Shown here: positions 1 through 64,000 of the stretch, one piece after another | How positions within the stretch are numbered: position 1 is the first letter of the stretch | Layout: each line of letters opens with the position of its first letter | Source: a virus | Reading direction: 5' to 3' (one strand) | DNA length: 64,000 nt | IMG/VR virus record: IMGVR_UViG_3300028563_000012 | Coordinates: 38,535-102,534 of that record | Made by a program: the position numbers and the translations under genes | Notes under the pieces: model-generated | Told to the model about the DNA's origin: nothing | Databases searched by the model: none | What the model saw: only the letters and a program-made list of their open reading frames with translations

Positions 1-1089
1 CACGCCCATCGCGCTGATGTATCCGTACAGCTCCTTCATCTGGTCCAAGCGGCCGGTGTCTATTAGCACCCGCGTGCCTTCCCTGGCATGTTTCACGGCG
101 ACATCAGCCAAGAGCTTGTTGCGTGGCCTGCACGTGGCAACGCAGTCACGTACGACACGCTGCCATGACCACCCTTTTACGCTTTGAGGGTGCTGAAAGC
201 GTAGGAATGTGATATTGGGCGCCATGATCATCCCGGCCTTGATCAGGCGGCCCATCGATACACGGTACAAGATCCCGCCGGTAACCGCCTTCATCCAGAT
301 GTTGGCGCTCTGATTCTCACGCAAGCGAGACACGAACACCGTGGCAGATAGGCCGATCTTGAACCAGGCATCACATTGCATGGCGATGTTGCGCCAAGCG
401 GGCCCTTCCATGTGGTGATTTTCATCCACGAATAGCAAGTCAACGTTGGCCAATAGCCAAATGATATCGGACTTGTGCTTGGATGAACCCAGGCCTGCCA
501 AGAGCGATTGGATGGTGGCCACGGTCACCATCTCTTTCGTGTCGTATTCACCTTCACCAACCATCCCAATTTGGAATTCTTGGCCAAAGCACTCCTTGAA
601 TGCATTGATGGTCTGCCCGAGCAACAAATCAGATGGAACCACGAACAATGTGCGGCAACCCAAAGCCCGAGCGAGCGCGGCCGCGGTGCGTGTTTTGCCC
701 GAGCGGATCGGCAGGTTGAGAATGCCTTTGCCTGAAAACACCCCACGATTCTTGAGAGCAGCCTTCACCGCGGCTGATTGGTAGTCACGCAGTGGTTGGA
801 CGAGCCAAGGTGCCGTCCAAAGTCCCAAGGTTGGCTTGCGCCGCATGTCAACCATTTCGGCGCCGGGAAACTCAGCGCACACCTCGGACATCACACCCGT
901 CGGAGCGATGTGATAATCGCCCTTGCGTGATTTTCGCAACAAATGCTCTCGCCCGTCCCAATATCCGTTGCGATATGCGTCACTGAATTCAGCACCGGCA
1001 ACAGGATACGATGTCAGATCGTCAACCTGTTTCATCTCATCTTCGGTGCCCCAAACACGGCTCAACGTGTTGGTTACTTCGACTTTCAT
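1..1089 (-). CDS. UvsW-like SF2 DNA helicase (3' end beyond window)
   Basis: Translated by hand (absent from ORF track because it is open at the edge): MKVEVTN...YRNGYWDGREHL...LRDYQ (Q motif)...LPIRSGKT (Walker A)...LFVDENHH (motif II)...GLSAT (motif III). Confidence 0.85.
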   Translation of the reverse strand, partial: MKVEVTNTLSRVWGTEDEMKQVDDLTSYPVAGAEFSDAYRNGYWDGREHLLRKSRKGDYHIAPTGVMSEVCAEFPGAEMVDMRRKPTLGLWTAPWLVQPLRDYQSAAVKAALKNRGVFSGKGILNLPIRSGKTRTAAALARALGCRTLFVVPSDLLLGQTINAFKECFGQEFQIGMVGEGEYDTKEMVTVATIQSLLAGLGSSKHKSDIIWLLANVDLLFVDENHHMEGPAWRNIAMQCDAWFKIGLSATVFVSRLRENQSANIWMKAVTGGILYRVSMGRLIKAGMIMAPNITFLRFQHPQSVKGWSWQRVVRDCVATCRPRNKLLADVAVKHAREGTRVLIDTGRLDQMKELYGYISAMGV

Positions 1090-1106
1090 CTTGGATATTC
1101 TTTGCC

Positions 1107-1161
1107 AAAAGAAAACGCCGTCCAAGAGTCCGGTTGCCCGATGGTGCTCTCTTGGACGGCG
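1107..1161 (-). terminator. Intrinsic terminator closing the late operon
   Basis: 13-bp inverted repeat CGCCGTCCAAGAG (1116-1128) / CTCTTGGACGGCG (1149-1161), followed on the minus strand by TTTTCTTTT. Confidence 0.75.
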
Positions 1162-1206
1162 CCCCAATGCCGATTACTTATTTGCGAAGCTGCGAATGCT
1201 AATTGG

Positions 1207-3471
1207 TCAAATGGATAGGCGTTTCACGTTCATGTTGAAGCCTTCGGCTGACATGAAGATGATGTCCCCGCTAACAGCATTCAGCTGGCTGAAGGTGAAG
1301 TTTGCTGGGATGAATGTTCTTTTCCTGAAGTGCATGTTGATTCTGGTTTGCGTTGACATGCCAATCGCGCCATCTCTTGCAAATGTGCCAACGATGTAGT
1401 TGGCGCTGTCGTATTGGCTTGCGACATTGCAAGCGAAAACAGGCACCAGACGCGGGTTGGTGTCGCACGGGATGTAATGAGCATCCAACTCCATCATGGT
1501 CGACGGGGCAGGCGCGCCAACCATTGGGATGACTTCTGGCGAGCCTGAAACTGTGTCCGCGGTGTGGCAAAAGCCACTCGTGCCGTATATTGACACACCA
1601 CCACCAAATTTTTGCGCATTGCAAGAATAAACCCAATCACCCTCAATGATGCAGCTGCGGTAGGAAAGCGTGGCTGCCGCCCGATACCCAATCCCGATGT
1701 ACAGCGTTGCTGCTCTTGGAATGGTGTTGCCGCCGCTGTCAGTGATGTCGTTTACGGCGCGGCCGCGTGATGGCGCGACGCTGCAAGCAACGACTTTCAA
1801 TGGGGCTGAGTTGGCTCTGTATGGCGTTGCGTACGCGTTTGCGAGTTGGCAGTGTCTTCCTCCGCAAAGGTAGATGTAGAATGGCACATCAGTCCCGGCG
1901 GGGGTGCCAGGTTGCAACGTCGATGAGATCTCTGCCGTGATCCCTTGGTCATTTGGAAAGTATTCAATGCGCTCGCCATCAATCAACGGGATGTGCTCGA
2001 CTCCAGCAGGCAACTTGATTACGGAATCCGTGGCGCTATTGACAAGCGACCAAACAGGCGTGCAGCCTGTCAGAATGCCGTGGAAGCTGCTGAATGGACC
2101 TTCGATCCTGCGATGGAGCAAGCGCACAAATCCAAAATCATAGGCAGTGGTGCCGCCGCCTGGAGGGACGGTGACTGCAAACAGCCCGATCTTGTTGCTT
2201 GGAACGGTTGGCAGAACAGGGGCACCGCTCGCTGTTCCGGTGATGATTGACAACGTGCACAAAGTTCCGGGCATGGCGGCAGCATTGACTGCCACAATGT
2301 CGTAACGCGTGTTCATAGCATCCGCAGCAGCGTGGAGCAAAGTGGCGGCAGCCCATGCTATTTCGCTGAAATCAGACATTCCAGGGCCCGTGCCACCAAT
2401 TGGCGCATTTGCACTTCCAGCGTCGTAAATGACATGCAATCCAGTTCCTGCTGTTGCACCTGGGACCTTCTGCAAAGCGGGTATTGGGGTCGAATCTCCG
2501 GCCATTCCTGAGATGATGGATCCATTCGCATCCAAAATATTGGAACGCTTGCCGCTATCACGCATGAAATTGTGCGTGTACGATTCAACCAGAGCAGCCT
2601 GGTCTGCGATCCCGTAAGGGGCCACTGATTGGCCGATGTTGTCGATGTTTCCGGTGGGGATGGGAGTGCTGGCGCTCACAGACAAAACATGCCCCAAGAA
2701 CAAGATGCCAGAGCCTCCAAGCAACGGATGGACTGCGTGATCTGTGACCAACGGGCCCATGAGCATGACTTGGTAGTCTGAGGCCGTAGTTGACGGAACG
2801 GTTTGACCACACCCGTTGGCGATGGTGACATAGTTACCGCCGCCATCATGGGCAATGGTGCCAATTTGGAACGCATTCTCAACCAAGACGCCACGGACAG
2901 CACCGGGACCGCCATCGGATGTCGACTTCAGCCAAACTCGAACACTGCGACCTGAATGGTCATCAGCGGAGGCCATCATGAATGCCGTGTTGACGTACAT
3001 CTTGATCGATGTTCCGGCAGCAGTTACGCTGTCAGGATTGGCCAAATAACCCAACAACTCTATGTAGTTGGTGTACTCAGCATCGCCTGTTCGTGGGTTG
3101 GTCTCGATGCCGTTGTCCACTTCTACTTGGGTTGTTGCAATGTCATACGTCTTCGTGCCTGGTGGGATTGGGACGTTTTGCAAGTCGGAGTGAGAACGAT
3201 CACCAGCCGGACCGGAAAGCAATGACTGGATGATTCTGCCCAAGCCATCAGTGCCAATGAAATCATCGACGGCTGCGATGTTGACATGGTTGTTTCCAGT
3301 CGGAACGATGCCGCCGTTGGTCAGATTCACAAACAAGCAGCTACGATTCCACAACCTTTTGGTCGCTGCTCTTTGCGATCCGATCAGGTAGTCCAAAATC
3401 CCCTGCTTCAAGGTGTCAAGCGGCAGGATCTTCTTGTTGTAGATTCTCGCATATTGATCAGTGGTTGGCAT
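1207..3471 (-). CDS. Tail fibre / baseplate-associated protein
   Basis: 754 aa, G/T/A/P-rich; last gene after the baseplate wedge genes. Confidence 0.6.
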   Translation of the reverse strand: MPTTDQYARIYNKKILPLDTLKQGILDYLIGSQRAATKRLWNRSCLFVNLTNGGIVPTGNNHVNIAAVDDFIGTDGLGRIIQSLLSGPAGDRSHSDLQNVPIPPGTKTYDIATTQVEVDNGIETNPRTGDAEYTNYIELLGYLANPDSVTAAGTSIKMYVNTAFMMASADDHSGRSVRVWLKSTSDGGPGAVRGVLVENAFQIGTIAHDGGGNYVTIANGCGQTVPSTTASDYQVMLMGPLVTDHAVHPLLGGSGILFLGHVLSVSASTPIPTGNIDNIGQSVAPYGIADQAALVESYTHNFMRDSGKRSNILDANGSIISGMAGDSTPIPALQKVPGATAGTGLHVIYDAGSANAPIGGTGPGMSDFSEIAWAAATLLHAAADAMNTRYDIVAVNAAAMPGTLCTLSIITGTASGAPVLPTVPSNKIGLFAVTVPPGGGTTAYDFGFVRLLHRRIEGPFSSFHGILTGCTPVWSLVNSATDSVIKLPAGVEHIPLIDGERIEYFPNDQGITAEISSTLQPGTPAGTDVPFYIYLCGGRHCQLANAYATPYRANSAPLKVVACSVAPSRGRAVNDITDSGGNTIPRAATLYIGIGYRAAATLSYRSCIIEGDWVYSCNAQKFGGGVSIYGTSGFCHTADTVSGSPEVIPMVGAPAPSTMMELDAHYIPCDTNPRLVPVFACNVASQYDSANYIVGTFARDGAIGMSTQTRINMHFRKRTFIPANFTFSQLNAVSGDIIFMSAEGFNMNVKRLSI

Positions 3472-3482
3472 CGTCGAACACC

Positions 3483-4766
3483 TCAGAAGTTGGCTGTTTT
3501 GTCAATCGTACCGCGGCGGCTGGTCCCGCTGCTCAGCTGAACAACCGCGTACCTCAATGGTAGTATATGGACTTCAGACATCCGAACCATTGCCGAATCA
3601 CCAGAGAAGCTGAAGTTGATGCCACCTTGCTGGTTGGCCCCGGTCACCGTGACGCGATCACCGCTGGTGGGCAATATCAGGTTCCCATCGAGGTAGATTC
3701 GGGTGCCAGTGTTCGAGCCGTCGATCACGAACGACTCGATGCGGATGTTGAACCAAACTCCGGCCATCAACTCGATGCGCGTGGCGTCATCTTGAGCGAC
3801 CGTGACCCAGCTGCCGCCGGAATGAGACTGCAACATCACCCGTGTGCTGTTGGTTGATAGCACCAAGCGCATAGCTCCGACGGCGCCTGAGTTGGGCAGA
3901 TACCATTGGAAGATGATGGCAGATGTCGAGCTGTTGAATTGGAAATCCGTCGAGATCTCGACATTCCCCAAGCCGGCCGGGGTTGTGCATGTGATGCGCG
4001 GCGTCAGCGTGACCCCGGCAGCGACTGTCATGACGTTGTTTGCAACAACGGGATCGGGGCCTGTCACAACCCAAAGAGGCGCGCCTGTTCCTGACAAACT
4101 CATGTCATCCAAGAATTCCAACAATTGCACTTCGATTTTTTCACATATTGGTCGCTGGATCGCGATCATGTCAAGCAACAACTCCTTGTCTGTGTTGCCC
4201 GTGTCCATGATTTTCAGCAGTGACCATGTGCTGGCATAACGGTCGATTGGTTGGATGTGAGTCGCCAAATACGTGCAATCGCCAGCAACGTCAACATTGT
4301 ATGGCCCGCCAATTGCGTATGGCAGCGATGCGTCGCTGCTATTGTCTAATTCCAAACTGGTCTCACCGCACACCCAGCGGTACTTGAACCAATCCAAATA
4401 CACAGCAGAGCGCCCGGTGAGTGTGCGAATGGCCGAAAACAAGCCGGGAAGTGTTCCAAGCTGTTTCCAAAGCGACGGAGCGAGCTTCACGAGTTGGCGC
4501 AACTTCGCAGTGCTCAACCTTGACACAATATCATACAAGTCAGGCCCGAGTCCCACCAGATCCTTGTAATACCATAGCAAGTCATCCCGGACGCGATCCG
4601 GTGATATTTGGTCAAACAGGGCGATGATCTTCCCTTCGATCAGTTGGTGCTGGGCTTGGTTGCCGAGCATGAAGCGCTTTAGCAACTGCTTTGCGGCATC
4701 ATCATCACGTAGCGGTTTGGCAATATTGCTGTATGCGTCAAATTGCCCTTGCCATTCAATTCCCAT
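3483..4766 (-). CDS. Baseplate wedge protein (P2 gpI-like) with C-terminal beta-sandwich
   Basis: Follows the J-like gene; LRQLVKLAPSLWKQLGT matches the tail protein I pattern. Confidence 0.65.
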   Translation of the reverse strand: MGIEWQGQFDAYSNIAKPLRDDDAAKQLLKRFMLGNQAQHQLIEGKIIALFDQISPDRVRDDLLWYYKDLVGLGPDLYDIVSRLSTAKLRQLVKLAPSLWKQLGTLPGLFSAIRTLTGRSAVYLDWFKYRWVCGETSLELDNSSDASLPYAIGGPYNVDVAGDCTYLATHIQPIDRYASTWSLLKIMDTGNTDKELLLDMIAIQRPICEKIEVQLLEFLDDMSLSGTGAPLWVVTGPDPVVANNVMTVAAGVTLTPRITCTTPAGLGNVEISTDFQFNSSTSAIIFQWYLPNSGAVGAMRLVLSTNSTRVMLQSHSGGSWVTVAQDDATRIELMAGVWFNIRIESFVIDGSNTGTRIYLDGNLILPTSGDRVTVTGANQQGGINFSFSGDSAMVRMSEVHILPLRYAVVQLSSGTSRRGTIDKTANF

Positions 4767-4778
4767 GTTGGCTGCCTA

Positions 4779-6980
4779 TCATTTTGCCGTTGTCGTGATG
4801 TTGATGGTGACGGATCCCAGCACAGGCAACTCGCGCGGGCTGAGCAAGACGTTGGACGCCGGGGATGTCAAGATCATGTCAGTCGGCCTTGGGATGCTCT
4901 CCATGATGATGTCGGTCAACTTGGCAGTTGCCACCTTGCTGCCAAACGACCAAAGCCAATTGCCGTCCGGATCCTTGGCCAACGGGTGCAAGAAGCCAGC
5001 CAACGCTGTTAGCACCGCAGACGTTTCGCCATTCTCCACAGTCACAACAACATCAATCGTGCGGGGCACAAAGTTGGTGGCATAAACCTTGTTGTTGAAC
5101 ACGCAGTTCATCTTGGTCTTGGTGCGGGCGTTGAACTGCGTGTCCAAATCATCCAAAACACCAGACACCACAGGATCGCCACCGGTGCCCACCACTACAA
5201 CTTCAAGCGTCTTTGGGCCAAACGACTCCTCAACAGCAATCGAACGAGCAACAGGCCGAGAACCGTCTGCGGCCACGTAGGCAGTTGCCAAGTATTCAGC
5301 ATCAACAGCGGTCACCACGCGCTCATTGGAACGTAAGGCAATGGGAGCAGCAGCCTTCAAACGCATCAAGTCTGCGTCAGTGGATCCTTCCATGTTCGAC
5401 CAACCAGATGCTGCTCTTGGGTTGGTTACGGTGGCAAACCAAGCAATTCCGGACATGTTGACTGTGACCGTGTTGGCGCCCACGTTCCCATCTTGATCCG
5501 CGACCAATGTACGGTACAAGGAGCGTATGCTGTCCGTGCCAACATCGGGCACCTTGCCGTTGTTCCCGTCTCCAAAGTAGATGTCGCAAATGCCATCATC
5601 GTCAAACGCTTTGGTGTAGTGTTTGTCGGTTGGTGTGCTATTCAGAAAGTTGGGCACATTGACCCACGTCGATTCGATGCCGCCCTCAGTCACCAAAATG
5701 GACAAAATGCTGTCATCTATGACAGGGAAATTGGACAACTGGAAGTGTTGATTTGGCGTGCCATCGCTGGAACCCAACGGATCATCTTCGTACGATTTGC
5801 CTTGGGTAGCCGTGAACATCTGGTATTGGTTCCCGTCACTGATGGATGCGCTGCCAAATGTGAAAGTTGGCGTCCCATCGGTCGATACCACCCGCCAACG
5901 CATCCAATGCATGTTGTCACCACCGGCTGGCATCCCGATCGTGGTGCGAGTCCAACCTGCCGTGACAGACCAAGGAAGGTTGAGCGCGACATCAACCGGA
6001 TCCGCGCTGGCGGTCGACAGCCCGTTGGTGCCATCAGCCGTTATGGATAGAGCGCGCCATGCACTACCAACTGTGTAGTCATTGGTGGAAAGCGATGGCT
6101 GGGCTTGGCCTAGCAACGCGGTCAACCCGGACGTTGAAGCGATGTTGATTCCACCTTGATACGTTGATGTCACGTCTTGGAAAGCGCCGGTCAGGTTGCA
6201 ACGCACGCGAACAATCGCGCCTGCCATATTTGTGGAACCTAGGATGGTGGTCAAGTCGAACACCAGCGCTGCTGCTCCGGAAACTTGCTGGAGTGTCACG
6301 CCCTTTGGGACACTTTGATCCAAGTTGCCATCGTAGTATTCCCAAACACCCGCCATCACACCAGCGGTACGGGCACTGAGGATGATGCGCAACAAATCCC
6401 ACATCACACCAGTGTGCCCAAAATATATGGCATTATTTGCCGATGTTGTAGTCCAAGGCGTCCAAGGGTTGTTTGCCAAGACATCAGCTGTGTGATCTGT
6501 GAAATTCGAGCCGTTCCAAGATGCCACCATGCCAACCTGATCAGTCCGCGCGGTGATCACATCTGCCAAGACTTCGTATTCAACAGACGGATTCCCACGA
6601 GCAGCCATGGTGGAGAACCTTGACCCATTCGGAACCGTCGTGGTTGTGGATTCGAATATCTGGGTCAATTTGCCAAGCACACCAACAGCGGCCGGGGTTG
6701 CCTGTTCTAGTTGCTGGCCAATGGCCGCAAGCAGATCCACGTGGCTGCTCCGCAATTTGGCCGTCGGCAAAAACATCTCGTTGGCAACCATGTCCAACAT
6801 GACCATGTTGTGGTGCCCGGATGCGGCACTGGCACGTGCCAGTTGGATATGTGGTTCAAGCGCATCCTCGTCCGTGAGCTCAGGGCAATTCACCCGCATG
6901 TATGCGATCAAGTCTTCCAGCAGTTCTGGATAAAAATGACTTGAATAATTCAATGATGGGACGTTGACTGTGGTTGCCAT
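4779..6980 (-). CDS. Baseplate J / gp6-like wedge protein
   Basis: NEMFLPTAKLRSS, LGSSDGTPNQHF, FGDGNNGKVP, ERVVTAVDAE motifs. Confidence 0.85.
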   Translation of the reverse strand: MATTVNVPSLNYSSHFYPELLEDLIAYMRVNCPELTDEDALEPHIQLARASAASGHHNMVMLDMVANEMFLPTAKLRSSHVDLLAAIGQQLEQATPAAVGVLGKLTQIFESTTTTVPNGSRFSTMAARGNPSVEYEVLADVITARTDQVGMVASWNGSNFTDHTADVLANNPWTPWTTTSANNAIYFGHTGVMWDLLRIILSARTAGVMAGVWEYYDGNLDQSVPKGVTLQQVSGAAALVFDLTTILGSTNMAGAIVRVRCNLTGAFQDVTSTYQGGINIASTSGLTALLGQAQPSLSTNDYTVGSAWRALSITADGTNGLSTASADPVDVALNLPWSVTAGWTRTTIGMPAGGDNMHWMRWRVVSTDGTPTFTFGSASISDGNQYQMFTATQGKSYEDDPLGSSDGTPNQHFQLSNFPVIDDSILSILVTEGGIESTWVNVPNFLNSTPTDKHYTKAFDDDGICDIYFGDGNNGKVPDVGTDSIRSLYRTLVADQDGNVGANTVTVNMSGIAWFATVTNPRAASGWSNMEGSTDADLMRLKAAAPIALRSNERVVTAVDAEYLATAYVAADGSRPVARSIAVEESFGPKTLEVVVVGTGGDPVVSGVLDDLDTQFNARTKTKMNCVFNNKVYATNFVPRTIDVVVTVENGETSAVLTALAGFLHPLAKDPDGNWLWSFGSKVATAKLTDIIMESIPRPTDMILTSPASNVLLSPRELPVLGSVTINITTTAK

Positions 6981-6983
6981 GAT

Positions 6984-7394
6984 TTACCTGACGGTGAAAG
7001 AGCCACCAGCGGAGCGAGAGATGGTGAGGTTGTCTGGCTTGTTTTCCTCAAGGTTGATATATGACACATCTGCTGTCATCTCGCCATCAACAGAAGTGAA
7101 AGTGATGGGGCCGTCTAGCGATGCTCGATTCTCCAATGACAACCGTTTGAATAACGCCTTGATTCTGACACGCAGATCAGATTGCGCATCTTCATTGTTC
7201 AACTCAAAAATGTGCTGGCTTCCCAACCCCAGATCGTCTTGGAATGGATTTTCACTGTCACAGTCCTGAAGGTTGTTGCGAATCAGCTTTTTCAATTGGT
7301 CCAAGCCGGTGGACCGCTTCAAACCGCCACGGCCGTCAGAGTCCATCGGCGAGTCGATGCCAACCTTGCCTGTCCCTGTTGGCAATTTAGGCAA
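6984..7394 (-). CDS. Baseplate wedge / sheath initiator (gp25/GpW-like)
   Basis: 136 aa directly upstream of the J-like gene; ENPFQDDLGLG pattern. Confidence 0.6.
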   Translation of the reverse strand: MPKLPTGTGKVGIDSPMDSDGRGGLKRSTGLDQLKKLIRNNLQDCDSENPFQDDLGLGSQHIFELNNEDAQSDLRVRIKALFKRLSLENRASLDGPITFTSVDGEMTADVSYINLEENKPDNLTISRSAGGSFTVR

Positions 7395-8079
7395 TTGGTT
7401 GCTCCGCTACGAAGTTCACATCACAACACCCTATTCCAGGAACATTGTGGTAGATCCCGGTCCCACGTGGTGGTTCCCCGCCATCAGTCCACTGGAACAC
7501 CTTCCAATTGGCCCACGGAGCTGGAAGCTTGTCAGGCGGCATCGGATTTGGCATGTGATATCTGGGAACCCAAAGGTCAACGAACTTTGCTCGCTCCCAA
7601 GTAGGGTTGCCAATCACCAGCCAATGCCGATAGCTGGTGTACAACAGCGGCCGCGAACCATTGAGGATCCCGGAAGCGTCCAGGTGGGCATAGAACTGAT
7701 CCAGATACTCCAGGCCGTGGCGCTTCACGACATCAGGATCAACGTTCTCATAGCTTTTGGTTTCAAAATCAGCACATAGACGTTCGCGCGGTTCCAAATC
7801 GCCCACTGCTTTGATCAGCAGATCCGCTTGGTCTTTGGGCGATTTCTCGATGTGCAAGAATGCGTAATACACCCCAATCGTGAAGTTGGGGCTTTGTCGA
7901 AATCCCAACTTGTTTGCCTTGAACGTGGGATCTGTGTATGATGTGCCTTCCGTGGCCTTAGCGCCGAAAAAGCGCGCGCCTGAAGCTGCCAGAGCACCCC
8001 AATCCTTTACGGGATCCCACTTGGAGATGTCAGGGCCCCAAATCTTTCCATCTGTTGTGACGGTGTTGGTTTGGGTCAC
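7387..8079 (-). CDS. GH25 muramidase endolysin
   Basis: GPDISKWD, KATEG, GVYYAF, ADFE, LWVPRY, FQWTD; GTG start with GGAG RBS overlapping the upstream stop (GTGA). Confidence 0.88.
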   Translation of the reverse strand: MTQTNTVTTDGKIWGPDISKWDPVKDWGALAASGARFFGAKATEGTSYTDPTFKANKLGFRQSPNFTIGVYYAFLHIEKSPKDQADLLIKAVGDLEPRERLCADFETKSYENVDPDVVKRHGLEYLDQFYAHLDASGILNGSRPLLYTSYRHWLVIGNPTWERAKFVDLWVPRYHMPNPMPPDKLPAPWANWKVFQWTDGGEPPRGTGIYHNVPGIGCCDVNFVAEQPIA

Positions 8080-8624
8080 GGCTGTGACTCCCCATAGGTT
8101 GCCCACGGCGATGGCACTTGTGGCAGGTTTGGCCTTGCGCTTTGCAAACGTGGCGGGATCAATTGATATTGGTGAGACGTGATGATGACTTGTTCGTCGA
8201 TGTACCGTCGCAGGAGAGGGATTTGCTTGTCCATAGTGTTGGACACTGCTTTGGTGATTGCGTTCTCAAAGGAGCCAGGCGCCAACCAAAGGAAAAGACC
8301 CAAAAACGAGCCAATCACCGTCGTGCAGATGATGATGGCTGTTTTGAGTTGCTTGTATCCTTTGGCTGCAGGGCATGCGCGTTCATGTTCCAGTATCGCT
8401 ATGTCCATGGCGTCCTTGGAGACGGATGTCGGTGGTGGAGTTATCTGTTGCGCTGCTGCGATTTGATCTGCAGCATCCTTCATGACTTCTGCAGCATTTT
8501 GCAAATTGTCAAGGGTGTCGTCCAGCGCCCGCTGCTTTCCGGTATCAGTGAGTGACTGGACAACACCATTCGCGTCATCATCGCTTTGTTGCGATCTGGA
8601 TGTTTTTGGCTTTTCACCATTCAC
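8076..8624 (-). CDS. Single-pass membrane protein in lysis cassette
   Basis: Coiled-coil N-terminus, HERAC motif, one hydrophobic segment (IIICTTVIGSFLGLFLWL); GTG start inferred from GTGA overlap. Confidence 0.5.
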   Translation of the reverse strand: MNGEKPKTSRSQQSDDDANGVVQSLTDTGKQRALDDTLDNLQNAAEVMKDAADQIAAAQQITPPPTSVSKDAMDIAILEHERACPAAKGYKQLKTAIIICTTVIGSFLGLFLWLAPGSFENAITKAVSNTMDKQIPLLRRYIDEQVIITSHQYQLIPPRLQSARPNLPQVPSPWATYGESQP

Positions 8625-9151
8625 GGGGCGCATGCCACGGTGCCGCATTTTCTGATGCTCACTTGTGTTTTTGCAGCCGCCAAACAGTCCAACTTCATGT
8701 CTACGACTGTTGACGACTTGTTTTTATTGCAAGCTTCCAAACAACTAGTGGCTTCGCGGCATTTTAGGCGTTTGACGTTGTTGCATGCGGCCGTGCACTT
8801 ATCAGCTTGGGCACTTGGGAGCAAGGCGCATTCGACCGTGCCGCACTGCCTAACTTGGTCCACGGTCTGAGCGCTGTTCAAGCACCCAACCTTCAAGTCG
8901 GTCACAGTGCTTCCGTTTTCATCGTTGTACACGAAAGCATGAATGCAGTCGGGATCCGCGCCTTCTGTGCAATGGAGCTTGTATAGCTTGTCGCAGAGCG
9001 CCTGATAGGTGATTGATTGGACGTCCGTCTTTGACGGTGCGTCGGATGTCACGGCAGCATCCGGAAGTGGGAACGGCGTTGGGGGCATTGGATGCGGGCA
9101 GGCCGTGAAAAGCAACGCCATGCCGAGCGCTATGATTGCAGGTTTCAACAT
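8621..9151 (-). CDS. Cys-rich lipoprotein with two internal repeats
   Basis: Lipobox LFTA-C; two repeats each ending CGTVxC. Confidence 0.65.
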   Translation of the reverse strand: MLKPAIIALGMALLFTACPHPMPPTPFPLPDAAVTSDAPSKTDVQSITYQALCDKLYKLHCTEGADPDCIHAFVYNDENGSTVTDLKVGCLNSAQTVDQVRQCGTVECALLPSAQADKCTAACNNVKRLKCREATSCLEACNKNKSSTVVDMKLDCLAAAKTQVSIRKCGTVACAP

Positions 9152-9155
9152 GAGG

Positions 9156-9983
9156 TCACACTCCAAGATTGGCAACGATCAGGTTGCTGGTGCCCTGCAA
9201 GATGAACTTCTGCGAAACCCAAGCCAGGCCGTTCCATCCCCAGCGCTTGCTCCATGAGTTGCCAACCAGGCCTTCCACTTCACCTTTGGCATTGGTACGA
9301 TAGCCAAGGCTGTAAATCCAGTGATCGAAGTCGGTGCCGCAGAAGTCAAGGACTTTGGATCCATTTGGATCGGAGAATCCTTGGAACGTGTTGCCGCTGG
9401 CCGCGACTGCATGCATGACCGTGTGACCACTCGAAAGCGCTTGCTTGTATTGGGTGAGCTTGTTTTGCCCCTCATCGATGGCGTTGAAACCGAGCAATGG
9501 GATTTTGAGACAAGACTCTAACTCGCCCAACTTCAGCTCATCGTTGACGTGTGCGTCAAGATGGCTGCTGTAATCAGGTGAATCGGCTGTCCGGCCGCCA
9601 TCAACATCGCCTTCTAGCGCAATGCCCCAAAGTCCAAGCGAGCGTGTGACTGAGTTGGGCATCGCTCCGTCATCTTGCAACGGGACGTCAGGGTTAATGC
9701 GGTCAATGGCGCGCCCGAGCGCGTAGATGATGCGTGGAGCAGGAGGCTTGGCAAGCGGTTTGTCGTGCGCGGACATGGTGATGTCAACGCCGCCAGCAGT
9801 CCCGTGCCCCGTACACGAGCCTGTTTGATCTTGGTCCCAAATCGACCGCAGAAACTTCAGCAGGTTCGCTGCAGCAGGAGCCGACAATCTGGCAGCAGCC
9901 AGCAGATGGAACCCATTGTACTTGTGACCAATTGGATCCGGGATGTAGCCTCGACCTTTGAGAGGGGTTGCTTGTGGGCTCAT
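9156..9983 (-). CDS. Papain-like (C1 family) cysteine peptidase
   Basis: DQDQTGSCTG (catalytic Cys), DHWIYSLGY (His), GNSWSKRWG (Asn). Confidence 0.85.
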   Translation of the reverse strand: MSPQATPLKGRGYIPDPIGHKYNGFHLLAAARLSAPAAANLLKFLRSIWDQDQTGSCTGHGTAGGVDITMSAHDKPLAKPPAPRIIYALGRAIDRINPDVPLQDDGAMPNSVTRSLGLWGIALEGDVDGGRTADSPDYSSHLDAHVNDELKLGELESCLKIPLLGFNAIDEGQNKLTQYKQALSSGHTVMHAVAASGNTFQGFSDPNGSKVLDFCGTDFDHWIYSLGYRTNAKGEVEGLVGNSWSKRWGWNGLAWVSQKFILQGTSNLIVANLGV

Positions 9984-10028
9984 ATTCGTGACTCCTGTGC
10001 AGTTGGTTGATTGTGATCAAAGCCAAGC

Positions 10029-10775
10029 TTATTGAAGCTTGTCCTTGTATTCTGCGTTCACGGCTTGTCGCAATTTTTCTTTCGCATCGGCCGATAGCGC
10101 TGTGGCACCAAGTTGGGCATGTTCCGCGGCGGGACAACTTGCCAATCCTGCCTGGGCTGCAGCGAAGCATGTGATCACGTCATCAGGCCAAGTCGAACCA
10201 GCGGCCGCGTGGATGCACGGCAAGACATTGGTCCAAGCCGCAGCAATGGTGCTGCATTGGCTGACGATTTGGATCAGCTGTCCTGAGTCCTTGACTGTGG
10301 TGATTGATGCGCAAGCGATTTGGGCCTCATGCTTTTGCCACCAAGCACACCCGCCAAGCGTCGATACCGACACCCCCAATATCAACATGGTGGTTATTTT
10401 GGTGATTGTGTCGGTCTGCAGGGTGCCACCCATGTTAAGTCCAACCTTCATCAAGATGCTGAGAAGCACAACGATGCCGCCAGTTTGTGCCCAATGTATG
10501 TGGCCCGCAACAGCAAGGCCGAAGTTGGCAAAGCTGACCATCACGCAGCTCCAAAATTCAGTCGTCTTGAAGACGCTCTTAGGATCCGCGCCTTGCAGAT
10601 ACTTGGTCAACGTCCGTGCCGCCAAGTAGATCACGGCAATTCCCGCACCGGCAAGCCCTGCCCAGGTTGGTGAGATGGAGCCTGACATGGCAGAATAGGT
10701 GTCGATGATGTAGCCAAGAATGGCAAGGATGATGGCGGCGGCTTTTGGCCCTTGTGATGTTTTGACTGCGTCCAT
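10029..10775 (-). CDS. Holin-like multipass protein with lipoprotein-like C-terminal domain
   Basis: About 4 TM segments with KTTEFW, then an internal lipobox-like LGG-C and a Cys-rich helical domain. Confidence 0.5.
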   Translation of the reverse strand: MDAVKTSQGPKAAAIILAILGYIIDTYSAMSGSISPTWAGLAGAGIAVIYLAARTLTKYLQGADPKSVFKTTEFWSCVMVSFANFGLAVAGHIHWAQTGGIVVLLSILMKVGLNMGGTLQTDTITKITTMLILGVSVSTLGGCAWWQKHEAQIACASITTVKDSGQLIQIVSQCSTIAAAWTNVLPCIHAAAGSTWPDDVITCFAAAQAGLASCPAAEHAQLGATALSADAKEKLRQAVNAEYKDKLQ

Positions 10776-10828
10776 GGGAAACCTCCTGTTGGCCTATTCT
10801 AAGTCTTTCGTTGTTTGTTCCATCTCTG

Positions 10829-11647
10829 CTAGTGCCTTTTGGCGCCCATCCTCCACAATTCTTGCAGGTATGCTTGCGAGCGTGCAACTTGCTCAATCCA
10901 AACAGGCCCGTAGCACAGATCAATACCCTCATTCCAAAGCGGATCTGGAAGGCCAAAAACCCATGGGCAAGCATTGGCGCCCGTTTGCCATGGGATGGCC
11001 CCGGTAAGCGTGTTGTTGCCCAATTCGACACCATTAACGTACAACCGTATGTGCGATCCATCGTACGTAAGTGACAAAAGCGCCCATTCACAAAATGGGA
11101 CACGATTGTGATCAACTTTGACAAATATTGGTGCCACTGTCCCATCGAACGTCATGTTGGCGCCTCGTTGGGCGATGCTCATGTGCACAACTTGATACGG
11201 GGATACCCAAGTTGACGGACGAAACGGTTTGGAAATTATGCGCCCATCATTGTCGCCTGGACGAAAGTACGTTTGGACAAATACCCAAACAGATAATGTC
11301 AAATAGTTTGGCGGTTCGAATGCCCCAACAGCTGTCAGCATTCGCAAATTCTGCGTCGTTCCTGGTGAGTAGATGCCGCCGCTGAATTGTTGCTCTCCAA
11401 ACGGACCAACAACGCCAGGAATCGGCGTCCCCAAGTTGATCGTCAGGTCATTGGTCCCTGTGATTTCGTTTTTGAAAGATGTTGCTGTTGATGGCTCTTT
11501 GAACAAGAACAACGCAAGTGTGTCTGAGTCATGCGGTGCAGGGATGTCGTAAAGCTTCACAAGCGCCGTAGAAGGGCCAGGGCCACGCAGGCTCCCAATG
11601 GATGTTCCCCAAGCAGATGAGCCTTTTCTGTAAACATCACCTTTCAT
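10829..11647 (-). CDS. LamG/ConA-like domain protein (paralog A)
   Basis: TLSVWV, WALLSLTYDG, LYVNG motifs. Confidence 0.8.
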   Translation of the reverse strand: MKGDVYRKGSSAWGTSIGSLRGPGPSTALVKLYDIPAPHDSDTLALFLFKEPSTATSFKNEITGTNDLTINLGTPIPGVVGPFGEQQFSGGIYSPGTTQNLRMLTAVGAFEPPNYLTLSVWVFVQTYFRPGDNDGRIISKPFRPSTWVSPYQVVHMSIAQRGANMTFDGTVAPIFVKVDHNRVPFCEWALLSLTYDGSHIRLYVNGVELGNNTLTGAIPWQTGANACPWVFGLPDPLWNEGIDLCYGPVWIEQVARSQAYLQELWRMGAKRH

Positions 11648-12471
11648 CAGAACCTTTTCGCGGCCCGTTTGTAACAGGTCCCAAGATCACTGACGCTGCG
11701 TGCAACTTGTTCGATCCAAACAGGCCCGATGCGTGCATCCAAGCCTGCGCTTGCCACACCAACGGGTTCACCAATAACCCATGGGCAAGCATTGACACCC
11801 GAAGACCAAGGGATAACCCCGGTGCGGCTGGCTGTGCTGACCTGTTGACCGTTCACGTAAAGCTTCACACTTGCCCCATCGTACGTGAGCGACAACATGG
11901 CCCATTCAAACAAAGGCACCAAACGCTCATTCACAGACACTGCGGTCGATCCAATTTGGGCTTTCAACACCCCGGTGGAATCAAACCAGATTGCGACCAC
12001 ACGATATGGTGATGCCCATGCTGATGGGTGGTATGGTTTGGTGAGCAGATTCCCATCACCAGTTGCTCGCCGATAGTTGTGCAAAAACACCCACAAGTTC
12101 AACGTTATGCTTGTTGGAGGCTCGAATGCGCCCACTGATGTTGTGACTATGGCAACGTCTTCCAAATAGCCATTGGTGAAAATGGCGCCGCTTGGGCTTG
12201 AAGGGCTTGATGGGTATCCAAACGGGCCAACGCACCCCAAGTGGAGTGTTCCAGCTGTCTGGTGCAAGTCGTTCGCTGATGTGATGGCATTTTGGAAGGA
12301 GCTTCCAGATGTCTCGTTGAACAAGTAAAGCGCAAGCGTATCACTGTCTGATGGCGTCGGCTGGTTCGCGCCGTAAAGCGGCACATATATTGTGGCAGGC
12401 GGAGGGCTGGCAATGTTTTCCAACGGGCTGCCCCATCCAGCCTCCGTTTTTCTGTAGAGATCGCCACGCAT
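11647..12471 (-). CDS. LamG/ConA-like domain protein (paralog B)
   Basis: Same motifs as paralog A; shares DSDTLAL, GAFEPP, NACPWV, GPVWIEQVARS. Confidence 0.8.
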   Translation of the reverse strand: MRGDLYRKTEAGWGSPLENIASPPPATIYVPLYGANQPTPSDSDTLALYLFNETSGSSFQNAITSANDLHQTAGTLHLGCVGPFGYPSSPSSPSGAIFTNGYLEDVAIVTTSVGAFEPPTSITLNLWVFLHNYRRATGDGNLLTKPYHPSAWASPYRVVAIWFDSTGVLKAQIGSTAVSVNERLVPLFEWAMLSLTYDGASVKLYVNGQQVSTASRTGVIPWSSGVNACPWVIGEPVGVASAGLDARIGPVWIEQVARSVSDLGTCYKRAAKRF

Positions 12472-12483
12472 CTTGCAACCTAA

Positions 12484-14235
12484 TCACAGCGAATGGCAAG
12501 CAGATGTGACCAATGATGACACCGTTGCGCCCGAGTACACTGTGGAATCTATGCGCACATCCTCAATCAGACCATACCATTGACGGGTGGTGGTTCCGTA
12601 GTCAGCACCGATGACGTATGCCCCGTGTGTGCTCCAATAGAGCGCTGTGTTTGCTGCCGTCGTGCCTGTGCTCACGGCATAACCATCGACGTAGCCAACA
12701 ATTGCGCCAGTTGAGTATTTATATGTGAATCCGATATGGTGCCAAGTTCCAACAAACAAATTCTCAGTCACCCCAAGGCTGACACCCGTTTCAACTCCTG
12801 ATGGTTGCGTCCAAAAGTCGAAATACCACTGATTGGTGTTGTTGCCGTTGCCGTTGAAGCGCATACACCAAGCATAAGAACCTCCAGATGAGTTTTGCTC
12901 TTTCCCTAGCAGAATCGCCCACTGTGCGCTGAAGACAACTTTGACCCAAGCGAAAACGCTGAGATCGTTGGATTCGCCAAGAGACGTCGTGGTTGTCCGA
13001 AGCAATCCCTTGTTGTCAGATGAAACAGCCTCAAGAGCAGCAGCCGTGCCGTATGCGCCATTGCGGCGCGTAACGTTGGCTGTGCTGTATACGCTGAGGG
13101 CGAGCGTCCCGGCTGTACCGATGTTAGCAAAAGGTGGACCGCTGGTGAAATCCCAATAGATTGGAACACTGCTGTAACTTGGCCTTGTTGGTGTGCAACC
13201 ACCCCCGCTTCCCGCGGGCGTGGCCCATGCTCCCGAGCCGTTCAGAAAGTGCGCAGCGTTGCCGTCGCCCTGTGGAGCAAAACCTGGCAGACTTGTCGTC
13301 ATGTTTTGGCCCGTGGCTGTCGTGATGCTCAGCAGAGATGCAGGGACGTTGGCCAATACGGCCTTGGGGCTGTTTGATGTCGAGACGCTGGTTGCTGTCG
13401 TGGTGACGGTGCCTGAACTCCAAGCCACGTTGCCATCAGCGTACAATGTCACAGCAGGCCCGGCTGGCCCTGTTGGGCCCTGGATGTTGCCGTTCAACGT
13501 CCAACTTCCGCCCGCGCCGCCCGCGCCGAGCGAGTAGACATTCCCAACGGCTCCACCGCCCGCGCTGGTTTCGAGATAGTAGTCACCAGAGACAGAACCA
13601 CCAACGCTCGATGGAGGGTTGGCGCCCGTCCACCACTTCGCGCCAGGCGTCCCGTTTGTGCCATTGGTTCCGTTAGTTCCGTTTGTGCCAGTTGTCCCTG
13701 TGGCACCCTTGATGTTGCCGACGGAGCTGCCCCAACTTCCGCCCGTTCCGGTCATCGTGTAGACATCGCCAGTCGTGGTGTTGAGATAGTAGTCGCCCGA
13801 GATCGATCCGCCCACGCCGCTGGGCACCCCTGCAGCTTCCCACCACTTCGATCCAGGTGCGCCATTCGTTCCATTGGCCCCATTGGTCCCGTTTGTGCCA
13901 TTGGTTCCAGGCGATCCATTGGTTCCGTTTGTGCCGTTAGTTCCCGATGGCCCTTTGATGTTGGCTATGGCGCCGCCGCCCCACGTGCCGCTGGCATGCT
14001 GCCAAACATTCCCAGTTGCTGTATCAAGGTACAGGTCACCATCATTTGCGCTCACCGCTGGTGCCCCGCTGCCGGTGAACCAGTGATTTGCTGTCCCACC
14101 AGGGATGAGCGACGGGTCAATGGTTCCAGCCGGGCACGACGTCCGCACAAATTGCTGATAGCACGTGGCGTGTGAAAATGAATCCACAAGCAGAGACAAC
14201 AATACTCCACCCAATACGGCAAACGTCTTTTTCAT
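12484..14235 (-). CDS. Collagen-like fibre protein with C-terminal LamG domain
   Basis: GTN triplet tracts, three W..G..P...GD.YL repeats, WHHIGFTY...YVDG; ATG at 14235 overlaps the upstream stop. Confidence 0.75.
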   Translation of the reverse strand: MKKTFAVLGGVLLSLLVDSFSHATCYQQFVRTSCPAGTIDPSLIPGGTANHWFTGSGAPAVSANDGDLYLDTATGNVWQHASGTWGGGAIANIKGPSGTNGTNGTNGSPGTNGTNGTNGANGTNGAPGSKWWEAAGVPSGVGGSISGDYYLNTTTGDVYTMTGTGGSWGSSVGNIKGATGTTGTNGTNGTNGTNGTPGAKWWTGANPPSSVGGSVSGDYYLETSAGGGAVGNVYSLGAGGAGGSWTLNGNIQGPTGPAGPAVTLYADGNVAWSSGTVTTTATSVSTSNSPKAVLANVPASLLSITTATGQNMTTSLPGFAPQGDGNAAHFLNGSGAWATPAGSGGGCTPTRPSYSSVPIYWDFTSGPPFANIGTAGTLALSVYSTANVTRRNGAYGTAAALEAVSSDNKGLLRTTTTSLGESNDLSVFAWVKVVFSAQWAILLGKEQNSSGGSYAWCMRFNGNGNNTNQWYFDFWTQPSGVETGVSLGVTENLFVGTWHHIGFTYKYSTGAIVGYVDGYAVSTGTTAANTALYWSTHGAYVIGADYGTTTRQWYGLIEDVRIDSTVYSGATVSSLVTSACHSL

Positions 14236-15212
14236 CCTGCAGATCCTCCAATGTACTTCCAATAAGGTGATCCCGTTCCTGTCAAAAAGGCGCGCAGGTG
14301 AATCTCCTCACCGGCCGGGACTTCCCATGATGGGTAACTTCCTCCAACAAATGCCCCTTTGATTGGAGCAAGACTCGTTGTCCCCAAACTTGTCACAGCC
14401 ATATCAGCAGTGAATGTCAGAGATATGTCTGTTCCATCATGGACACTAGATGGGACTTCGACGCCAATCAACGGGCCTGTCCCTGAAACTTTCAGTTTTC
14501 GGGCTGTTGCAAATCCAGAAATGCCGCCACTTGAAATGCTGACAGCTGTGAAAGCTTCATCCGCGCCGCCAGATCCAGACATGCCTGCAGGGCCTTGGAT
14601 GTTCCCAACCGGTGATCCCCAAGTCGATGGGCCTTTTTGGTAAACATCACCATTCGACATGTCCAGATAGAAATCATCACGCACACCAAGCGTGCCGGCG
14701 GGAACGCCGGTGCCTTCGTACCATGCGGTGGGAGCAACCCGGTCACCAGGATCTGTCGTTCCCAAGTCAAGATAGAAATCTCCAACAGAGCCAAGCATCC
14801 CAGACGGAACGCCATCACCAGTCAACCAATTGCTGCCATCAGAAAATGTTATCCAATCTGTGGTGGCTGGCCCTGATTTGCCCCAAAAAGCAACATGCAA
14901 TCCGGAAATTGGATCCAATTGCTGAGCAACAGATGGCATCGGGCGATCCAAGCCAACTCTTGGAGGATCTACGGTCGAATCTGTGGTTGTTGGATCAAAG
15001 ATGATTGCTTCCCAAACCAAGGCATGTTTTGCGATCTTGAAGCCGGCAATCTCGGCCACCAGCTTTGTGAAAGCGGATGTGATGATTTTTTGCTGCTCAA
15101 GCGGCAATTGCATGTAATCGGCAGGCAATCCAGACAGAAATGCCACACCAGCATCAGACTGCGCGTCACAAGTCTCATCGCCAATCAGCTTGCCTATTGG
15201 GTTGTCTGCCAT
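14232..15212 (-). CDS. Fibre-associated protein with W..G.G.P...GD.YLD repeats
   Basis: Two repeat modules of the type found in the downstream fibre protein. Confidence 0.6.
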   Translation of the reverse strand: MADNPIGKLIGDETCDAQSDAGVAFLSGLPADYMQLPLEQQKIITSAFTKLVAEIAGFKIAKHALVWEAIIFDPTTTDSTVDPPRVGLDRPMPSVAQQLDPISGLHVAFWGKSGPATTDWITFSDGSNWLTGDGVPSGMLGSVGDFYLDLGTTDPGDRVAPTAWYEGTGVPAGTLGVRDDFYLDMSNGDVYQKGPSTWGSPVGNIQGPAGMSGSGGADEAFTAVSISSGGISGFATARKLKVSGTGPLIGVEVPSSVHDGTDISLTFTADMAVTSLGTTSLAPIKGAFVGGSYPSWEVPAGEEIHLRAFLTGTGSPYWKYIGGSAG

Positions 15213-15213
15213 G

Positions 15214-15969
15214 CTACTTCAACCATCCTAGCAGCGAGAGGAATGCCTCATCAGCACCCTCTGTGAGCAGCTCGTTGATATCAACCACAGCTTGGGCAAG
15301 ACCGGGCTGCAACCCGGACAATGGCCCTTGGGCCGCTGCTTGCATGGACGTCAAATCCATGGAAAGTTTCTGAAGCAACGTGCTGAGCTTGTCCCAAAAT
15401 AACGTGCCTTTTACCATCTTTTGATCAGCCTGGTCGCCGCCAACCCGGATCTTGCCATCAATCACATCCAAGATGGTGTTGTTGAGATCAAACTTGATTT
15501 TGTCTGGTGTGATTGTTATGGTGTCTTTGGATTCTTGGCGCCCGAGTGTGATGGACTGCGCCTTCTCATCGAGGATGAGCATCAACCCGCCCTTGGACAC
15601 GAAGCCACGGCGCTGAGGGTAGTTGGTCAGAAGCGCTTTGGGCAGCGGCATCCCGTTCTGCTGGCCTGTTGGAGGCGCATGCCGCCATCGCAACCCTGGA
15701 TTCAGCATGAAGCGCTCGCCCTTGTACTGATCCAACCCAACGTCGGTCACATCTACCATGACTTCAACGGTTGAGCCGACGTCTGGCATGAAGAGCATTG
15801 CTGCTCCGCCGAGGCTGCTGAAGGCATTCGAATCGGGCACAGCCCAATGCGGCAACTCCGTGGCTGCTCCCACCAGTGATTGGCAACGCACTTTGAGCCG
15901 TCCGCGTTTTTCGGGATCCGTGATGTTGGTCACGATGGCATAATGCGACTCTGTGATCGTGCCGCTCAA
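15214..15969 (-). CDS. Baseplate spike protein (gpV/VgrG OB-fold)
   Basis: DPEKRGRLKVR...WA...FMPDVGSTV motif. Confidence 0.85.
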   Translation of the reverse strand: MSGTITESHYAIVTNITDPEKRGRLKVRCQSLVGAATELPHWAVPDSNAFSSLGGAAMLFMPDVGSTVEVMVDVTDVGLDQYKGERFMLNPGLRWRHAPPTGQQNGMPLPKALLTNYPQRRGFVSKGGLMLILDEKAQSITLGRQESKDTITITPDKIKFDLNNTILDVIDGKIRVGGDQADQKMVKGTLFWDKLSTLLQKLSMDLTSMQAAAQGPLSGLQPGLAQAVVDINELLTEGADEAFLSLLGWLK

Positions 15970-17390
15970 AACCGCATCACCTTGTTGGCTGTGAATTCAC
16001 ACGTGTACGGTGCTGGAGCGACCATGTGGCGCACACGTGTGAAGAAATACTCTCCATCAAGTTGGTCGCCAAGCCCGAGCAGCGTGTGTGTTTGGCGCGC
16101 TCGCAAGGTTTCGGTGCCGATGACGGATCCTTGTACGGTGATGAAATTGTCTTGGCGCTTCTTGAACCATTGCCAAAGGAATGCTGAGGCCTCATCCAGG
16201 TCGTTGAAGCGTCGGTTGGGAGGCACCGTCACGTCGATGGCGAAGCCGCCGGCCGCAATGCGCCAACGTGCTGCATTTTCGAATGCGTGGACCATCGCAT
16301 CCTTGGCCTTGCGCTTTAGCACATGCGAGGGTGATTCTCTGCGTGGCCGGTTGCTGTTGCGACGCACTGATGGGGGGTTCTCTGTGGCAGATGCCTTCGC
16401 CAGCAGGCCGCCACCGCGCGTGAAAAATGGGCTTTCAGCGCTGTCTTCATCACCGATGCTGTGCGATTCCCGAACTGACACCCATTGCTGGGCCTTGCCG
16501 TCCCAAATTAGAATGGTGGCCGCGGTGACGTTCTCATGCAACCCGTACTCAGGCATGGCATCGAGCAAGGTGCCCGTACCATTCACGCCGTACCTGAACA
16601 CATACATCGGCTTTTGGTCGTGCTGGACAGCTTTCCAATGAAGCACCCAAACGTTGCGTTGGGTGTCGTAATCCACCCAGGCATCACGGTCGTTCAGGTT
16701 GGCCAAGCCCTTGACGATTTCCCAATGGTTTTGGTTCTTCTTGAGGATCACATCCTCGTGTCTGTCTGTGTGATCAATATCAAGATGGAACGCATGTTGC
16801 TCGGCGATGGCAACAACGACATCACTGTGCCTGGCTTGGCTGAAGACTTGTCCAAGATTATCAGCACCACCGACGGGTTGCGAGACGATCGCCTTGGACT
16901 TTAGCCTGCTGCTCTTGATTGGGCTGGTGGCATGCGACATCTTCACGCTGGCATCATAACCCTTGACTTCCAACACCGGCATGCCTTCACGTGGAAAGCG
17001 TGGTAAGTGTTTCTGCCAGCACACCCGGCCGACAAAATTCCACTTGTGGCCAAGTTGTCCATATCCAACACTGAGTTGGGCCTCATTTTGATAACTTGGC
17101 TGGAATACCTTGTGCGTATTCCAATCAGGCCAATCAGGATCCACCAGCCCTGGGTTGGTGATGTTGATGCGCAACATGTCAGCCATGCCGATTGCGCTTT
17201 CATACTCGACTGATTCAATGTATTGGCTGATGTCTTGGCTGACAGTTATGCCGTTCACGTCCAAGCGGAAATTGGGCGCCAGGTCATCGCCGTCAACACG
17301 ATTCCCTGGCGCGCCCAAGTCTGGTTTGTCCAGTGATGTGCGTGCGGCCAACATGTTGGCCATTATCGGGGTGAATGAGAGAGGTGGCAT
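15966..17390 (-). CDS. Baseplate hub (late control D-like)
   Basis: IESVEYE, LEVKGYD, GEYFFTRVRH; position in the module. Confidence 0.8.
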   Translation of the reverse strand: MPPLSFTPIMANMLAARTSLDKPDLGAPGNRVDGDDLAPNFRLDVNGITVSQDISQYIESVEYESAIGMADMLRINITNPGLVDPDWPDWNTHKVFQPSYQNEAQLSVGYGQLGHKWNFVGRVCWQKHLPRFPREGMPVLEVKGYDASVKMSHATSPIKSSRLKSKAIVSQPVGGADNLGQVFSQARHSDVVVAIAEQHAFHLDIDHTDRHEDVILKKNQNHWEIVKGLANLNDRDAWVDYDTQRNVWVLHWKAVQHDQKPMYVFRYGVNGTGTLLDAMPEYGLHENVTAATILIWDGKAQQWVSVRESHSIGDEDSAESPFFTRGGGLLAKASATENPPSVRRNSNRPRRESPSHVLKRKAKDAMVHAFENAARWRIAAGGFAIDVTVPPNRRFNDLDEASAFLWQWFKKRQDNFITVQGSVIGTETLRARQTHTLLGLGDQLDGEYFFTRVRHMVAPAPYTCEFTANKVMRF

Positions 17391-17391
17391 G

Positions 17392-18198
17392 TTAGGACGT
17401 GAGGATCAGCGATTGGCGAGGCTGCGATCGGAGCTGGTACATTTTGGAACGCAAGGCAAGGCCTGCCGGCGTCCTCACCAAGACCCTGGACATTGGTTCA
17501 ACGATTCGATCAGCAATGGTCTGGTAGGGCGCCAACGGGATCACGGTGCCTGGCGAAGTCCCTGGATGTGGTAGCGTCGGGTTGTCAAAACGGAGCAACG
17601 ATCCAAGCATAGGATCGCCGTACTCAGTGAGGGCAATTTGCTCCCACGTATCACCATATTTGGTGGTGTAATAGTAGGTATGCGGCTTGGGCTGGTCTAT
17701 CAGACCATAGCTCACGGGGTCATAGATGGCCAGGACGATGCCGAGAGTGACGCCGCGTAGCGTGCCATCATTACGCAGCGAATCCCAACGCGGCTCGCCA
17801 AGCGACTTTACCACCACAGTTTCGTTGATGGTGTTGCCCCAAAGGAACGCGAAGCGAGGCGGCCGCGCCAGGCCGATGTCTTTCACAACGCTGCGTTTCA
17901 GATTGTCGTACAACTCTTGGATGTCTTGTGTGGAGTCATCGGCCCAAAGCTTCATGGTGAACTTGAAGCCTTTTTCCTTGCCATTGCTGTACTGGATGAC
18001 GGGTTGGTCTTGCCCCATGGTGGCGATCTCGGTCCATTCACCTTCCCAACCTGTGTCCTGCATGTCAAGTGGCAGATACTGGAATTGGATCGCCTTGACC
18101 GTTTCGCCATCCTTGGTGCCTTTCAGGCGCCGTTGGTCAGACCAAACCGGGATGAGCTGTGGAAGCGGAGCCTGTGGTGTTACGCGTGTGGTGCTCAT
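17392..18198 (-). CDS. Tail tube initiator with LysM-like domain
   Basis: PVIQYSNG, RPPRFAFLWG, YTTKYGDTWEQIA...YGDP; follows the tape measure gene. Confidence 0.8.
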   Translation of the reverse strand: MSTTRVTPQAPLPQLIPVWSDQRRLKGTKDGETVKAIQFQYLPLDMQDTGWEGEWTEIATMGQDQPVIQYSNGKEKGFKFTMKLWADDSTQDIQELYDNLKRSVVKDIGLARPPRFAFLWGNTINETVVVKSLGEPRWDSLRNDGTLRGVTLGIVLAIYDPVSYGLIDQPKPHTYYYTTKYGDTWEQIALTEYGDPMLGSLLRFDNPTLPHPGTSPGTVIPLAPYQTIADRIVEPMSRVLVRTPAGLALRSKMYQLRSQPRQSLILTS

Positions 18199-20549
18199 GT
18201 TTGCTCCGTCGAAGTGATGGCAATGAACTGACGCTGCCAAGGCGTCTGCGTGAATCCTGCGCGCTCACCAATCTCTGCCTTGTGACGCGCGGTTGCGCCG
18301 GCTGTCTTTCGTCCATCCGTGTTGAGAGCAGCAGACAACTTGATGTCCAGCTTGTTTTCAACTTTCAAGTTCTTCTTCAGGTCGGAGATGTCCTTGGGCG
18401 ACATCCGGGACATGTTGTCGCCGCTGGTCGATGTGGCTTGCTGTGCGAGCGACATGCCGCCTGAGTCACCGGTGCCGGACGCTCCGCCGTTGTCTGCCAT
18501 CTTGGGGTTGCTTTTGCCCTCGGAAAAATCGTGAATCTTTTGGGCAGTAGCGATAAGGTTGTCATTTCCGACGCCGAGCCATGATGTGATGGCATTGAAA
18601 CCATCAAGCAATGTCGCCAGCATGCCAGCCGCGGATCTGATAGCACCCACAACCCAATGCTCGATGGCGTTGCCGAGGACTTGTGCGACCACCACGATGC
18701 CGTCCCACATTGGCTTGAATTGCTCCCAAATCCATGCGCCAACAGATTTGAGAATTCCAAACCAATGCGTGACTTCCCACACCAAGACATCCCATATGGG
18801 CATGAGTTGATCGAGGAGCCAGCTGCCAACAGCCTTCAGGACGCCCCAAGCGGCACCGAATATGACCCCAAGAGCAGCGCCAACTGTGCTGATGTAATCC
18901 CATATGAATGTTGCCACGGGCATGATGTAACCCATGATTGTGTTCCAAAACCCTTCGATGGTGCTGCCCAAGCCCATGACCCAATCGACGGCACCGCCCA
19001 ACCACTTGAACACTGCTCCGAGTGTCGTCATGATGGTTCCGAGCCATGATACCGCAGTGCTGAGCAACCAACTTCCAATGGGCTCAATCCACTCGAGCAC
19101 CTTGCTGATGAGCGGGAAGATGACACCCTTGAAGAACGTCACAAGGCCGCGGCCGACAGCCGTGAGGAACGTCCAGATGCCTTCGCCCAACGCCATCAGA
19201 GGCGCGCCTAGTTGCTTCAACCCTTCCCAAATGGGTTGGATGTATTGCCAAAGCATCATTGCTGCTCGTTTGATGGTGTCGAATGTTGACTCACCATCTT
19301 CACGGAACGCGAGGAATGCAAGCGCCAAACCGCCAACAACAAGGCCGATGGGCAATAAGAACGGCATCAAGAATGATGCGGCGCTGATCAGGGCGCTGCC
19401 GATGGTCATGGCAATTTGGACCAATGCCCAGATCTTCGACGTGATGCTGGTGATGATGCCGATAATTGGAACAGCAACTGTCATAATCAATGCAATTTGG
19501 GTCGCAATAGATGCGATTGTGCCGGCGGCCTTGCCGAAGTCGATGCCAAGAGATCCGGCCCAAGCCCGTGTCTTGTCGATGGCCCCGCTCAACCATTCAT
19601 ATGCGGTCTTGAGGTGGCCGTAGAATGTGATTACCTGTTCGACCAAAAAATCCCAAACAGGAACAAGCTTTGCGCTGATCGTCTCAGAAACACCATTAAG
19701 AGAATCGCTCCATGAGAAACCAACATCCACCAGACGCTTGATGGTCTTTTCGATGGACTCGAACAAACCACCAAAAGCGCCACGCAGTGTCTTCATGATG
19801 ATGGACTGCAGCGTTGTCCATGTTGCTCCAAACGACTCTCCAACCTTGTCGCCGTACTTGCCAAACTGTTGGCTGATTTCCAGCACGCGTTTCAACCTGT
19901 CTTCAGGCTTCAGCGCCGCCCATTCCTGGTTGGTCTCCTTCAAAAGGCCCATGCTCTTGATCATGCCAACAAACGGATCGCGGTTGTTCATCATGCCGCG
20001 GGCCATGCGCTGGAGTGAGCCAGCAACATCGTCAAAGGACAACCCGGCTGACTTCAGTGCGCCAGCCATGATCATGGCGCCCTTAGTCACAGCGATCATT
20101 TGATTTGACGTAGCGCCAAGGCCGATCAATCCGGGTGACACCTTTTGGAAGACGCGCACCGCATCCTCCGTGGTGCCCATGGTGTCAGCTGCGACTTTGG
20201 CCAAGCGTGGCATGATTTGGTCGGCCAACTCGTACATCTCATCATAGGAGCGATGGGATGCAGCACTGAAAACGATGGCAAGGCCCATTTTTGCCTGGGC
20301 AACTTGTTCGTTGGCTTCGAGTCCCTTGTGGACCAATTGCTCCAAGCCAACACCCAAGCCAAGGCCTGTGACCAAACTCATAGCGCTGAACTTGGACATC
20401 GAACCTTGAAGGTGCCCGATGTGTCCGCTTAACCCCTCCGCAGCATGGTCAACTCGATGAAAGCCTTCTTCAGCGACACGCATCTTGTTGACTGCTTGAT
20501 CAGCATCAAACTTCAACACACCGCCGAGTCCCAAGGATTCAAATGCCAT
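18195..20549 (-). CDS. Tape measure protein
   Basis: 784 aa with amphipathic W/F-periodic repeats, between chaperone and tube initiator. Confidence 0.9.
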   Translation of the reverse strand: MAFESLGLGGVLKFDADQAVNKMRVAEEGFHRVDHAAEGLSGHIGHLQGSMSKFSAMSLVTGLGLGVGLEQLVHKGLEANEQVAQAKMGLAIVFSAASHRSYDEMYELADQIMPRLAKVAADTMGTTEDAVRVFQKVSPGLIGLGATSNQMIAVTKGAMIMAGALKSAGLSFDDVAGSLQRMARGMMNNRDPFVGMIKSMGLLKETNQEWAALKPEDRLKRVLEISQQFGKYGDKVGESFGATWTTLQSIIMKTLRGAFGGLFESIEKTIKRLVDVGFSWSDSLNGVSETISAKLVPVWDFLVEQVITFYGHLKTAYEWLSGAIDKTRAWAGSLGIDFGKAAGTIASIATQIALIMTVAVPIIGIITSITSKIWALVQIAMTIGSALISAASFLMPFLLPIGLVVGGLALAFLAFREDGESTFDTIKRAAMMLWQYIQPIWEGLKQLGAPLMALGEGIWTFLTAVGRGLVTFFKGVIFPLISKVLEWIEPIGSWLLSTAVSWLGTIMTTLGAVFKWLGGAVDWVMGLGSTIEGFWNTIMGYIMPVATFIWDYISTVGAALGVIFGAAWGVLKAVGSWLLDQLMPIWDVLVWEVTHWFGILKSVGAWIWEQFKPMWDGIVVVAQVLGNAIEHWVVGAIRSAAGMLATLLDGFNAITSWLGVGNDNLIATAQKIHDFSEGKSNPKMADNGGASGTGDSGGMSLAQQATSTSGDNMSRMSPKDISDLKKNLKVENKLDIKLSAALNTDGRKTAGATARHKAEIGERAGFTQTPWQRQFIAITSTEQT

Positions 20550-20558
20550 TGGCTTGTC

Positions 20559-20726
20559 CTATTTCACTGTTGGCGCCGTCTGCGCGTTGGCTATCTTTTC
20601 AGCCTCCTGCCGTTTTGTCTCGTTCAACTTCTTGAGCAGCCAGACGCGTTCGCGCTGTGTACGTTGCCACAAGCCCACATCCGTGATGCCTGGAATGCTG
20701 TACAACAGCGCGAATTCTTGCTCCAT
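20559..20726 (-). CDS. Tail assembly chaperone C-terminal part (gpT-like), probably made by -1 frameshift
   Basis: Not in ORF track; MEQEFALLYSIPG...RERVWLLKKLNE; this frame is open back to the slippery TTTTTTC at 20762-20768. Confidence 0.75.
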   Translation of the reverse strand: MEQEFALLYSIPGITDVGLWQRTQRERVWLLKKLNETKRQEAEKIANAQTAPTVK

Positions 20727-20731
20727 GAGAC

Positions 20732-21586
20732 TCACCCAGGTGTCGCCTGGACACCACGAGAGAAAAAACGGTCATACACCCAGTTGATTGGTTGTATGAA
20801 CTTGTGGTTGCAACCTTTTCTGTCGCATTGCAGATCAAGCGACATCTTCGGGCCTGCGGCGGCATCTTCGATCCAGCGTTTGCAGGTCTCCAAGTCATAC
20901 TTGGACATCTCATCCAGGTCCTCATTGTTGAGGACAAAAGGCTCGGATGGGTCGCCTTCAGCTTTCACGATGGACGTGCGGATCACCAAGCTGTCGCGCT
21001 CAGCCTCATTGGTTGAGGCGAAGTCCTGATTGGACGCGACGTCCCATTTCAAGGGCATGATCTTGAAGATGTTGAGGGTTTTACCACGGATTTGAAGGCC
21101 ATCACGCAACGGCATCATGGCCGACAGATCCGTGATGGCGTCCGGGATGACTTTGACTTCCATGGTCCCGAGCAATGCGTTGATCTTCATGTGATTGGAA
21201 CAACGTGGACACGATGGCTCCATTTTCACGGGCTCGTCAGGGCCCATGGCCTCGTAACGTGCCATGACGTACATGTACATCACGTCTGCCATGTTCATTT
21301 GCGTCAGAAACAACTCACGCTCGCCATCCTTCATGTTGTCAAATGACTTTGAGCCAATGGAGTGCGCCATGATGGACATGGCGCGCGTCACGAATTCGCC
21401 GAACGTGGCACCGCGCAGTTTTTCCTTGGCTTCGCTGATTTGACGCTCCAGCTTGAACTTGAAGGGGCGGAGCTTGAAGTTGCGTTGGCGCGGGGTGTTT
21501 GGGGCTGCTGCAATGCCGATAGGCAGGTTGCAACCCAGCTCTTGCAGGGTCTTGATCTCAAGTCGGTTTGGTTTTTTGCTGTCCAT
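20732..21586 (-). CDS. Tail assembly chaperone (gpG-like, Cys-pair containing)
   Basis: Between tube and tape measure; CPRC and CDRKGC; ends D-R-F-F at the slippery site. Confidence 0.75.
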   Translation of the reverse strand: MDSKKPNRLEIKTLQELGCNLPIGIAAAPNTPRQRNFKLRPFKFKLERQISEAKEKLRGATFGEFVTRAMSIMAHSIGSKSFDNMKDGERELFLTQMNMADVMYMYVMARYEAMGPDEPVKMEPSCPRCSNHMKINALLGTMEVKVIPDAITDLSAMMPLRDGLQIRGKTLNIFKIMPLKWDVASNQDFASTNEAERDSLVIRTSIVKAEGDPSEPFVLNNEDLDEMSKYDLETCKRWIEDAAAGPKMSLDLQCDRKGCNHKFIQPINWVYDRFFSRGVQATPG

Positions 21587-21601
21587 CTTCCATCTCCAAT
21601 T

Positions 21602-21654
21602 CACGCAAAAGCGTGTTGTGAGTTGGATGGGCGGAGCGCGGCCGCTCCGCCATC
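21602..21654 (-). other. Intergenic hairpins after the tail tube gene
   Basis: GGCGGAGCG/CGCTCCGCC stem (21630-21651) and CACGC-AAAA-GCGTG (21602-21615); no U-tract, so more likely a stabiliser or weak terminator. Confidence 0.45.
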
Positions 21655-21665
21655 ACAGGTTGTTG

Positions 21666-22106
21666 TTACGTCAGCGGCTTGATGTCGTCAACCGACATCT
21701 TCCAGGTGTCAACCGCCATGTCGCCTTCGTTCTTCATCTCCAGGTCCGAATTCTTGCGACCGGATGTGAACACGCCAATCAGCTGGAACTGGCGTGGCAC
21801 ACCAGCGCCGATCCGTTTCATGATGAGCACGGCCGCCTTCTTGTAGCCGGGTTGAACAGGATCCTTGCCCTGTTGGAACCAGGTTTCCATGGCCTGAACT
21901 TCGATGGCATGGTGGCTGGGAATTTCCATGGTGAACTCGGTCGCTTTGGTGTTGCCGCCGCTGGCACGTGTCCTATCAGGAAGTTCCACAGTCTCCAACA
22001 CCTCATCGAGTCCGCTCACCTTCACAGGGGTGAGCGGCGGCATCCCGACAACGATCAGGTTGTATTTGTTGACAGCAACGTGATTTTCTTGAATAACGCC
22101 TTTCAT
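21666..22106 (-). CDS. Tail tube protein
   Basis: 146 aa directly after the sheath; gp19-like size and pattern. Confidence 0.85.
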   Translation of the reverse strand: MKGVIQENHVAVNKYNLIVVGMPPLTPVKVSGLDEVLETVELPDRTRASGGNTKATEFTMEIPSHHAIEVQAMETWFQQGKDPVQPGYKKAAVLIMKRIGAGVPRQFQLIGVFTSGRKNSDLEMKNEGDMAVDTWKMSVDDIKPLT

Positions 22107-22120
22107 TTGAACCCCTCCGA

Positions 22121-24541
22121 TTAGGACGATGACGATGTGGACTCGAAGATGCCGGCATTGCCGATGCGGATGATGAACCGCTCGATGGTGTCGGCCAGCT
22201 TCAAGCTGATGTCAGCATAGGCATCACCATCAGCCTGTGTGGCGTCGGTGTTGTTCTCGCTGTCAATCTTGATGGAACAAGCGTCATCGAACGTCTTGCC
22301 CTTCAATGCTCGCTTGGGTTGGTACTCAGGCAAGAACATGCCTGTGATGCTGCTCTTCAGCAGAGCGTAGTTGTCGGGATCATTGAGCGCGAAGGTGATC
22401 CAGTCAAACGACGTGCGGAGCCAGTTCTCATAGTGGCTCATCATCTCGCGCTTGTGAACAAACTTCCATGAAGGATCAACAGAGATTGACCTGTCACCCC
22501 ACAGGACGTAGTTGCCCTTGTTCTTCTTGATCAGGTTGATGCCCTGCGGATTGGTCATCTCCTCATTCAAGACCGTGGTAAAGGGCAAGCGGACAACCCG
22601 GCCCAAGATGACATCGGTTCCAGCGGCAGGCTTGTGGTATCCGCCGTAATTCTTGGCAACCAGCGCCTCCTTGCCATGAATCATGCCCGTGGCAGGGGTG
22701 CGCTTCAGCTGTCCAGGCTTCTCAGGATCCGAAACATCCACGTAAGACGGGAAGCTGACTTTGCCCATATCACTCCTGCCCAACGTATCGTTGATGTAGG
22801 AGATGGCACCTGCTTCGTCCACGACATCCACCGGGATCTCCGGACGGTATTGCCAGTTGAACGCCTCAGCAAGGGCAAATCCAGCTTTCTGGATGGACGT
22901 ACTGGTCCTGTCGGGCGTTGCCAACTTGATCAAGCCCTTATTCTCTGACAGCAACTCACGCGCCGGGGTGAGTTGGCTGTTGAGTGCCACGGCAGTGTAA
23001 TCGGTGTCGGACAAGCCAGACAGGCCGTCATAACCGTTGGTTGGAGTGGCATCGGTGTTGTCCGAGCCGCCCATGCGTTGCCGGTAGAACACCATGAAAC
23101 GGTCACCAGCGGTCCCGCCGCCGTCGGTGATCAAATCGCCCGACTGCACCGTGATGGTGTTTTGGGTGTTCGAAACGATGTTGAAGCGCGCCCGCGGCTT
23201 GTTAACCAAGTCAGCGCACAACGTCCCGCCAACCAAGCTGTTGGGCTCGAATGGTGTGTAATCGACTTCGATGACGTCGCCATCCTTGAACACCACGCTG
23301 CCGACCGTGATCGTGATCGGGGGCAACAACGGGCTGTAAGGTGCCGTGAATGCGAAAGCCTGGGCCGTCGTGTTGACATGCGTCAAAGCATCATGGACAA
23401 CAGCTCCGCCTGCCAGGCGCTTGGACTTCATCGTGATGGTTGCGTTGCCAGCAGACACAGCGATTTCAAAGCGCAGAACATCTTTGTAGATGTGCTTTGT
23501 CGTGGTGGTTCCCAACGTGTAGGCCGGATTGGGCTGCGGTGAGACGCTGAGGTTGCGTGGCTGGATGCAAACGCTGGTCAAGGTCGTGGAAGTTACGGCC
23601 GAAATCAAGCTTTGCTCGTTGGCCGGGCGTCGATCCGATGGCGTCGGGTTGGACGGCGACAACAGGTCAGAAACAACAATGTCATCGTTGCTCTGATCGT
23701 CGTTGATGATGCGCACGAAATAGCGCGGCGACGTCGGATCCATGGAGAGATCTGGCCAACGGTTCATCTTTTGCCCATCGATGTAATAGGCCATGCTGAA
23801 TTCGCTGGATGGGTTTTGCTCGCCATCATCGTACACAACTTGCATGCAACGCTCGGTGTTGTTGTTGTCGATGAAATTGGTCAGCACCAGCGTGTAGCCA
23901 AGATTGGTAGGGTCAGATCCGCCAGACAAATCAGCTGACATGTTGTCGTCAGCAGACACCGCAACGACACCAACCGTGCTGTTGCCAGTGATGGCGTACT
24001 GCTTGGTTGGAACACCATCCAGTTGGATGTAGCCACCGGCCCACTCGTCCAAGAGCATGGTCAGAGCAGTGGTGAGCGCGTTGGCAGCGACAGCACCCGT
24101 GTTGGCCATCCGGCGCCAAATGACGCGTCGCCGGCCGGCCCAGCGGCCGCCATTGCCTGCGGTGATACGCATGATTGGACGGCTACGGCCGCCCGTAAGA
24201 GATTGAACGGTATCGCTCATCTCACGGCTGTAGACGTCGAAGGTGGCAGCGCGGATCGTTGCCGCGGCGATGCGCAACAGGTTCAACTCGCCGGCACCCT
24301 GCGACTCGGTCCAAAAGTCACGAGCACAGTCAGGACCATCAAAGCCGGAGATCAGATTCCCGGTCTTGCTCATCAATGAGCGCAGCGATGACGTCCGGAT
24401 GAGTTTGTTGGTTGGGCCGCGGTCCAGGGGTGTTGCGTACACCGTCACGCCAAGCGGCGCAGGATCGATGTTTTTCTGGCCATCTGTTTCTTCGATGACC
24501 GTTCCAGCTCCAAGGGTTGGTCCGAATCGCCTTTGGCTCAT
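22121..24541 (-). CDS. Contractile tail sheath protein
   Basis: HKPAAG, NPQGINLI, LWGDRS, WKFVHKR motifs. Confidence 0.92.
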   Translation of the reverse strand: MSQRRFGPTLGAGTVIEETDGQKNIDPAPLGVTVYATPLDRGPTNKLIRTSSLRSLMSKTGNLISGFDGPDCARDFWTESQGAGELNLLRIAAATIRAATFDVYSREMSDTVQSLTGGRSRPIMRITAGNGGRWAGRRRVIWRRMANTGAVAANALTTALTMLLDEWAGGYIQLDGVPTKQYAITGNSTVGVVAVSADDNMSADLSGGSDPTNLGYTLVLTNFIDNNNTERCMQVVYDDGEQNPSSEFSMAYYIDGQKMNRWPDLSMDPTSPRYFVRIINDDQSNDDIVVSDLLSPSNPTPSDRRPANEQSLISAVTSTTLTSVCIQPRNLSVSPQPNPAYTLGTTTTKHIYKDVLRFEIAVSAGNATITMKSKRLAGGAVVHDALTHVNTTAQAFAFTAPYSPLLPPITITVGSVVFKDGDVIEVDYTPFEPNSLVGGTLCADLVNKPRARFNIVSNTQNTITVQSGDLITDGGGTAGDRFMVFYRQRMGGSDNTDATPTNGYDGLSGLSDTDYTAVALNSQLTPARELLSENKGLIKLATPDRTSTSIQKAGFALAEAFNWQYRPEIPVDVVDEAGAISYINDTLGRSDMGKVSFPSYVDVSDPEKPGQLKRTPATGMIHGKEALVAKNYGGYHKPAAGTDVILGRVVRLPFTTVLNEEMTNPQGINLIKKNKGNYVLWGDRSISVDPSWKFVHKREMMSHYENWLRTSFDWITFALNDPDNYALLKSSITGMFLPEYQPKRALKGKTFDDACSIKIDSENNTDATQADGDAYADISLKLADTIERFIIRIGNAGIFESTSSSS

Positions 24542-24557
24542 ATGCACTCCTCGACTT

Positions 24558-25826
24558 TCATGGTTGACTGTTTACGGGCGGTGACGGCGCGACACGCGGG
24601 TTGAAGCGCATGATGGCTGTCCCCGCTCGTGCCGGCTTGCGGTATGAGCAGACGTCATAGATCATGAACGTGCCTGAACTTTGGGTCACATCGTTCAGGT
24701 TTGGGTTCGTCCCTGTCTTGAATTCATCAATCATCTGCAAGCGGTAAGATTTGTCCAGCGCGCCCGATTTCAACAGTTGGTTTTTGTCCATGAATTCCAC
24801 CACTGCTTCAGTAAGTCTGATGAGATCCTGTGTTCCTGGCGCTATCATTAGCATATTGAATCTCACATCAAAACGATAGGGCGGTGGCACGACGATGGCC
24901 GCACCCGTATCACGGTTGGCAACGTGATCATCATTGGCTAACGGCTGAGAATCCACAGCCTCGAAGTCTGTGATGATCACAGCAGGCACCTTGTCGATTT
25001 CGATGAAATCAGGGCTCGTCTCGTGCAATGCAATCATGGGCTCAACGATGGCCTTGATGAAGGCCTGATTTCCTACCGGGATTGGGGCTGTCAGTGTTGC
25101 GATTCCTGTGGTGGCGTTGAAGCTTGATAGCAAATCAGCGTCGTGGCCGGGATCCGCTGTGTGGTTGAAGATGCTGTCACAACCCTGAAGGTTGAACGGA
25201 GCAACATCTTGTTTCACAGCCTTGCCGACGTCCAAATTGTAACCGCCAGGGATTGGGACTTTGTATGCAAAATCGGCAATATAACCAACACCACGCAGGC
25301 TGGGAACCAACGTCCTGATCATCAAGTCTTCAAGGAAGTCAGTGACACGCGAGGCCCAACACAACTTCAATTCTGCCACCTTTGGTGTCACGCGTGCGTC
25401 GCTTGTTGACAACTGAATCAAAAAGCCGATGGCCTTTGCCACAGGGTTGAGGCTGGCGATGTGATTGGCCAAATCCAAATCTGTGTTCCATGTGGTCCCA
25501 ACGGTTGTTGTCCACGTTGTGCCATTCCAAACGTAAGTGTGCACGCCATCGGTGACGCGATACCTCACAGACGTCACGACGGTGCCGCCAATGCAGCCTT
25601 GCTTCACAAGAGCCTCAAACAACAACCACTGCTTCACGGAAGTCGGCATGAACAACCCAGTCGTCACAACACCAGGCGTGAGCGGGTAACCTGTTGGCCC
25701 TGGTGTCAGTTCAAGACGCTGCGTGCTGGGGTTGAGGCGCACGACTGACGGATCTGAAAACGTCGTCAGCTTGCGTTCGTCCTCAGTGAAAGTCCATCGT
25801 TTGATGAGGGTGGATGTTTTGGCCAA
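24558..25826 (-). CDS. Tail/sheath terminator-like protein
   Basis: Upstream of the sheath; C-terminal PAVIITD...PPPYRFDVRF. Confidence 0.55.
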   Translation of the reverse strand: MAKTSTLIKRWTFTEDERKLTTFSDPSVVRLNPSTQRLELTPGPTGYPLTPGVVTTGLFMPTSVKQWLLFEALVKQGCIGGTVVTSVRYRVTDGVHTYVWNGTTWTTTVGTTWNTDLDLANHIASLNPVAKAIGFLIQLSTSDARVTPKVAELKLCWASRVTDFLEDLMIRTLVPSLRGVGYIADFAYKVPIPGGYNLDVGKAVKQDVAPFNLQGCDSIFNHTADPGHDADLLSSFNATTGIATLTAPIPVGNQAFIKAIVEPMIALHETSPDFIEIDKVPAVIITDFEAVDSQPLANDDHVANRDTGAAIVVPPPYRFDVRFNMLMIAPGTQDLIRLTEAVVEFMDKNQLLKSGALDKSYRLQMIDEFKTGTNPNLNDVTQSSGTFMIYDVCSYRKPARAGTAIMRFNPRVAPSPPVNSQP

Positions 25827-25837
25827 GATGGTCTATG

Positions 25838-26512
25838 CTAACTTGAACCGCCCTCATTGGTCCCGCCTTTGGGTTGCCCAGCCAATGTCGCGGCGGCTGC
25901 CTTTTTCCATATTGCTTGGCAGTGCTTGATAACAGTCGGATCCTTGAAAACTTCTGCGATGAACTGCCTTGGAGGGATGATGATGACTTTGGTCGATCGC
26001 TTCAGCGGCCGGATGTTCTTGATCTCATCGCCGAGTGCCTTGGCCATCTCTGCTGCTTGGGCATGCAACTCCGTTGCCGACATCTCACCTTGCCCGACTT
26101 TGTAGAGCGCTTGGAACATGCCATGCATCTTGTCAGTGACTCTGATGCTCAACCCCTCGTGCACAACTTCGGCGATGTTGACCATGTCTTTGCCATCGAC
26201 CATGGTGCCTCGCAACACGCCAACGAATGCAGATCGCCAATCGATGGTCTTGGTGGCGATTGAGTTGAACAGATCTGCACCGCGCCCAACCAGCGGCTTG
26301 GACGAGTGCTTGATCATGATGGTCAGTTTGGAATTTGCCCCATAAGCTGTGCCTGATTGGATGCGCTTGCGAATCCTCCCACGCACATAAAGAGCAGCCT
26401 TGGCAGTAGCACCACCGATGGCGGTGCGAACATCCTCTTTCAACCTGCCGGCATCCAATGCGTGCTTCATTCCGTGCCAAGCTCCGTAACGGATGAAGCC
26501 GATGTCAGCCAT
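25838..26512 (-). CDS. Neck / virion morphogenesis protein
   Basis: KHSSKPLV..G.LFNSI, VHEG, IPPRQFI motifs. Confidence 0.7.
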   Translation of the reverse strand: MADIGFIRYGAWHGMKHALDAGRLKEDVRTAIGGATAKAALYVRGRIRKRIQSGTAYGANSKLTIMIKHSSKPLVGRGADLFNSIATKTIDWRSAFVGVLRGTMVDGKDMVNIAEVVHEGLSIRVTDKMHGMFQALYKVGQGEMSATELHAQAAEMAKALGDEIKNIRPLKRSTKVIIIPPRQFIAEVFKDPTVIKHCQAIWKKAAAATLAGQPKGGTNEGGSS

Positions 26513-26934
26513 CAGTTGTTGGGGGAACGGTCTGAGAAATGGAATTTGTAACCTTGCGCCCCATTCACAGCCGGATCATGGATGCAAGGTTCAACGAACG
26601 TGATGTACAACGCCAACCCGGTGTCGGTGCCGATGGCAACGATGCGGTCACCGTACGCAAAACGATTGCCTGCTCCCAACTTTTTGTCCAAATCGCGCCG
26701 TAAGCACAACACATATCCGGTACTTTCAAACCGCACGCCGCCGGCCTTGATGTCTGGATCCTTCTTGCGCTGCCATTTCACCTGGCCTTGGATGCTGATG
26801 CCTGGGGCATCTCCTTCAGCAGCCGCGGATCGCGCGCCGTGCACAGGGTGCCGGGTGTCCTGGTCCATGATCATCACGGCGCTGGACAGTTGTTCCACAA
26901 CAATCCCCACCGGGTGTTGCAAATTGACGATCAT
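26512..26934 (-). CDS. Head closure protein
   Basis: Position and size; GDRIVAIG. Confidence 0.6.
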   Translation of the reverse strand: MIVNLQHPVGIVVEQLSSAVMIMDQDTRHPVHGARSAAAEGDAPGISIQGQVKWQRKKDPDIKAGGVRFESTGYVLCLRRDLDKKLGAGNRFAYGDRIVAIGTDTGLALYITFVEPCIHDPAVNGAQGYKFHFSDRSPNN

Positions 26935-27668
26935 CCCATCACCCAAGTCATACTTCCGGGAACGCCGATGCAGATCGGGCGCTTGTACATTCGCAGGATC
27001 CGGCTGATCTCTTGATCCTTGGTGATGTCTGTGATGTCTTGTTGCTTCACTTCGAGCTGGCCGAATTGCATGGTGTGCCCGTCCGTCGTTTCTGATGTGA
27101 TCTTGCCGATGGCCACGGGGTATCCAGACGACATCGGATCGGGGTTGTTGAGATCGCGTATCACCAAGCGAATCAGCGCGCGCTTGATCAAGTACGGGGT
27201 GCTGCCATCGGCTTCAACAAAGCCAAAGTTGCCAACAATCTTCTGGTTCTGATAGCCTTTCCCGAAGATGCACCCTTGGCCGCGGGCCGACACGTGAGGC
27301 ATGAAACCGCCGATGAACCTGGTGGTCCAAACGATCTTGGGATTCTTCCGGTCATCTTGGACCGGGCCCCTCCGATTGTAGACCGTGTAGTTTTGCGTGT
27401 TCAGCGCGTTCACCATGTCGCTGTTGGCGTATACTGCGCTGCAATCGATGATTGGTATCGGCAGGAACAAGGTGTCTGAGTCATTCCCATCCATCGTGAA
27501 TTCAGCAGCCCGTGACTCGAAGAACTGGCCTGTGGCCAACTCGATGAACTGGGCCCATGCAATGATGGATGCGATCACCGAATCCTTGTTTTCATCATTG
27601 ACAATGAAGCCAGCAGCGTTGATATCGTCAGTTGTGATGTACGGGGTGGGTGGTGGTGTATCAGCCAT
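26931..27668 (-). CDS. Head-tail adaptor
   Basis: YITTDDI...FIELATGQFF...TPYLIKRA...SETTDGH. Confidence 0.7.
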   Translation of the reverse strand: MADTPPPTPYITTDDINAAGFIVNDENKDSVIASIIAWAQFIELATGQFFESRAAEFTMDGNDSDTLFLPIPIIDCSAVYANSDMVNALNTQNYTVYNRRGPVQDDRKNPKIVWTTRFIGGFMPHVSARGQGCIFGKGYQNQKIVGNFGFVEADGSTPYLIKRALIRLVIRDLNNPDPMSSGYPVAIGKITSETTDGHTMQFGQLEVKQQDITDITKDQEISRILRMYKRPICIGVPGSMTWVMG

Positions 27669-28023
27669 GCTTCTCCTGTGGCTTCCAGCGTCGTTTGCCC
27701 ATACGGCGCACATCGAGTCGGGTCATTGCGGGCGTGCTCTGGTTGTAGGTCGTTGCCTTTATCATAAGGTCATCTGCCCAACAAACGACGGACGCAGATT
27801 GCAAGACGTTGTGAGAGTCGACAACTTGTTCCAAGTCCCATGTCATCTTTGCAAACAACTTCGGCACTGGGAGTGTGATGTACTCGCCGCCCCTAATAAT
27901 GCCAACGCCGCGGATCTGACCCTGAAATGACGGATCAGATGCGCGGCGTTGCCATTCGCCCAATTCGTTGGGCAGTTGTATGGTTAGGGTTTCGCCGGTT
28001 GCGAGATTGACGATGAGTCGCAT
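27661..28023 (-). CDS. Hypothetical protein
   Basis: ORF in operon. Confidence 0.5.
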   Translation of the reverse strand: MRLIVNLATGETLTIQLPNELGEWQRRASDPSFQGQIRGVGIIRGGEYITLPVPKLFAKMTWDLEQVVDSHNVLQSASVVCWADDLMIKATTYNQSTPAMTRLDVRRMGKRRWKPQEKHG

Positions 28024-28217
28024 GGTTTTGCAAACACCAAGCTCTCGACCACACGAGGGCACTTCTCCTTGATGAAATCCCACTCTTCATCAGTCACTTC
28101 ATGGGATAGCCCAGGCGCGATGATCAACGTGTCACCTGTGACACTACGGTGTTTCACCGTGTTTGGGAGTTGAACATCCACGGTCTGCGCAGTGCCTTTC
28201 ACCTTCAACCAAACCAT
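27984..28217 (-). CDS. Hypothetical protein
   Basis: ORF in operon. Confidence 0.5.
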   Translation of the reverse strand: MVWLKVKGTAQTVDVQLPNTVKHRSVTGDTLIIAPGLSHEVTDEEWDFIKEKCPRVVESLVFAKPCDSSSISQPAKP

Positions 28218-28220
28218 CGC

Positions 28221-28586
28221 TTACCCCTGGCCTTGTGGCTTCCCTGCTGGCTTTGCCGCTGGCTTTACCGGCGGTTTGGCTGCGGGCTTGTTGGCTTTGG
28301 CTGCGGGCTTTGCAGCAGGATCGATTGGTTGTCCATCGTCAATTGGGCCACTTTCGCCCACGACTTCGCCATCAACCTCTTCCTCAACTTCATCCTCGCC
28401 CTCGTTCTCTGGGATCCCGGCCGGCAATGCGACACGTTGATCTTCCTCGACTTCAACGTTCAAGACGCCAACCGTACGAAGTTTGGCGATGATGTCGCGA
28501 TCCGTGATGACGCTTGGCGTGCTGGTGAAGACGTGGGGCCCGAATGTGTATGATTTGCCTTCTCTGAGCGTAACTGTTGCCTTCAT
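28221..28586 (-). CDS. Small protein with acidic tract and PAAK-repeat tail
   Basis: RBS GGAGG before MKATV; KPAAK repeats. Confidence 0.55.
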   Translation of the reverse strand: MKATVTLREGKSYTFGPHVFTSTPSVITDRDIIAKLRTVGVLNVEVEEDQRVALPAGIPENEGEDEVEEEVDGEVVGESGPIDDGQPIDPAAKPAAKANKPAAKPPVKPAAKPAGKPQGQG

Positions 28587-28663
28587 GGTAACCTCCGAAT
28601 GGGTTCTTTGTGGGAACCGAATTGGGTTTAGCAATCCGGCGCCCACAAAGGTGTGCCCTTTGT

Positions 28664-29185
28664 TTACTGCCAAGCCGCGATCAGGACACCAGCAGGAACG
28701 GCAACACCGCTGCTGGCCTTGGCAATGGAGACGGTCAGGCTGTCGCCTGGTGCCAACTCCAACACGGTCGGATCTGTGTTCAACGTGCCCGCAACGGGCA
28801 CAAAAGCGGTCCAATCACCGGAACCGCCACCGGCCGCCGTTTTGGTGGCGATGGTCCCAACAACACCGCCATCAGCGCCCGCGGCCGTGCGTTTCTTCAC
28901 GGTCAACGTGGCATAGGAGGTGTCGTTGGATGTTAGGGATGCCCCTGGCGTGTACGATACGCCCACAACATCCTGGGTGTGAGACCCAGAGTTGGTGTGG
29001 AATATCGTTTCAGCCGTGGTGTCGGTCGCGCCGCCATCGACCGCCGACTTGGTGTGCTTTGCCGACCTGTCAGCCAGATCTGCAATATAGTGGGGCAAGT
29101 CGTCACTTGTCCCCTCTTGGCTGTTGAGATTGGAGCCGCCAGCAAACAAAGTTGCGAGGCGGCTGACCACTGTGCGAAGGCTCAT
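28664..29185 (-). CDS. Probable capsid decoration protein
   Basis: Directly after the major capsid gene with strong RBS; T/A/G-rich. Confidence 0.55.
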   Translation of the reverse strand: MSLRTVVSRLATLFAGGSNLNSQEGTSDDLPHYIADLADRSAKHTKSAVDGGATDTTAETIFHTNSGSHTQDVVGVSYTPGASLTSNDTSYATLTVKKRTAAGADGGVVGTIATKTAAGGGSGDWTAFVPVAGTLNTDPTVLELAPGDSLTVSIAKASSGVAVPAGVLIAAWQ

Positions 29186-29239
29186 TCATTCCTCCTGGTG
29201 AAGATTCTCGATTTGGTGTCTGCCCCTCGACATGCCGAC

Positions 29240-30451
29240 TTAGACGCCGGTGCCGAGATTGACGACCTTCACCAACGCGTCCGTCTCTTCCACGTTCATG
29301 GTCACCTTGGCCGTGATCACGTACTGGTTGACGCGCTTGAAGATGTCACGGTCACGCTCGATGCGAACGTCACGACCGATACCGACGATGAGGTTGCTGT
29401 AGTGGGTGAGCAACAGCGTTGGGTTGGCATCGTAGGTGACCTTCACGGTTGCACCGCTGTTGATGGCGCTGGCCGACGTGCGAGCGATCGATCCAGTGCT
29501 GGTGATCGTGTAGTCGTTGTTGGTGCCGTTGGTGGACGGCAGATAGGCAGCGGTCGCAGTGGACGCCAGGGTGCTTGGGAGCACCACAACGTTGGCGACA
29601 GCACTACGGCGCAGCTGGACTGCCGTGGTACTGGTGAGGATGATGTGCTCAACCTCGCGATACTTGAACGGATACAGGTTGAACGGCACGAGCTGGATGC
29701 CGAAGGGCGTCAGGTTCTGCGTGCTGGATAGGGCGTTGTCACCCTGCTGCGTGGCACGCGTCGACACGCGCTCACGATAGTTCTGCTCCAGGTTGACGCT
29801 GGTCATGTAGCGCAGCTCTTGGCGGTTGCGCTTGAACTTGGGCGGCATCGCATTCAGCGCCTGGCTGAACACGTTGGAACCGATGTTCTGACCCTGAGCA
29901 TCGTACACGTGGGCGCCGTCGGCGGCCCGCAACCAACCGTTGCCCATCCCAAGGTAGGCATCCTGGACGTATTGCGTGGTGCTGCCACCGTCCAGGATGT
30001 CGCCCTCAATGGCCGCACGGCCAAGGGCATCGCCCTCGATGTAGAGCTGTTCCATGTCGTTCGCGAGCTGGGCCGCCATCATGCGGATGATGCGATCCTC
30101 GACAGCTTCGCCTTCCAGGTTGATCTCCCGGAAGGTGTCGCTGATCTCGAACGGCACGATGATCTCCAGCGGCTGGAGGGTGATGCGGCTGGTGCTGACA
30201 CCGCGTCGGTTGGTCGGCGCCGTGGCTTCCGCGGCCGGCTGAGCAAGACGTTTGCCCACACCGATCTTGTCGATGTAGAGCTGTTCGTTGCGGAACCGGA
30301 TGGTGCGTGCGTTGTTCTTCAGGCCCGACAGGTCAAAGACGTAGTCGATGAACTTGTCAGATTGGGCTGGGTTGAGCTTGCCTTGGCTGGCAAGCGCGTC
30401 GGTTGCAATGACTGCCTTCTCCACCAGCTGCTTGTTGTCGACTTCGGCCAT
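29240..30451 (-). CDS. Major capsid protein
   Basis: GKLNPAQSDKFID, NLEGE, GNGWL, IGRDVRIERDRDI; strong codon bias. Confidence 0.92.
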   Translation of the reverse strand: MAEVDNKQLVEKAVIATDALASQGKLNPAQSDKFIDYVFDLSGLKNNARTIRFRNEQLYIDKIGVGKRLAQPAAEATAPTNRRGVSTSRITLQPLEIIVPFEISDTFREINLEGEAVEDRIIRMMAAQLANDMEQLYIEGDALGRAAIEGDILDGGSTTQYVQDAYLGMGNGWLRAADGAHVYDAQGQNIGSNVFSQALNAMPPKFKRNRQELRYMTSVNLEQNYRERVSTRATQQGDNALSSTQNLTPFGIQLVPFNLYPFKYREVEHIILTSTTAVQLRRSAVANVVVLPSTLASTATAAYLPSTNGTNNDYTITSTGSIARTSASAINSGATVKVTYDANPTLLLTHYSNLIVGIGRDVRIERDRDIFKRVNQYVITAKVTMNVEETDALVKVVNLGTGV

Positions 30452-30499
30452 TTTACTTGCTCCTTGTTGGATGTTTCTTGCGTGGGTGAAGGGCAGCCG

Positions 30500-31345
30500 T
30501 TACAGCACGCCCGACCAGAAAGACTTGGTTGTGGTTTGGGTGGCGGTGCTGTTGTCAGCATCCGTCTTGGTGGTGCCGCCATCAACGGCTTCCAGTTTCT
30601 TGGCCATCGAGGCCACGGTGTCGTTGAGAGATTTGATGGTCGCAGTGACTTCTTCCAGAGATTTCTTGGTTTCCGGAGTGGGCACGGTGTGAGGGATCAA
30701 CGGCTTGACGCCGTCGGTGCCTTCGCCTGAGTCGATCGACGTGAGAGACTTGTATGCCTCCTCATCCACGCTCTTCACCAGGCCCATCAGGTCTTTGAGC
30801 GCCTTGGTGAAGGCCTCCATGCGTTCCTTGCTGAACTGCTTGCCGCCAGCCTTGGAGACGTTGCCTGAACCCTGCTCACCGTCATCGGCCTCTTCCTTCT
30901 TGGCCTTGGCGGTCTTGCCCTTGCCCTTGTCGCCATCGTCGGTGTTGTTGCCAACATCGCTTTCGAGGACATCGCCAATCGCCTTGGTGAGGTTGGCAAT
31001 GCTCTTCTTCATCTCCTCGCCATCGGCCTTCAGCTTTCCAGCCGCAATCGCCTTGTTGAGGTTGGAAACCATGCTCTCAAGACTTGGGGCCACATTGGTC
31101 CCGTCATCGTTGAGAGGTGCTTGCATGCCGGGCTTGGTGCCTGGCGTGAACGACGGGGTGGGCGCCTTTGAACCTTCGGGGTTGCCAGGCGACGCGGCTT
31201 TGGCTGCAGTGGTACTCATAGATCCCTCCATGGATTTGACCGCCAAGAAGTCGACCAGGTTTGCAGGCTCATCGACAAGGTCGACATTGCCCACTTGCAG
31301 GTCTAAAAAGCGCTGCTTGGCTTGTTGGTCAGATGTGCTCGACAT
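30500..31345 (-). CDS. Scaffold protein with N-terminal protease-like segment
   Basis: VDLVDEPAN..FLAVKS, then charged coiled coil ending KSFWSGVL; internal RBS before MSTTAAK. Confidence 0.7.
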   Translation of the reverse strand: MSSTSDQQAKQRFLDLQVGNVDLVDEPANLVDFLAVKSMEGSMSTTAAKAASPGNPEGSKAPTPSFTPGTKPGMQAPLNDDGTNVAPSLESMVSNLNKAIAAGKLKADGEEMKKSIANLTKAIGDVLESDVGNNTDDGDKGKGKTAKAKKEEADDGEQGSGNVSKAGGKQFSKERMEAFTKALKDLMGLVKSVDEEAYKSLTSIDSGEGTDGVKPLIPHTVPTPETKKSLEEVTATIKSLNDTVASMAKKLEAVDGGTTKTDADNSTATQTTTKSFWSGVL

Positions 31346-31382
31346 GTGCCTTGATTCTCGAATGGATCAAGACAGTCGGCAA
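31346..31382 (-). promoter_or_regulatory. Putative sigma70-like leaderless promoter for scaffold/capsid
   Basis: TTGCCG-17nt-GAGAAT, ATG 8 nt downstream; CTTGAT/ATCAAG inverted repeat brackets the -10. Confidence 0.45.
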
Positions 31383-31398
31383 GAGATGGAGGATCGGA

Positions 31399-33819
31399 CT
31401 ATGGTGTTTGAATCTGCTTCACTTTTGCAATTCCAGCGATGGAATAGCCACGTATCTTGGAGTCTTTCACCTTGGTCCAGATGTCATCATTTTCAATATG
31501 AGTAACCATCATCCAAGTGCCTTTCTTGATTGATTTGGTTCCCATCTTGAAGTTGACCGGAGCACACCATGATTCCACAAGGTCAAGACCTGCAGGGAAG
31601 CTGTTGTGCTGCACCCCGATCTGTGTTGACCTGTTGTAATTTGCCAAGAAGTCATGGGCGGCCTTTTCGATGACATCAGCGCTGTAGATGTCGCCTTGGC
31701 CATCAACAACTTCAGGCTCCAGCACAATGCCCCAAATCAGCCGTTTCTCATCATCAGCCTTCACAACTGGGCACCACAGTGACTTCCTCACCTGGATGGC
31801 GCCGCTATCCAACATGGCAATTAGGACTTCAGATTTGGGCGTCTGTGACCAAGCACGTTCCCACACCCAAACGCGGGTTTCATCTTCCCAATCAACACTG
31901 TAGTCGAACACTGCCAGCCGAACGTTGCGGAGCAGCCACAAGCCAGACAACACGCCAGCTTCCAGCCAAAACTCCTTTTCAGTGTCGCTTTGCTTGCCAG
32001 CAGTCCATTTGAACTGACTCCTGATGGCATAGCGGCTCCAACCGTCATCGCCCGAGCCGACGGCACCGGGCGGGAACGCGGTTGCATTGTCCAAGCCAAC
32101 ACCCATCCACCCCAAATCGCCCTTGCGCGCTGCACCGGCCGGGAATTCGACCTTGACGCGATCATCGCTTGATGGGTACTTGTACTTGCTGGTGTCGGAC
32201 GGGACGCTCAAGTCAATGGCTTGGTATGCGCCCGCGGCTTCCTTCAACTCGTTGTCACCGAATTGGTTGCCTGGAAACAGCATCTCACCACCCTCCCAGA
32301 ACTTGTCGCCCTTGCGCACCAGGCGGATGTCGGTGTGGATGTGAACGGGACGCAATACCATCAGCAGTCTGCGGTCAGGCTCGGGCATCGCATCGAAAGC
32401 AGCACCGGCCTCACCCTTGGATGCTCCGATCTTGTCGTCGATGAGCTTGAGCAGCTCATCGTTGTAGCCGCCCATGGCTTTGGCCAATGGGATCGCGGAA
32501 TCATCGCCGAGCAACTGGCGCATGCGCTGGATCTGCAAATCATCGGGCTCAAAACCCTCCCATCCCATGGCGTCGGTCATCTCAACTTGCTGTCGGAGCA
32601 GCCCCATCTCATGGGTTTGCAGAATGCCGGTGCCACCCTCGCCCTCGACAATGTCCAACGGCTGCGGAATGTCCAGCTTTTTCGCCTTGGATACACGGCT
32701 GCCATCTTCCTTTTCCAGCATGGCTTGCGCCTCTTTCGTCGCCTTGGCCTTCACATCCGGCGGCAAATTCGATTGCGGGATCCGGGATAGCGCGTTGCGA
32801 AGGTGCGGCAGATCAACCTTGCCGTCGGCATCCTTCACAGGGAAATGGCGCAACGAGCGCGGGGTTGTTTTGCCATCCTCGTCTTTCTCGCCACCGCCCT
32901 CGATGTGCAGGAATGCGCTGTCGGGCAACTCGTTGATGTACTTGCCGCTCCAAAGTGCCTTGGACATCTTGAATGACTGATGGTCGCCGCCAACGGACAT
33001 GACGATGTCATCAAACGACAAGGGCTGCTCAGGCAACTCATCCGTGGGAGCAGCTTCGCCCTTTTCCAGATACTTCAAGGTGACGTGCGGGGTGAATCCG
33101 TGGCTTTTCACGACCTTCACCCCGGTCGACTCGATGGCCTTGCAGACGCCTTGTCTGAAGTCGTGCATGTCGGGTGAATCGACCAACGCACAATGCACAC
33201 GGCGGCCTTCTGAGGTTTCAGAAGGGGCAAACATGCCATGGCCAGCAATTTTGCCGGTGTAGGCTTCCGATTGGGCGGCATGACGTTTCATGGCTTGCCG
33301 CACAGCCTCGACTTGCCCGCTGGACAAGTCCTTGCCGAGGTAGGCGAGCGTGACGTGCATTTTGTCATGAGGTTCACCGCCGGGAACCGCTAGCGATTTG
33401 GCCACATTGGGGTCGATGCTGTGGCTGATCATCACACCCGTGTGCCCCTTGACAGCTGGGATCTTCTTACGGTCGCCAGGGAAATGCGCTGGGTTGAGCT
33501 TGCCACCCGTCTCCAACGTTCCCGAGCTGATCGCGCCATTGGCAGGCGCACCGCCATCGGCCTTGCTGCTGCTCGCAATGGCTGCGCCGCACGCATGGCA
33601 AACGCCGTTGTTGATGTCCGACTGCTTCAAGACGGCGCTGCATTCGGGGCAGCGCTGGAACTTCTTGGTGTCGACATCGCCAACCGTCGGATCTCCATCT
33701 TCAGACGCCTTGGACTTCGTTTCAGCCACCGAGTTGGCGTCAGACGGATCAACTTCAGCCTTTGCGGCCTTGCTAACGGATTGCCATTGGTCAGATGTGA
33801 GAGCGCGTCGTTTGAGCAT
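31399..33819 (-). CDS. Multidomain prohead protease: Zn ribbon, 2H phosphoesterase, small helical domain, LigD-PE-like region, XkdF-like protease
   Basis: CPEC/CHAC; HVTL at aa155 and aa245; YINELPDSAF...RHFP...HLRNALSR; LQTH...HTDIRL; DEKRLIWGIVLEPEVVDGQGD...GYSIAG. Confidence 0.8.
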   Translation of the reverse strand: MLKRRALTSDQWQSVSKAAKAEVDPSDANSVAETKSKASEDGDPTVGDVDTKKFQRCPECSAVLKQSDINNGVCHACGAAIASSSKADGGAPANGAISSGTLETGGKLNPAHFPGDRKKIPAVKGHTGVMISHSIDPNVAKSLAVPGGEPHDKMHVTLAYLGKDLSSGQVEAVRQAMKRHAAQSEAYTGKIAGHGMFAPSETSEGRRVHCALVDSPDMHDFRQGVCKAIESTGVKVVKSHGFTPHVTLKYLEKGEAAPTDELPEQPLSFDDIVMSVGGDHQSFKMSKALWSGKYINELPDSAFLHIEGGGEKDEDGKTTPRSLRHFPVKDADGKVDLPHLRNALSRIPQSNLPPDVKAKATKEAQAMLEKEDGSRVSKAKKLDIPQPLDIVEGEGGTGILQTHEMGLLRQQVEMTDAMGWEGFEPDDLQIQRMRQLLGDDSAIPLAKAMGGYNDELLKLIDDKIGASKGEAGAAFDAMPEPDRRLLMVLRPVHIHTDIRLVRKGDKFWEGGEMLFPGNQFGDNELKEAAGAYQAIDLSVPSDTSKYKYPSSDDRVKVEFPAGAARKGDLGWMGVGLDNATAFPPGAVGSGDDGWSRYAIRSQFKWTAGKQSDTEKEFWLEAGVLSGLWLLRNVRLAVFDYSVDWEDETRVWVWERAWSQTPKSEVLIAMLDSGAIQVRKSLWCPVVKADDEKRLIWGIVLEPEVVDGQGDIYSADVIEKAAHDFLANYNRSTQIGVQHNSFPAGLDLVESWCAPVNFKMGTKSIKKGTWMMVTHIENDDIWTKVKDSKIRGYSIAGIAKVKQIQTP

Positions 33820-33846
33820 GCCTAAGAGTTTAGCCGCAGTCGCGGC
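33820..33846 (-). promoter_or_regulatory. Putative leaderless promoter
   Basis: TAAACT 7 nt before ATG, no SD; GCCGC/GCGGC hairpin just upstream; no clear -35. Confidence 0.35.
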
Positions 33847-33918
33847 CAGCGATTCTCACAACGCGCTCGCATTGCAACCAATTGATGCCAATCTGATTGC
33901 GCTAAGCACCAACAGCAA

Positions 33919-34062
33919 CTACGGCTTTTTGGTGGTGTCTTTCGGCTTCGCCGGGACCTTGGCTTGCTCGATTTCGTGCTGTTTGGCTTGCTTTCGACCT
34001 GGTTTGATGACCACGAAGTCACCAGGTTGTGCAATGAATCGATTGGTATTTTTGTCTGGCAT
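33919..34062 (-). CDS. 47-aa basic ORF coupled to MuF-ART
   Basis: TAATG overlap; MPDKNTNRFIAQPGDFVVIKPG...; below the ORF-track cutoff. Confidence 0.45.
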   Translation of the reverse strand: MPDKNTNRFIAQPGDFVVIKPGRKQAKQHEIEQAKVPAKPKDTTKKP

Positions 34063-35732
34063 TACGGCACCTCAGCGATGACTCGGATGACGGTTCGCAC
34101 CTCTCCTGCAATCTCTTTGTCTTCGATGCCAACCACCTTGAACCTTGTGCCTTTTTGCAACAACAGCTCAAGCTCGCCATTGGGGTATTCACGCGTTGCG
34201 TCCAAGTACGCAGCATGGGAACCTTTCGGGACAAGGATTTCCATGACAATGTCGTCTTTCTTTTCAGCGAAATTCAACACAACGGATGGCCTCAAGGCAG
34301 TGGAAGTGAATGCCGGATCTTCAATGACGGCCCCTGGTGTGAAAACGGCTCCGGCCGATGCTGGCAGCCCGCGATACGTGATGGTGTCAGATGGGAGCTT
34401 TGCCGTGTCCAGAGCAGCAGACAGCTTGTCGATCCTCTTCAACGCCAACGACCGTTCATCAGCCAATAGCGGACGACTCTCAACCTTGTCCAGGTTGTCA
34501 CGCAGGATGCCGTTCATGGTCCTGTGGGCATTGTTTTGGTACCTCCTGATCACCAATTCCTGGTCATCGGTCAACTTCGACGCCCAATGTTCAAATTCAG
34601 CCATGCCCCACACCTCGGCTTCCTTGTCCGACTTGTCCGCATAGGACGTCGCCCCGTCCCAATCAGCCTCCGGCATGTCGGTGGGCTCCGGGGCCAGAGC
34701 GTCAGGCGCTAGCTCAGGCATCGACTCCTCGTTGATGTCGACGCCGCAGCGGCACACGCCATGGTATGGCGGATAGCCGAATCCAGCCAACATCAGGTTG
34801 GCGGCACCCTTGATATCCGCAACGCTGTTGGCCCAAGGGTGGATCTCGCGCACGCGCTCGGGATCCGCTGCATTGGTTTCCTTGTCGAGGCGGTTCTGCG
34901 CTTCCTCAACCTTGAAGGTCTTGCCATTCAGGTCGTGGCAAATCGGACATGTCTTCTCATCATCCGGGTTGACCACCACGTACTCAGTGATGCCCAAGCC
35001 ATGCATCTCACGGACCATGCCTTGGGTACGGGCATTGGTGACCGTGTTGGCCGACAACATGCGGAAGTAATCAGGGGTGGTGCCTTTCCACCCGCTCGGC
35101 AGTTCCAAGCCAGGGCCGCGGTCCAAGGGCCCGGATTTCAGCCCAAACTCACGTGCTAACTCATCTTTGAGGTGGCCTCCGGCTTCGCTCCTGCCAAGGC
35201 CGCGGCGTAGCATGTACTCATCTGTCAGGCCGGAGATCTGCTTGGATAGGGTGTCGTCGTATTGCTTCCCAATCCAAAACACCTGATGCCTGGACAGGGC
35301 GTCGATGGCCTTCTCATCCTCGGTCGAAAAAGCTGCTCGCAACTCGGGCCCGTCACCTGCTGCTTTGCGTACGTGACCGCGCTTGCGATACAACGCATGG
35401 GCCCGTTCACGCATGGCTTGTTTGGCTGTGCGATAGGCATCGTCAACGATGGTGTTGACGATGGCCGTGGTGTTCTTGCGCCACGGTTTGAAGTGCCCGT
35501 GGATGCGCTTGGCTAGGGCTTCAGCCTCACCGGCCGTCAGCGGGGTGTCGCCCTCGATGCCCTCCAACTCCTGCAGAGCAGCAGCGGCCATTGGCAAGAA
35601 GACGGTGTTGAGCGATTTCCCCATGCGTCGCTCGATGATGCGGAATAGCTGATCGTTGGATGCGCTAACAGCCTTGGCAAGGATGACGTCCAGCGTCAGC
35701 AAGCGCTTGACTATCTGCGCTGTTTCACACAT
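34062..35732 (-). CDS. MuF (gp7-like) head protein fused to ADP-ribosyltransferase
   Basis: MuF: TCPICHDLNG, PPYHGVCRC; ART: TYRG, FTSTAL, ELELLL (R-S-E triad, ExE). Confidence 0.88.
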   Translation of the reverse strand: MCETAQIVKRLLTLDVILAKAVSASNDQLFRIIERRMGKSLNTVFLPMAAAALQELEGIEGDTPLTAGEAEALAKRIHGHFKPWRKNTTAIVNTIVDDAYRTAKQAMRERAHALYRKRGHVRKAAGDGPELRAAFSTEDEKAIDALSRHQVFWIGKQYDDTLSKQISGLTDEYMLRRGLGRSEAGGHLKDELAREFGLKSGPLDRGPGLELPSGWKGTTPDYFRMLSANTVTNARTQGMVREMHGLGITEYVVVNPDDEKTCPICHDLNGKTFKVEEAQNRLDKETNAADPERVREIHPWANSVADIKGAANLMLAGFGYPPYHGVCRCGVDINEESMPELAPDALAPEPTDMPEADWDGATSYADKSDKEAEVWGMAEFEHWASKLTDDQELVIRRYQNNAHRTMNGILRDNLDKVESRPLLADERSLALKRIDKLSAALDTAKLPSDTITYRGLPASAGAVFTPGAVIEDPAFTSTALRPSVVLNFAEKKDDIVMEILVPKGSHAAYLDATREYPNGELELLLQKGTRFKVVGIEDKEIAGEVRTVIRVIAEVP

Positions 35733-37483
35733 TAGCTGGCTTGCTTTGCGAGACTCAGCTGGGCTTTCAGCAGCTCGACTTCCAGGTCAGAACGTGCCCC
35801 AAGCAAATCTGAGAGCAGCATGCTCTTGATCACGGCTTGGCCTTCAGTGAGAATGCCCTTCACGGCAGGTTGCGCCTCGATGGGAGCAGTGTTTTTCACT
35901 GCCTCTGCCAACTGCAAGCTGAACGGGATGTCCGGGTTTATGGATTTGTCCAAAGCAGGCAGACGCTCGATGCCGAGGATGTCGCTGATTACCATGCGAG
36001 CGATGCGCGGTGTCATGCCGCCCGTCCGTTCCGCTGTTGCCAATACCTGAATCAGGTCTTGGTCATCAGTCAGCGGCGGATTGTTGGACTTGAAGCTGTG
36101 ATACAACACGCCAAGGTCTGGAAGGATCCAGTGATTCATGAAGTAGTCAAACTCATCCCGCAGCGGCCGGAAAATCTGCTCATCCGCCAACTTGCGCGAG
36201 GCATCTGCTGTTGCGCGTGTGTAGTCTGTGCTCCGACCGGTCAGGATGGGCGGCATGCGCCAAACTTCACGCACACGATCACCATTCGTCTTGCCATACT
36301 CGCTGAAAAGCTGATCGCGAGCTTGCTGGTTGGTCATTGGCTGGATGTTGATTTTGGCCGCACCTCTGCCCTCTTCACCTGCGTCTGTGGTGTTCGTGTC
36401 GGCTTCCAAGAGCAAGAAGCGGCTGTAGTTGGAGCTGCCTTGGATTTGCTTCTCCACAAACTCTTGTATGCGGGTGATCGTTCCCTCGGTCAACGATCCG
36501 TTGGACACGGAGATGATCATTGACGGGATGTTGTTGTTTTTCAGCGTGACGTAGTTGATTTCATCAGCAGCCCGGTCACCGTAGATGGACACGAGATTGC
36601 CAATGTAGCGCGGCATGCCATACGGCGTGCGCGGGCTGTACAGGCGCCAGTGGATGACCTCATTGGCGTAACGTTCCTTGGGAATTTCACTTTCCTTGCC
36701 TGCCTCAAGGATCTTGCCAGTCGTGCAGTCCATGGTCCGCGGATCGCCGTACTCCTTGAACCAGCGCACCCCTGGCGCGCCGCTGACGGTCAAGGCACGC
36801 ATGACACCGAACAAGCGCCGCTGAACAAACTTGCGAAAGCGCTTCTTGCGTGTCATGTCGACAAGCTTGACACTTCCGTCAGGTTCCATCTGCGGAACCT
36901 TACGGGTGAATGGGTAGAATTCCTTGGATTGTATCCCCAGCGCCATCTGGTAAGACGGGATGTGATTCAGCTGGACAATTCGCCCATCCACCGGGCTGCG
37001 AATGACTTCCCAAAATGCTTCACCCGTGGTCTCGATGTCTTGGCGGGTGCGCTTGCGCAACTCGGTGAAGCTGTAATCAGTGCAACAAGTGTTGAGGAAG
37101 TTCAGGAGCTTGGCCCGCTCTTTTGCAACTTCAGACTTCACGCCCGGCGGGCAAGATGGATCATCAACATTGACACGAGCATCCAAGCGTTGTCCGAACC
37201 CATCAACATTGACCACCATGGCCTCGATGACAGGCCCGAGTGCGGAGCTGTTTTCAGGCAGCATGGCCAGTGCCATCTTCTCAAATGGCGCTTCAATTGC
37301 CAAGCCATCCGTGACCAGCTGCGCAAAAGGATCGTCTTGTGGCAATTCCTTGGTGTGCGGGATCTCATCATCTTCGTTCCTGTCACCACCAGTGATGCCC
37401 TTCCGTTCCTCTTTGGGCCCAAAGATGATGGCTTTAACTATGGCCTTGGATGAAACGCCTGGTTGCTGTAATGTGGTTGCCAT
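35732..37483 (-). CDS. Portal protein
   Basis: GEAFWEVIR, NEVIHW, YGMPRY, NNNIP, MPPILTG; follows TerL. Confidence 0.9.
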   Translation of the reverse strand: MATTLQQPGVSSKAIVKAIIFGPKEERKGITGGDRNEDDEIPHTKELPQDDPFAQLVTDGLAIEAPFEKMALAMLPENSSALGPVIEAMVVNVDGFGQRLDARVNVDDPSCPPGVKSEVAKERAKLLNFLNTCCTDYSFTELRKRTRQDIETTGEAFWEVIRSPVDGRIVQLNHIPSYQMALGIQSKEFYPFTRKVPQMEPDGSVKLVDMTRKKRFRKFVQRRLFGVMRALTVSGAPGVRWFKEYGDPRTMDCTTGKILEAGKESEIPKERYANEVIHWRLYSPRTPYGMPRYIGNLVSIYGDRAADEINYVTLKNNNIPSMIISVSNGSLTEGTITRIQEFVEKQIQGSSNYSRFLLLEADTNTTDAGEEGRGAAKINIQPMTNQQARDQLFSEYGKTNGDRVREVWRMPPILTGRSTDYTRATADASRKLADEQIFRPLRDEFDYFMNHWILPDLGVLYHSFKSNNPPLTDDQDLIQVLATAERTGGMTPRIARMVISDILGIERLPALDKSINPDIPFSLQLAEAVKNTAPIEAQPAVKGILTEGQAVIKSMLLSDLLGARSDLEVELLKAQLSLAKQAS

Positions 37484-37505
37484 TGTTGCCCCTATCGTAA
37501 CTGTT

Positions 37506-38981
37506 TCACATCAGACCAGGCTCTGATCGCCGCTTTTTCTTGGCACGGCGCTTTGACGTCTTGATGGCCAAATTCAAAGCGTCAAACAAGTCATCATAGC
37601 GGTGGTGCGGGAATAGCACAAGGTGTTCGATGAGATGTGACATGTTGCGCCTGAAAAACACCTTCTGATTCTCAAACAATGGTGACAAGTTCTTGGCTTC
37701 CGTCACCTTGTCCTTCAGGGTGATGATGGCGACGGCGTTGATGTGCGGGAAGTCCTTTTTGACGTTGTAGAATTGCGCTTTTTGGTAGGCGTTGGACTCG
37801 ATTCCAACTCTGATGCACTCGTTGTCATCGTAGAAATCTGCCACTGCTGCTGTCTGTTTCGGGTATGACAGCTGCTTCTCATAATACGCCAAGACGTAGA
37901 TGTTGCCGAGCTTGTCGATCCCGACGGCCACCATGGCAAACATGTCGGCCTCATCCTCTTCAGAAATCATCAAGTCAACCCCGGCATAATGCGCGATGCT
38001 GCCCCACGGGATGTCCTTGTCATCGATGACTTGGCAGTCGTCAATGCTGAAGATGCTGCCCTTCATGACATCCGTATTCAGCATGTACTGAGAGTTGAAG
38101 CGGATGATGCCGCCGCGGCGGAGGGTTGCGACCTTGTCCTGTGTGAATCCCAAGCTATTCGGACGCACTTCACCATTGGGAAGAAGGATCGGGATGATCA
38201 GCGTCTGTGGGCCCTCAAGCTCACCGCCGGTGTCGTCGTCTTGGCGCTTGGAAAGGTGCCCGTGCAAATCCATGTGGTGAAAGCGCGTGCCCTTGATGTT
38301 CAGCGAGCCGATGAACGGATCCGATGGGATGGGTTGCTTCAACGTCGGAAGCAACATCTTGTAGAACCAGTTCAGCATTTTCTCACGCTGGTAAAGCGTG
38401 CGGCTGTTTTCCTCGTCCACCAAGTCGTCAGCATCGATGATGTCATAGTGCTTCGACGCAACTGCGCCTTCGATGCCGATGGTGTTGATTGACGGTTCTT
38501 TCGATGGCTGGGTGCGGCCGGCAACCTCAATTTCGGTATCAGACCACAACGACTTCCCAACGTAGTTGCCAAACAACCGGTGCAACATCTCGTTGGTCTC
38601 GAATTGCTGCTTGATTTCCTTCAACATGTCAGCAGCGTTGTTGCCTGTCTTTGATGCGATCAGGATCGACCGATTTGGGTTCAACAGCAGCTGAAAGATG
38701 TCCCACGACACTGTGGCTATTGTGGTTTTTCCAGACCCGCGCCAAACCAACGTCTGGCACCAGTTGCCTCGCCAACGATACTGGTGGTTCAGCATCTCCA
38801 AGTGGTGCGGATCAACCCGATACCCCAACACCACTTCGGCAAGAATGTCCACCCTGTGGCCGATCAAGATCAGCCGGCGGATCCACTCATGGTACAAGCT
38901 TTTGTGCTTGTCATACAACTCCAGCAACTCGCGTCGGTCCAAGCTCTGGAGTTGCTTGACGCTAATTCGTTCGTGGGACAT
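37506..38981 (-). CDS. terL: Terminase large subunit
   Basis: RGSGKTT Walker A, IIDADDL Walker B, GTRFH, GVDL, DDLFDA nuclease motif. Confidence 0.92.
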   Translation of the reverse strand: MSHERISVKQLQSLDRRELLELYDKHKSLYHEWIRRLILIGHRVDILAEVVLGYRVDPHHLEMLNHQYRWRGNWCQTLVWRGSGKTTIATVSWDIFQLLLNPNRSILIASKTGNNAADMLKEIKQQFETNEMLHRLFGNYVGKSLWSDTEIEVAGRTQPSKEPSINTIGIEGAVASKHYDIIDADDLVDEENSRTLYQREKMLNWFYKMLLPTLKQPIPSDPFIGSLNIKGTRFHHMDLHGHLSKRQDDDTGGELEGPQTLIIPILLPNGEVRPNSLGFTQDKVATLRRGGIIRFNSQYMLNTDVMKGSIFSIDDCQVIDDKDIPWGSIAHYAGVDLMISEEDEADMFAMVAVGIDKLGNIYVLAYYEKQLSYPKQTAAVADFYDDNECIRVGIESNAYQKAQFYNVKKDFPHINAVAIITLKDKVTEAKNLSPLFENQKVFFRRNMSHLIEHLVLFPHHRYDDLFDALNLAIKTSKRRAKKKRRSEPGLM

Positions 38982-38992
38982 CCTTACGTGTA

Positions 38993-39307
38993 CTATTTGC
39001 GCAAGTACAGATAGCCCAAGATCAACAGCGTGGAAACCAAGATAGCGATCGGAGTTGCCAGCACCTCAACCCAAGACTTGATGCGCAACTCTGACTTGGT
39101 CTTATCGATACGCGTCTTCAAAGCGTTGAGCCGCTTCTCGCAATTCTCGGCCAAAATGAACAATGGGCCGCCCGGAAGTGAACATTCCAATTTGTGCCCT
39201 CTGATGAGCGAATGCATCGAAGCCTTGAATTCTTCGTCTGTGATTCGGGTCATCTTTGGCGTCTCGCGCCTTTCAAACTCATCAGGCGGGACATTTGGCT
39301 CAGGCAT
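38993..39307 (-). CDS. Small membrane protein
   Basis: C-terminal TM segment. Confidence 0.5.
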   Translation of the reverse strand: MPEPNVPPDEFERRETPKMTRITDEEFKASMHSLIRGHKLECSLPGGPLFILAENCEKRLNALKTRIDKTKSELRIKSWVEVLATPIAILVSTLLILGYLYLRK

Positions 39308-39316
39308 GTTTCACAA

Positions 39317-40402
39317 CTACGGCAGATCTTCACATCGACTTCTGAAATACTCTTGGAGCAAGTGGCGCATCCTTGGCTTGTCTGGCGTGATCTGCAACAC
39401 ACCGCGGCCGTCAGGATAGACGTCCACATAGGGGTTGAATTTCTCTTCACTCAGAATGGCATCGCGGCTTCCGTAGCCACGCTTGTTCATCGGCCCATGG
39501 TAGTGGTGGATGGCCAGTTGGTCAACGTAGAAGATGTTGCCGTTGCACTTGGCCGCACGCTTCTGCCACTGCACGATGTAGTCGCAATAAGTTGGAGAGA
39601 ACCCACAGAATGTGTCGTGCTTCATCCCACGGAACGCGCCAACCATGCCAAATGCCATGTAGGAGTCGCCAGATCCAAGGATGCACCGATCCATCAACCC
39701 ACCGACGCTGTCCAATGCGCTCTTGCGGAAAGCCCAAGCGCCACCAGGTGCGCCAGGAAACATGTCTTTGATGCTGGGCTTCATGCCTCCGTACGGCCGA
39801 GCAGACAAACGACTTTCCCAATCAGCCGGGACTTTGAACCCTGCCTTGGCATAGGTCAATGCGAATCCAGGTAGTAATTGAACCGGCTGGTGGCCTTCAC
39901 CAGGGACGGTGGGGCCTGATATGTGTTGCACGTTGGAAAACAACTGCACCCAATCGTAGTGCTGGAGCAGATGAACGGCCTCCAAGGCCCAATCACGCCG
40001 GGTGAACAAGAAGTCAGCATCACAATAAGCCCCATACTTCCATCCGGGTGGAAAGTGCTGGATGGCCAGGTTGAGCGCGTTCTCCTTCAACCACAATTCA
40101 TGTCCGGTTCTGAGTCGGATGTGGTCAGGGTTGTTTTCATCGGCCACTTCGAACGGCCGATCCCCAAAGGCTATTTCGATGAAATGGATTCTCACGTTGG
40201 CGTTGGTCGCCATCGTTGCCAAGAAATCAAAAGCCAGCCTGCGGCGTGATTCCCAACGTCGCGGGTTGGTGTACGCCACAGCAACGTGAAGCGTCTGATC
40301 CTCGGCCCAAGGTCGCAACTTCTCATGAAGCAGCGGATGTTGTGTTTTTTGCATCTCCATCGACGTCTGAACTCCTGTTTGAGAGATATTTGTCGATGTC
40401 AC
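39317..40402 (-). CDS. Putative GT-A glycosyltransferase
   Basis: WLKENALN, CDADF (DxD), PGGAWAFR, ILGSGD, HHYHG. Confidence 0.7.
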   Translation of the reverse strand: MTSTNISQTGVQTSMEMQKTQHPLLHEKLRPWAEDQTLHVAVAYTNPRRWESRRRLAFDFLATMATNANVRIHFIEIAFGDRPFEVADENNPDHIRLRTGHELWLKENALNLAIQHFPPGWKYGAYCDADFLFTRRDWALEAVHLLQHYDWVQLFSNVQHISGPTVPGEGHQPVQLLPGFALTYAKAGFKVPADWESRLSARPYGGMKPSIKDMFPGAPGGAWAFRKSALDSVGGLMDRCILGSGDSYMAFGMVGAFRGMKHDTFCGFSPTYCDYIVQWQKRAAKCNGNIFYVDQLAIHHYHGPMNKRGYGSRDAILSEEKFNPYVDVYPDGRGVLQITPDKPRMRHLLQEYFRSRCEDLP

Positions 40403-40425
40403 AACATCTTATGCTGCCCAACCGC

Positions 40426-41223
40426 TCAGTCGAACAACCTCATTTCGAACGTGAAATCACAAGCGCCCGCTGCCAAGACTTCCAAACACGGCTCAACCGG
40501 ATTGGTGAGAATGTTGCCATCCGGATCTCTGATAGGGTTGCCGTCAATGTCCAACTTTGGAGTCGTCACCACGCTTCCGTTGACAGACGTTCCATCCGGG
40601 CAACGGTTGTGGCCATCATGGACAACGGTGACTTGGAGCCTGGTATTGCCTGCCAGGCCGTCATCATACCATGGCGAGCCCCAATCACACCCAACAGGCT
40701 TCAAAGCTGCCAGATATTGCCCCAAACGCGCAGTGAGAATGCCCTCATAAGCAATCATGGCGCTGAGAGCCAGCTGCTGGGTGCCTGAATCACCACCTGT
40801 CATACCAACAGCAACGATCCCGGTGCCAAATGTGGCAATGGTGACATTTTCGAAGTCGCCATGAAGCGACGATGTGTTGGTGAGGGTCAGAACGTCGCCC
40901 GACAATGCCACTTCCAATGCCACATCTGTGTGTTCGGTCAGGTATGTGGCAACAGCACCACCAACAGCAACGGCCGAGTCATCAGCGCCATGGATGTCGA
41001 TGACGATGCCGTCATGGATTGGGGTGTAGGCCTCGGGCGCGACGCTGACGGCACACTCGAATGCTTGTGAATGCCCACGGCCGTCATCCAGAACAAACCC
41101 GTCACCATCGTGCAGACTCGCCTTCACCGCAACAGTCAACGTTCCGGATGCGGCTTGTGGCCCGTTATCTGCTGTGACATGGAAGCGAGCAGCAGTATCA
41201 GATTTGGACACCAATTTGATCAT
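40426..41223 (-). CDS. Hypothetical, probably structural protein
   Basis: A/T/G-rich ORF in the late operon. Confidence 0.5.
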   Translation of the reverse strand: MIKLVSKSDTAARFHVTADNGPQAASGTLTVAVKASLHDGDGFVLDDGRGHSQAFECAVSVAPEAYTPIHDGIVIDIHGADDSAVAVGGAVATYLTEHTDVALEVALSGDVLTLTNTSSLHGDFENVTIATFGTGIVAVGMTGGDSGTQQLALSAMIAYEGILTARLGQYLAALKPVGCDWGSPWYDDGLAGNTRLQVTVVHDGHNRCPDGTSVNGSVVTTPKLDIDGNPIRDPDGNILTNPVEPCLEVLAAGACDFTFEMRLFD

Positions 41224-41241
41224 GACTTATGCCCTTTCCAA

Positions 41242-41628
41242 TCAGATATTGCGCAACGTCCCTGCAGCGACGTCCACGTCAACTTGAGTCAACGTGGTGC
41301 CGAAATCAGGCGAGCTGAGGCGAACGAAGATCCGTTGCCCAAGCGACGCAAATTTGATCTGCGCAGACGCCGTCAGCGTGAACGTCGCGGCTGGTGATGC
41401 TGGGATGAACGCTGACAAACGGTCGCTCCAAACCAACACGCTGGCTGTCAAAGAGCCTGTGCCTGTTATGGCAATTTGTATCGCCAGGTCATCATAGCCC
41501 TTGGTGTCCATGCCCTGCGAGCTGGTGATGCCCGCGTATGGCGTATCAGCATCGCTGGCGATCGCCGCCACGCGGTGCGGAGTAAAAACGGGTGACAGAC
41601 ATATGCCTTCGTTGACGTTTCTCGACAT
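41242..41628 (-). CDS. Hypothetical, probably structural protein
   Basis: Beta-rich ORF in the late operon. Confidence 0.5.
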   Translation of the reverse strand: MSRNVNEGICLSPVFTPHRVAAIASDADTPYAGITSSQGMDTKGYDDLAIQIAITGTGSLTASVLVWSDRLSAFIPASPAATFTLTASAQIKFASLGQRIFVRLSSPDFGTTLTQVDVDVAAGTLRNI

Positions 41629-41633
41629 GGCCT

Positions 41634-42410
41634 TTATCCTAGTGGCGATGACATGGTTGGAGCTACCTTGGAGCGACGGACGGCTTGTCTTGAGGCCTTG
41701 GCAGCCATTGACTTTTGTTTGCCTCCCATGGCAGACGATGGCTTCATATTCTCATTGAACTGCGGGCTGGGAAGCAAACGCGCAACTGCCTCTTGGACGT
41801 TCCCGCCGATGTCGCTCACATCAATCGGCTTCCCGTCCATGGATTGGAAACCGTATCTGGACACGACCTTGGCAAAATTGGTCATTTCCTCTGCGATGTG
41901 GCTGCGCAGGGTGTTGTTGTCCATGGTGGCGACGGCGACACCTTGAAGGATCAGCTTGCGCTCTGGCGCCTTTTCCAAAATGCCCATATCCTGGCCCATC
42001 TTGACAACCCTATCGATGATGTCAGACTTCGCCCGGATGGCCGTGATCATGGCATTTGAGCTGCCGTTGATGACGTTGAGCTTTAGACGATCAATGACGT
42101 TGTCTAAATCATCAACGCAGCGCTCCTGCTTCCACTTGTAGTCCAGATAGGTGTCTTCAGTGGTTTGGGCATAAAGGCTGTCTTTCCCTTGGCGCAACAA
42201 CTCGCGCTTCAAGTCGTTGTAGCGCTGGGTGCTGATCTGGAGATCCTCAGCAATTTGGGCATCGTCGTGCCCGAGCGACAAGCGCAACTTGATGTCTGCC
42301 ATTGCAGAACGGATGTCCGCTGCTGGCTCCTTGCGGAGCTTCGAACCACGCGTCACGCCGCGGATGCCGGCCGGACGCAATTGCTTGTTGGGCTGTGATG
42401 GCTGCAACAT
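41634..42410 (-). CDS. Candidate terminase small subunit
   Basis: N-terminal HTH (AQIAEDLQIS), helical core, basic tail; first gene of the late operon. Confidence 0.5.
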   Translation of the reverse strand: MLQPSQPNKQLRPAGIRGVTRGSKLRKEPAADIRSAMADIKLRLSLGHDDAQIAEDLQISTQRYNDLKRELLRQGKDSLYAQTTEDTYLDYKWKQERCVDDLDNVIDRLKLNVINGSSNAMITAIRAKSDIIDRVVKMGQDMGILEKAPERKLILQGVAVATMDNNTLRSHIAEEMTNFAKVVSRYGFQSMDGKPIDVSDIGGNVQEAVARLLPSPQFNENMKPSSAMGGKQKSMAAKASRQAVRRSKVAPTMSSPLG

Positions 42411-42447
42411 TGCTGTCGATTATACGCTCGACAGCTTTACATCTCAA
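42411..42447 (-). promoter_or_regulatory. Sigma70-consensus late-operon promoter with palindrome
   Basis: TTGAGA (42442-47)-17nt-TATAAT (42419-24), ATG 8 nt downstream; GCTGTCGA/TCGACAGC arms at 42412-19 and 42428-35. Confidence 0.7.
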
Positions 42448-42995
42448 CCGAGAGCAGCCAACAACAATGAGTACGGCGCCTTGTCAATTTCGTCGCCAAA
42501 GCACGTCCATCCTGGCCGTTGCTGGCGGGCGAACAATTCAACGTAGGGGCCTGGATAGAGCCTTTGAACAATGCGGTAAAAGCGATCCGGCTTGGCGGAG
42601 TGCTGCTTTGGCTTGGGCGCGAAGAACACGCTGCGCTGCTTCATGTCATTGCGAGTCGGGCTGCCACGTGTGCAAATCAAGCACACTTCATGAGCATTAC
42701 GGACTTGGTGCCCCATGCCCGTGTACAACCGGCCATTGCCTGCCATCTTCACCCACACCATTTCGGACTTCTGATTGAATCCCCAAGCACGGGCGACGTC
42801 CAACGCTTCTTGCTGCATGGCAGCAACACGCCAAAGCAACAAGCGTGAGTTGTCCTCCATGGGCGGGATCATGAAGTTCATGATGTCTTTCAACTTCATG
42901 CACTTGTAGTGCTTCGCTGCCCCGCGGCCGCCGCCGGGCAAGCTGTCGCCAAACAACCACGCAGGGTCGGCAACCAATGTGCGAAACTTCGTCAT
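42444..42995 (-). CDS. MT-A70 family N6-adenine methyltransferase
   Basis: LVADPAW, AWGF, WVK, HSAKP, ELFAR..RPGW..FGDE. Confidence 0.85.
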   Translation of the reverse strand: MTKFRTLVADPAWLFGDSLPGGGRGAAKHYKCMKLKDIMNFMIPPMEDNSRLLLWRVAAMQQEALDVARAWGFNQKSEMVWVKMAGNGRLYTGMGHQVRNAHEVCLICTRGSPTRNDMKQRSVFFAPKPKQHSAKPDRFYRIVQRLYPGPYVELFARQQRPGWTCFGDEIDKAPYSLLLAALG

Positions 42996-43005
42996 GGTAC
43001 CTCTT

Positions 43006-43416
43006 TCATTGTGCCATCATATCTCGTGCCATATTGTCTGCGCACGCATCGGAGCAGAATTCACGATGCTCACAAGGGCCAAGGCCGAATGGATCGTCCA
43101 ACGTAAGACTTTGAACAGGTTTCCAAATCTCATGACCGCAATACATGCAGACGCCAATCAAGACGCTGTCTCCCGGCTTCCATGGCTCGTATTCCACAAC
43201 GCCAGGGAATTGCTTGCGCGTCGGATCGATGGTGTCACCGTTAGGAGCAACCAACCAAATGTGCCCGCGCTTGCCCCAAATGCACATGACGTGACCCGGA
43301 ACCACCATCAGTTCCGGGAATGCTTTGCGCATCTCCTCACATGCTTCTTTGCACTGCCCGAGCAGCACCCCTTGTTGCCTCGCTTCGTACTCTTGAATCC
43401 AATCTACGTACGTCAA
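43006..43416 (-). CDS. Transglutaminase/papain-fold-like protein
   Basis: GQC...GHIWL...IDPT putative triad; TTG start overlapping the helicase stop. Confidence 0.45.
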   Translation of the reverse strand: MTYVDWIQEYEARQQGVLLGQCKEACEEMRKAFPELMVVPGHVMCIWGKRGHIWLVAPNGDTIDPTRKQFPGVVEYEPWKPGDSVLIGVCMYCGHEIWKPVQSLTLDDPFGLGPCEHREFCSDACADNMARDMMAQ

Positions 43417-44915
43417 GACAGTGTTTTCTCGGCCGGCGGAGCCGCCTTGCCGTTGCCGAATCCGGACACCCAAACCAGGCGCTTCTTGGCGCGGGTGATG
43501 GCCACGTACTTCAAATTGGCCTCCTCACCTTCGGTTTGCCCGCGGTAGGTGCCCTCAAGCAGCCAAACCGTGTCAGCCTCAAGGCCTTTGGCCCTGTGCG
43601 TAGTCGAACACACGATGGCGTCGCCAGTGTTGTCTGCGAACAACTCGTCCAGCTTGGTGCGCAATTCCGGGATGTCCTTGCAAGACTCCATCAGTGCGGT
43701 GCAGACCGCGCGTTGATCGCTGACATAACCGATGCGGTTGGCAGCAGCATCTTCACTCAACCCCTTGGCGCGCTGGACTTCGCGCTTGTACCACTCGTCT
43801 AGCTTCACAGCCAAATCAGCAAGGTCAGAAGCGTGCAGCTTGTTGATCAGTGCTGTGATCCCCTTGCCAATGTCACGACCTTTGATGGTTGCACGCTTCC
43901 CCATTTTGAGAAGCGACATGCAAATCGGGACCAACGGCGCGTTCAAGCGTGAGAGAATGAAATCACCGGGCTGGGCTTGTGCCCGCATCTTGTCATCGTC
44001 GCAACGGTCCACCAGACCGTCGGGTGCAGTCGGAGCAGCTTTGAAGTCGGGAACGATGCGAGCGGCGATGGCGACGATGCGCTTGGGGCAACGATATGTG
44101 GTCGTGAGGCCAAGCTCAACAGCATGAAGCTTATCCTTCAACCTGTCCAGGGATCCGGAGTCAGCGCCGCGAAAACCGTAGATGGCTTGACGATCGTCAC
44201 CGACGATGACGATGCGGCCCGAGCGCTTGCAGGCGCCCGTGGCAATTTCCAACTGGGGCATGGTCATGTCTTGGGCCTCATCGACGATTACCATGTCGTA
44301 CCAAGGGATGATGGCCTTGTGGACGATAGGCAGAAAGATCATGTCTGCGAAGTCGATTGTGGCAGTGCGTATTTTGGCCGCTTCCGCGGCCGCGCAAGCC
44401 AACTCGGCGATGCGATACGACTCCCAGCCATCCTCTTCCAGCTGATCGTCGGGCATCAGGTCGAAGCGGGCCATGATGCCCAGGGCGTTCTCATGATCGA
44501 GGTAGCGCGGGCAAATCTCGCGCATCTTCGTGTGGATCTGGTTGATCATGCGCTTAACCTCGAACGGTGCATCAGTGTTGGCCTCCTTCAACGCCTCATC
44601 AGTTAGCATGCGGGCCCGTTCCCCGTCCCCATCGATTTCGACCTTGCCCCACAGGCGCATCACGTACGCGCATCCGAGCCCGTGCAACGTCTTGGCCTTC
44701 ACCTTGTCACCCTTGATGCGGCTCTGCAACTCGGTGGCGATGGCCTTGTTGAAGGCAGCAAGCAAGATGCGCGACTCTGTGGCCCTCTGCGATCCTTCAA
44801 CAATTGTCGTCGTCTTTCCCGTCCCGGCCCGTGCCCGAACAACCAAATTGCCACTTCCAGATTTGAACCATGAGAATATGGCACTTTGTTGTTCTGACCA
44901 GTTTCTTTCGCTCAT
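43413..44915 (-). CDS. UvrD/Rep-like SF1 helicase
   Basis: ARAGTGKTT, VDEAQD, VGDDRQAIYGFRGA, TYRCP, HRAKGLE, YVAITRAK. Confidence 0.93.
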   Translation of the reverse strand: MSERNWSEQQSAIFSWFKSGSGNLVVRARAGTGKTTTIVEGSQRATESRILLAAFNKAIATELQSRIKGDKVKAKTLHGLGCAYVMRLWGKVEIDGDGERARMLTDEALKEANTDAPFEVKRMINQIHTKMREICPRYLDHENALGIMARFDLMPDDQLEEDGWESYRIAELACAAAEAAKIRTATIDFADMIFLPIVHKAIIPWYDMVIVDEAQDMTMPQLEIATGACKRSGRIVIVGDDRQAIYGFRGADSGSLDRLKDKLHAVELGLTTTYRCPKRIVAIAARIVPDFKAAPTAPDGLVDRCDDDKMRAQAQPGDFILSRLNAPLVPICMSLLKMGKRATIKGRDIGKGITALINKLHASDLADLAVKLDEWYKREVQRAKGLSEDAAANRIGYVSDQRAVCTALMESCKDIPELRTKLDELFADNTGDAIVCSTTHRAKGLEADTVWLLEGTYRGQTEGEEANLKYVAITRAKKRLVWVSGFGNGKAAPPAEKTLS

Positions 44916-44972
44916 TTTGCCCACCTTCTTTTGGCAGTGATGTCTTCGAATCTTGGCATTGGATCCTCGCGC

Positions 44973-45281
44973 CTACGGTGTGATGGCCATGTCGACGATG
45001 GCTGCCAGCGTTTCAGACAGGTTTTCACGCTGGGGCGGCTGGATCATGGAAATCGGCACCACCTCCTCACGGATGTCCGGTGTCATGAATTCTAGCCATT
45101 TTTCGTGCCACTTCGGGCTGGCCAACCCGCGGATCCGCTCACCAAGCATCACCACCAGCCTGGCCATCGATGCGAAACCGTGGAGCTGGCTCCAAGCTTC
45201 GATTTGGGCTTCAACAGCCGTGGTATTCCCCGTTGTGAACTGAAACGCCAATCGGTCCAGCATCGCATCAATGGTCGGCAT
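44973..45281 (-). CDS. Hypothetical protein
   Basis: AGGAG RBS. Confidence 0.5.
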   Translation of the reverse strand: MPTIDAMLDRLAFQFTTGNTTAVEAQIEAWSQLHGFASMARLVVMLGERIRGLASPKWHEKWLEFMTPDIREEVVPISMIQPPQRENLSETLAAIVDMAITP

Positions 45282-45293
45282 TGTGATTCTCCT

Positions 45294-45521
45294 TTACTCA
45301 ATGGCACAAAGTTCTTGAGTCGAAGTCAGCTCATCACAGAAAATCGGACGTGTGGCCCGCTTGTTCTCGATTTGGTAGTTGTCGTTCACGGCAGGCGCGC
45401 CGTCGAAGCAACCACCGACGCGCGTCTCAACCGTGAAGCCGTCCTCACAAAACGCAGCGGCATAGCAGCCGTCAACGATTGGAAGTTCTTGTGTGATTCG
45501 GTTGGGGTTGGAAGCGCGCAT
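45294..45521 (-). CDS. Hypothetical protein, first gene after repeat copy 1
   Basis: ATG lies at the end of the repeat; no SD. Confidence 0.5.
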   Translation of the reverse strand: MRASNPNRITQELPIVDGCYAAAFCEDGFTVETRVGGCFDGAPAVNDNYQIENKRATRPIFCDELTSTQELCAIE

Positions 45522-45739
45522 GATGTAGAGACTCTTATGCGAGAATCAGGCCGAAATGGTGAAATGGGATTTATGGCACTTAGCATGGCAATAATGCTAT
45601 CAGCTACGAAAACTTTACGTGGTGGAAGGCGCATGCTAGTTGGCAAGAATGCCAAAATGCCTTACCTTCCACCACAATCGGTCAAGCGCCGTAAAACGTC
45701 GCCATCTCATCCAAAGCGACGAAAAACGGCGCCATCAAA
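45519..45739 (-). repeat. Structured intergenic repeat, copy 1 (hairpins + putative promoter)
   Basis: Near-identical to 51457-51677 and 57414-57622 apart from a 61-nt central segment. Confidence 0.95.
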
Positions 45740-46711
45740 CTATGGTGAACCGATCCCTTGCTTGTAAAGCGTCTGCCAATACGACGCTGCGCGTGACGTG
45801 TTGTCGATCTGCAAGTCATCAGCAAAAAATGTAAGCAGAGGATCCGCGGTATCCCCGGCCGGTTGCCCTATGACCCAGCGGCCGTGATTCCCGTATTGGA
45901 TGGCCCCGGTCTGCGGCTTCACACCGATGAGCTGCCCGTTGTAGTACCAACGCACTTCAGCTCCGTCATACGTGATGGCAAAATGGACCCAAGTGAACAA
46001 CGGGATGATGTGAACGTTCTGCCAACTCAGCCAGTTGTCCTGATAGCCGGCGGTTTGCACAACAGCTGAAATGTTACCGTTGCTGACGCCGATGAAAGGG
46101 CTGATCGAGCGGTAGTTGGGTCCAAAACCGTCAGCGTTCCAAGTCTTTTGAACACCTTGCAGATTCCCCGATGTTGGATAAGATGTCAACATCACCCAAA
46201 CGCTTGCGCTCATCGGATAGGCCGGTTCCGCCGCGGCCGCATCACTTTGAACACGGCCGCCCACCACGGACACAGCGTTGTTGAAGACACCTGGCGCGCC
46301 GATGAGCGCAACTCCAGATGTGGTCATATTGCCTGCGCCGCTAACATCATTGGCCAAGTAGGATGCACCGATGAATTCAGCAAAACCCCAACGCGAAATG
46401 ACGTTGTTGTCCAGCGGCATGCGCGAGCGCCAAGGGGTTGGTGAGGGTGCCACCGCGGCCGACTTGAATGTGCCGTCGCCCGCCAGGAACAACGATCCAT
46501 CACCGGGCAACACCGGGCAGAGCCCTGGTGACGCCGCCGATGCAGGCGCAAGCCGCGGATCGCTAGTCAGCACAACCTGATCAGGGCTGAGTGCGCAAAT
46601 CGCACATTGCCCAACCCCGCCATCATCTTGTGCGTATGCCAAGTTGTTGGCGCCCAATAGCGCCAACGCGGCAAACAAACCGAAAATCCTGATAATTCCA
46701 ACTTTTCTCAT
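45740..46711 (-). CDS. Signal-peptide LamG domain protein
   Basis: GGAGG RBS; MRKVGII...LAYA signal; SASVWV, WVHFAITYDG, YYNG. Confidence 0.75.
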   Translation of the reverse strand: MRKVGIIRIFGLFAALALLGANNLAYAQDDGGVGQCAICALSPDQVVLTSDPRLAPASAASPGLCPVLPGDGSLFLAGDGTFKSAAVAPSPTPWRSRMPLDNNVISRWGFAEFIGASYLANDVSGAGNMTTSGVALIGAPGVFNNAVSVVGGRVQSDAAAAEPAYPMSASVWVMLTSYPTSGNLQGVQKTWNADGFGPNYRSISPFIGVSNGNISAVVQTAGYQDNWLSWQNVHIIPLFTWVHFAITYDGAEVRWYYNGQLIGVKPQTGAIQYGNHGRWVIGQPAGDTADPLLTFFADDLQIDNTSRAASYWQTLYKQGIGSP

Positions 46712-46836
46712 GATATCCTCCAAGGAACGTTGCCAGCACACTGGCATGTTGTCATTCGGGTGTGCCCGTTGCAATGGTTACTTTGCGATTGACAGCAACT
46801 CATTGTTTTCCCATGACAATGGTGCCGGTTGTGATT

Positions 46837-47295
46837 TCAGCTCGACCAATGATTCACCGGATTGAGCAACCTGATTGCCCTCATCTTTGCGCGGCCTTCG
46901 GGTGTGCGCGACCAATGAGCATCACCGCGTGGGCGCCGCTCAGGATGGGTTCGCGATCCGCTCCTATCGCCCGTGGCCATCCTTCCCTTGGAGAGGGCAT
47001 CTTGGATGTTGTCTTTCTGCGTTCCTTCGAACAGATGATCATCGTTGACGCACGACCGGACGTCGCATTTGTGAAGCCCACATGGCAACGGGTATCGACC
47101 GTGCTTCAGGAAGAACGCGAAGCGGTGGGCTTGGACATGTTTGCCACTTCCGGTTTTGAATGAGCCGTATCCTCTGCCCTTGAAAATGGCGCCCGTCCAC
47201 AGCCAACATCTCGTCTTCAGCACCGGATGGGTCGGGCCATGTTTGTTGACTTGAGACCAGAAGCGATCAATTTCAGGCTTGGCTTTTCTTCCCAT
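46837..47295 (-). CDS. HNH endonuclease
   Basis: CWLWTG, AHRFAF, LHKCDVRSCVNDDHL..GTQKDN. Confidence 0.9.
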   Translation of the reverse strand: MGRKAKPEIDRFWSQVNKHGPTHPVLKTRCWLWTGAIFKGRGYGSFKTGSGKHVQAHRFAFFLKHGRYPLPCGLHKCDVRSCVNDDHLFEGTQKDNIQDALSKGRMATGDRSGSRTHPERRPRGDAHWSRTPEGRAKMRAIRLLNPVNHWSS

Positions 47296-47298
47296 GAT

Positions 47299-48594
47299 CT
47301 ATCGGTCATCACGCCAACGCACCCAATTCGGGTGGCGCAACTTCCCGGCCTTGGTGGCGTTTTGGAAATCAACCTCACACCAACGATCAATCAACTGGTC
47401 CCGAATGGCCCACCATTCTTGTCGCTGCTGGATGGTTATCCCGCCGCCAACATCTGTCTCGGATCCGTTCTTGCGCCGCACGTGCAAGCTGCCGAGCATG
47501 CCCTTGAACGCGCCTTCACCTTCGTACGTGCCGATGACTTGGACATCTTCGTTATCCTTGGGCTTGAACTTCAGCCAATTCGGCGACTCGCCCCAATGGT
47601 AACCGGCGTCAGCACGCTTCCAAATCGCACCTTCAAAGGGGTACAGCATGGCAGCATACTTGTCACGAACACCATTCATCTCGGCGAACGTGGTGCCCTT
47701 CACCATCAAAATCGACTCGATGATGCGGATCCGCTCGTTTGGCTCGATGTTGAAGAGCAAGTCGCGCTTGCGCTCGATGAGCGGCCGGGTGCTGCGCCTG
47801 TCCCATTCGCCGCGGTCGATGAAATCAAACACCGTGTAGCACAGGCCACGGTCATCCTGGCCGCGCTTCGCCATCTTCCCAGCGCTGTCTTCAAAGTTGT
47901 GGGGCGCGAAGCATTCCCCGTCCACCACCCACAGACCTAAATCGACCATACACCCAAGCATCTCCATCAACTTGCCAACACCTTGCATCTCCTGACCACC
48001 GGACGTCATTGGGCGACCGTCGTACACAGTGAGGCGCCAGCCATCCATCTTGGGCTCGCGATAGCCTTCGACCGACAAGTCATGCTTCTCTTCTGCCAGG
48101 ATTGCCTTGGCCACGGCCCAAGCTTCGATCAGGCCGGGAAGGACCTTGTTGGCGGTCTTGAGACTCGCACCACACACCAGGTCCTTGTCGATGATGCGGA
48201 GCGCCCATTTCACATCTTGTGAAGACGGGGCCCGAGCGATGATGCTGTCAAGCAACATCGCTGCTGCTGAACCTGTGTGCTTGCGATCCTTGAGTGCCAG
48301 CAACGCTTTGCGAAGCAACTGCCACCAGACGGAGCGCTTATCTTGTGGCATGCTTGGCAAACCTTCGATGCCTTGCTCACGGCTCACAAGATGTGGTGAT
48401 ACCGCCTTGGACGTGATGTTGAAAACTGAATACGGGTCCAAAGCCATCCGGATGAATTCCTTGGTCACTGGATCCGCGGTTGCCAGCAAGCGCTCCTTTT
48501 CGAGCCTTCCCGGCGCGGCCTCAATGGCGTCCATCAATTTGGTGTTCACTTCTTGCCGCTTTCGTGCGGAATCTGTTTGATCACCTTTTGCCAT
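47299..48594 (-). CDS. ATP-dependent DNA ligase
   Basis: EPKMDGWR (motif I), VDGE, VFD, EGAIWK, WLKFKP, LRHP. Confidence 0.92.
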   Translation of the reverse strand: MAKGDQTDSARKRQEVNTKLMDAIEAAPGRLEKERLLATADPVTKEFIRMALDPYSVFNITSKAVSPHLVSREQGIEGLPSMPQDKRSVWWQLLRKALLALKDRKHTGSAAAMLLDSIIARAPSSQDVKWALRIIDKDLVCGASLKTANKVLPGLIEAWAVAKAILAEEKHDLSVEGYREPKMDGWRLTVYDGRPMTSGGQEMQGVGKLMEMLGCMVDLGLWVVDGECFAPHNFEDSAGKMAKRGQDDRGLCYTVFDFIDRGEWDRRSTRPLIERKRDLLFNIEPNERIRIIESILMVKGTTFAEMNGVRDKYAAMLYPFEGAIWKRADAGYHWGESPNWLKFKPKDNEDVQVIGTYEGEGAFKGMLGSLHVRRKNGSETDVGGGITIQQRQEWWAIRDQLIDRWCEVDFQNATKAGKLRHPNWVRWRDDR

Positions 48595-48986
48595 CCGCTA
48601 TGTGCGTCACGCACATCCGTGGCCTTGCCTGGTTTCAACTTCTCATGGGCCTCAGCCCACCCGGCTGGCGGGCTCCAACCGTTGTCCAATGCGCTCTTCT
48701 CCCAAGGTTTGATTTTCTTGGGCCGCGGCGGCATTTCACCGCCCCATCCGCAATGATAGCACACAGCATCATAACAAGGATTGCTGAATTCAACACCGTG
48801 CGTCGGGTCTGCGCCATCGTCTTCGCACTCGCAAAGCAAGCCTTCGCAAGACCCTGGCTTGTGATCCATGTCGTCAGCACGGATGTTGCGCGGCTTGGCA
48901 CCTTTACGACCACAACCGTGGGCTGCTGCGCCGCAATTTGGGCACTTCCAACGTGGATCCGATGTTTCTTGTTCTTGGCTCATCAT
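48546..48986 (-). CDS. Cys-rich hypothetical protein
   Basis: CPNC, CEGLLCEC, CYHC. Confidence 0.5.
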   Translation of the reverse strand: MMSQEQETSDPRWKCPNCGAAAHGCGRKGAKPRNIRADDMDHKPGSCEGLLCECEDDGADPTHGVEFSNPCYDAVCYHCGWGGEMPPRPKKIKPWEKSALDNGWSPPAGWAEAHEKLKPGKATDVRDAHSGWQKVIKQIPHESGKK

Positions 48987-49213
48987 TTCTTGGGCTCCAG
49001 CTGTTTCTGCTTCTGTGTGAATGCGCGGCCGATTTCCACCTTGTGGGCGGCATTAATCACCATCTGGTCGACATCGAATGCTTCCACGGCGCCGTGGCAA
49101 AATACCCAATATGTGATGGTTTTTGTGAACAAACTCCTGTCACATTCCACCCGGTCCACCGGTTTGTTGCAGACGTCGCAGATTGGCAGCTCTTCCGGCG
49201 CAACCATTGTCAC
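48983..49213 (-). CDS. Small Zn-ribbon-like protein
   Basis: CDVCNKPV...CHG; translational coupling. Confidence 0.5.
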   Translation of the reverse strand: MTMVAPEELPICDVCNKPVDRVECDRSLFTKTITYWVFCHGAVEAFDVDQMVINAAHKVEIGRAFTQKQKQLEPKK

Positions 49214-49431
49214 TTCACCTTGTTATATGGTTGTTCTGGGTGGTAGTTGCGTCTGAAATAGCTCGCCCGCATCCACTCCCAATCCTTGGGATCGTCACAG
49301 TCCAAGCGAATCAACCACCCACGTCCTGCCCTGCTGACTTGCCCCAGCATCCCCACGGCAACCCTGGATTGCGATCCTTCGTTTCTAGCCCACCTCGTGT
49401 TGAGCTTGAACTTGTGGCGCTTCACGGTCAC
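49210..49431 (-). CDS. Hypothetical protein
   Basis: GTGA coupling at both ends. Confidence 0.45.
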   Translation of the reverse strand: MTVKRHKFKLNTRWARNEGSQSRVAVGMLGQVSRAGRGWLIRLDCDDPKDWEWMRASYFRRNYHPEQPYNKVK

Positions 49432-49896
49432 CCCTTCGGCCCGAACACCGTGGACAACTTGCTCATCGCATTGACGCGCTTGAGCTGTTCGAGCGCGGCC
49501 GCAACTTGTGGGTGTTGGCGCATCAACTCAACACACCCAGTCAATTCACCAACGGCGTTGTCCAAACGCTCACGCTCATCGGTTGGCACATTGACCTGCA
49601 CGAATTGGCGGTGATTGCTACGCTGAGGCCTGGGGCTGTGATTGAATTTTGGGTCCACGGTTCTCCTCTTCAACTGGCTGTTATTTGTGCGATGTAGCGA
49701 GCATTGGCCACCACGATGGCGACCGGAGTGTTGGTTGCGATGATGCGTTGGTAGGGCGGCTGGCGTTGCGTCCTCCAAAATGCCACGGCTTGTTTGGCGT
49801 CTTCTGCGTCGACAAGCCCAGCAATCACCCAGCGTTCGCCGCTAATCCACAATTCACCTTTGGGCGATGCTTGGCCGATGGCAAAAGTGATCATGA

Positions 49897-50079
49897 TCAG
49901 CCTGCGATAGGCGCCAAGCGGACGCAAGCGCCGCAGATGCACTCAGCATCCGGGTTGAGCCGCGGATCAACAAACAAGACGAGCGCGCCGCATGAGGCGC
50001 ACTTTGTCCACTTTGAGAAAATGACCATCGTGCGTGCCAAATTTCCATCTTGGACTTGCGTTCCTATTGAAACTTGCAT
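49897..50079 (-). CDS. Small Cys-rich protein
   Basis: CASC...CGAC; GAGG RBS. Confidence 0.45.
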   Translation of the reverse strand: MQVSIGTQVQDGNLARTMVIFSKWTKCASCGALVLFVDPRLNPDAECICGACVRLAPIAG

Positions 50080-50094
50080 CGGTTCCTCGCTAGT

Positions 50095-51459
50095 TCAGTT
50101 GTGGGTTGGGACCAGGATCCCGTTGTCAGCCAGGGCGTGGGTCGCATGATTCGACGCACAAGTGTTGACCTTTGTGTTGAATAACTTGACAAATTCAGTT
50201 GTTGTGTTGTATGGCCACATCCAAGCGGGCAGGATGCCGCCCGGAAGGGCGGCTTTAGCAATGCAACCATTGCTTGGCACCGAGGCCAGCGCTTGATTGA
50301 CGTTGGAAACAAATTCACTTGTGTCAGCAATCGGCCAATTGTAACGCGTACTTGACGCATTGACTTGCAATGCTGTGAATGCGCCCGCTGCCAGGATGGC
50401 CGCAACCAGCTTGGTCGACTTTGCGAGCGCCGGAACTGTCAGCGATAGCACAACCAGAAGATACATGGAATTCTCAACATTGTAACGGCCGGCGGCTGAG
50501 AATTCGATGCCATTGGCCGCACGGCGCAACGCCACCATCGTCACCCCCGCCGTGAAAAATGCAACATAACCCGCCCAAACGGCAACAGTCTTACGATTCA
50601 AAGCACGGAAGCAAAACACCCCGGACAAGGCCGCTAAGACAACAACAAGTGCCCAAAAATTGGGAAGCATGTTGGCGGCATGGAGAGAAGCGCGCAGGCC
50701 GACCATTGGCAAAAGCGTCCCGTCAACGAGCGTGAATCGCAAAAACATCCAAATCTGGCCCATGCTCACAGCTGAGGCTTGCGGGGTTTGCATGGTTGCT
50801 AGGATGGCCGCAGCCAAAATCCCAAACGCAGCAACCCAGCGCATACTAGAAACGACCACGAAGATCGACTTGCGGGTGTTGAGCGTCCACAGGATCGGAG
50901 CAAACAAACAAGGGGTAATCAGCGCGCGGCCCGAAAACATGATGGCGATGAAGAACGCAAGCCCTGCAACAGCACGCCCGTTACGCGTTGGGCCGCTATT
51001 GCCAAGCGGGCCCACCAAGCAAACCAAGCACACCAAGGAAAATAACACCGACAGCGAGATATGGCAAGTTGATGACCACCACAGCTGGGAGTGTAACATC
51101 TGAAGCGATGATGCTTGGATCAGCGTGAACCCGAAGGTGCGCAAAGCTGATTGCCCGGCACGGCGCAGCAACACCCAAAAAATCGCGGTGGTGGCCAAGG
51201 CGAAAACTCCGGTGATGGCCGCGTACACGTGAATTGACATGCCGCCGATGTGAAATGCGCTCCATTGGAGAAGACGGAACGCCGGGACGAATTGCCCGAA
51301 GACAGGCATGGTGAGATACTGCCAAGTCAACCCAAGCTTTTGGACTTGTTCGAAGTTCAAAAAATCATCATATGCGAACGTCAAGCGTGCAAGACGGACG
51401 CACAACATCGCGGCGTGCGCCGCCAGTGCCAAGATGAACAATTTGCGTGAAGCCTTCAT
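50095..51459 (-). CDS. Polytopic membrane protein, GT-C-like glycosyltransferase candidate
   Basis: About 11 TM segments; YDDF after TM1, GQFVPAFRL, GRY; first gene after repeat copy 2. Confidence 0.55.
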   Translation of the reverse strand: MKASRKLFILALAAHAAMLCVRLARLTFAYDDFLNFEQVQKLGLTWQYLTMPVFGQFVPAFRLLQWSAFHIGGMSIHVYAAITGVFALATTAIFWVLLRRAGQSALRTFGFTLIQASSLQMLHSQLWWSSTCHISLSVLFSLVCLVCLVGPLGNSGPTRNGRAVAGLAFFIAIMFSGRALITPCLFAPILWTLNTRKSIFVVVSSMRWVAAFGILAAAILATMQTPQASAVSMGQIWMFLRFTLVDGTLLPMVGLRASLHAANMLPNFWALVVVLAALSGVFCFRALNRKTVAVWAGYVAFFTAGVTMVALRRAANGIEFSAAGRYNVENSMYLLVVLSLTVPALAKSTKLVAAILAAGAFTALQVNASSTRYNWPIADTSEFVSNVNQALASVPSNGCIAKAALPGGILPAWMWPYNTTTEFVKLFNTKVNTCASNHATHALADNGILVPTHN

Positions 51460-51677
51460 GATGTAGAGACTCTTATGCGAGAATCAGGCCGAAATGGTGA
51501 AATGGGATTTATGGCACTTAGCATGGCAATAATGCTATCAGCTACGAAAACTTTACGTGGCTGTTTGCCATCAGTGTTGGCAAAGATGCGCTTCGCGCAT
51601 GAAATGCCAAAGGAATTGGCAAAGCGCCGTAAAACGTCGCCATCTCGCTGAAAGCGACGAAAAACGGCGCCATCAAA
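51457..51677 (-). repeat. Structured intergenic repeat, copy 2
   Basis: See copy 1. Confidence 0.95.
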
Positions 51678-52641
51678 ACAACCTTAGTTGGGTCAGACTT
51701 GTGCTCATCCGCTTGCGCATGTCACCATGGGCCGGGAAGCCGATGATGGACTTGCGGTTGTGAAGCGCGCACAATTTGCAAGTCGAGCAAGACAACTTCG
51801 ACGCTCCGAGCGCGGGGCAGACCACGACGTGGCGACCGGCCGGTGTCTTCACCTTGGGTGGCGAGCGCTCAGGCAGCACAACCACCACAGGCGCGATCCC
51901 AAGAGCAGCAAGTTGGTCTGCCTCATCCAAATCATCCGCCGATAGATTGATGGTGAAGCCAAACGTGTTGCAGGTATTCACGATGATACGGTTGGCCGGG
52001 TTGTCGAGCATCGGCTTGTGGGTGTACGTGAAGCCGCGCTTGCCTTGGCTGGCAAGCGTCAGCGCAAACAACTTGTCGCCGTCGATGGCATTCCCATCGC
52101 CAGGTAGGTCGCCGGCCTCGTTGTGACGCCAAAGTTGTCCCGGCGGTAACTTCTCCACCATGGAAATGAAGCGATCCCATGACATGCCTGAGGCTGGATT
52201 CGTAGACAAGCGGCGCCAATGCAGTGCCATGAAGTGTTGCTCTGCGTAGCAACCGTTGTTCAACCACGGGCAAACGGGCGGGCATGTATTCGGGCTGGTC
52301 ATGCTGACCGGAATCGGGCCCGTCTTGCGGTTGTTGGATGCCAGGTTGAACTTCACTCGCAACTCGCAATCAACCCGGATCTGCCGCCGCGTCAACGATG
52401 GCCCGCGCACCTTCGCCCTGCAAGAAGAGCAGCGCTGCACCAAGCGCTTGCCGTTGTCGAATTCGCCGACGGGTTTCCATGTGAAGCATTCCCGGCAACG
52501 TAGCTCTGAAATCCCGCGGCCTTGGCATGTGGCGCAAGGCACGACGATGACAACGAGAGATGGTGGCAGCCGTTTCATCCCGCCGTTGCAAGCCTTGCAT
52601 GGGCGCGAGTAACTGCGATGCTTCAGCTCATTTTCCAGCAC
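51673..52641 (-). CDS. Conserved phage Cys-cluster protein (Gp88/DUF7227-like) with N-terminal Zn fingers
   Basis: NRKTGPIPVS..TCPPVCP....GCYA, WRHNEAGD, FTYTH, INLSAD, VCPA, CSTCKLC, GFPAHG. Confidence 0.6.
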   Translation of the reverse strand: MLENELKHRSYSRPCKACNGGMKRLPPSLVVIVVPCATCQGRGISELRCRECFTWKPVGEFDNGKRLVQRCSSCRAKVRGPSLTRRQIRVDCELRVKFNLASNNRKTGPIPVSMTSPNTCPPVCPWLNNGCYAEQHFMALHWRRLSTNPASGMSWDRFISMVEKLPPGQLWRHNEAGDLPGDGNAIDGDKLFALTLASQGKRGFTYTHKPMLDNPANRIIVNTCNTFGFTINLSADDLDEADQLAALGIAPVVVVLPERSPPKVKTPAGRHVVVCPALGASKLSCSTCKLCALHNRKSIIGFPAHGDMRKRMSTSLTQLRLF

Positions 52642-52837
52642 GCTTGGTCTCAGCCACGCGATGAAACATGGTAATATCGCCCATCGCCTTGTGATACTCG
52701 GGCTTGGCAGCTGAACGTCTGACGTACATCACACCTTCAACGATGACGATGTCAGGTGTTGGATCTTCGATTGCCAAGTCAGCTTGGATTTTGAATGACC
52801 CGCTATCTGACTTGATGGTGAATATTCTGATCGGCAT
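52628..52837 (-). CDS. Hypothetical protein
   Basis: ORF in operon. Confidence 0.45.
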   Translation of the reverse strand: MPIRIFTIKSDSGSFKIQADLAIEDPTPDIVIVEGVMYVRRSAAKPEYHKAMGDITMFHRVAETKRAGK

Positions 52838-52841
52838 GACG

Positions 52842-53321
52842 TTAGCCTAGCTTGCCGCCGCGGTAGCGCATACAATCACAACCCATTGTGACAAAGCCGT
52901 GCCCTGCGCCGTCGAATTGACCGCCATGCCCTTCACGCGAGTCTCCGCAATGGCAAATCTCGGGATCGATTTGCTGCAAGCATCCGGGGCATATTTGGCG
53001 CACCTCCAAGTTGCTGATGGATACATCTGCGGCGCGTTCCTCCATTTCACAGAAATCGCGCAACCGTTGCAACGTATCGTCTTTCCACGGCTTACGGGCG
53101 TCAATTATGTTCTTGATCTGGCGTAGCGTTTCACGACGCGCCTTCAGACCTGTCACGGTAACAACATCAGACCCTGGGATTGCTCCCATGCCATCAAGCA
53201 AGCCAATAACTGCCGCTGCTGCTTTTTGGCAATCGGTCGACACGACATCATGCGCTGGGATGATTCCGTTTATGATGTGCGCTATGGTGTCAGTTAGATG
53301 CTGGTGTGTGCTGTTGCCCAT
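52842..53321 (-). CDS. Hypothetical protein with Cys/His-rich C-terminus
   Basis: CPGC..IDPEICHCGD...MGCDC. Confidence 0.5.
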   Translation of the reverse strand: MGNSTHQHLTDTIAHIINGIIPAHDVVSTDCQKAAAAVIGLLDGMGAIPGSDVVTVTGLKARRETLRQIKNIIDARKPWKDDTLQRLRDFCEMEERAADVSISNLEVRQICPGCLQQIDPEICHCGDSREGHGGQFDGAGHGFVTMGCDCMRYRGGKLG

Positions 53322-53736
53322 TTGCTTTCACCTTTGCCTTCGCCCTTCTCTTTGCCCGGTTGCGTTTTGCCCACAACGGACTCCAATGGCGTTGTCCGGA
53401 AAGGATCCGCTTCACCGACGTCAACCCTAACTCCACCCGAGCAGCAATGCGCTCCAAGTTCCAGTGCATGCCGCGCAATCTGCAGACCAACATGGCCTTT
53501 TCCAAGGTCACAAAACCTGTCTTGCGTGGAGCGCGGCCGCCCTTGACCTGCTTGTAGCTCCACCCCCGGACGATGGCTTGCACGGTCTTGATGGCCAGGT
53601 TGAAGCGCTCGGCAAGCTCCCACTCGTGCCAACCTTCCTCGCTGTAACGCTTCAGCAGATCTGCGGCTTCATCGTCCGTCAACTTGGGCGGGATGGGTGT
53701 CAACCTTTTGGCTTGGCTTGCTTTCTGGCTTCCCAT
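53290..53736 (-). CDS. Tandem-HTH DNA-binding protein (paralog 1)
   Basis: ELAERFNLAIKTVQAIVRG and IAARVELGLTSVKRILSG; ends WSPLW. Confidence 0.65.
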   Translation of the reverse strand: MGSQKASQAKRLTPIPPKLTDDEAADLLKRYSEEGWHEWELAERFNLAIKTVQAIVRGWSYKQVKGGRAPRKTGFVTLEKAMLVCRLRGMHWNLERIAARVELGLTSVKRILSGQRHWSPLWAKRNRAKRRAKAKVKANGQQHTPASN

Positions 53737-54035
53737 TGTTGCACATAGGGTTGCGGCGTTTCGAGCATGGTTTTGAACACGGCGATTGCGGGTGCTGAGA
53801 AGTCACCGGCTTGCACAGTGCGAGTGAACAAATCCAGCGCGTGTTGCAAGCCTTCCTGGTAATGAACGGCGTGCAGGTGGTCCATCTCGCCAAGGCATTT
53901 ACGACAACACAACTTGCCAAACAAGATTCGGTTCGGATCGACCGCTTCGAAGACATGTGGGCCGGGGCACGACTTCAGCCGCTCAAGGTTGGCTCGCACT
54001 TCTTTCAGGATCTGGGCTGAGTCGATTCTCATCAT
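53700..54035 (-). CDS. Hypothetical protein
   Basis: CPGPHVF...CRKC; ATGA coupling. Confidence 0.5.
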   Translation of the reverse strand: MMRIDSAQILKEVRANLERLKSCPGPHVFEAVDPNRILFGKLCCRKCLGEMDHLHAVHYQEGLQHALDLFTRTVQAGDFSAPAIAVFKTMLETPQPYVQQWEARKQAKPKG

Positions 54036-55486
54036 ACTCCTTGCGGCGTCAAGGTTATGCCGTGGGTGTGTTCTTCGATTTCGCCTTGGGCCAAGCTGGA
54101 AAGCATATCCCATTTGATCACACTATGGATATGCCCGGTGGCATCCTTCTGCGTGATCCCGTATCCCATGCGATCCACAACAGCAACATGAACATGGTCG
54201 CATTCAACGGTCGTGATGAATTCAACACGCTTGTTGGGTTGCCCCTTTTGACGCTTGATCGTCTCGCTGCGCAAGTCTTCACGCCTTCCAGATTTGGCAT
54301 CGGTGAAGCATTTGAATGAACAGCCGAAGGGCACCACCACCTTTCCATCCGCCAGGCTGCTAGGCGTTTGGGGTTTCGACGGTGGGCTAATTACCGTTGG
54401 TGGTGGTGCCACTTCGACATCTTTTTCACGCCAGGCCAGCGGATGCTGTGGCGCTACGTACGTGATCGCTGGCTCGGACGGAAGTGTGACGGCAGGCTTT
54501 CCGGGTTGGGGTGTCGCCACGACATCCAGGCAAAACGTTGGGGTTTCGTCGCGAAATGGTTGGATTTTATCCTTCAACCACAGCCCCCAATTCTTTCCAT
54601 CGGGATCCTTCACGAAGAATTCCCCATTGGCATCTGGAAGTGCGACCACTGAACACCGCACATGTGTGCCATCAAAGCGGCGGAAAAACACGGTATCACC
54701 GAATGTGAAGCCGCAACCTGTGTCTTTTGGCGGCACCTCTGCTTCCTGATCTGAACAATCTTCACATGGGAAATCTTGTTTCACGATCCCTTTGACCACA
54801 GGGCAGTTTTGACCACCGTACTTGCAACCGTGCTCCTTGCAACAATGGGATCGGTGTGACCCATCTGGCCCATCTTTGACTTGTTTGGCCTCCCAATCCA
54901 ACTTTGCCTGGACCAGGGAGATGTTGAGCTTGGAGCACGTCAAATACACGATTTGCTTGGTGGTCCCCAAACGCTCTGCCAACTCACGCGCGGTGTTGAC
55001 ACCTTCGTCAAGCAACAGCAAGATTTGCTCACCACGCTTGGCGATTAATGTCTGCTTGGCCTCCGATACATGGAACTTGGGCACGGAGCGCTCAGCAATC
55101 ATCTCTTTTGGTGACCGCTTCTTCTGGTTGTCCAGCACCTCTTGGATGTCTGCAGCAGTCGCCGCAGCCGCGGCTGTCCCCATGGACTTCCCCATGCCCA
55201 AATTGGCTTCGGCCTCTTGTTCTTCATGCATTTCTGCTATCACCGCTCGCATCATGCCGGGCTTCAGCAATGGCGTGACAACAACAGGTTTGTCGCACTT
55301 CGACAGCAACTCTGCGGCCTGCTGAAGGGTGTGAATTTCTTCCATCAACTTGTCGATGGCGCGTTGAATCACATCCAATGCACTTTGGAGCCTTGCGTCT
55401 GGCTTCTTGCACACCTCCTTGAGGACGTCAGCCGCCTCTTCCGGGGTGTCCGTCTCCACGTTTATTCCGTCAACTTTGAGTCGCAT
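54032..55486 (-). CDS. Multidomain protein: coiled coil, HTH, Cys/His domain, His-rich C-terminus
   Basis: TARELAERLGTTKQIVY; HCCKEHGCKYG..CPV...PCEDC; HVH...GHIH...EHTH. Confidence 0.55.
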   Translation of the reverse strand: MRLKVDGINVETDTPEEAADVLKEVCKKPDARLQSALDVIQRAIDKLMEEIHTLQQAAELLSKCDKPVVVTPLLKPGMMRAVIAEMHEEQEAEANLGMGKSMGTAAAAATAADIQEVLDNQKKRSPKEMIAERSVPKFHVSEAKQTLIAKRGEQILLLLDEGVNTARELAERLGTTKQIVYLTCSKLNISLVQAKLDWEAKQVKDGPDGSHRSHCCKEHGCKYGGQNCPVVKGIVKQDFPCEDCSDQEAEVPPKDTGCGFTFGDTVFFRRFDGTHVRCSVVALPDANGEFFVKDPDGKNWGLWLKDKIQPFRDETPTFCLDVVATPQPGKPAVTLPSEPAITYVAPQHPLAWREKDVEVAPPPTVISPPSKPQTPSSLADGKVVVPFGCSFKCFTDAKSGRREDLRSETIKRQKGQPNKRVEFITTVECDHVHVAVVDRMGYGITQKDATGHIHSVIKWDMLSSLAQGEIEEHTHGITLTPQGV

Positions 55487-55815
55487 CTGTTTGTCTTTCC
55501 TTTGACGTGCATGGGCAACGCGATTGCCCCGATCCTTGATGATTTCATTGACTTGGGTAACTTCTCATACCAACGATCACCACGGCACAACGCACTCCCA
55601 TCTTCAAATCCGGCATAGCGTGGACAGTCGCGGGCCCTTGTCACCCAGTTGTTCGGGTTGGACACGCGCCCATTTGAACACATTGCAACCCCGCCGTCTG
55701 TGTACGGGCAAGAGCGTGTTGTGACTTCCATCTCCCAATTGCGAATCGCAGCGATGTTGTTGTGAAGAGCGACGAATGCCTTGTGATCTGCCCAAGCAAC
55801 AACAGTATTTCCCAT
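55462..55815 (-). CDS. Hypothetical protein
   Basis: Start inferred at MGNTVV. Confidence 0.4.
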   Translation of the reverse strand: MGNTVVAWADHKAFVALHNNIAAIRNWEMEVTTRSCPYTDGGVAMCSNGRVSNPNNWVTRARDCPRYAGFEDGSALCRGDRWYEKLPKSMKSSRIGAIALPMHVKGKTNRCDSKLTE

Positions 55816-55847
55816 CGGTCGAATTGGCCTCAATCCGGTTCTTTGGA

Positions 55848-56465
55848 CTATCGACGCTTGAGCATTCCCCGCAGCAGATCCCTGGACCAACAACCCATCC
55901 AGCCGCCAGGCATGAGACGGCGCGCGTACTTGCGCTGCAACAACACCATTTCCTTGAGGTTATCAGAGCAGATGTCAGGCCAAATGTCAAAATAGACAGT
56001 GCTGAACTTGGGCACATCCGGCTTCCAGTCGAAGATGCTGGCGTTGACAATGCGCAAGCGGCCGGAGTCCTGGTGCGGCTTCAGGGTTGGTGAGATCAGG
56101 TCGATGACGCTCTGCAAGACTTCAACCACGGTCACCCTGGTCACTTCGGGCTTGTTCAAAATCGGATGGAGAATCATACCAAGCCCGAGCCCTGCAATCA
56201 ACACCTCACCGTATGCCTTGCGCACCGCCGCGATGTTGGTGTTGCGTTCCAGGCCGGTGTCCGACATCACGAGCGAGCCGCCGATGAGCAAGCGCGCGTA
56301 CTTGCCCGGCAGCACATACCCCAATGGCCGCAATGAGCTCATGCGACTTTCACTCTCTGACACCTCGAAATGGTCAACCCTGACACTGCCGTCAGGGCTT
56401 TGGCATTCCGGCACGACCTCAAACATCTTCGGGAATGTGCTTGGATACATCATCAACCTTTCCAA
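55848..56465 (-). CDS. Class I SAM-binding protein (spermidine synthase-like methyltransferase fold)
   Basis: GEVLIAGLGLGM, VTVVE, YFDIW. Confidence 0.8.
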   Translation of the reverse strand: MERLMMYPSTFPKMFEVVPECQSPDGSVRVDHFEVSESESRMSSLRPLGYVLPGKYARLLIGGSLVMSDTGLERNTNIAAVRKAYGEVLIAGLGLGMILHPILNKPEVTRVTVVEVLQSVIDLISPTLKPHQDSGRLRIVNASIFDWKPDVPKFSTVYFDIWPDICSDNLKEMVLLQRKYARRLMPGGWMGCWSRDLLRGMLKRR

Positions 56466-56722
56466 TAATTCATGAGCGCCGATGGGATGCGAATCACGGT
56501 CTGGCCCGTGGCGATGACGCGCACTTCCCGATATACCATGGCAAGTTGCTTCGTGCCATCAATGACCTTGAGATGCGTCGCAGCTGCTGCGTGGCGGAAT
56601 AGGCGTCCACACGGTTGTACTTCGATGAAAATCATTGCCCGGTTGCCTGCGGCCTTGGCAATCGCGTCCAGTGAAATGTGCCCAATGGTTGTGTGGTTGT
56701 CGTCTTGGAATTCAGCAATCAT
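56453..56722 (-). CDS. Hypothetical protein
   Basis: ORF in operon. Confidence 0.45.
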   Translation of the reverse strand: MIAEFQDDNHTTIGHISLDAIAKAAGNRAMIFIEVQPCGRLFRHAAAATHLKVIDGTKQLAMVYREVRVIATGQTVIRIPSALMNYWKG

Positions 56723-56730
56723 GCCGTAGG

Positions 56731-56928
56731 TTAGTTTGAGGCGCCACGAAGCGCTTTGATCACAATCTCAGCTTGGGTCATCATCAAGTTGCCGTTTCCA
56801 ACAAGATCCACAAGCATTTCGAACACTCTGCGACGCCCTGCAGCATGAAGTGCCTTGACAACTTCGGGCGACAACGTGTTCATTGGGATGACTTGGAACT
56901 TGGTCATTGGCGGTGTTGTGATTTTCAT
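56731..56928 (-). CDS. Hypothetical protein
   Basis: ATGA coupling. Confidence 0.45.
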   Translation of the reverse strand: MKITTPPMTKFQVIPMNTLSPEVVKALHAAGRRRVFEMLVDLVGNGNLMMTQAEIVIKALRGASN

Positions 56929-57233
56929 GATTGCGCGATCCTCAAGGTTTGCTCGATGGCGTCAAGCTCGGCTGACGTGTGGCGACTCGACAAAGCCGCC
57001 GTACGGACCAAACAACCCTCCTTGACACTGCCGGACATCGTGCTGTCAGCGCCAAACTCCGCATAGAAACAAGCAAAAAGCTTGCCATTGATATCTTCTT
57101 TGCGCGCTGAGATGCTGGTCACCTTTGCCCAGTTTCCGAATGCGTCAAGAACCAAGCCGCCGATCTCCAACTTTTCAATGTAGTCGCGACTCGGGATGAA
57201 ATAGACTTGGCCGTGAACCAATCCGTGCGCCAT
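56925..57233 (-). CDS. Hypothetical protein
   Basis: GGAGG RBS before MAHGLV. Confidence 0.5.
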   Translation of the reverse strand: MAHGLVHGQVYFIPSRDYIEKLEIGGLVLDAFGNWAKVTSISARKEDINGKLFACFYAEFGADSTMSGSVKEGCLVRTAALSSRHTSAELDAIEQTLRIAQS

Positions 57234-57235
57234 GA

Positions 57236-57415
57236 TTAAGCCTCCACCGCGGCGAGATTGACGAGCGTGCGTGAGCGATCCGACTTCGATACGAAGCTGA
57301 AACACACATCATCTTGGTCGGCGATGTAGGACTGAACCGCAGCTTCCAGCTCACTGGAATCGCGGATGGTTGGGATCTCGTGAAGTGTGATGGCCGTGTT
57401 TCGTCGCGTTGTCAT
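57236..57415 (-). CDS. 59-aa leaderless ORF after repeat copy 3
   Basis: MTTRRNTAITLHEIP...AAVEA; below the ORF-track cutoff. Confidence 0.5.
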   Translation of the reverse strand: MTTRRNTAITLHEIPTIRDSSELEAAVQSYIADQDDVCFSFVSKSDRSRTLVNLAAVEA

Positions 57416-57622
57416 GTAGAGACTCTTATGCGAGAATCAGGCCGAAATGGTGAAATGGGAATTCACACACTTAGCATGGCAATAATGCTATCAGCTACGA
57501 AAACTTTACGTGGCTGTTTGCCATCAGTGTTGGCAAAGATGCGCTTCGCGCATGAAATGCCAAAGGAATTGGCAAAGCGCCGTAAAACGTCGCCATCTCA
57601 TCCAAAGCGACGAAAAACGGCG
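57414..57622 (-). repeat. Structured intergenic repeat, copy 3
   Basis: See copy 1. Confidence 0.95.
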
Positions 57623-57623
57623 G

Positions 57624-57875
57624 TCAAGGATTGGTGGCTTCGATTTGCTCACGCAACTTGAGGATCCGGTCGAAGCAATCGGGGCAGACGCCCATGGTGC
57701 AAACTGAATCCTTGTACGATGTGAAGCAAATCGTGCAGTCATGCACAGCCCAACGGTTGTACCTGTCCTCGCACGTACTCTGAAATGCCCGGATGAGGCC
57801 TGAGAGCAAATCGCGGTCGATGACCAATGGTTGTTGCTTTACTGCTTCGGGCCTCGGGCTGTCGTCGGTGCACAT
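57624..57875 (-). CDS. Small Cys-rich protein
   Basis: AAAGGA RBS within the 28-bp direct repeat; CTIC...CPDC. Confidence 0.5.
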   Translation of the reverse strand: MCTDDSPRPEAVKQQPLVIDRDLLSGLIRAFQSTCEDRYNRWAVHDCTICFTSYKDSVCTMGVCPDCFDRILKLREQIEATNP

Positions 57876-58394
57876 GCTTCGAATCCTTTGGTTGCCTATC
57901 CGGTTGACGCCCATTTGGCAGGATTTGTACCGTATCGCAGTAAATATGCTCGACAAGCAGGGCAACACCATGATGGATCATCTGGAGAGTTCACACGACA
58001 GGGTCTTCCCGATCCGTTCCTACTGCATGGTGTATCGGCCAACCATTCAATGAAATCAACTGCCTGTTCAGGTTGACAAAGCAATCGCTGAAAGCCAATT
58101 CGGCCTAGTGTTTTACCCTTTTTCCGAGCCCAAGAATCCATAGCATCGGCGCAGGTTTGTGCCTCCTCCACCTTGGTCGAAATTTCACCCGACAGCGCTC
58201 GGTACCGAGCCCACAAGCGCACAAGTGATCCTGCCAAAGGATCACGTCCTAACAGGACGAACATAGGCTCGTCTGGACACGCTTCATGATAGCAATCGAA
58301 TTTTCCAGGATTGTTCCTAGTTCCCATCTTTCCCTCTCAATTCACTTGGGGTTGTCAACCGGATAGACATGCTTCGAATCCTTTGGTTGCCTAT
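57872..58394. mobile_element. Single-gene insertion bounded by a 28-bp direct repeat and a 13-bp inverted repeat
   Basis: DR ACATGCTTCGAATCCTTTGGTTGCCTAT at 57872-57899 and 58367-58394; IR CTATCCGGTTGAC at 57896-57908 and 58354-58366. Confidence 0.6.
57896..58327 (-). CDS. Phage hypothetical protein (NNPGxFDCY...DEPMFVLL-type)
   Basis: MGTRNNPGKFDCY..ACPDEPMFVLLGRDP; GAGGG RBS. Confidence 0.6.
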   Translation of the reverse strand: MGTRNNPGKFDCYHEACPDEPMFVLLGRDPLAGSLVRLWARYRALSGEISTKVEEAQTCADAMDSWARKKGKTLGRIGFQRLLCQPEQAVDFIEWLADTPCSRNGSGRPCRVNSPDDPSWCCPACRAYLLRYGTNPAKWASTG

Positions 58395-58729
58395 TACGTA
58401 ACGCTTGCAGGCATCGGGAATGGCGCGTTGATGACTTCGTTTGGATGCGGTATCAATACACCAGTGTGGCGATAGATGCGCATCCTCCAATGGAGGAATG
58501 TCTCATTGGACACTGCTGGATTGCGCACGTCGCTGTGCACGTTCCCTTGACCGTTTTTCCATGTGGCTTCAGCAAACCTGAACTTGCTAGTGTACAAACC
58601 CATGGCACCAATGCCGCCATCAACCGTCACGTGGAATGCATACTTCACACCGGAGTCGGAATTGACCATGACTTGGGAGTCGGCTTTGCCCGATTTCGGC
58701 TTGTCTACCAATTTGAATTTGTCACCCAT
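58394..58729 (-). CDS. Hypothetical protein
   Basis: ORF in operon. Confidence 0.5.
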   Translation of the reverse strand: MGDKFKLVDKPKSGKADSQVMVNSDSGVKYAFHVTVDGGIGAMGLYTSKFRFAEATWKNGQGNVHSDVRNPAVSNETFLHWRMRIYRHTGVLIPHPNEVINAPFPMPASVT

Positions 58730-58749
58730 GATGGGTTATTTGGCAAATG

Positions 58750-59106
58750 TCATTTGGACTTGTCGGCGCGCTTGTCCCAAAGTGGGCTCCATCCGCCCTT
58801 GCAGATGTAACGCACCGTTGTCTCGCTTAGGTTTGACGCGTTAGAAAGCTGCTGTATGGTCGCCTTCAGCTTGCGCAAGCGCATGATCATTTTGGCTTTT
58901 GCTCGGGTGACTTCGCCATACACCTTTGGCCTGCGCTTGCCCGACGCAGCTTGCCACGTGATGCCGTGGACAACGCACCACACCCGGCCGGTGTCCAGCC
59001 CCATCTCTTGCGCGATTTCCGGGATGGTCTTACCCGTGGCTGCCAAGCCAAGGATCTTCTCAGCGACACGCAGACCAATGTGCTTGGATCCTGACACTTC
59101 CGGCAT
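58750..59106 (-). CDS. Tandem-HTH DNA-binding protein (paralog 2)
   Basis: IPEIAQEMGLDTGRVW; LSETTVRYICKGGWSPLW. Confidence 0.65.
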   Translation of the reverse strand: MPEVSGSKHIGLRVAEKILGLAATGKTIPEIAQEMGLDTGRVWCVVHGITWQAASGKRRPKVYGEVTRAKAKMIMRLRKLKATIQQLSNASNLSETTVRYICKGGWSPLWDKRADKSK

Positions 59107-59118
59107 GGGCTCTCCAAT

Positions 59119-59232
59119 TCAAATTCGACGGTGATTCAACATGAACGCGCACAGGAGTAACACGGCGGCCGCGGCGACGATGCCTGCAGCAAGATCCCGA
59201 ATCGGGGTTGAGGCGAGGATGGTTTGTGGCAT
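59119..59232 (-). CDS. 37-aa membrane peptide
   Basis: Hand translation: MPQTILASTPIRDLAAGIVAAAAVLLLCAFMLNHRRI. Confidence 0.35.
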   Translation of the reverse strand: MPQTILASTPIRDLAAGIVAAAAVLLLCAFMLNHRRI

Positions 59233-59235
59233 GCC

Positions 59236-59784
59236 TTATTCTATGCGCTGGCCATCACTCGAAATACCTCTCACGGCAATCAACTCTGCGTCAGAGCGCA
59301 GCATCAGCGGGTGACGCGGCATTCCGGCTGTTGTCGTTCCGAGGCACCACAGCTTGCCCGGCTTGGTGTCGCGCCGGACGCTCTGAACAGCGCACCCCAT
59401 CCACCGTCGGACGTTCGCGCCCCATGCCAAGATCATCTTGTCCGACAACCTCAACGACAACCTGTATGCAATCTCGTTCGCTGCGCTGAGCAAGACATCC
59501 TCACCGGAAATCGCTGCCAGCTCCAAGTCGCGCGGATCCGTCGCCCTCCATGGTGACAAGTTGGTGACGATGATGCCGCTGGCGCCCTCACGAGCAGCAA
59601 AGCCAAAACATCGGCGAATTGTCGGATCTGACACGGTTGCGTCGGCCTTGGACGGGTTGCTCATATGAAAGCCCAATGGTTGGCCGTAATCAAACAACGA
59701 GCGCCAGAGCAGCAAGCGGTAGCGCCCGCATGGCGAGATGACCGCGCCATTAGGTGTCCGCAGTTGTTCCCACCAAGGCGCCAT
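59236..59784 (-). CDS. DUF1643 family protein
   Basis: SPCGRYR..LWR, NPSKAD..DPTIRRC, RATDP, AWG, PRHPL. Confidence 0.8.
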   Translation of the reverse strand: MAPWWEQLRTPNGAVISPCGRYRLLLWRSLFDYGQPLGFHMSNPSKADATVSDPTIRRCFGFAAREGASGIIVTNLSPWRATDPRDLELAAISGEDVLLSAANEIAYRLSLRLSDKMILAWGANVRRWMGCAVQSVRRDTKPGKLWCLGTTTAGMPRHPLMLRSDAELIAVRGISSDGQRIE

Positions 59785-60332
59785 CAGACCTTGATTGCCC
59801 GCAATTCGGGCGGCACGATCTTGGGCACCGTTTGACGTTTCACGGGGTGGCGGTAGGCCGCCATGGTCGGCACAAGACTGGTGATCTCGGGCCAAGCCTT
59901 CAACAAGCTCTCATAGGTCCGGAAACCTTCCAACGTGTCTTTCACAACTTTCTTGAAGTCACGTTGCTTCAAATTCATCGCACGTTGCTTCCGGGACAAT
60001 GCCTTGATTGCCTTGCGAAGCGGAGGATCCACGATCGTGATCTCTTCCATGTAAGCCGGAATGCGATGTGGCTCTTTGAAATGCACCCTGATCCCATCAC
60101 CGTTGGTGAACCTGACGTATATGCCGTCAACTTCAAGCAGCCAATTTGGCGGGATGTTTGCGAGCAGATGTTCGCCCGCGCTGCCACCAGGGGTGAGATT
60201 TGACTTGACGATGCGGTGCGCTAGACCGTCTGACACTTTATCGATTGCCGCACGCTCGTTCGCAAACTTGGCCGAGACGATCTTGCCCACCAACTCGAAT
60301 CTGCTGAACTTATTGATCTGCGTTCCCATCAT
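59784..60332 (-). CDS. Nmad5-like protein
   Basis: C-terminal TLEGFRTYESLLKAWPE pattern. Confidence 0.5.
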   Translation of the reverse strand: MMGTQINKFSRFELVGKIVSAKFANERAAIDKVSDGLAHRIVKSNLTPGGSAGEHLLANIPPNWLLEVDGIYVRFTNGDGIRVHFKEPHRIPAYMEEITIVDPPLRKAIKALSRKQRAMNLKQRDFKKVVKDTLEGFRTYESLLKAWPEITSLVPTMAAYRHPVKRQTVPKIVPPELRAIKV

Positions 60333-60603
60333 GTCTCCTTTTCGGCTTGTCCCAATCTGGCTTGAAGTCATCAGGTATCAGGATTGCGAAGGCATCATAG
60401 GCTCGGGTGCGCCATTGCCTGAACGTCTCGCTTGGCACCGTGCCCACCGCCATGAAGCTGTTGGCCTCGTATGATGGCGCGAAGATCTCACCTGATAGCT
60501 GGCACAACCTGCCAACCGTAACACCATTGGAATCGTGGATGTAGAGTTTGCCGTTGGTGTTCTTCTCAACCGTGAAGCCACCAATTTTCTTTGACCTTGC
60601 CAT
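60310..60603 (-). CDS. Hypothetical protein
   Basis: ORF in operon; ETFRQWRTR resembles ETFDAWRDR in 60816-61088. Confidence 0.5.
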   Translation of the reverse strand: MARSKKIGGFTVEKNTNGKLYIHDSNGVTVGRLCQLSGEIFAPSYEANSFMAVGTVPSETFRQWRTRAYDAFAILIPDDFKPDWDKPKRRHDGNADQ

Positions 60604-60815
60604 GCTTCACAATTCGACCAAAGGTTGCAATGCCCTGCAGGTTCCGTCGGGATCCCGAACAACCAAAGTTGGATCGACAACCCGACGGCGCCTCACGCCA
60701 ACATCGATCTCAACCACCTCAACCGCGAAACTCCCATACAACACCAAGTCACGCACCAGCCGATTGCGAAGCCGTTCTGAAACCAAGTTGAAGCTTGGCT
60801 TGTTTTCCATATAAA

Positions 60816-61088
60816 TCATGCCTTGCCAGGCTTGTGCTTGGCACCAACCACAAATCCAAACTCGGCCTTCACCCGATCCCGCCAAGCATCGAACGTCTCA
60901 CCGGCCATGGTGATGAACGAGTGACGCCCCTTGGAATTACCAAGACTGATGGCCACTTGTCCTTCTGCCTTGCTCCAAGCAGCGATGCTTTGGCCTGCCG
61001 AGTTGTAGATGTATGTGCTTCGGACGCATTTGACGATTGTGTGTTTCATGGTTCTTTCTTTGACGGTGGTGCGGTGTTTGTTGATCAA
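60816..61088 (-). CDS. Hypothetical protein
   Basis: ORF in operon. Confidence 0.45.
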   Translation of the reverse strand: MINKHRTTVKERTMKHTIVKCVRSTYIYNSAGQSIAAWSKAEGQVAISLGNSKGRHSFITMAGETFDAWRDRVKAEFGFVVGAKHKPGKA

Positions 61089-61732
61089 ATACGCAACCCA
61101 ACAATTTCCGGTTGTGATGCCGACACCATCCCTTTCACGATGGTGGTGAGCGGGATGAACACAGCCTCAACTGCAAACTGGGCCATTTCCCTTGTCATGA
61201 ATTTGCGATCAGTCAGACCGGGCATGGCCTTCGTGCCTTCGTGCCATTTCACGCACCATGGTATGGTTCGATTCGACAACGGGGTCTGTGGCGCGTTGGA
61301 ACGAGTCGCATCGCAATCCACTCTATCAACGTAAATCTTGAACCCACCAGGCCAAACGACGCTCAAGGATCCGTGATCTGACTTGTAGTCGCTCCATGGC
61401 AGATAGAGCCGCGGCGTGAAGCATATGTGGCTAGGCGCCTGCGCCATGTGGATCGATAGGTGCATCAATTCCTTGACTTCAGTCGTCCACAGCTTCCAAT
61501 CATGAATCGTCGTCTCATGGCTGATGATTGGGGTTTTCACACGGCGATCACACTTTCTGACGGTTTCGGTGTAATACATTGTCCAATAGCCCGCCACCCA
61601 CCGGTGTTTGGGTGCGAATTCAGTCTGGACTCTCCATGCCTTGGTGCCCTTCAGCCTGCCCAAGACTTGGCACACCTTTCCATCGCTGAACACCTTGTAG
61701 TCGGCGCCGGGGTGTTTGGATTCCTTGCCCAT
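61085..61732 (-). CDS. Hypothetical protein
   Basis: 215-aa ORF in operon. Confidence 0.55.
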   Translation of the reverse strand: MGKESKHPGADYKVFSDGKVCQVLGRLKGTKAWRVQTEFAPKHRWVAGYWTMYYTETVRKCDRRVKTPIISHETTIHDWKLWTTEVKELMHLSIHMAQAPSHICFTPRLYLPWSDYKSDHGSLSVVWPGGFKIYVDRVDCDATRSNAPQTPLSNRTIPWCVKWHEGTKAMPGLTDRKFMTREMAQFAVEAVFIPLTTIVKGMVSASQPEIVGLRI

Positions 61733-61735
61733 GAT

Positions 61736-62038
61736 TCAGCCTTCCCAACTGTTGCGCCCATCCAAGCGTGTCGGCGCATTGGCGATGGCGTTGAACAAGT
61801 CGCTCGGATTCGAGTTGTAGACGTGGGCTGCAAATTCAGCAATTGTTGGCCAAAGCGATGCCTTACGCATCGGGTGTCCGGGGTTGTGATGGTTGCGCTC
61901 GTTCGGCAAAACTAGGATGGCACGGCCGTTCTTGAAGAGATACCACCCAGGGCCCTTGAACTCGAAACCCAGTTGTTTGCCTAGGGACACTGCTGTGCCA
62001 ACGACCGTCTTGTCAGGAATCAAGCTTTGCATCGTCAA
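61736..62038 (-). CDS. Hypothetical protein
   Basis: ORF after an AT-rich intergenic gap. Confidence 0.5.
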   Translation of the reverse strand: MTMQSLIPDKTVVGTAVSLGKQLGFEFKGPGWYLFKNGRAILVLPNERNHHNPGHPMRKASLWPTIAEFAAHVYNSNPSDLFNAIANAPTRLDGRNSWEG

Positions 62039-62091
62039 TATCCAAATTCAGTTGGGCCGCTATTTGTGAAATGAAATTCAGCGTGGCAAGC

Positions 62092-62364
62092 TCACCGCTT
62101 GCGCATTGTTGAAGTGCACGACTCGACCAACGCTCTTGAGCATTCGTAACGCTCAGCAATCTGGCTGTTGGTCATGCCGCCGCGGGCCAAGCGCTGAATC
62201 CTGCGCTTGAATTTGTTGGCCGTGCTTCTGACTTCATCATAGCATGCTTGGCACACATTCGGGCCGCCCTTCACCACTTGCAGGCCGATGATTGGGTGAA
62301 GGTAGTTAAGCACCCGGCCGCAAGAGCATTTGGGCTTGGTTGCCATCAATGGTCTTTTTGGCAT
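62092..62364 (-). CDS. Zn finger + HTH protein
   Basis: CSC...CQAC; SQIAERYECSRALV. Confidence 0.55.
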   Translation of the reverse strand: MPKRPLMATKPKCSCGRVLNYLHPIIGLQVVKGGPNVCQACYDEVRSTANKFKRRIQRLARGGMTNSQIAERYECSRALVESCTSTMRKR

Positions 62365-62549
62365 TGCTCAAGCGCGGCCGCGATCCGCTTCAATGCCTCG
62401 GTTTGTTGGACGGCCTGCGTCTTGACCGGGTGCGACCTGATGTCGTCGGCCAGCTTGCTTCCCAATATCTCCATGGCAGCGAGGATCCCAATGATGGCAA
62501 AAACCTTGATCGCCGGGACAGCTATGCCTTTGAAAAACTCCTTGAACAT
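62346..62549 (-). CDS. Small membrane protein (RIAAALE paralog)
   Basis: TM segment followed by ALKRIAAALE. Confidence 0.55.
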   Translation of the reverse strand: MFKEFFKGIAVPAIKVFAIIGILAAMEILGSKLADDIRSHPVKTQAVQQTEALKRIAAALEQCQKDH

Positions 62550-62567
62550 TGTTCACTTCCCCTTGGG

Positions 62568-62747
62568 CTATGGTTTGTTGCGCTCCAATGCGGCCGCGAT
62601 CCGTTCCAATGCTGCGACCTGGCGCTCTTGCGATGATGCCTGTTGGCTTGATTGAAACGCTCTGACCTTGATGTCATGGTGCCCAAGGGCCAACAATCCC
62701 AAGGCCACAAGGGCAATGAAAATCAGCTTCAACACCGGTGCGAACAT
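62568..62747 (-). CDS. Small membrane protein (RIAAALE paralog)
   Basis: TM segment followed by ALERIAAALE. Confidence 0.55.
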   Translation of the reverse strand: MFAPVLKLIFIALVALGLLALGHHDIKVRAFQSSQQASSQERQVAALERIAAALERNKP

Positions 62748-62749
62748 GG

Positions 62750-63133
62750 TCACTTTCCCTCGTTGATCCGGGTGAACACCGCGTAGTCGCGGCCAAAATT
62801 CTTGATGAATTGAGCCTTGCATTCATCGCACAATGACATCTGCCCGATCTGCCCATCCTTGCCGGGCTTGACTTCCGTGGCTATCCACGATGGGGCATTG
62901 CAGCAACGGGCGAAACCTGGCCCGAGCGTCATGAAGCTGCGCACCTCTGCCTGGCACTTGTTCATGTCGACGGGGATCAGCGGCATGGGCGCTTTCGTCT
63001 TGGGCTTTGCTGTCGTCCGATTCAGCACTGCCGCGACGCGTCCGGCCGGCATCAACTTTCCAGTTCCATCGTACACCGCGACCATGCCCTTCACGGGACA
63101 CCTCTCAACCCTGTATTGCTTTGCCTTAGCCAT
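62750..63133 (-). CDS. Hypothetical protein
   Basis: GAGGG RBS; KCQAE..SFMTLGP...RC...MSLCDEC. Confidence 0.5.
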   Translation of the reverse strand: MAKAKQYRVERCPVKGMVAVYDGTGKLMPAGRVAAVLNRTTAKPKTKAPMPLIPVDMNKCQAEVRSFMTLGPGFARCCNAPSWIATEVKPGKDGQIGQMSLCDECKAQFIKNFGRDYAVFTRINEGK

Positions 63134-63329
63134 GTGACCCTCTTTGTCAAATGAGAATTCGCGGAAGCCAGTGCGGTTGGCCATCTGAAGCCGAATCACC
63201 GCAATCTGACCCTTCGTCAAAGCCACCATGTCCCCCTAGGGGCATGCATGAGACCTAGGCCGGTGCCTTCCCACATCATAGTTGTGGAATTGAGCCAACA
63301 CACCTTACCAATGAAGCACAAACCACTTT

Positions 63330-63704
63330 TCAACGCCGACACGGCCGCCCAGCGAGGATGAGCGAGGCAATGAAGCATGTTTGGTTGAGAACGCGCTCCA
63401 CATTCTCCATGCATTTCAAACGTGATATGAACTCAAAGCCTGCGATGCCTGGAATTTGCAACGTTGTGAAGTGCACCCTGTCGAATGGTGCTTGGTTTGG
63501 AACGTGCGAGCAATCCACCCTGGCGACCCAACTGCGCGGCCAGCTCCTGGCCCCGGTCCCGTTGAATCTTGATTTGGACTCTACACGCACACTCATGTTG
63601 CCAAGAAACAGGTAGGCCTCAAACTTCGGGCCTTGCTTCCCGTTCACCCATGGCATCGAACAACTCTCGCACCCCTTGGCTGGTTTGGTCTTCCTCATCC
63701 TCAT
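63330..63704 (-). CDS. Hypothetical protein
   Basis: GAGGG RBS before MRMRK. Confidence 0.45.
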   Translation of the reverse strand: MRMRKTKPAKGCESCSMPWVNGKQGPKFEAYLFLGNMSVRVESKSRFNGTGARSWPRSWVARVDCSHVPNQAPFDRVHFTTLQIPGIAGFEFISRLKCMENVERVLNQTCFIASLILAGRPCRR

Positions 63705-64000
63705 GCAACCCTCTTTGTCAAATGAAAAAGCGCGTACTCCATCACCCAATCACGTCCACCGGGGAGGAATGGTGGTGCCTGTGGATGGGCCTGTGGATGG
63801 GTGGCTCAAATGAGATTTGGTGGATGGTGTGGTGGGTGTGAAGCCATGGAGTTGGTGGCGTTTGCGCATATGAAATGAAATTCCGTGGGTTGACGGTGGT
63901 GGGATGTGTGCTGTGGCTGGGTGTTCCAAGGGACCCAACTGCCACCAGGCCACACGCAGGTTTGCCAGCCAGTGGGGATCCCGAGCGCCCCATCACCAGC

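Follow-up and report, generated by a model that had tools for sequence, protein, structure and literature searches.

A prohead-protease polyprotein of an uncultured phage with LigT-type and LigD-phosphoesterase-fold domains as candidate head-loaded enzymes

T4 Alt, the T4 internal proteins (which carry cleaved capsid-targeting sequences) and P1 DarB are loaded into the procapsid and injected. Acb1 and the poxvirus cGAMP phosphodiesterases are 2H enzymes. In the polyvalent proteins described by Iyer, Burroughs, Anand, de Souza and Aravind in 2017 (PMC5512222), 2H domains fused to MuF or portal proteins are predicted to be delivered into the host, where they would function as RNases or as degraders of nucleotide signals. 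Polyvalent proteins are the closest published concept for the protein analyzed here, which represents a little-described variant anchored to the capsid-maturation protease: two intact-looking nucleic-acid-end phosphoesterases are fused to the protease, probably so as to be loaded into the head.

The head module and the XkdF-type protease

The 806-aa prohead-protease cargo polyprotein (P0001) is encoded by an ORF that is open on the minus strand at positions 31399..33819 of the window, i.e., the 64-kb stretch of DNA that was analyzed, within the 102.5-kb record of an uncultured phage. From the N- to the C-terminus, it consists of a CxxC/CxxC ribbon, a 2H domain, an LPDSAF/HLRNALSR module, a domain with the LigD 3'-phosphoesterase (PE) fold and an XkdF-type protease. 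Every feature named in the first-pass annotation, including the ribbon, the 2H domain, the LPDSAF module and a QTH/HTDIRL region, is present, and the placement of the ORF at the protease position of a head module agrees with the gene order TerL, portal, MuF-ADP-ribosyltransferase (MuF-ART), 806-aa ORF, scaffold-like protein, capsid. In the protein encoded by the upstream neighbor (34062..35732, minus strand), an ADP-ribosyltransferase toxin domain is attached to a MuF-like head protein; this fusion is a second candidate for a head-packaged effector. The downstream neighbor (30500..31345, minus strand) encodes a coiled-coil scaffold-like protein of 281 aa that is rich in the x-K-[ASGT] motif. 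The major capsid-like protein (29240..30451, minus strand; phrog_1623) contains one LVEK↓A site at K12 (the arrow marks the putative cut), which is kept in the relatives, and the sequence GKLNPA at aa 24-29. No tRNA genes were found within the window.

The XkdF-type (Peptidase_S78_2) prohead serine protease domain occupies aa 680-806 (31402..31782, minus strand). A Pfam search identifies PF14550, Peptidase_S78_2, with 116.4 bits against a cut-off of 24 (E 1.1e-33; profile positions 5-124 of 126), and the match, at aa 685-800, confines the protease to the C-terminal end, where it had been located originally. The head maturation protease family phrog_3017 is matched with an E value of 1.3e-37, and the D/Q-G-D, S, H, S, K and S positions are invariant across 8 homologues. 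A search for another prohead protease (S78, ClpP) across the 102.5-kb record gave no match; judging by these profiles, the 806-aa chain carries the only detected capsid-maturation protease of the phage.

The motif [VILMFA]-x-K-[ASGT] occurs at 17 sites in the chain, compared to 6.7 ± 2.4 expected from shuffles. Sites of this motif coincide with the low-pLDDT joints at K124, K287, K378 and K679; 11 of the 17 are inside folded domains. Of 8 homologues, 7 keep K↓A/S/T ahead of the protease domain; K-A-x-W ahead of the LPDSAF module persists in 6 of 7. A hydrophobic residue followed by x-K-[A/S/G/T] may mark the self-cleavage sites of the polyprotein.

The N-terminal portion of the chain starts with an unstructured-looking peptide (aa 1-52; 33664..33819, minus strand) that contains RRALTSDQWQSVSK↓A, a motif that a few other XkdF polyproteins have as well; we note as a lead that this peptide may be a targeting or cleaved leader. 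It is followed by a zinc-ribbon-like CxxC...CxxC segment (aa 53-83; 33571..33663, minus strand), with the motifs at C57 and C74 and weak matches to Pfam ribbons (E 0.14-0.35), and by a Gly/Ser/Ala-rich linker (aa 84-124; 33448..33570, minus strand) that contains GKLNPA and terminates in AVK↓G. K-A/S/G dipeptides are common, which counts against reading them as a cleavage motif. The coding sequence of GKLNPA in the linker shares 17 identical nucleotides with the capsid gene. As a general cleavage or docking signal, GKLNPA was considered and rejected: it is found in the capsid N-termini of the relatives yet is missing from their polyproteins, and therefore does not represent a shared code.

The two phosphoesterase domains and the LPDSAF module

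The LigT/ThpR-type 2H phosphoesterase domain (aa 125-286; 32962..33447, minus strand) contains the HxT motifs H155/T157 and H245/T247, both of which are near-invariant among 13 homologues; its initial description as complete, with HVTL at aa 155 and 245 and an extent of 32965-33447 (aa 125-285), is accurate. Profile searches identify 2_5_RNA_ligase2 (PF13563; E 9.9e-9, 35.9 bits against a cut-off of 27) and Pfam LigT_PEase (E 8e-6), and the best curated family is ThpR/LigT, RNA 2',3'-cyclic phosphodiesterase (TIGR02258; E 1.7e-10), for which the equivalog cut-off is missed (41.1 vs 65.7 bits). A single-sequence search of the PDB sequences yields just a weak match to PH0099 (E 0.33). The domain was modeled within aa 120-386 (pLDDT 86.6), and 20 2H chains from the PDB match the model at Z of at least 10, including D. 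radiodurans CPDase (Z 18.9), P. horikoshii 2'-5' ligase (Z 17.3) and E. coli LigT (Z 16.5).

The first-pass annotation had called this domain Acb1-like. Under the corresponding explanation, which we consider unlikely, the 2H domain would cleave signaling nucleotides, either those of CBASS or others of the cyclic or 2'-5' oligonucleotide type, and its fusion to the prohead protease would site the antidote where the protease triggers the CD-NTase late in infection. The background invoked for this proposal is real and favors it, given that prohead proteases activate CBASS CD-NTases through cleavage (PMC12991175; 10.1101/2023.05.21.541620), but the published protease triggers are not known to include the XkdF family. 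Similarly, signal degradation has been proposed as one function of the 2H domains of ligase-less polyvalent proteins (PMC5512222), and no ligase was detected in this phage. Acb1 (7t27) does match the 2H model, with Z 10.7 (rank 18; Foldseek rank 21, E 7e-6), as do a poxvirus cGAMP phosphodiesterase (Z 10.4) and a BFVD Acb1 entry (E 7e-6). However, the LigT and CPDase enzymes match far better (Z 16.5-18.9), the best curated match is an RNA 2',3'-cyclic phosphodiesterase, and the Pfam Acb1 profile (PF23474) reaches 14.2 bits, under its cut-off of 27 (E 0.037). Thus, the likeness to Acb1 holds at the level of the 2H superfamily and fails closer in; by profile and by model, the domain is closer to LigT/ThpR, and the anti-CBASS label is not supported. 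A paired-HxT domain adjoining a prohead protease does not by itself make an Acb1.

The region downstream of the 2H domain is the LPDSAF/HLRNALSR module (aa 287-378; 32686..32961, minus strand), with the YINELPDSAF...HLRNALSR segment extending over about aa 285-385. Across more than 100 XkdF fusion proteins, no other module is as well conserved as this one (50-78% identity), a predicted conserved hub domain of head-internal phage proteins. The module alone retrieves no usable family from Pfam or PHROGs, and a search of the PDB with the module within the aa 120-386 model gives no match above noise, the best being short helical pieces at Z 5.5. The Atlas offers no more than leads: in some of its clusters, DUF6582 is found at a share of 11-15%, and one HhH_3 cluster has a TM of 0.63.

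The new assignment made here is that the QTH/HTDIR domain (aa 395-679; 31783..32637, minus strand) has, according to its structural model, a divergent version of the LigD 3'-phosphoesterase fold. The model (pLDDT 86.4, pTM 0.84) matches the archaeal PE 3p4h with Z 10.3 (rmsd 2.2 Å, 117/118 residues) and P. aeruginosa LigD PE 3n9b with Z 8.6, the next match being at Z 3.0, and the six best Foldseek matches are all LigD PE. The resemblance of the LQTH...HTDIRL region to LigD PE, suspected initially, is thus upheld at the level of the fold. Domain-by-domain structural comparison with Acb1, LigT and LigD PE, as suggested in the first-pass annotation, supports the LigT type for the 2H domain and LigD PE for this region, and not Acb1. 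A search of sequences with the PE-like family profile likewise places LigD PE chains first, with HTDxRL aligned to HYDFRL (HMMER). The LigD_N profile (PF13298) gives no match to aa 386-685 even at E <= 10 and none across the 57 family members at E <= 0.001, and the domain alone finds no usable family in Pfam or PHROGs. Within a collection of 1.84 billion proteins, the PE-like domain counts 69 representatives; the single sequence as a query against viral contigs gave no match, whereas an alignment query did find related loci.

In the PE-like domain, a helical insert of ~85 aa separates Q401-x-H403 from H495-x-D497-x-R499. In an alignment of 57 members (the sequence of the 806-aa chain itself and 56 relatives, with ~25-40% identity), these five residues are kept in 51-54 members, which argues for an active enzyme, and ~15 further positions are kept in at least 90%. 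The corresponding residues of P. aeruginosa LigD are Gln40, His42, His48, Asp50 and Arg52, which, according to work from the Shuman laboratory, form the metal site and bind phosphate. When the motif R-G-P-L-x-W-M is aligned to D-H-P-L-D-Y-A, LigD His84 and Tyr88 fall opposite Gly567 and Trp571; given these apparent replacements, the chemistry may differ from that of LigD. Candidates for residues that might stand in for His84 and Tyr88 are E512, Q519 and N523. Fold similarity of the 2H and PE-like domains does not give their substrates.

Enzyme cargo on XkdF-type proteases and its possible role

In syntenic relatives, whose capsid proteins are 49-58% identical, the gene order is TerL, portal, MuF, a chain of 529-1539 aa ending in the PE-like and XkdF domains, scaffold, and capsid. 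In 7 of 8 of these chains, the N-terminal part contains an ATP-dependent ligase; SAM or Dam methylases also occur in these parts and, in one case, a metallo-beta-lactamase-fold domain. The chains of sister phages include a ligase and a Hen1-like SAM methylase. A ligase domain is present in 15 of the 57 aligned PE-like members, and in the relatives P0003, P0004 and P0005, the 2H domain co-occurs with the PE-like and ligase domains. Fusions of cargo to XkdF are found in hundreds of metagenomic proteins. Among the matches listed, the usual cargo is a Dam methylase (75/120), which fits enzymes needing early access to DNA, and the 2H domain is a minority cargo (about 9/120). The general idea that enzyme cargo is attached to the prohead protease therefore gains from the comparison, recurring both in the syntenic relatives and in the metagenomic proteins, and it agrees with the predicted delivery of polyvalent 2H domains (PMC5512222). 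The more specific proposal, that a trigger is fused to its antidote, is left without comparative support: the predominance of the Dam methylase among the matches listed indicates that the logic of the fusion is not CBASS-specific, and the 2H domain pairs with PE-like and ligase domains.

We lean, if only slightly, towards the explanation that the capsid-maturation protease gene has been enlarged into a cargo polyprotein, and that the freed phosphoesterases are loaded into the head, delivered, and heal 3' ends. The protease end of the chain, perhaps with the LPDSAF module or the N-terminal peptide, would take it into the procapsid along with the scaffold, and the protease would cut the flexible joints at hydrophobic-x-K↓(A/S/G/T). 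It would also cut the scaffold, with K37 as a predicted site, and the capsid protein near its N-terminus, at K12. Once released, the enzymes would remain in the head and exit with the DNA at the next infection, beside the MuF-ART. Prohead proteases usually self-digest and leave the head, which counts against retention of the cargo. An XkdF-type protease has been seen by mass spectrometry in virions of Stenotrophomonas phage DLP3 (2 peptides; PMC7326821).

The most likely chemistry of the freed enzymes would be 3'-end healing of nucleic acids, with the 2H domain opening 2',3'-cyclic phosphates and the PE-like domain removing 3'-phosphates or 3'-ribonucleotides; such healing would counter the damage done by host defense nucleases or ready the ends for a ligase of the host. 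The presence of ligase, methylase, PE-like and XkdF domains at the same slot in the relatives favors end-healing cargo over a trigger and its antidote, and the 2H domain traveling with PE-like and ligase domains points in the same direction. It is less likely that the 2H domain degrades immune signals of the cyclic or 2'-5' oligonucleotide type. A point against end healing is that neither an Rnl2-type RNA ligase nor RtcB nor an ATP-dependent DNA ligase turned up in the phage genome, which, by these searches, lacks a full repair pathway of its own; in the Rnl1 search of this genome, the controls themselves had no match.

Instead of being delivered, the enzymes could trim, heal or mark ends and nicks of the phage DNA while it is being packaged, either in the producing cell or inside the procapsid. 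The chains of the relatives do hold DNA methylase and DNA ligase domains able to act during packaging, the tether to the protease puts the enzymes within the shell, and LigD PE is a DNA-end repair enzyme. Nevertheless, this explanation appears unlikely: SAM, ATP and Mn2+ would need to enter the shell, packaged dsDNA offers no obvious substrate to a 2H cyclic phosphodiesterase, and the class of the adjoining MuF-ART is generally read as injected effectors. It is very improbable that the extra domains are not working enzymes, whether left as decaying relics of fusions or serving as structural filler or scaffold-like bulk to tune how the procapsid assembles, because, despite the apparent replacement of the LigD His84/Tyr88 equivalents, the lack of Pfam or PHROG models for the PE-like and LPDSAF parts and the greatly varying cargo make-up among the relatives, both HxT motifs are intact, the PE-like motifs and the highly conserved further positions persist at low overall identity, and both domains are modeled with high confidence.

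If the explanation as protease-anchored cargo holds, the capsid-maturation protease has a second role as the hook by which enzymes are loaded for transport to the next host, and delivery by this hook would provide counter-defense without the need for gene expression. The paired 2H and PE chemistry suggests that repair of nuclease-damaged ends may be an under-appreciated phage strategy. A bolder version, which we regard as doubtful, is a virion-delivered 3'-end-healing kit, in which the 2H domain and a re-engineered LigD-type PE (joined in sister phages by the ligase and the Hen1-like methylase) would repair RNA or DNA cut by host defense nucleases within seconds of DNA entry, or else the 2H domain would destroy the nucleotide alarm that follows cleavage of a CBASS cyclase by the protease of the phage itself; a healing kit of this kind, if real, would be a class of counter-defense not yet demonstrated. 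The PE-like domain and the LPDSAF module, the latter shared by very different phages at 50-78% identity, both are assayable and have no family model.

Comparison with known systems

The 2H domain resembles ThpR/LigT (E. coli 4qak/5ldm, D. radiodurans 5h7f, P. horikoshii 1vgj) in having two HxT motifs within about 160 aa; unlike these free-standing enzymes, it is embedded in a head polyprotein. With Acb1 (T4 gp57B; phage FBB1 7t26/7t27; PF23474), it shares the 2H fold, the paired HxT motifs and the phage origin, but Acb1 stands alone as a small early protein, outside any head protein. The nearest viral 2H structures (BFVD E 1e-12 to 3e-14) and tblastn matches are capsid maturation, MuF or "RNA ligase" proteins of actinophages, namely Gordonia phages Lilbeanie, Tiamoceli, GTE6, GMA2 and Tardus and Microbacterium phage OneinaGillian. 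These, too, are large proteins of head morphogenesis that contain the 2H domain, and one of them is annotated as structural; however, the similarity is limited to about 30% identity over the 2H part, the protease or MuF partners are different, and no PE-like domain was detected in these proteins by the BFVD and tblastn searches.

The PE-like domain has the same beta-barrel fold as LigD PE (3n9b/3n9d/2lj6; archaeal 3p4h/3p43), with Q-x-H and H-x-D-x-R aligned to Gln40/His42 and His48/Asp50/Arg52, and the relatives, like LigD, couple it with an ATP-dependent ligase. It differs from LigD PE in the ~85-aa helical insert that splits the first hairpin, in a disordered loop of ~30 aa, and in its location in a phage head protein, beside a protease. 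Literature searches retrieved no report on a BCSR5 phosphodiesterase or on a LigD phosphoesterase in connection with prophages and capsids.

Like the polyvalent proteins, the 806-aa chain combines several effector domains and possibly a releasing peptidase in the context of a virion module; specifically, 2H, PE-like, LPDSAF, Zn ribbon and protease domains are joined within the head module. In the polyvalent proteins, the peptidase is a zincin-like MPTase, whereas here the XkdF prohead protease of the phage would take the part of the anchoring and processing peptidase. The description of polyvalent proteins covers neither the LigD-PE-like domain nor the LPDSAF module, and the terms XkdF, LigD, "DNA ligase" and "serine peptidase" do not occur in its text (PMC5512222).

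The proposed sequence of procapsid loading, trimming by the prohead protease, and ejection with the DNA before phage gene expression would put the 806-aa chain with the T4 Alt and P1 DarB class. In that class, the cargo is separate from the protease, whereas here it is covalently joined to it.

The head module and the 806-aa chain

The window covers the right-hand 64 kb of a 102,534-bp IMG/VR virus record, which is complete by CheckV, and nearly all of its long ORFs are carried by the minus strand. In transcription order, the head module encodes the large terminase (37506-38981), the portal (35732-37483), a MuF-like head protein with a fused ADP-ribosyltransferase domain of the exotoxin type (34062-35732, minus strand; PF03496, E 3e-24), the 806-aa polyprotein (31399-33819), a 281-aa scaffold-like coiled-coil protein (30500-31345, minus strand) and a capsid-like protein (29240-30451; phrog_1623, E 9e-71). 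The MuF-ADP-ribosyltransferase gene lies directly upstream of the polyprotein gene, with a short ORF between the two, and its product is a second candidate injected effector.

Translation of 31399-33819 yields the 806-aa length given in the first-pass annotation, together with the CxxC motifs described there, which lie at positions 57 and 74, and the HVTL motifs at 155 and 245. A Pfam search identifies the XkdF protease at the C-terminal end, where it had been proposed (PF14550, aa 685-800, E 1.1e-33). No HK97-type (S78) or ClpP-type protease was detected elsewhere in the 102,534-bp record, so that this chain holds the only recognizable head protease of the phage.

The 2H and phosphoesterase-like domains

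The 2H domain (approximately aa 150-260) matches PF13563 (35.9 bits) and PF02834 (26.4 bits), each above its cut-off, and both HxT motifs are near-invariant in the 13-sequence family alignment. The top solved relatives of the AlphaFold model of aa 120-386 (mean pLDDT 86.6) are cellular LigT/ThpR-type cyclic phosphodiesterases, namely D. radiodurans CPDase (Z 18.9), the P. horikoshii "2'-5' RNA ligase" (Z 17.3) and E. coli LigT (Z 16.5), followed by a second tier of Usb1, AKAP18 and viral 2'-5' phosphodiesterases (Z 12.7-15.6); Foldseek also places the LigT/ThpR types ahead of Acb1. The top NCBIfam match is RNA 2',3'-cyclic phosphodiesterase (E 1.7e-10, under the equivalog cut-off). The closest predicted viral structures are 2H domains within large proteins of Gordonia, Microbacterium and Rhodococcus phages (head-morphogenesis, "RNA ligase" or structural proteins). 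Taken together, these results indicate a genuine and apparently active 2H enzyme from a clade of phage head proteins. Membership in the Acb1 family can be rejected given that the 806-aa ORF reaches only 14.2 bits with the Acb1 model of Pfam, under the cut-off of 27, and that Acb1 itself (7t27) ranks only 18th among the structures, with Z 10.7.

The domain with the QTH...HTDIRL signature, here denoted PE-like after the 3'-phosphoesterase (PE) of LigD, belongs to a rare family: an exhaustive HMMER search of 1.84 billion proteins retrieves only 69 representatives, nearly all within long multidomain proteins. None of the Pfam and PHROG models matches this domain. The six top PDB matches of the model of aa 386-685 (57-sequence alignment, pLDDT 86.4, pTM 0.84) in a Foldseek search are all LigD phosphoesterase domains (E from 2e-3). 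An independent all-against-representatives structural search identifies the archaeal PE 3p4h (Z 10.3, rmsd 2.2 Å, 117 of 118 residues) and the P. aeruginosa LigD PE 3n9b (Z 8.6), with all remaining structures at Z 3.0 or below, and the family sequence profile puts the same LigD PE chains first (E 0.04-0.4). These concordant results confirm the resemblance to LigD PE at the fold level. Domain by domain, structure comparison thus bears out the LigD resemblance noted in the first-pass annotation and does not support its "Acb1-like" label beyond the 2H superfamily, the 2H domain being nearer to LigT.

In the profile alignment, H-T-D-x-R-L pairs with H-Y-D-F-R-L of LigD, and the C-terminal strands pair as well. 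Of the 57 aligned members, 51-54 retain Q401, H403, H495, D497 and R499. The places of LigD His84 and Tyr88 are seemingly taken by Gly567 and Trp571, according to the motif alignment. Unlike LigD PE, the PE-like domain contains a helical insert of about 85 aa between the Q-x-H and H-x-D-x-R strands and an additional disordered loop of about 30 aa. A literature search for LigD phosphoesterase in connection with prophage and capsid found nothing.

Cargo of related proteins

Viral contigs with capsid proteins 49-58% identical to that of this phage have the same gene order, and their protease slot is occupied by chains of 529-1539 aa, all ending in the PE-like and XkdF domains. The N-terminal cargo varies: 7 of 8 chains have an ATP-dependent ligase, and SAM-dependent methylases, Dam methylases and one metallo-beta-lactamase-fold domain also occur. 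The partners of the 57 aligned PE-like sequences are XkdF (39), a ligase domain (15), SAM methylase (13) and 2H (3); the homologs P0003, P0004 and P0005 combine a 2H with a PE-like domain. Four related loci encode SAM methylase, ATP-dependent ligase, PE-like and XkdF domains in one chain (L002:4788-9185, L004:4512-9131, L005:5625-9194 and L009:1310-4933), and a more distant one (L052:5721-9023) joins a metallo-beta-lactamase-fold domain to ligase, PE-like and XkdF domains. The pairing of ligase and PE parallels bacterial LigD, and the methylase/healing/sealing set of these sister phages is reminiscent of the bacterial Pnkp-Hen1 RNA repair system.

The association of 2H, PE-like and ligase domains favors a role of the 2H/PE pair in nucleic-acid end-healing over signal degradation. 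No ligase was detected in this phage, which counts against a self-contained repair pathway. The proposal that a 2H antidote is fused to a CBASS trigger finds no comparative support: activation of CBASS cyclases through prohead-protease cleavage, on which it drew, matches the published account (Hobbs and Kranzusch 2026, PMC12991175), but no link of the 2H domain to cyclase cleavage was found, and the usual cargo is Dam methylase. The dominance of the latter on XkdF proteases (75 of the 120 homologs listed) points to a general principle of loading enzymes into heads.

The LPDSAF module, candidate cleavage sites and proposed delivery

Within the polyprotein, conservation is highest in the LPDSAF/HLRNALSR module (aa 287-378; 32686-32961, minus strand), with 50-78% identity in more than 100 XkdF fusion proteins irrespective of cargo. 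It is duplicated in some of these and in some cases constitutes an entire viral protein of about 100 aa. The module has neither a Pfam or PHROG model nor a convincing PDB match. Atlas structure matches place it beside XkdF, HK97-type and Mu-type proteases and MuF, i.e., it is a hub domain of head proteins with three protease families and MuF. Its conservation across unrelated capsids suggests that it might recognize a universal ligand, such as DNA.

Among the head proteins (28664-37483), the polyprotein contains 17 copies of the motif [VILMFA]-x-K-[ASGT] (6.7 +/- 2.4 in shuffles) and the scaffold-like protein 9 copies (3.9 +/- 1.9). The sites at K124, K287, K378 and K679 coincide exactly with the low-confidence joints of the two models; K|A/S/T ahead of the protease domain is kept in 7 of 8 homologs, and K-A-x-W ahead of the LPDSAF module in 6 of 7. 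A single site, the N-terminal LVEK|A at K12, is present in the capsid protein and kept in relatives. This pattern fits, but does not prove, self-cleavage after lysine, with the motif as a candidate specificity of the XkdF protease.

Residues 7-37 of the scaffold-like protein (LDLQVGNVDLVDEPANLVDFLAVK|S) are conserved, at 48% over 31 aa, in that of L002 and resemble the first XkdF-domain strand (GIVLEPEVVD), with a candidate cleavage site at the end. Polyprotein residues 1-17 (RRALTSDQWQSVSK|A; 33769-33819, minus strand) are similar to the N-termini of P0007, P0017, P0019, P0138 and P0005, which bear different cargo; 9 of 184 proteins have this motif, compared to 2 in a control window. The peptide may be a cleaved capsid-targeting leader. 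Separately, 17 nucleotides are identical between the polyprotein linker (33488-33504) and the capsid gene (30366-30382), both encoding GKLNPA (chance expectation about 2e-4). The hexapeptide is kept in the capsid N-termini of relatives, but its absence from their polyproteins rules out a shared cleavage or docking code; one homolog, P0003, has AGKLNP near its N-terminus.

We infer loading, cleavage and delivery of the polyprotein, and likewise its substrates. The detection of an XkdF-type protease in DLP3 virions by mass spectrometry (2 peptides; PMC7326821) hints that such proteases might stay in the head. The observation in the first-pass annotation holds, and its interpretation does so in part. 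The 806-aa ORF is a real, well-preserved representative of a class that has hardly been described. Polyvalent proteins were defined by Iyer et al. 2017 (PMC5512222), who predicted delivery of the 2H domains of MuF or portal fusions, as RNases or nucleotide-signal degraders; XkdF, LigD, DNA ligase and serine peptidases do not appear in that text. The 806-aa ORF varies this theme of polyvalent, head-packaged effectors, the specific novelties being a prohead protease as the anchor, a divergent domain of the LigD PE fold and the LPDSAF hub.

Follow-up and report, generated by a model that had tools for sequence, protein, structure and literature searches.

A five-copy intergenic hairpin cassette in an uncultured phage: a candidate PeSL-like expression unit that lacks a sigma70 promoter

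What function does a repeated, hairpin-rich cassette serve when it fills the gaps between phage genes? The cassette belongs to a 102.5-kb uncultured phage and was first seen in the window, a 64,000-nt stretch of its genome (IMGVR_UViG_3300028563_000012:38535-102534). A preliminary description had reported three copies of about 209 nt running from stop codon to ATG on the coding strand, and a repeat search of the window confirms them as 209-nt repeats at 45523-45731 (c1), 51461-51669 (c2), and 57414-57622 (c3), with c1 and c3 being 80% and 96% identical to c2. The genome as a whole contains five copies rather than three, the other two (g1 and g2) lying beyond the window at genome positions 31620-31827 and 33632-33828. 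All five are co-oriented, and every one spans the gap from a stop codon to the next start codon with the minus strand as the coding strand. On that strand, the whole c1 cassette occupies 45519-45742 between the upstream TAG stop (45740-45742) and the downstream ATG (45519-45521). c2 occupies 51457-51675 between a TGA stop (51673-51675) and an ATG (51457-51459), flanked by a DUF7227 gene upstream and the gene for a 454-aa membrane-like protein downstream. c3 occupies 57413-57626 between a TGA stop (57624-57626) and an ATG (57413-57415). The reading we favor, at a probability of roughly 0.58, is that the cassette is an intergenic, five-copy unit resembling the promoter-early stem-loop (PeSL) cassettes of T4-type phages, which combines a terminator or insulator with a promoter and leader and is read by a route other than sigma70.

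Four of the copies share 96-100% identity, while c1 is an outlier with a different central 61 nt. The invariant length first ascribed to the cassette does not hold: one loop is shorter by 1 nt in g1 and g2 than in the other copies, g2 is missing the final 14 nt and carries its own GGAGG ribosome-binding site instead, and the element of L140, the sole homologue outside this phage, measures 211 nt. L140 was retrieved with a 21-mer from a gene-proximal box, and that part of the box conservation is therefore ascertained; the conservation maps rest on this one outside homologue. Its cassette is only about 80% identical, and its adjacent gene has diverged similarly (73-75% at the nucleotide level). 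Near-identity among the copies, set beside a homologue as diverged as its gene, points to concerted evolution. The alleles at the 5′ edge and in the loop occur among the copies in all four combinations, which requires recombination. At the L140 junction the upstream gene is a DUF7227 gene, like the one at c2, and the downstream open reading frame (ORF) matches, over its first ~19 nt, the gene that follows c3. Gene conversion probably keeps the copies almost identical, and the cassettes are probably sites at which flanking genes are exchanged between phages.

Near-identical copies, mosaic alleles, flanking genes shuffled relative to L140, and an HNH endonuclease gene two genes upstream of c1 would also suit an element that is selfish or serves recombination, for example a MITE-like repeat or the target of a site-specific or homing enzyme, and that spread into intergenic gaps without needing a regulatory role. 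Such an origin is very unlikely. Terminal inverted repeats and target-site duplications are absent, the ends are unrelated, and the flanks share only the stop codon. Each copy is gene-oriented with an exact stop-to-start fit, a genome search finds neither partial copies elsewhere nor copies inside genes, and related phages fill the same slots with unrelated cassettes that have clear promoters. That the cassette encodes a small protein is barely credible. A 58-aa plus-strand ORF (MRESGRNGEMG...) is open in 5/5 copies, even through the replaced segment of c1, but three 1-nt indels throw it into different frames in L140. A 32-aa minus-strand ORF stops after 7 codons in c1 and shifts frame after 19 codons in L140. 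L140 thus rules out a coding function unless it is a dead copy.

The 5′ part of the cassette is dominated by two large hairpins. Hairpin A (minus strand; c2 51624-51670, with counterparts at c1 45686-45732 and c3 57577-57621) consists of an outer stem GCGCCGT/ACGGCGC, a T-run internal loop, an inner stem CGTCGC(U)/(G)GCGACG, and a variable loop of 11-13 nt, and is followed by TTT. In c2 its folding energy is -26.8 kcal/mol (z -5.15). L140 keeps the inner stem and its T-run and does not keep the outer stem. Hairpin A is not picked up by an intrinsic-terminator scan that requires a GC-rich stem, a loop of 3-8 nt, and no fewer than 5 T in an 8-nt stretch: its loop, at 11-13 nt, is too large, and its T-run, of 3-4 T with 4 past the inner stem, is too short. 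Hairpin A is a likely terminator or protector of the 3′ end.

The central hairpin follows (minus strand; c2 51564-51623) and is identical in c3 (57517-57576), g1, and g2. It is built from three nested stems, TTTGCCA/TGGCAAA, TTGGCA/TGCCAA, and ATGCGC/GCGCAT, and folds at -23.5 kcal/mol (z -4.68). The alternative version in c1 (45619-45675, minus strand) has an outer stem of 11-12 bp (GTGGTGGAAGG/CCTTCCACCAC) and an inner stem TTGGCA/TGCCAA, and folds at -31.9 kcal/mol (z -5.92). The central 61 nt of c1 show 41% ungapped identity to the other version, yet they form a 57-nt hairpin. The preliminary description was correct that the c1 center differs and still folds. The two sequences are not unrelated, however: they align better than 99.5% of shuffles (p = 0.005). 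That a long hairpin forms here from either of two different sequences is evidence that the hairpin itself matters.

Two smaller dyads lie closer to the gene. The near-palindrome ACGTAAAGTTTTCGT (minus strand; c1 45606-45620, c2 51544-51558, c3 57497-57511) is a putative functional site. It becomes the perfect palindrome ACGAAAAGTTTTCGT in L140, and its half-site TTTTCGT is found again in two places, the 5′ arm of hairpin A and the distal box of the related phage G003. The small hairpin TAGCAT-TATTGCC-ATGCTA (minus strand; c1 45581-45599, c2 51519-51537, c3 57472-57490) falls in the least conserved stretch of the cassette, and L140 has a shifted hairpin, CGTTG-TGGC-CAACG, in its place. Hairpin A, the central hairpin, and the small hairpin all fold as first described, with z-scores of -4.1 to -5.9 and an equally good fold in 0/200 shuffles.

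Stability of this order raises the possibility that the cassette acts as RNA within a read-through polycistronic transcript that has no promoter here, its long central hairpin serving either as an RNase III-type processing site or as a stand-alone structured ncRNA, with hairpin A shielding the new 3′ end. An imperfect hairpin of ~20 bp arises at one site from two different sequences, and the L140 central segment has 9-10 changes in loops and only 1 in a stem. G-U pairs (hairpin A pair 7 and c1 stem pair 12) and the T-runs on both arms of hairpin A belong to the coding strand only. The opposite strand nevertheless folds about equally well. None of the 52 predicted pairs shows a compensatory change, the lone double-changed pair stemming from the replaced segment of c1, and the RNAalifold covariation term is positive (+2.31; six sequences, of which four are almost the same). 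L140 breaks the outer stem of hairpin A, and both that stem and the small hairpin are out of register there. Rfam 15 yields no match at the gathering score across the whole window, and at E up to 10 it gives only chance-level matches. The preliminary claim that structure is under selection is partly supported: it retains the loop bias of the L140 changes and lacks covariation, and its suggested check for an RNA family returned neither covariation nor an Rfam match. A purely RNA-level element would also leave unexplained why conservation ends with a box 14 nt before the ATG and why relatives carry promoters in the same slots. On balance this reading is improbable. A plain terminator-promoter unit, which the preliminary description had named as contrary to its proposal, is what relatives hold in these slots; the cassette itself is not plain, as it lacks a sigma70 promoter, has an extra 60-nt hairpin, and contains a conserved box ending ~14 nt before the ATG. 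These departures leave room for an RNA-level role of the hairpins.

The gene-proximal conserved box CATTTCGGCCTGATTCTCGCATA (minus strand; c1 45536-45558, c2 51474-51496, c3 57427-57449) is 23 nt long and does not vary among the five copies or in L140, where 21 nt of it were the search pattern and are ascertained. In g2 and L140, identity ends 0-2 nt past the box. This is where the conserved part of a promoter would end, and the box is accordingly placed as a candidate promoter core. The 14 nt directly preceding the ATG (AGAGTCTCTACAT...; c2 51460-51473, minus strand) are different in L140, and in g2 alone a GGAGG leader replaces them; every copy has a start codon. In the other four copies these 14 nt contain no canonical Shine-Dalgarno site, with UAAG at best, and since these copies meet the ATG without a good site, a very short leader is suggested. 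A putative promoter was part of the preliminary description, but a scan for the sigma70 type (-35/-10) finds none in the cassette. Genome-wide, there are 4 sigma70 consensus sites (at least 10/12, coding strand) in this phage versus 12 in its relative G002, which represents background numbers and no enrichment. The putative cassette promoter is not of the sigma70 type, and neither the sigma70 scan nor a comparison with sigma54 sites assigns it to a known class.

Six related phages of ~100 kb (G001-G006), whose capsids are 53-58% identical to that of this phage, reveal what otherwise occupies these positions. G001, G002, G004, and G005 have their own multi-copy cassettes comprising a stem-loop, a TTGACT/TCGACT-N17-TATAAT-like promoter, GGAG, and ATG, whereas G006 has a single-copy unit of a stem-loop, a sigma70-type promoter, and a Shine-Dalgarno site after its Toprim gene. 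The slot directly after the Toprim gene contains a promoter unit in 6/6 relatives (the repeated cassette in G001, G002, G004, and G005, the single unit in G006, and a box-type cassette in G003) and copy g2 in this phage. In G002 and G003 a cassette also occupies a second slot, located upstream of a conserved 252-aa gene. G001 has cassettes ~300-600 nt either side of this slot, and in this phage g1 lies upstream of the 252-aa gene with two small genes intervening. The units of G001, G002, G004, G005, and G006 thus come from the same phage family, fill the same slots, span stop to start, and are multi-copy in 4/5 cases. They differ in being ~100 nt long with sigma70-type promoters and GGAG sites, and they share no sequence with this cassette.

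G003 (IMGVR_UViG_3300010429_000409) is the sixth relative. Its five cassettes are ~200-250 nt long and rich in inverted repeats (z -8.6), with large repeats upstream and, where conservation ends, a box CGGnnTGnTTnTCGCATA close to the gene. As in this phage, the sigma70 consensus is absent, the TTTTCGT half-site is present, and the same slots are filled. The proximal box CGGTATG[GC]TTTTCGCATA, at the 3′ edge of conservation, matches the box of this phage at 14/18 positions. This agreement has P of about 2e-4 when the test is anchored and is not significant when any offset is allowed (85/200 resamples equal it). What the two phages have in common is a non-sigma70 box, CGG-N8-TCGCATA, and the half-sites. 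G003 differs in carrying a distal box GGTACGAAAAAAGGTTACAATT rather than the hairpins of this phage and, after the proximal box, a variable leader with GGAGG; the remaining sequence is unrelated.

One candidate for the reader of such a box is the enhancer-dependent sigma54 holoenzyme, with GG at -24, GC at -12, and upstream palindromes that bind a host AAA+ activator. CGGCCTGATTCTCGCA has GG-N10-GC, and both dinucleotides and their spacing are kept in the G003 box. Both phages have conserved inverted repeats ~50-190 nt upstream of the box, and -10/-35 elements are absent. Transcription would start 2-5 nt before the ATG, and a start ~12 nt past the GC suits the layout, with the Shine-Dalgarno site absent in four copies and leader-borne in g2 and G003. 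The box, however, scores only 8/12 against TGGCACG-N4-TTGCW, and 228 of 1165 genomic GG-N10-GC sites (20%) score equally well or better. The usual T before GG is C in both phages, and genes for sigma54 and for an activator ATPase are missing from this phage (G000) and from G003 alike. An activator supplied by the host would have to function from the onset of infection. The flanking dyads have unequal spacers (5 and 7 nt) and are absent from c1, and a nested hairpin fits them better than tandem dimer sites. A sigma54 promoter is therefore unlikely.

Copy number, placement, hairpins, mosaic alleles, slot equivalence, and the lack of a sigma70 consensus are observations; termination, promoter activity, and the transcription start site are inferred. 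In the favored PeSL-like reading, the cassettes would partition the long runs of co-directional replication and accessory genes into separate expression units. At the 5′ end, the GC-rich hairpin A with its U-runs and then the imperfect hairpin of ~60 nt may together act on the 3′ end of the transcript arriving from upstream, by ending, pausing, or protecting it, and may insulate the unit that follows. The 3′ ~100 nt would serve as the start signal for expression of the next gene, with the 23-nt box ending ~14 nt before the ATG as its core. The box would probably be read by a form of host RNA polymerase, or a helper, other than the sigma70 type. A host reader is probable because the cassettes fill slots where relatives carry sigma70-type, likely early, promoter units. 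A further conjecture is that this phage and the distantly related G003 have replaced the sigma70 (probably early) cassettes of their family and begin infection through alternative host transcription, which is rather doubtful. If true, the alternative route could involve a sigma54-type holoenzyme that depends on an enhancer, or a polymerase-recruiting factor not yet described; the hairpins or palindromes would act as the control platform upstream, and the mRNAs would have almost no leader.

Two known phage systems resemble the cassette. Phage T7 has RNase III processing sites between its early genes. These R sites are likewise imperfect hairpins of ~20 bp with internal loops in the gaps of a same-strand gene array. 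The cassette differs in showing no covariation and in having a conserved box with a promoter-like boundary after the hairpins. The other parallel is with the PeSL cassettes of the T4-type phages phi1 and RB49, whose defining features are a sigma70 promoter matching the consensus and a Shine-Dalgarno site (Arbiol et al. 2010, PMC2839356). Both are multi-copy intergenic units that bridge two neighboring genes from stop codon to start codon, and both combine a stable stem-loop with expression signals for the downstream gene, although these signals are candidates here (PMC2839356). Small, variable genes adjoin the units, and recombination between copies shuffles gene modules (PMC2839356). The cassette is thus of a known, PeSL-like kind. 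It is unusual in that the ordinary bacterial promoter is absent, the sigma70 promoter and Shine-Dalgarno site both being missing in 4/5 copies, and in that it numbers only five copies of ~209 nt, each with two large hairpins upstream of its putative start signal.

The 209-nt element occurs in five copies in the genome of the phage under study (G000), whose IMG/VR record of 102,534 bp is rated complete; the window covers bases 38535-102534 of this record. A repeat search places three copies in the window (copies 1 to 3: 45523-45731, 51461-51669, and 57414-57622), and a whole-genome search adds two outside it, g1 and g2 (genome 31620-31827 and 33632-33828; loci L002 and L003), while sensitive blastn finds no partial copies elsewhere in the G000 genome. 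Nearly all genes lie on the minus strand, as do all five copies, each of which occupies the whole interval between a stop codon and an ATG. The preliminary description of the repeats was accurate in this respect, with three 209-nt copies and their hairpins confirmed. The ends of the record (genome 1-140 and 102390-102534) repeat one another over about 140 nt, which indicates circular assembly or terminal redundancy. This end region is rich in GGTGG motifs, and GGTGG also makes the outer stem of the copy 1 central hairpin.

The genes around the element are of the replication and accessory class. Those neighboring g2 and g1 encode a Toprim primase-like protein, DUF2786 and TSCPD proteins, and a weak sigma factor, with g1 sitting ahead of a gene run whose end is the sigma-like gene. 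Copy 1 is surrounded by genes for LamG, HNH endonuclease, DNA ligase, and UvrD-type helicase proteins, copy 2 by genes for a DUF7227 protein and a 454-aa membrane-like protein, and copy 3 by small ORFs of unknown function. The HNH endonuclease and LamG-domain genes (window 46837-47295 (-) and 45740-46774 (-)) lie between the DNA ligase gene and copy 1; they may be an insertion, since the related phage G001 has a cassette about 60 nt past its ligase gene. Elsewhere in the window, a minus-strand structural gene has a 9-nt periodicity (13630-13957) that looks like the collagen-like Gly-X-Y repeat of a fiber protein.

On the coding strand, the element begins with two large hairpins. Hairpin A has a folding energy of -26.8 kcal/mol, and the central hairpin has one of -23.5 kcal/mol in its common version and -31.9 kcal/mol in the alternative version of copy 1. 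Hairpin A and both central versions fold better than shuffles (z -4.7 to -5.9), as do whole units (z about -4.6), and the opposite strands of the element fold about equally well. Next come a near-palindrome, ACGTAAAGTTTTCGT, the small TAGCAT/ATGCTA hairpin, a patch of variable sequence, and a gene-proximal box of 23 nt, CATTTCGGCCTGATTCTCGCATA; a final 14 nt then lead to the ATG. The final 14 nt are without a good Shine-Dalgarno site; g2, which comes after the Toprim gene, is without them and carries a GGAGG leader of its own instead. The central 61 nt of copy 1 are 41% identical to the common version without gaps, and their alignment scores above 99.5% of shuffles, which argues that the copy 1 center is a diverged allele and not foreign sequence.

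L140, a 1,259-bp metagenome contig (JACCDR010362259.1, 1-1259) found with a 21-mer out of the box, carries the sole outside homologue found, in a gene order unlike that of G000. Its element is about 80% identical to copy 3 and measures 211 nt against 208-209 nt in G000, so that the length, once described as invariant, is similar rather than fixed. Between L140 and G000, the neighboring DUF7227 gene shares 73-75% identity at the DNA level and about 60% at the protein level. The element thus diverges between phages much as its neighbors do, yet the five G000 copies are 96-100% identical, which points to concerted evolution or recent spread. Two 5′-edge alleles combine with the hairpin A loop alleles in all four possible ways among the copies, and recombination between copies is therefore directly visible. 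In L140, the DUF7227 gene, which is upstream of copy 2 in G000, leads into the element and then into an ORF (MTTRRN...) that agrees over its first ~19 nt with the gene following copy 3; beyond this stretch the two proteins are unrelated. This mixed junction places the element at a joint of differing flanking genes, and the matching ~19 nt suggest that the conserved unit may reach a few codons into the downstream gene.

L140 retains the inner stem and T-runs of hairpin A, every arm of the central hairpin, the near-palindrome (perfect in L140), and the box, whose conservation in part reflects ascertainment, since the search pattern was drawn from this box. L140 has lost the outer stem of hairpin A and, in place of the small hairpin, has one at a shifted position. 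The proposal that selection acts on structure in the element is borne out in part: both central versions fold, and the L140 changes in the central segment fall mostly in loops (9-10, versus 1 in a stem), but RNAalifold gives no compensatory support, with a covariation term of +2.31. For the central hairpin, a nucleic-acid structure is favored over tandem protein sites, because two sequence versions each make a long imperfect hairpin and because the dyad spacers are unequal. It may act at the RNA level, as a barrier or a site of processing, or else as a platform on the DNA.

A control cassette is a likelier reading of the element than the undescribed noncoding RNA suggested initially. Rfam contains no family that matches the element at gathering score or at E-values up to 10. 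The element has no blastn match in 50,697 records of cultured phages and only chance-length matches in 18 related phage records; exact or gapped patterns from four of its parts retrieve nothing from IMG/VR, and nhmmer finds nothing in 46 DUF7227 loci. An 18-mer occurs at 25 bacterial-genome loci, close to the number expected by chance, and nhmmer extends the match past the 18-mer at none of them. Terminal inverted repeats and target duplications are absent from the element ends. Two reading frames were also considered as products of the element. A plus-strand ORF of 58 aa (window 51475-51651 (+), with the frame shared by the other copies) stays uninterrupted in each of the five, the replaced 61 nt of copy 1 included, and is broken in L140 by three single-base indels; it is thus probably a by-product of the near-identity of the copies. 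A minus-strand ORF of 32 aa was rejected, having an early stop in copy 1 and a frame change in L140.

The slots of related phages, that is, given gene junctions compared across genomes, provide the decisive evidence on the element. Neither the terminase nor a single capsid protein as query found a close IMG/VR relative. A capsid alignment as query found hundreds of relatives with 52-69% identity, many on ~100-kb contigs; an identical capsid is carried by 11 contigs, and the capsid relatives P0004 and P0008 are the closest, P0008 being carried by an 838-kb contig with a prophage. The comparison set consists of the entire genomes of six complete relatives (G001-G006). Four of these (G001, G002, G004, and G005) contain 4-10 copies apiece of intergenic cassettes of about 100 nt, each genome having its own, made up of a stem-loop with a T-run, a TTGACT/TCGACT-N17-TATAAT-like promoter, GGAG, and ATG. 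G006 has one unit with a stem-loop and TTGCCG-N17-TATGGT. The slot directly after the Toprim gene is occupied by such a unit in all six relatives and by g2 in G000. Upstream of a conserved 252-aa gene, G002 and G003 have a cassette and G000 has g1 with two small genes intervening, while in G001 cassettes lie ~300-600 nt to either side of this gene. Palindromes resembling the operators of a shared repressor overlie the promoters of some of these units: G004 cassettes (L178-L183, e.g., 38725-38835) have TCCAATTCAATTGGA in the spacer, and the G002 and G001 cassettes show inverted repeats spanning the -35 element.

The coding strand of G000 has four sigma70 consensus sites matching at least 10 of 12 positions, a background number, versus 12 in G002. 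Two sigma70-like sites in G000 reach 11/12, against about one expected by chance (an estimate, not a computed value): TTGAGA-N17-TATAAT at genome 80981 (-), in the window 42444-42447 region and just upstream of a 258-aa gene beside the packaging/structural block, and another at genome 12106 (+). Sigma70 site enrichment is likewise absent from G003, whose five long cassettes (~200-250 nt) have large inverted repeats (z -8.6) and occupy the same slots. These repeats of 22-26 bp, AATTGTAACCTTTTTTCGTACC and, about 65 nt away, its complement, enclose an inner hairpin in two copies, and all five copies share a distal box, GGTACGAAAAAAGGTTACAATT. A TTTTCGT half-site is common to this distal box and to the hairpin A 5′ arm and near-palindrome of G000, as an observation only.

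The gene-proximal box of G003, CGGTATG[GC]TTTTCGCATA, lies on the minus strand at 15217, 16688, 70104, 73156, and 85794 (loci L184-L188) and matches the G000 box at 14 of 18 positions. It stands exactly at the conservation edge and is followed by variable leaders with GGAGG and then by the ATG. The pattern CGGNNTGNTTNTCGCAT matches just these five sites and the five of G000 across the seven genomes; in 40 further relatives, the box pattern has one exact match, within a gene, and one-mismatch matches at about the control rate. Unanchored, the match between the two boxes lacks significance, being equalled in 85 of 200 resamples; anchored at the independently defined conservation edge, it has P ~2e-4. 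The two phages have no special closeness (56% identity in capsid, 42% in DNA polymerase).

The box is not a sigma70-type site, and it is the best promoter candidate in the element, because conservation stops right after it in g2, L140, and G003, its distance to the start codon is promoter-like, and the same slots are promoter slots in the relatives. Extended -10 (TGnTAGCAT), ECF-type (GCAAAC-N16-CGTA), sigma28-like, and sigma32-like readings, compared by eye, each fit only some copies or have the wrong spacing. The box contains the GG-N10-GC of sigma54 with an 8/12 consensus match, which 20% of such G000 sites equal or exceed, and neither G000 nor G003 has genes for sigma54 or its activator ATPase. 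A phage-encoded sigma factor is a less likely reader: G000 has a weak region-2 sigma gene, but this gene is downstream of g1, and sigma-like genes are present too in relatives with sigma70 cassettes. A PF00940 search for a single-subunit phage RNA polymerase was empty in G000 and also in control genomes. A box-reading factor shared only with G003 was rejected as well, the sole sizeable gene that G000 shares with it alone among the six relatives being an MT-A70 DNA methyltransferase (183 aa, window 42444-42995 (-)). Cluster names, the protein atlas, and cultured-phage capsid matches (at most 38% identity over part of the protein) identify no host. The non-sigma70 box common to G000 and G003 is the interesting residue of this comparison.

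The best-supported reading of the element is a regulatory cassette of the promoter-early stem-loop (PeSL) kind, in which the 5′ hairpins would end or pause the incoming transcript, or protect it, and the 3′ part would launch the next gene. If the box works as a promoter, it points to a transcription route overlooked by standard promoter finders and would provide a small control unit that is easily transferred. A role of the hairpins as RNA would make them a new element of RNA processing or stability in phages. In both cases, gene-order differences among relatives are explained by the recombination joints at which the cassettes lie. Large lytic phages are known to organize, insulate, and shuffle accessory genes by means of repeated terminator-promoter cassettes. 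The PeSLs of T4-type phages run from stop to start codon, combine a sigma70 promoter with a stem-loop and a Shine-Dalgarno site, and mediate modular shuffling (PMC2839356); the sigma70 cassettes of the relatives fit this published description. The same slot logic holds throughout an entire family of uncultured ~100-kb phages, and in this family the promoter part has been exchanged for something other than a sigma70 promoter.

Follow-up and report, generated by a model that had tools for sequence, protein, structure and literature searches.

MIC231 of Bacillus cereus is a mobile insertion cassette (MIC) derived from IS231. Among phages, the mycobacteriophage elements MPME1 and MPME2, which Sampson et al. 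are said to have described in 2009, reportedly measure ~440 bp and have short inverted repeats and one small open reading frame (ORF); we know of no link between these elements and a known transposase family, and of no regular target duplication around them. The IS1595 family of insertion sequences is defined by 8-bp target-site duplications (TSDs), an N-terminal zinc finger and a C-terminal DDE domain (PMC8101967). Members of this family that carry passenger genes are known as 'transporter IS' (Siguier, Gagnevin and Chandler 2009, cited in PMC8496243). The qnrD and qnrS2 mic elements are described as mobile insertion cassettes in two reports (PMC3913671, PMC5444012). MITEs have been surveyed as non-coding elements and were found in only 0.01% of viral sequences; according to the same survey, phages seldom carry IS elements or MITEs (PMC11602168).

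Here we analyse a 481-bp unit in a phage genome. With a probability of about 0.8 we regard it as a mobile insertion cassette with an aberrant right junction, a non-autonomous element with one gene, derived from the IS1595 family. The DNA analysed (the window, 64,000 nt) runs from 38535 to 102534 in an IMG/VR virus record of 102,534 bp, which CheckV rates complete and which is present in rhizosphere metagenome runs. Like IS1595 elements, the unit has the ends of elements encoding Zn_ribbon_IS1595/DDE_Tnp_IS1595 proteins, with a passenger between them, and an 8-bp duplication is found in 64 of its relatives; unlike them and the transporter IS, the window copy has no transposase, an altered right tip and a flanking repeat of 28 bp, not 8. 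It resembles the MICs in having IS ends around a gene not concerned with transposition, no transposase and a presumed mobilization in trans, but its parent family is IS1595 rather than IS4/IS231, its replicon is a lytic-type phage genome, and it has its own leader and ribosome-binding site (RBS) and gives its passenger the last codons and stop. With MITEs it shares a short, non-autonomous build, terminal inverted repeats with TSDs and an occurrence in both hosts and phages, whereas the window element and 44 other viral relatives, in contrast to the surveyed MITEs, carry an ORF. MPME1/2 are likewise small phage elements with short inverted repeats and a single small ORF, but the family of the window element has a clear autonomous parent and 8-bp TSDs. 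The window element belongs to a kind already known, the mobile insertion cassettes, here from the IS1595 family, and does not represent a new integration mechanism.

All genes around the cassette lie on the minus strand. In gene direction, a 111-aa gene is followed by the first repeat copy, the left inverted repeat, a 26-nt leader with an RBS, the 143-aa passenger gene, the right inverted repeat, the second repeat copy and an 83-aa gene (Table 1). The direct repeat, inverted repeats and 143-aa gene recorded in the first-pass annotation of this DNA were all confirmed: the 28-nt direct repeat ACATGCTTCGAATCCTTTGGTTGCCTAT, with 495 nt from start to start, and the 13-nt inverted repeat CTATCCGGTTGAC, which extends to 16 nt at 94%, are both perfect. 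Searching the window with up to 3 mismatches allowed gave no further copy of the 28-nt repeat, and none of 100 shuffled controls gave any match; the genome (102,534 bp), searched with up to 1 mismatch allowed, has the 13-nt inverted repeat at this locus alone. The earlier reading of the locus, one gene inserted together with terminal inverted repeats and without its own transposase, was correct. The 28-nt repeat contains AAAGGA, 8 nt and ATG, and the ATG of the 83-aa gene lies in its second copy, bearing out the view that the duplicated RBS and start codon keep the downstream gene intact. The passenger's TAG stop lies inside both the right inverted repeat, which had been named as its supplier, and the 28-nt repeat, and excision of one 495-bp unit leaves the clean stop-RBS-ATG junction that had been foreseen. 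The 17-codon ORF crosses the left end and shares 11 nt with the start of the cargo gene. An integron attC reading was rejected by eye, the core GTTGAC not fitting GTTRRRY. A tRNA T-loop look-alike within the repeat, TTCGAATCC, was also rejected; it is stemless and negative in ARAGORN.

Table 1. Positions of the cassette, its parts and its neighbours in the window, in gene direction; the segments of the repeat copies follow the 7+8+8+5 parse given in the text.
Feature	Position	Strand	Remarks
Upstream phage gene, 111 aa, ORFan	58394..58729	-	TAA stop overlaps the 28-nt repeat
28-nt direct repeat, upstream copy	58367..58394	-	
Upstream copy: native flank ATAGGCA	58394..58388	-	
Upstream copy: ACCAAAGG	58387..58380	-	
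Upstream copy: target copy ATTCGAAG	58379..58372	-	
Upstream copy: left-end tip CATGT	58371..58367	-	
Whole cassette, 481 bp	57891..58371	-	Similarity to family members runs from 58371 to 57893/57891 (blastn, alignments)
Left-end terminal inverted repeat CATGTCTATCCGGTTGAC	58354..58371	-	Family consensus CATGCYTATCCGGTTGAC; T, not C, at position 5
13-nt inverted repeat, left arm	58354..58366	-	
17-codon orphan ORF	58317..58370	-	Opened by the duplicated RBS and ATG (read from the sequence)
Conserved leader with own RBS (AACCCCAAGTGAATTGAGAGGGAAAG)	58328..58353	-	Directly ahead of the cargo ATG
Passenger gene, 143 aa	57896..58327	-	Sole ORF inside the cassette
Right-end terminal inverted repeat GTCAACCGGATAGGCAAC	57891..57908	-	Family tip ...GGCATG reads ...GGCAAC here; terminal TG gone
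13-nt inverted repeat, right arm	57896..57908	+	
28-nt direct repeat, downstream copy	57872..57899	-	
Downstream copy: right-end tail ATAGGCA	57899..57893	-	
Downstream copy: putatively copied flank ACCAAAGG	57892..57885	-	
Downstream copy: ATTCGAAG	57884..57877	-	
Downstream copy: native CATGT with start codon of the 83-aa gene	57875..57873 (start codon)	-	
Downstream phage gene, 83 aa, Cys-rich, ORFan	57624..57875	-	RBS and ATG from the second repeat copy

The only match of the 111-aa protein among 5.8 billion proteins is itself, as is the only protein-database match of the 83-aa protein, and no relatives of either flanking gene were found in any collection searched. Each flanking gene is present on 16 contigs and the cargo on 12. 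Single-protein queries of IMG/VR with the cargo and with each flanking protein returned no close relatives, no GenBank phage DNA resembles positions 56500-59900, and tRNA and Rfam searches around the insertion site gave nothing. The idea of a PeSL-like regulatory cassette was also followed up; no repeated junction motif was found at other gene starts of the operon. The surrounding region holds further features. An ETFxxWRxR motif is common to small minus-strand ORFans at 58394-58729, 60310-60603 and 60816-61088, and the first of these, the 111-aa gene, has a weak paralogue in the second (BLASTP E = 5e-6); these ORFans look like a paralogous family in the small-gene region of the phage. A DUF1643 protein (PHROG 3230) is encoded at 59236-59895, ~1 kb upstream of the cassette, with a neighbouring gene for an HTH protein at 58750-59106. 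Three intergenic repeats of ~210 bp, ~90% identical and with an exchangeable middle segment, lie at 57414-57622, 45519-45739 and 51457-51677 and have no tRNA or Rfam match. In four rhizosphere runs the contig depth of the copy beside the cassette is 3-7x that of its flanks, and the loose ends of this repeat enter several unrelated sequences, indicating that the element is also present in other genomes.

To place the ends, IMG/VR was scanned with the repeat arm plus three bases and then with two mismatches allowed. The initial scan gave about twenty unrelated contigs in which the repeat arm lies inside a longer common motif, and the two-mismatch scan found this motif in inverted pairs around short segments, with an exact 8-bp direct repeat outside each. 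The family terminal inverted repeat is 18 nt long, CATGC[C/T]TATCCGGTTGAC ... GTCAACCGGATA[G/A]GCATG, with the paired ends CATGCYTATCCGGTTGAC ... GTCAACCGGATARGCATG. Among the matches listed, the exact 18-mer occurs in more than 120 viral contigs (IMG/VR) and more than 120 GTDB genome contigs, which span many bacterial phyla and often have it at contig ends, as expected for repeated IS copies. All the loci retrieved together gave 95 inverted pairs, non-redundant and 131-2563 bp long; in 64 of them a perfect target duplication of 8 bp lies just outside the tips, with the symmetrised target logo T-N-[G-W-W-N-N-W-W-C]-N-A. The first-pass annotation had postulated an unexplained gene-capture mechanism; the ends are instead those of this very common IS1595-family insertion sequence with its 8-bp duplications.

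Zn_ribbon_IS1595 and DDE_Tnp_IS1595 domains were identified in proteins of the larger elements (Pfam E from 1e-29 to 1e-32), and the transposase was confirmed by tblastn (E down to 1e-153). It is present in 16 bacterial copies of 980-1190 bp, with fragments in 2 shorter bacterial pairs, and in 8 viral copies of 1.5-2.6 kb, most of which have space for extra ORFs; in L100 and L122, ends like those in the window flank IS1595 transposase ORFs. Bacterial genomes also hold 131-250-bp non-coding, MITE-like copies of the same family. A search for the inverted repeat around other cargo genes, which had been proposed as a check, succeeded: dozens of single-gene viral cassettes share the ends. Besides the window element, 44 viral pairs of 235-1284 bp carry a single unrelated ORF and no transposase (tblastn), such as a methyltransferase-like ORF with an NPPY motif seen by eye and no Pfam match, or a nucleoside deoxyribosyltransferase-like protein whose Pfam matches fall under the gathering cut-offs.

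TnpB is carried by 4 viral pairs. This protein (OrfB_IS605 plus a Cas12f1-like TNB domain) stands alone between IS1595-type ends in L147 (9803-10938), L246 (4200-5335), L264 (5316-6454) and L153 (1171-2600), and none of the four has a clean 8-bp duplication. Elsewhere, family elements lie close together: the 194-kb IMG/VR contig L130 has at least 4 family cassettes or ends in 14 kb (including 5310-5700 and 8551-8837), and the 8-bp duplication of one cassette abuts the tip of the next element, which suggests insertion beside resident ends; L270 and L372 follow the same pattern. In L251 (7632-8915), the target duplication of a 1,284-bp cassette with a 397-aa cargo is TTGCCTAT, identical to the inner part of the family left tip, and this cassette may have been inserted into the end of another copy.

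Alignment of the window element with ten relatives gave the right-end consensus (T)AATGGGCGTCAACCGGATAGGCATG, and the window matches the family consensus at 17 of 18 positions at the left end and 16 of 18 at the right. At the left end the tip CATG and the core are invariant across 10 aligned elements, and the leader is near-identical in L234, L268 and L130, with 93% identity to L234 over the 43 nt of left end and leader (blastn). All ten comparison elements (10/10) finish their right ends with GGCATG, and GGCAAC is found in the window alone.

The passenger has a helical N-terminal domain of ~70 aa that is common in phage proteins, with about 200 phage homologues, and a Cys-rich C-terminal half. 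It has no Pfam or PHROG match, it falls in virus-only hypothetical clusters of the ESM Atlas (score 0.78), and its AlphaFold2 model (pLDDT 74) gave no Foldseek match at E ≤ 0.001 in the PDB or BFVD. Its final residues and stop (STG, then stop) are encoded by the right-end core, and the W and A codons before them fall within a conserved subterminal stretch of the right end. The closest full-length homologue, in L003, is 76% identical in amino acids, lacks transposon ends and extends further at its C-terminus. In nucleotides the window is homologous to L003 over exactly 58335..57909, beginning just ahead of the start codon and stopping immediately before the right-end core. These bounds show that a resident phage gene was captured between leader and right end, the transposon donating the last residues and the stop codon of the passenger. 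The C-terminus is also shared by P0003, P0004 and the cargo of L099, consistent with capture. A 122-kb metagenome contig of 64% GC, L004, holds a 5'-truncated copy of the cargo at 64% amino acid identity, whose last 24 nt are identical to the window and which finishes in a canonical right-end tip. Among the 57 loci with homologues of the N-terminal domain, L004 is the only one that carries the ends (1/57), which indicates that the passenger family is normally a fixed phage gene. The L004 copy (2502-3272) is fused behind a 168-aa ORF, a decayed cassette with its canonical right end intact.

The 28-bp repeat can be parsed as ATAGGCA + ACCAAAGG + ATTCGAAG + CATGT (7+8+8+5). It had been taken for a 24-28-bp target duplication, a reading that did not hold: the repeat is not the product of a single staggered cut but combines the tail of the right end, an 8-nt flank, an 8-bp TSD and a look-alike of the left-end tip. 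The window copy alone among the pairs has a long flanking repeat, and this repeat overlaps both tips. The 8-mer ATTCGAAG abuts the left tip and is displaced by 8 nt on the right side, so that the copy has no clean 8-bp TSD. When a target position weight matrix (PWM) built on the 64 validated sites was applied to 77 positions of the reconstructed empty junction, ATTCGAAG scored best with 4.73 bits, compared with a mean of 3.35 for true sites and with 0.9% of genome positions that reach 4; CAAAGGAT, the 8-mer beside the right end, scored -2.40 bits. The 28-mer was not found beside any other element, indicating that it belongs to the phage and not to the transposon; a flank in L074 that appeared similar by eye was rejected on comparison. 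The frequent ...N8-CA... context of family targets accounts for the resemblance of the target's CATGT to the left tip. On the basis of the PWM result, the unique GGCAAC tip and the phage origin of the 28-mer, we take the left junction to be probably canonical and the right one not.

An IS1595-family DDE transposase, supplied in trans by the host or by a co-infecting element, would recognise both ends of such a unit and insert it with an 8-bp duplication; autonomous copies with the same 18-mer are present in many bacterial phyla among the matches listed. The entry site would have been ATTCGAAG, which in the stop-RBS-ATG junction separates the RBS of the 83-aa gene from its ATG. A 7-nt microhomology, ATAGGCA, located 8 nt upstream of ATTCGAAG, may then have served to join the right end to the flank, so that a copy of the RBS-bearing ACCAAAGG would have replaced the terminal TG. 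The process could have taken one step, an aberrant one-ended transposition, or two, in which a canonical insertion was followed by recombination or short-patch repair with the left junction or an empty allele as template; the left junction offers homology of 13 nt on one side and 7 nt on the other. Together with the copied segments, a target CATGT that mimics the left tip would give 7+8+8+5 = 28 identical bases. The present junction restores AAAGGA-N8-ATG for the 83-aa gene, whereas a canonical insertion at ATTCGAAG would split the RBS from the ATG. The weak point of this account of the right junction is that it needs ATAGGCA to occur by chance in the native flank, at ~0.2-0.4% for a 7-mer in ~30 nt of a window that was itself chosen for looking unusual; the tandem stops TAATAG of the 111-aa gene supply part of this heptamer. 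The tip of the right end that the transposase needs for cutting has been removed, so this copy is probably fixed in place and no longer mobile.

The reconstructed empty site is stop-ATAGGCAACCAAAGGATTCGAAGCATG-gene, with a junction that would read ...GTTACGTAATAGGCAACCAAAGGATTCGAAGCATGTGCACC...; a canonical insertion allele would read ...GGATAGGCATG+ATTCGAAG+CATGTGC..., and a circle junction would consist of the right end, 16 nt and the left end. The search for an empty site or circle junction proposed earlier came back negative: contigs from four of the 22 rhizosphere runs, in which rare variants would be dropped, show the occupied allele only, with no empty site, circle junction or canonical allele. 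An exact scan of IMG/VR, from which near-identical records may be missing, with the start region of the 83-aa gene for empty or canonical alleles gave 0 matches, and no second full copy of this cassette was found. With neither an empty site, a canonical allele nor a second copy, we infer the movement of this copy from its family.

Other histories of the junction were weighed against the IS1595 cassette with an aberrant right end. The transposase could have made an abnormally long staggered insertion of full 18-nt ends (CATGT...GGCAAC), with a duplication of 14 bp, CAAAGGATTCGAAG, or of 24-28 bp. The perfect 14-nt repeat does abut both 18-nt ends, and there are precedents, as the related element IS1 occasionally makes duplications of more than 9 bp and some IS4-family members make very long ones; yet the repeat runs 9 nt into the right end and 5 nt into the left, which a pure target duplication cannot explain, the duplication is exactly 8 bp in 64/95 family pairs, the AC tip is unique among the right ends examined, and the 8-mer beside it is a poor target by the PWM. 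The last two points led us to reject the 14-bp TSD parse, and we judge a long stagger to be quite unlikely. A circular cassette (right end, about 16 nt, left end) that recombined into a pre-existing identical 28 bp, by homologous recombination or a phage recombinase and with loop-out possible, is also very unlikely in our estimation. One crossover within 28 bp would yield exactly repeat, element and repeat, and 28 bp is within the reach of phage single-strand-annealing recombinases. However, such a history gives no reason for the phage to have carried beforehand the very sequence of a transposon circle junction; in the four runs with the locus, neither reads nor contigs join across an empty site or a circle; and the 28-mer was not seen beside any other element.

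The long flanking repeat, and the 13-24-13 palindromic arrangement that the ends form side by side, had suggested site-specific att-core recombination or Cas1/casposase-type integration, distinct from DDE transposition. Neither likeness survived analysis, and we consider such integration highly implausible: searches of the complete phage genome found no IS1595 transposase, Cas1, tyrosine integrase or serine recombinase, nor any Phage_integrase or Resolvase domain, while positive controls worked (the Cas_Cas1 search was positive in 7 of 14 reference genomes). The suggestion to look for a recombinase or Cas1 elsewhere in the genome was thereby answered in the negative. The ends belong to IS1595-family elements that encode DDE transposases, the supposed attP-like circle junction is merely two transposon ends side by side, the repeat overlaps the transposon tips, which speaks against a casposon, and the 28-mer, as a would-be att core, occurs at this locus alone. 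To our knowledge, moreover, a 24-bp spacer between the arms fits no tyrosine-recombinase core site. It is scarcely credible that a one-off replication template switch duplicated the junction and trapped the gene, leaving the inverted repeat as an incidental feature. The element does occur as a single copy in this genome, and a template switch also forms part of the preferred account of the right junction, but the inverted repeat, leader and right end are common to dozens of independent elements with 8-bp duplications, and these elements and their transposase-bearing relatives refute template switching as the complete explanation.

A different significance would attach to the 28-bp junction if it were the footprint of a second entry route, in which phage recombination captures a circular or concatemeric intermediate of the cassette at short homologies near a start codon. 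We think this unlikely. Were it so, no transposase would be needed for cassettes to pass from phage to phage, selection would favour those that rebuild the downstream translation signals, and IS1595-type cassettes with a leader and RBS would amount to a largely undescribed system of accessory-gene exchange among environmental phages.

For the assignment to a mobile insertion cassette of the IS1595 family, the consequences are these. The suggestion of a novel integration chemistry falls away, the ends being those of an ordinary DDE transposon family. The comparison with L003 shows the point at which a resident phage gene was captured between the transposon leader and the right end, and the window copy would illustrate how a cassette becomes fixed, one tip having been destroyed by a junction that also restored expression of the neighbouring gene. 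Although IS elements and MITEs are described as rare in phages, one 18-nt end brackets dozens of different single-gene cassettes in contigs of uncultured phages, a concrete route for the shuffling of accessory genes.
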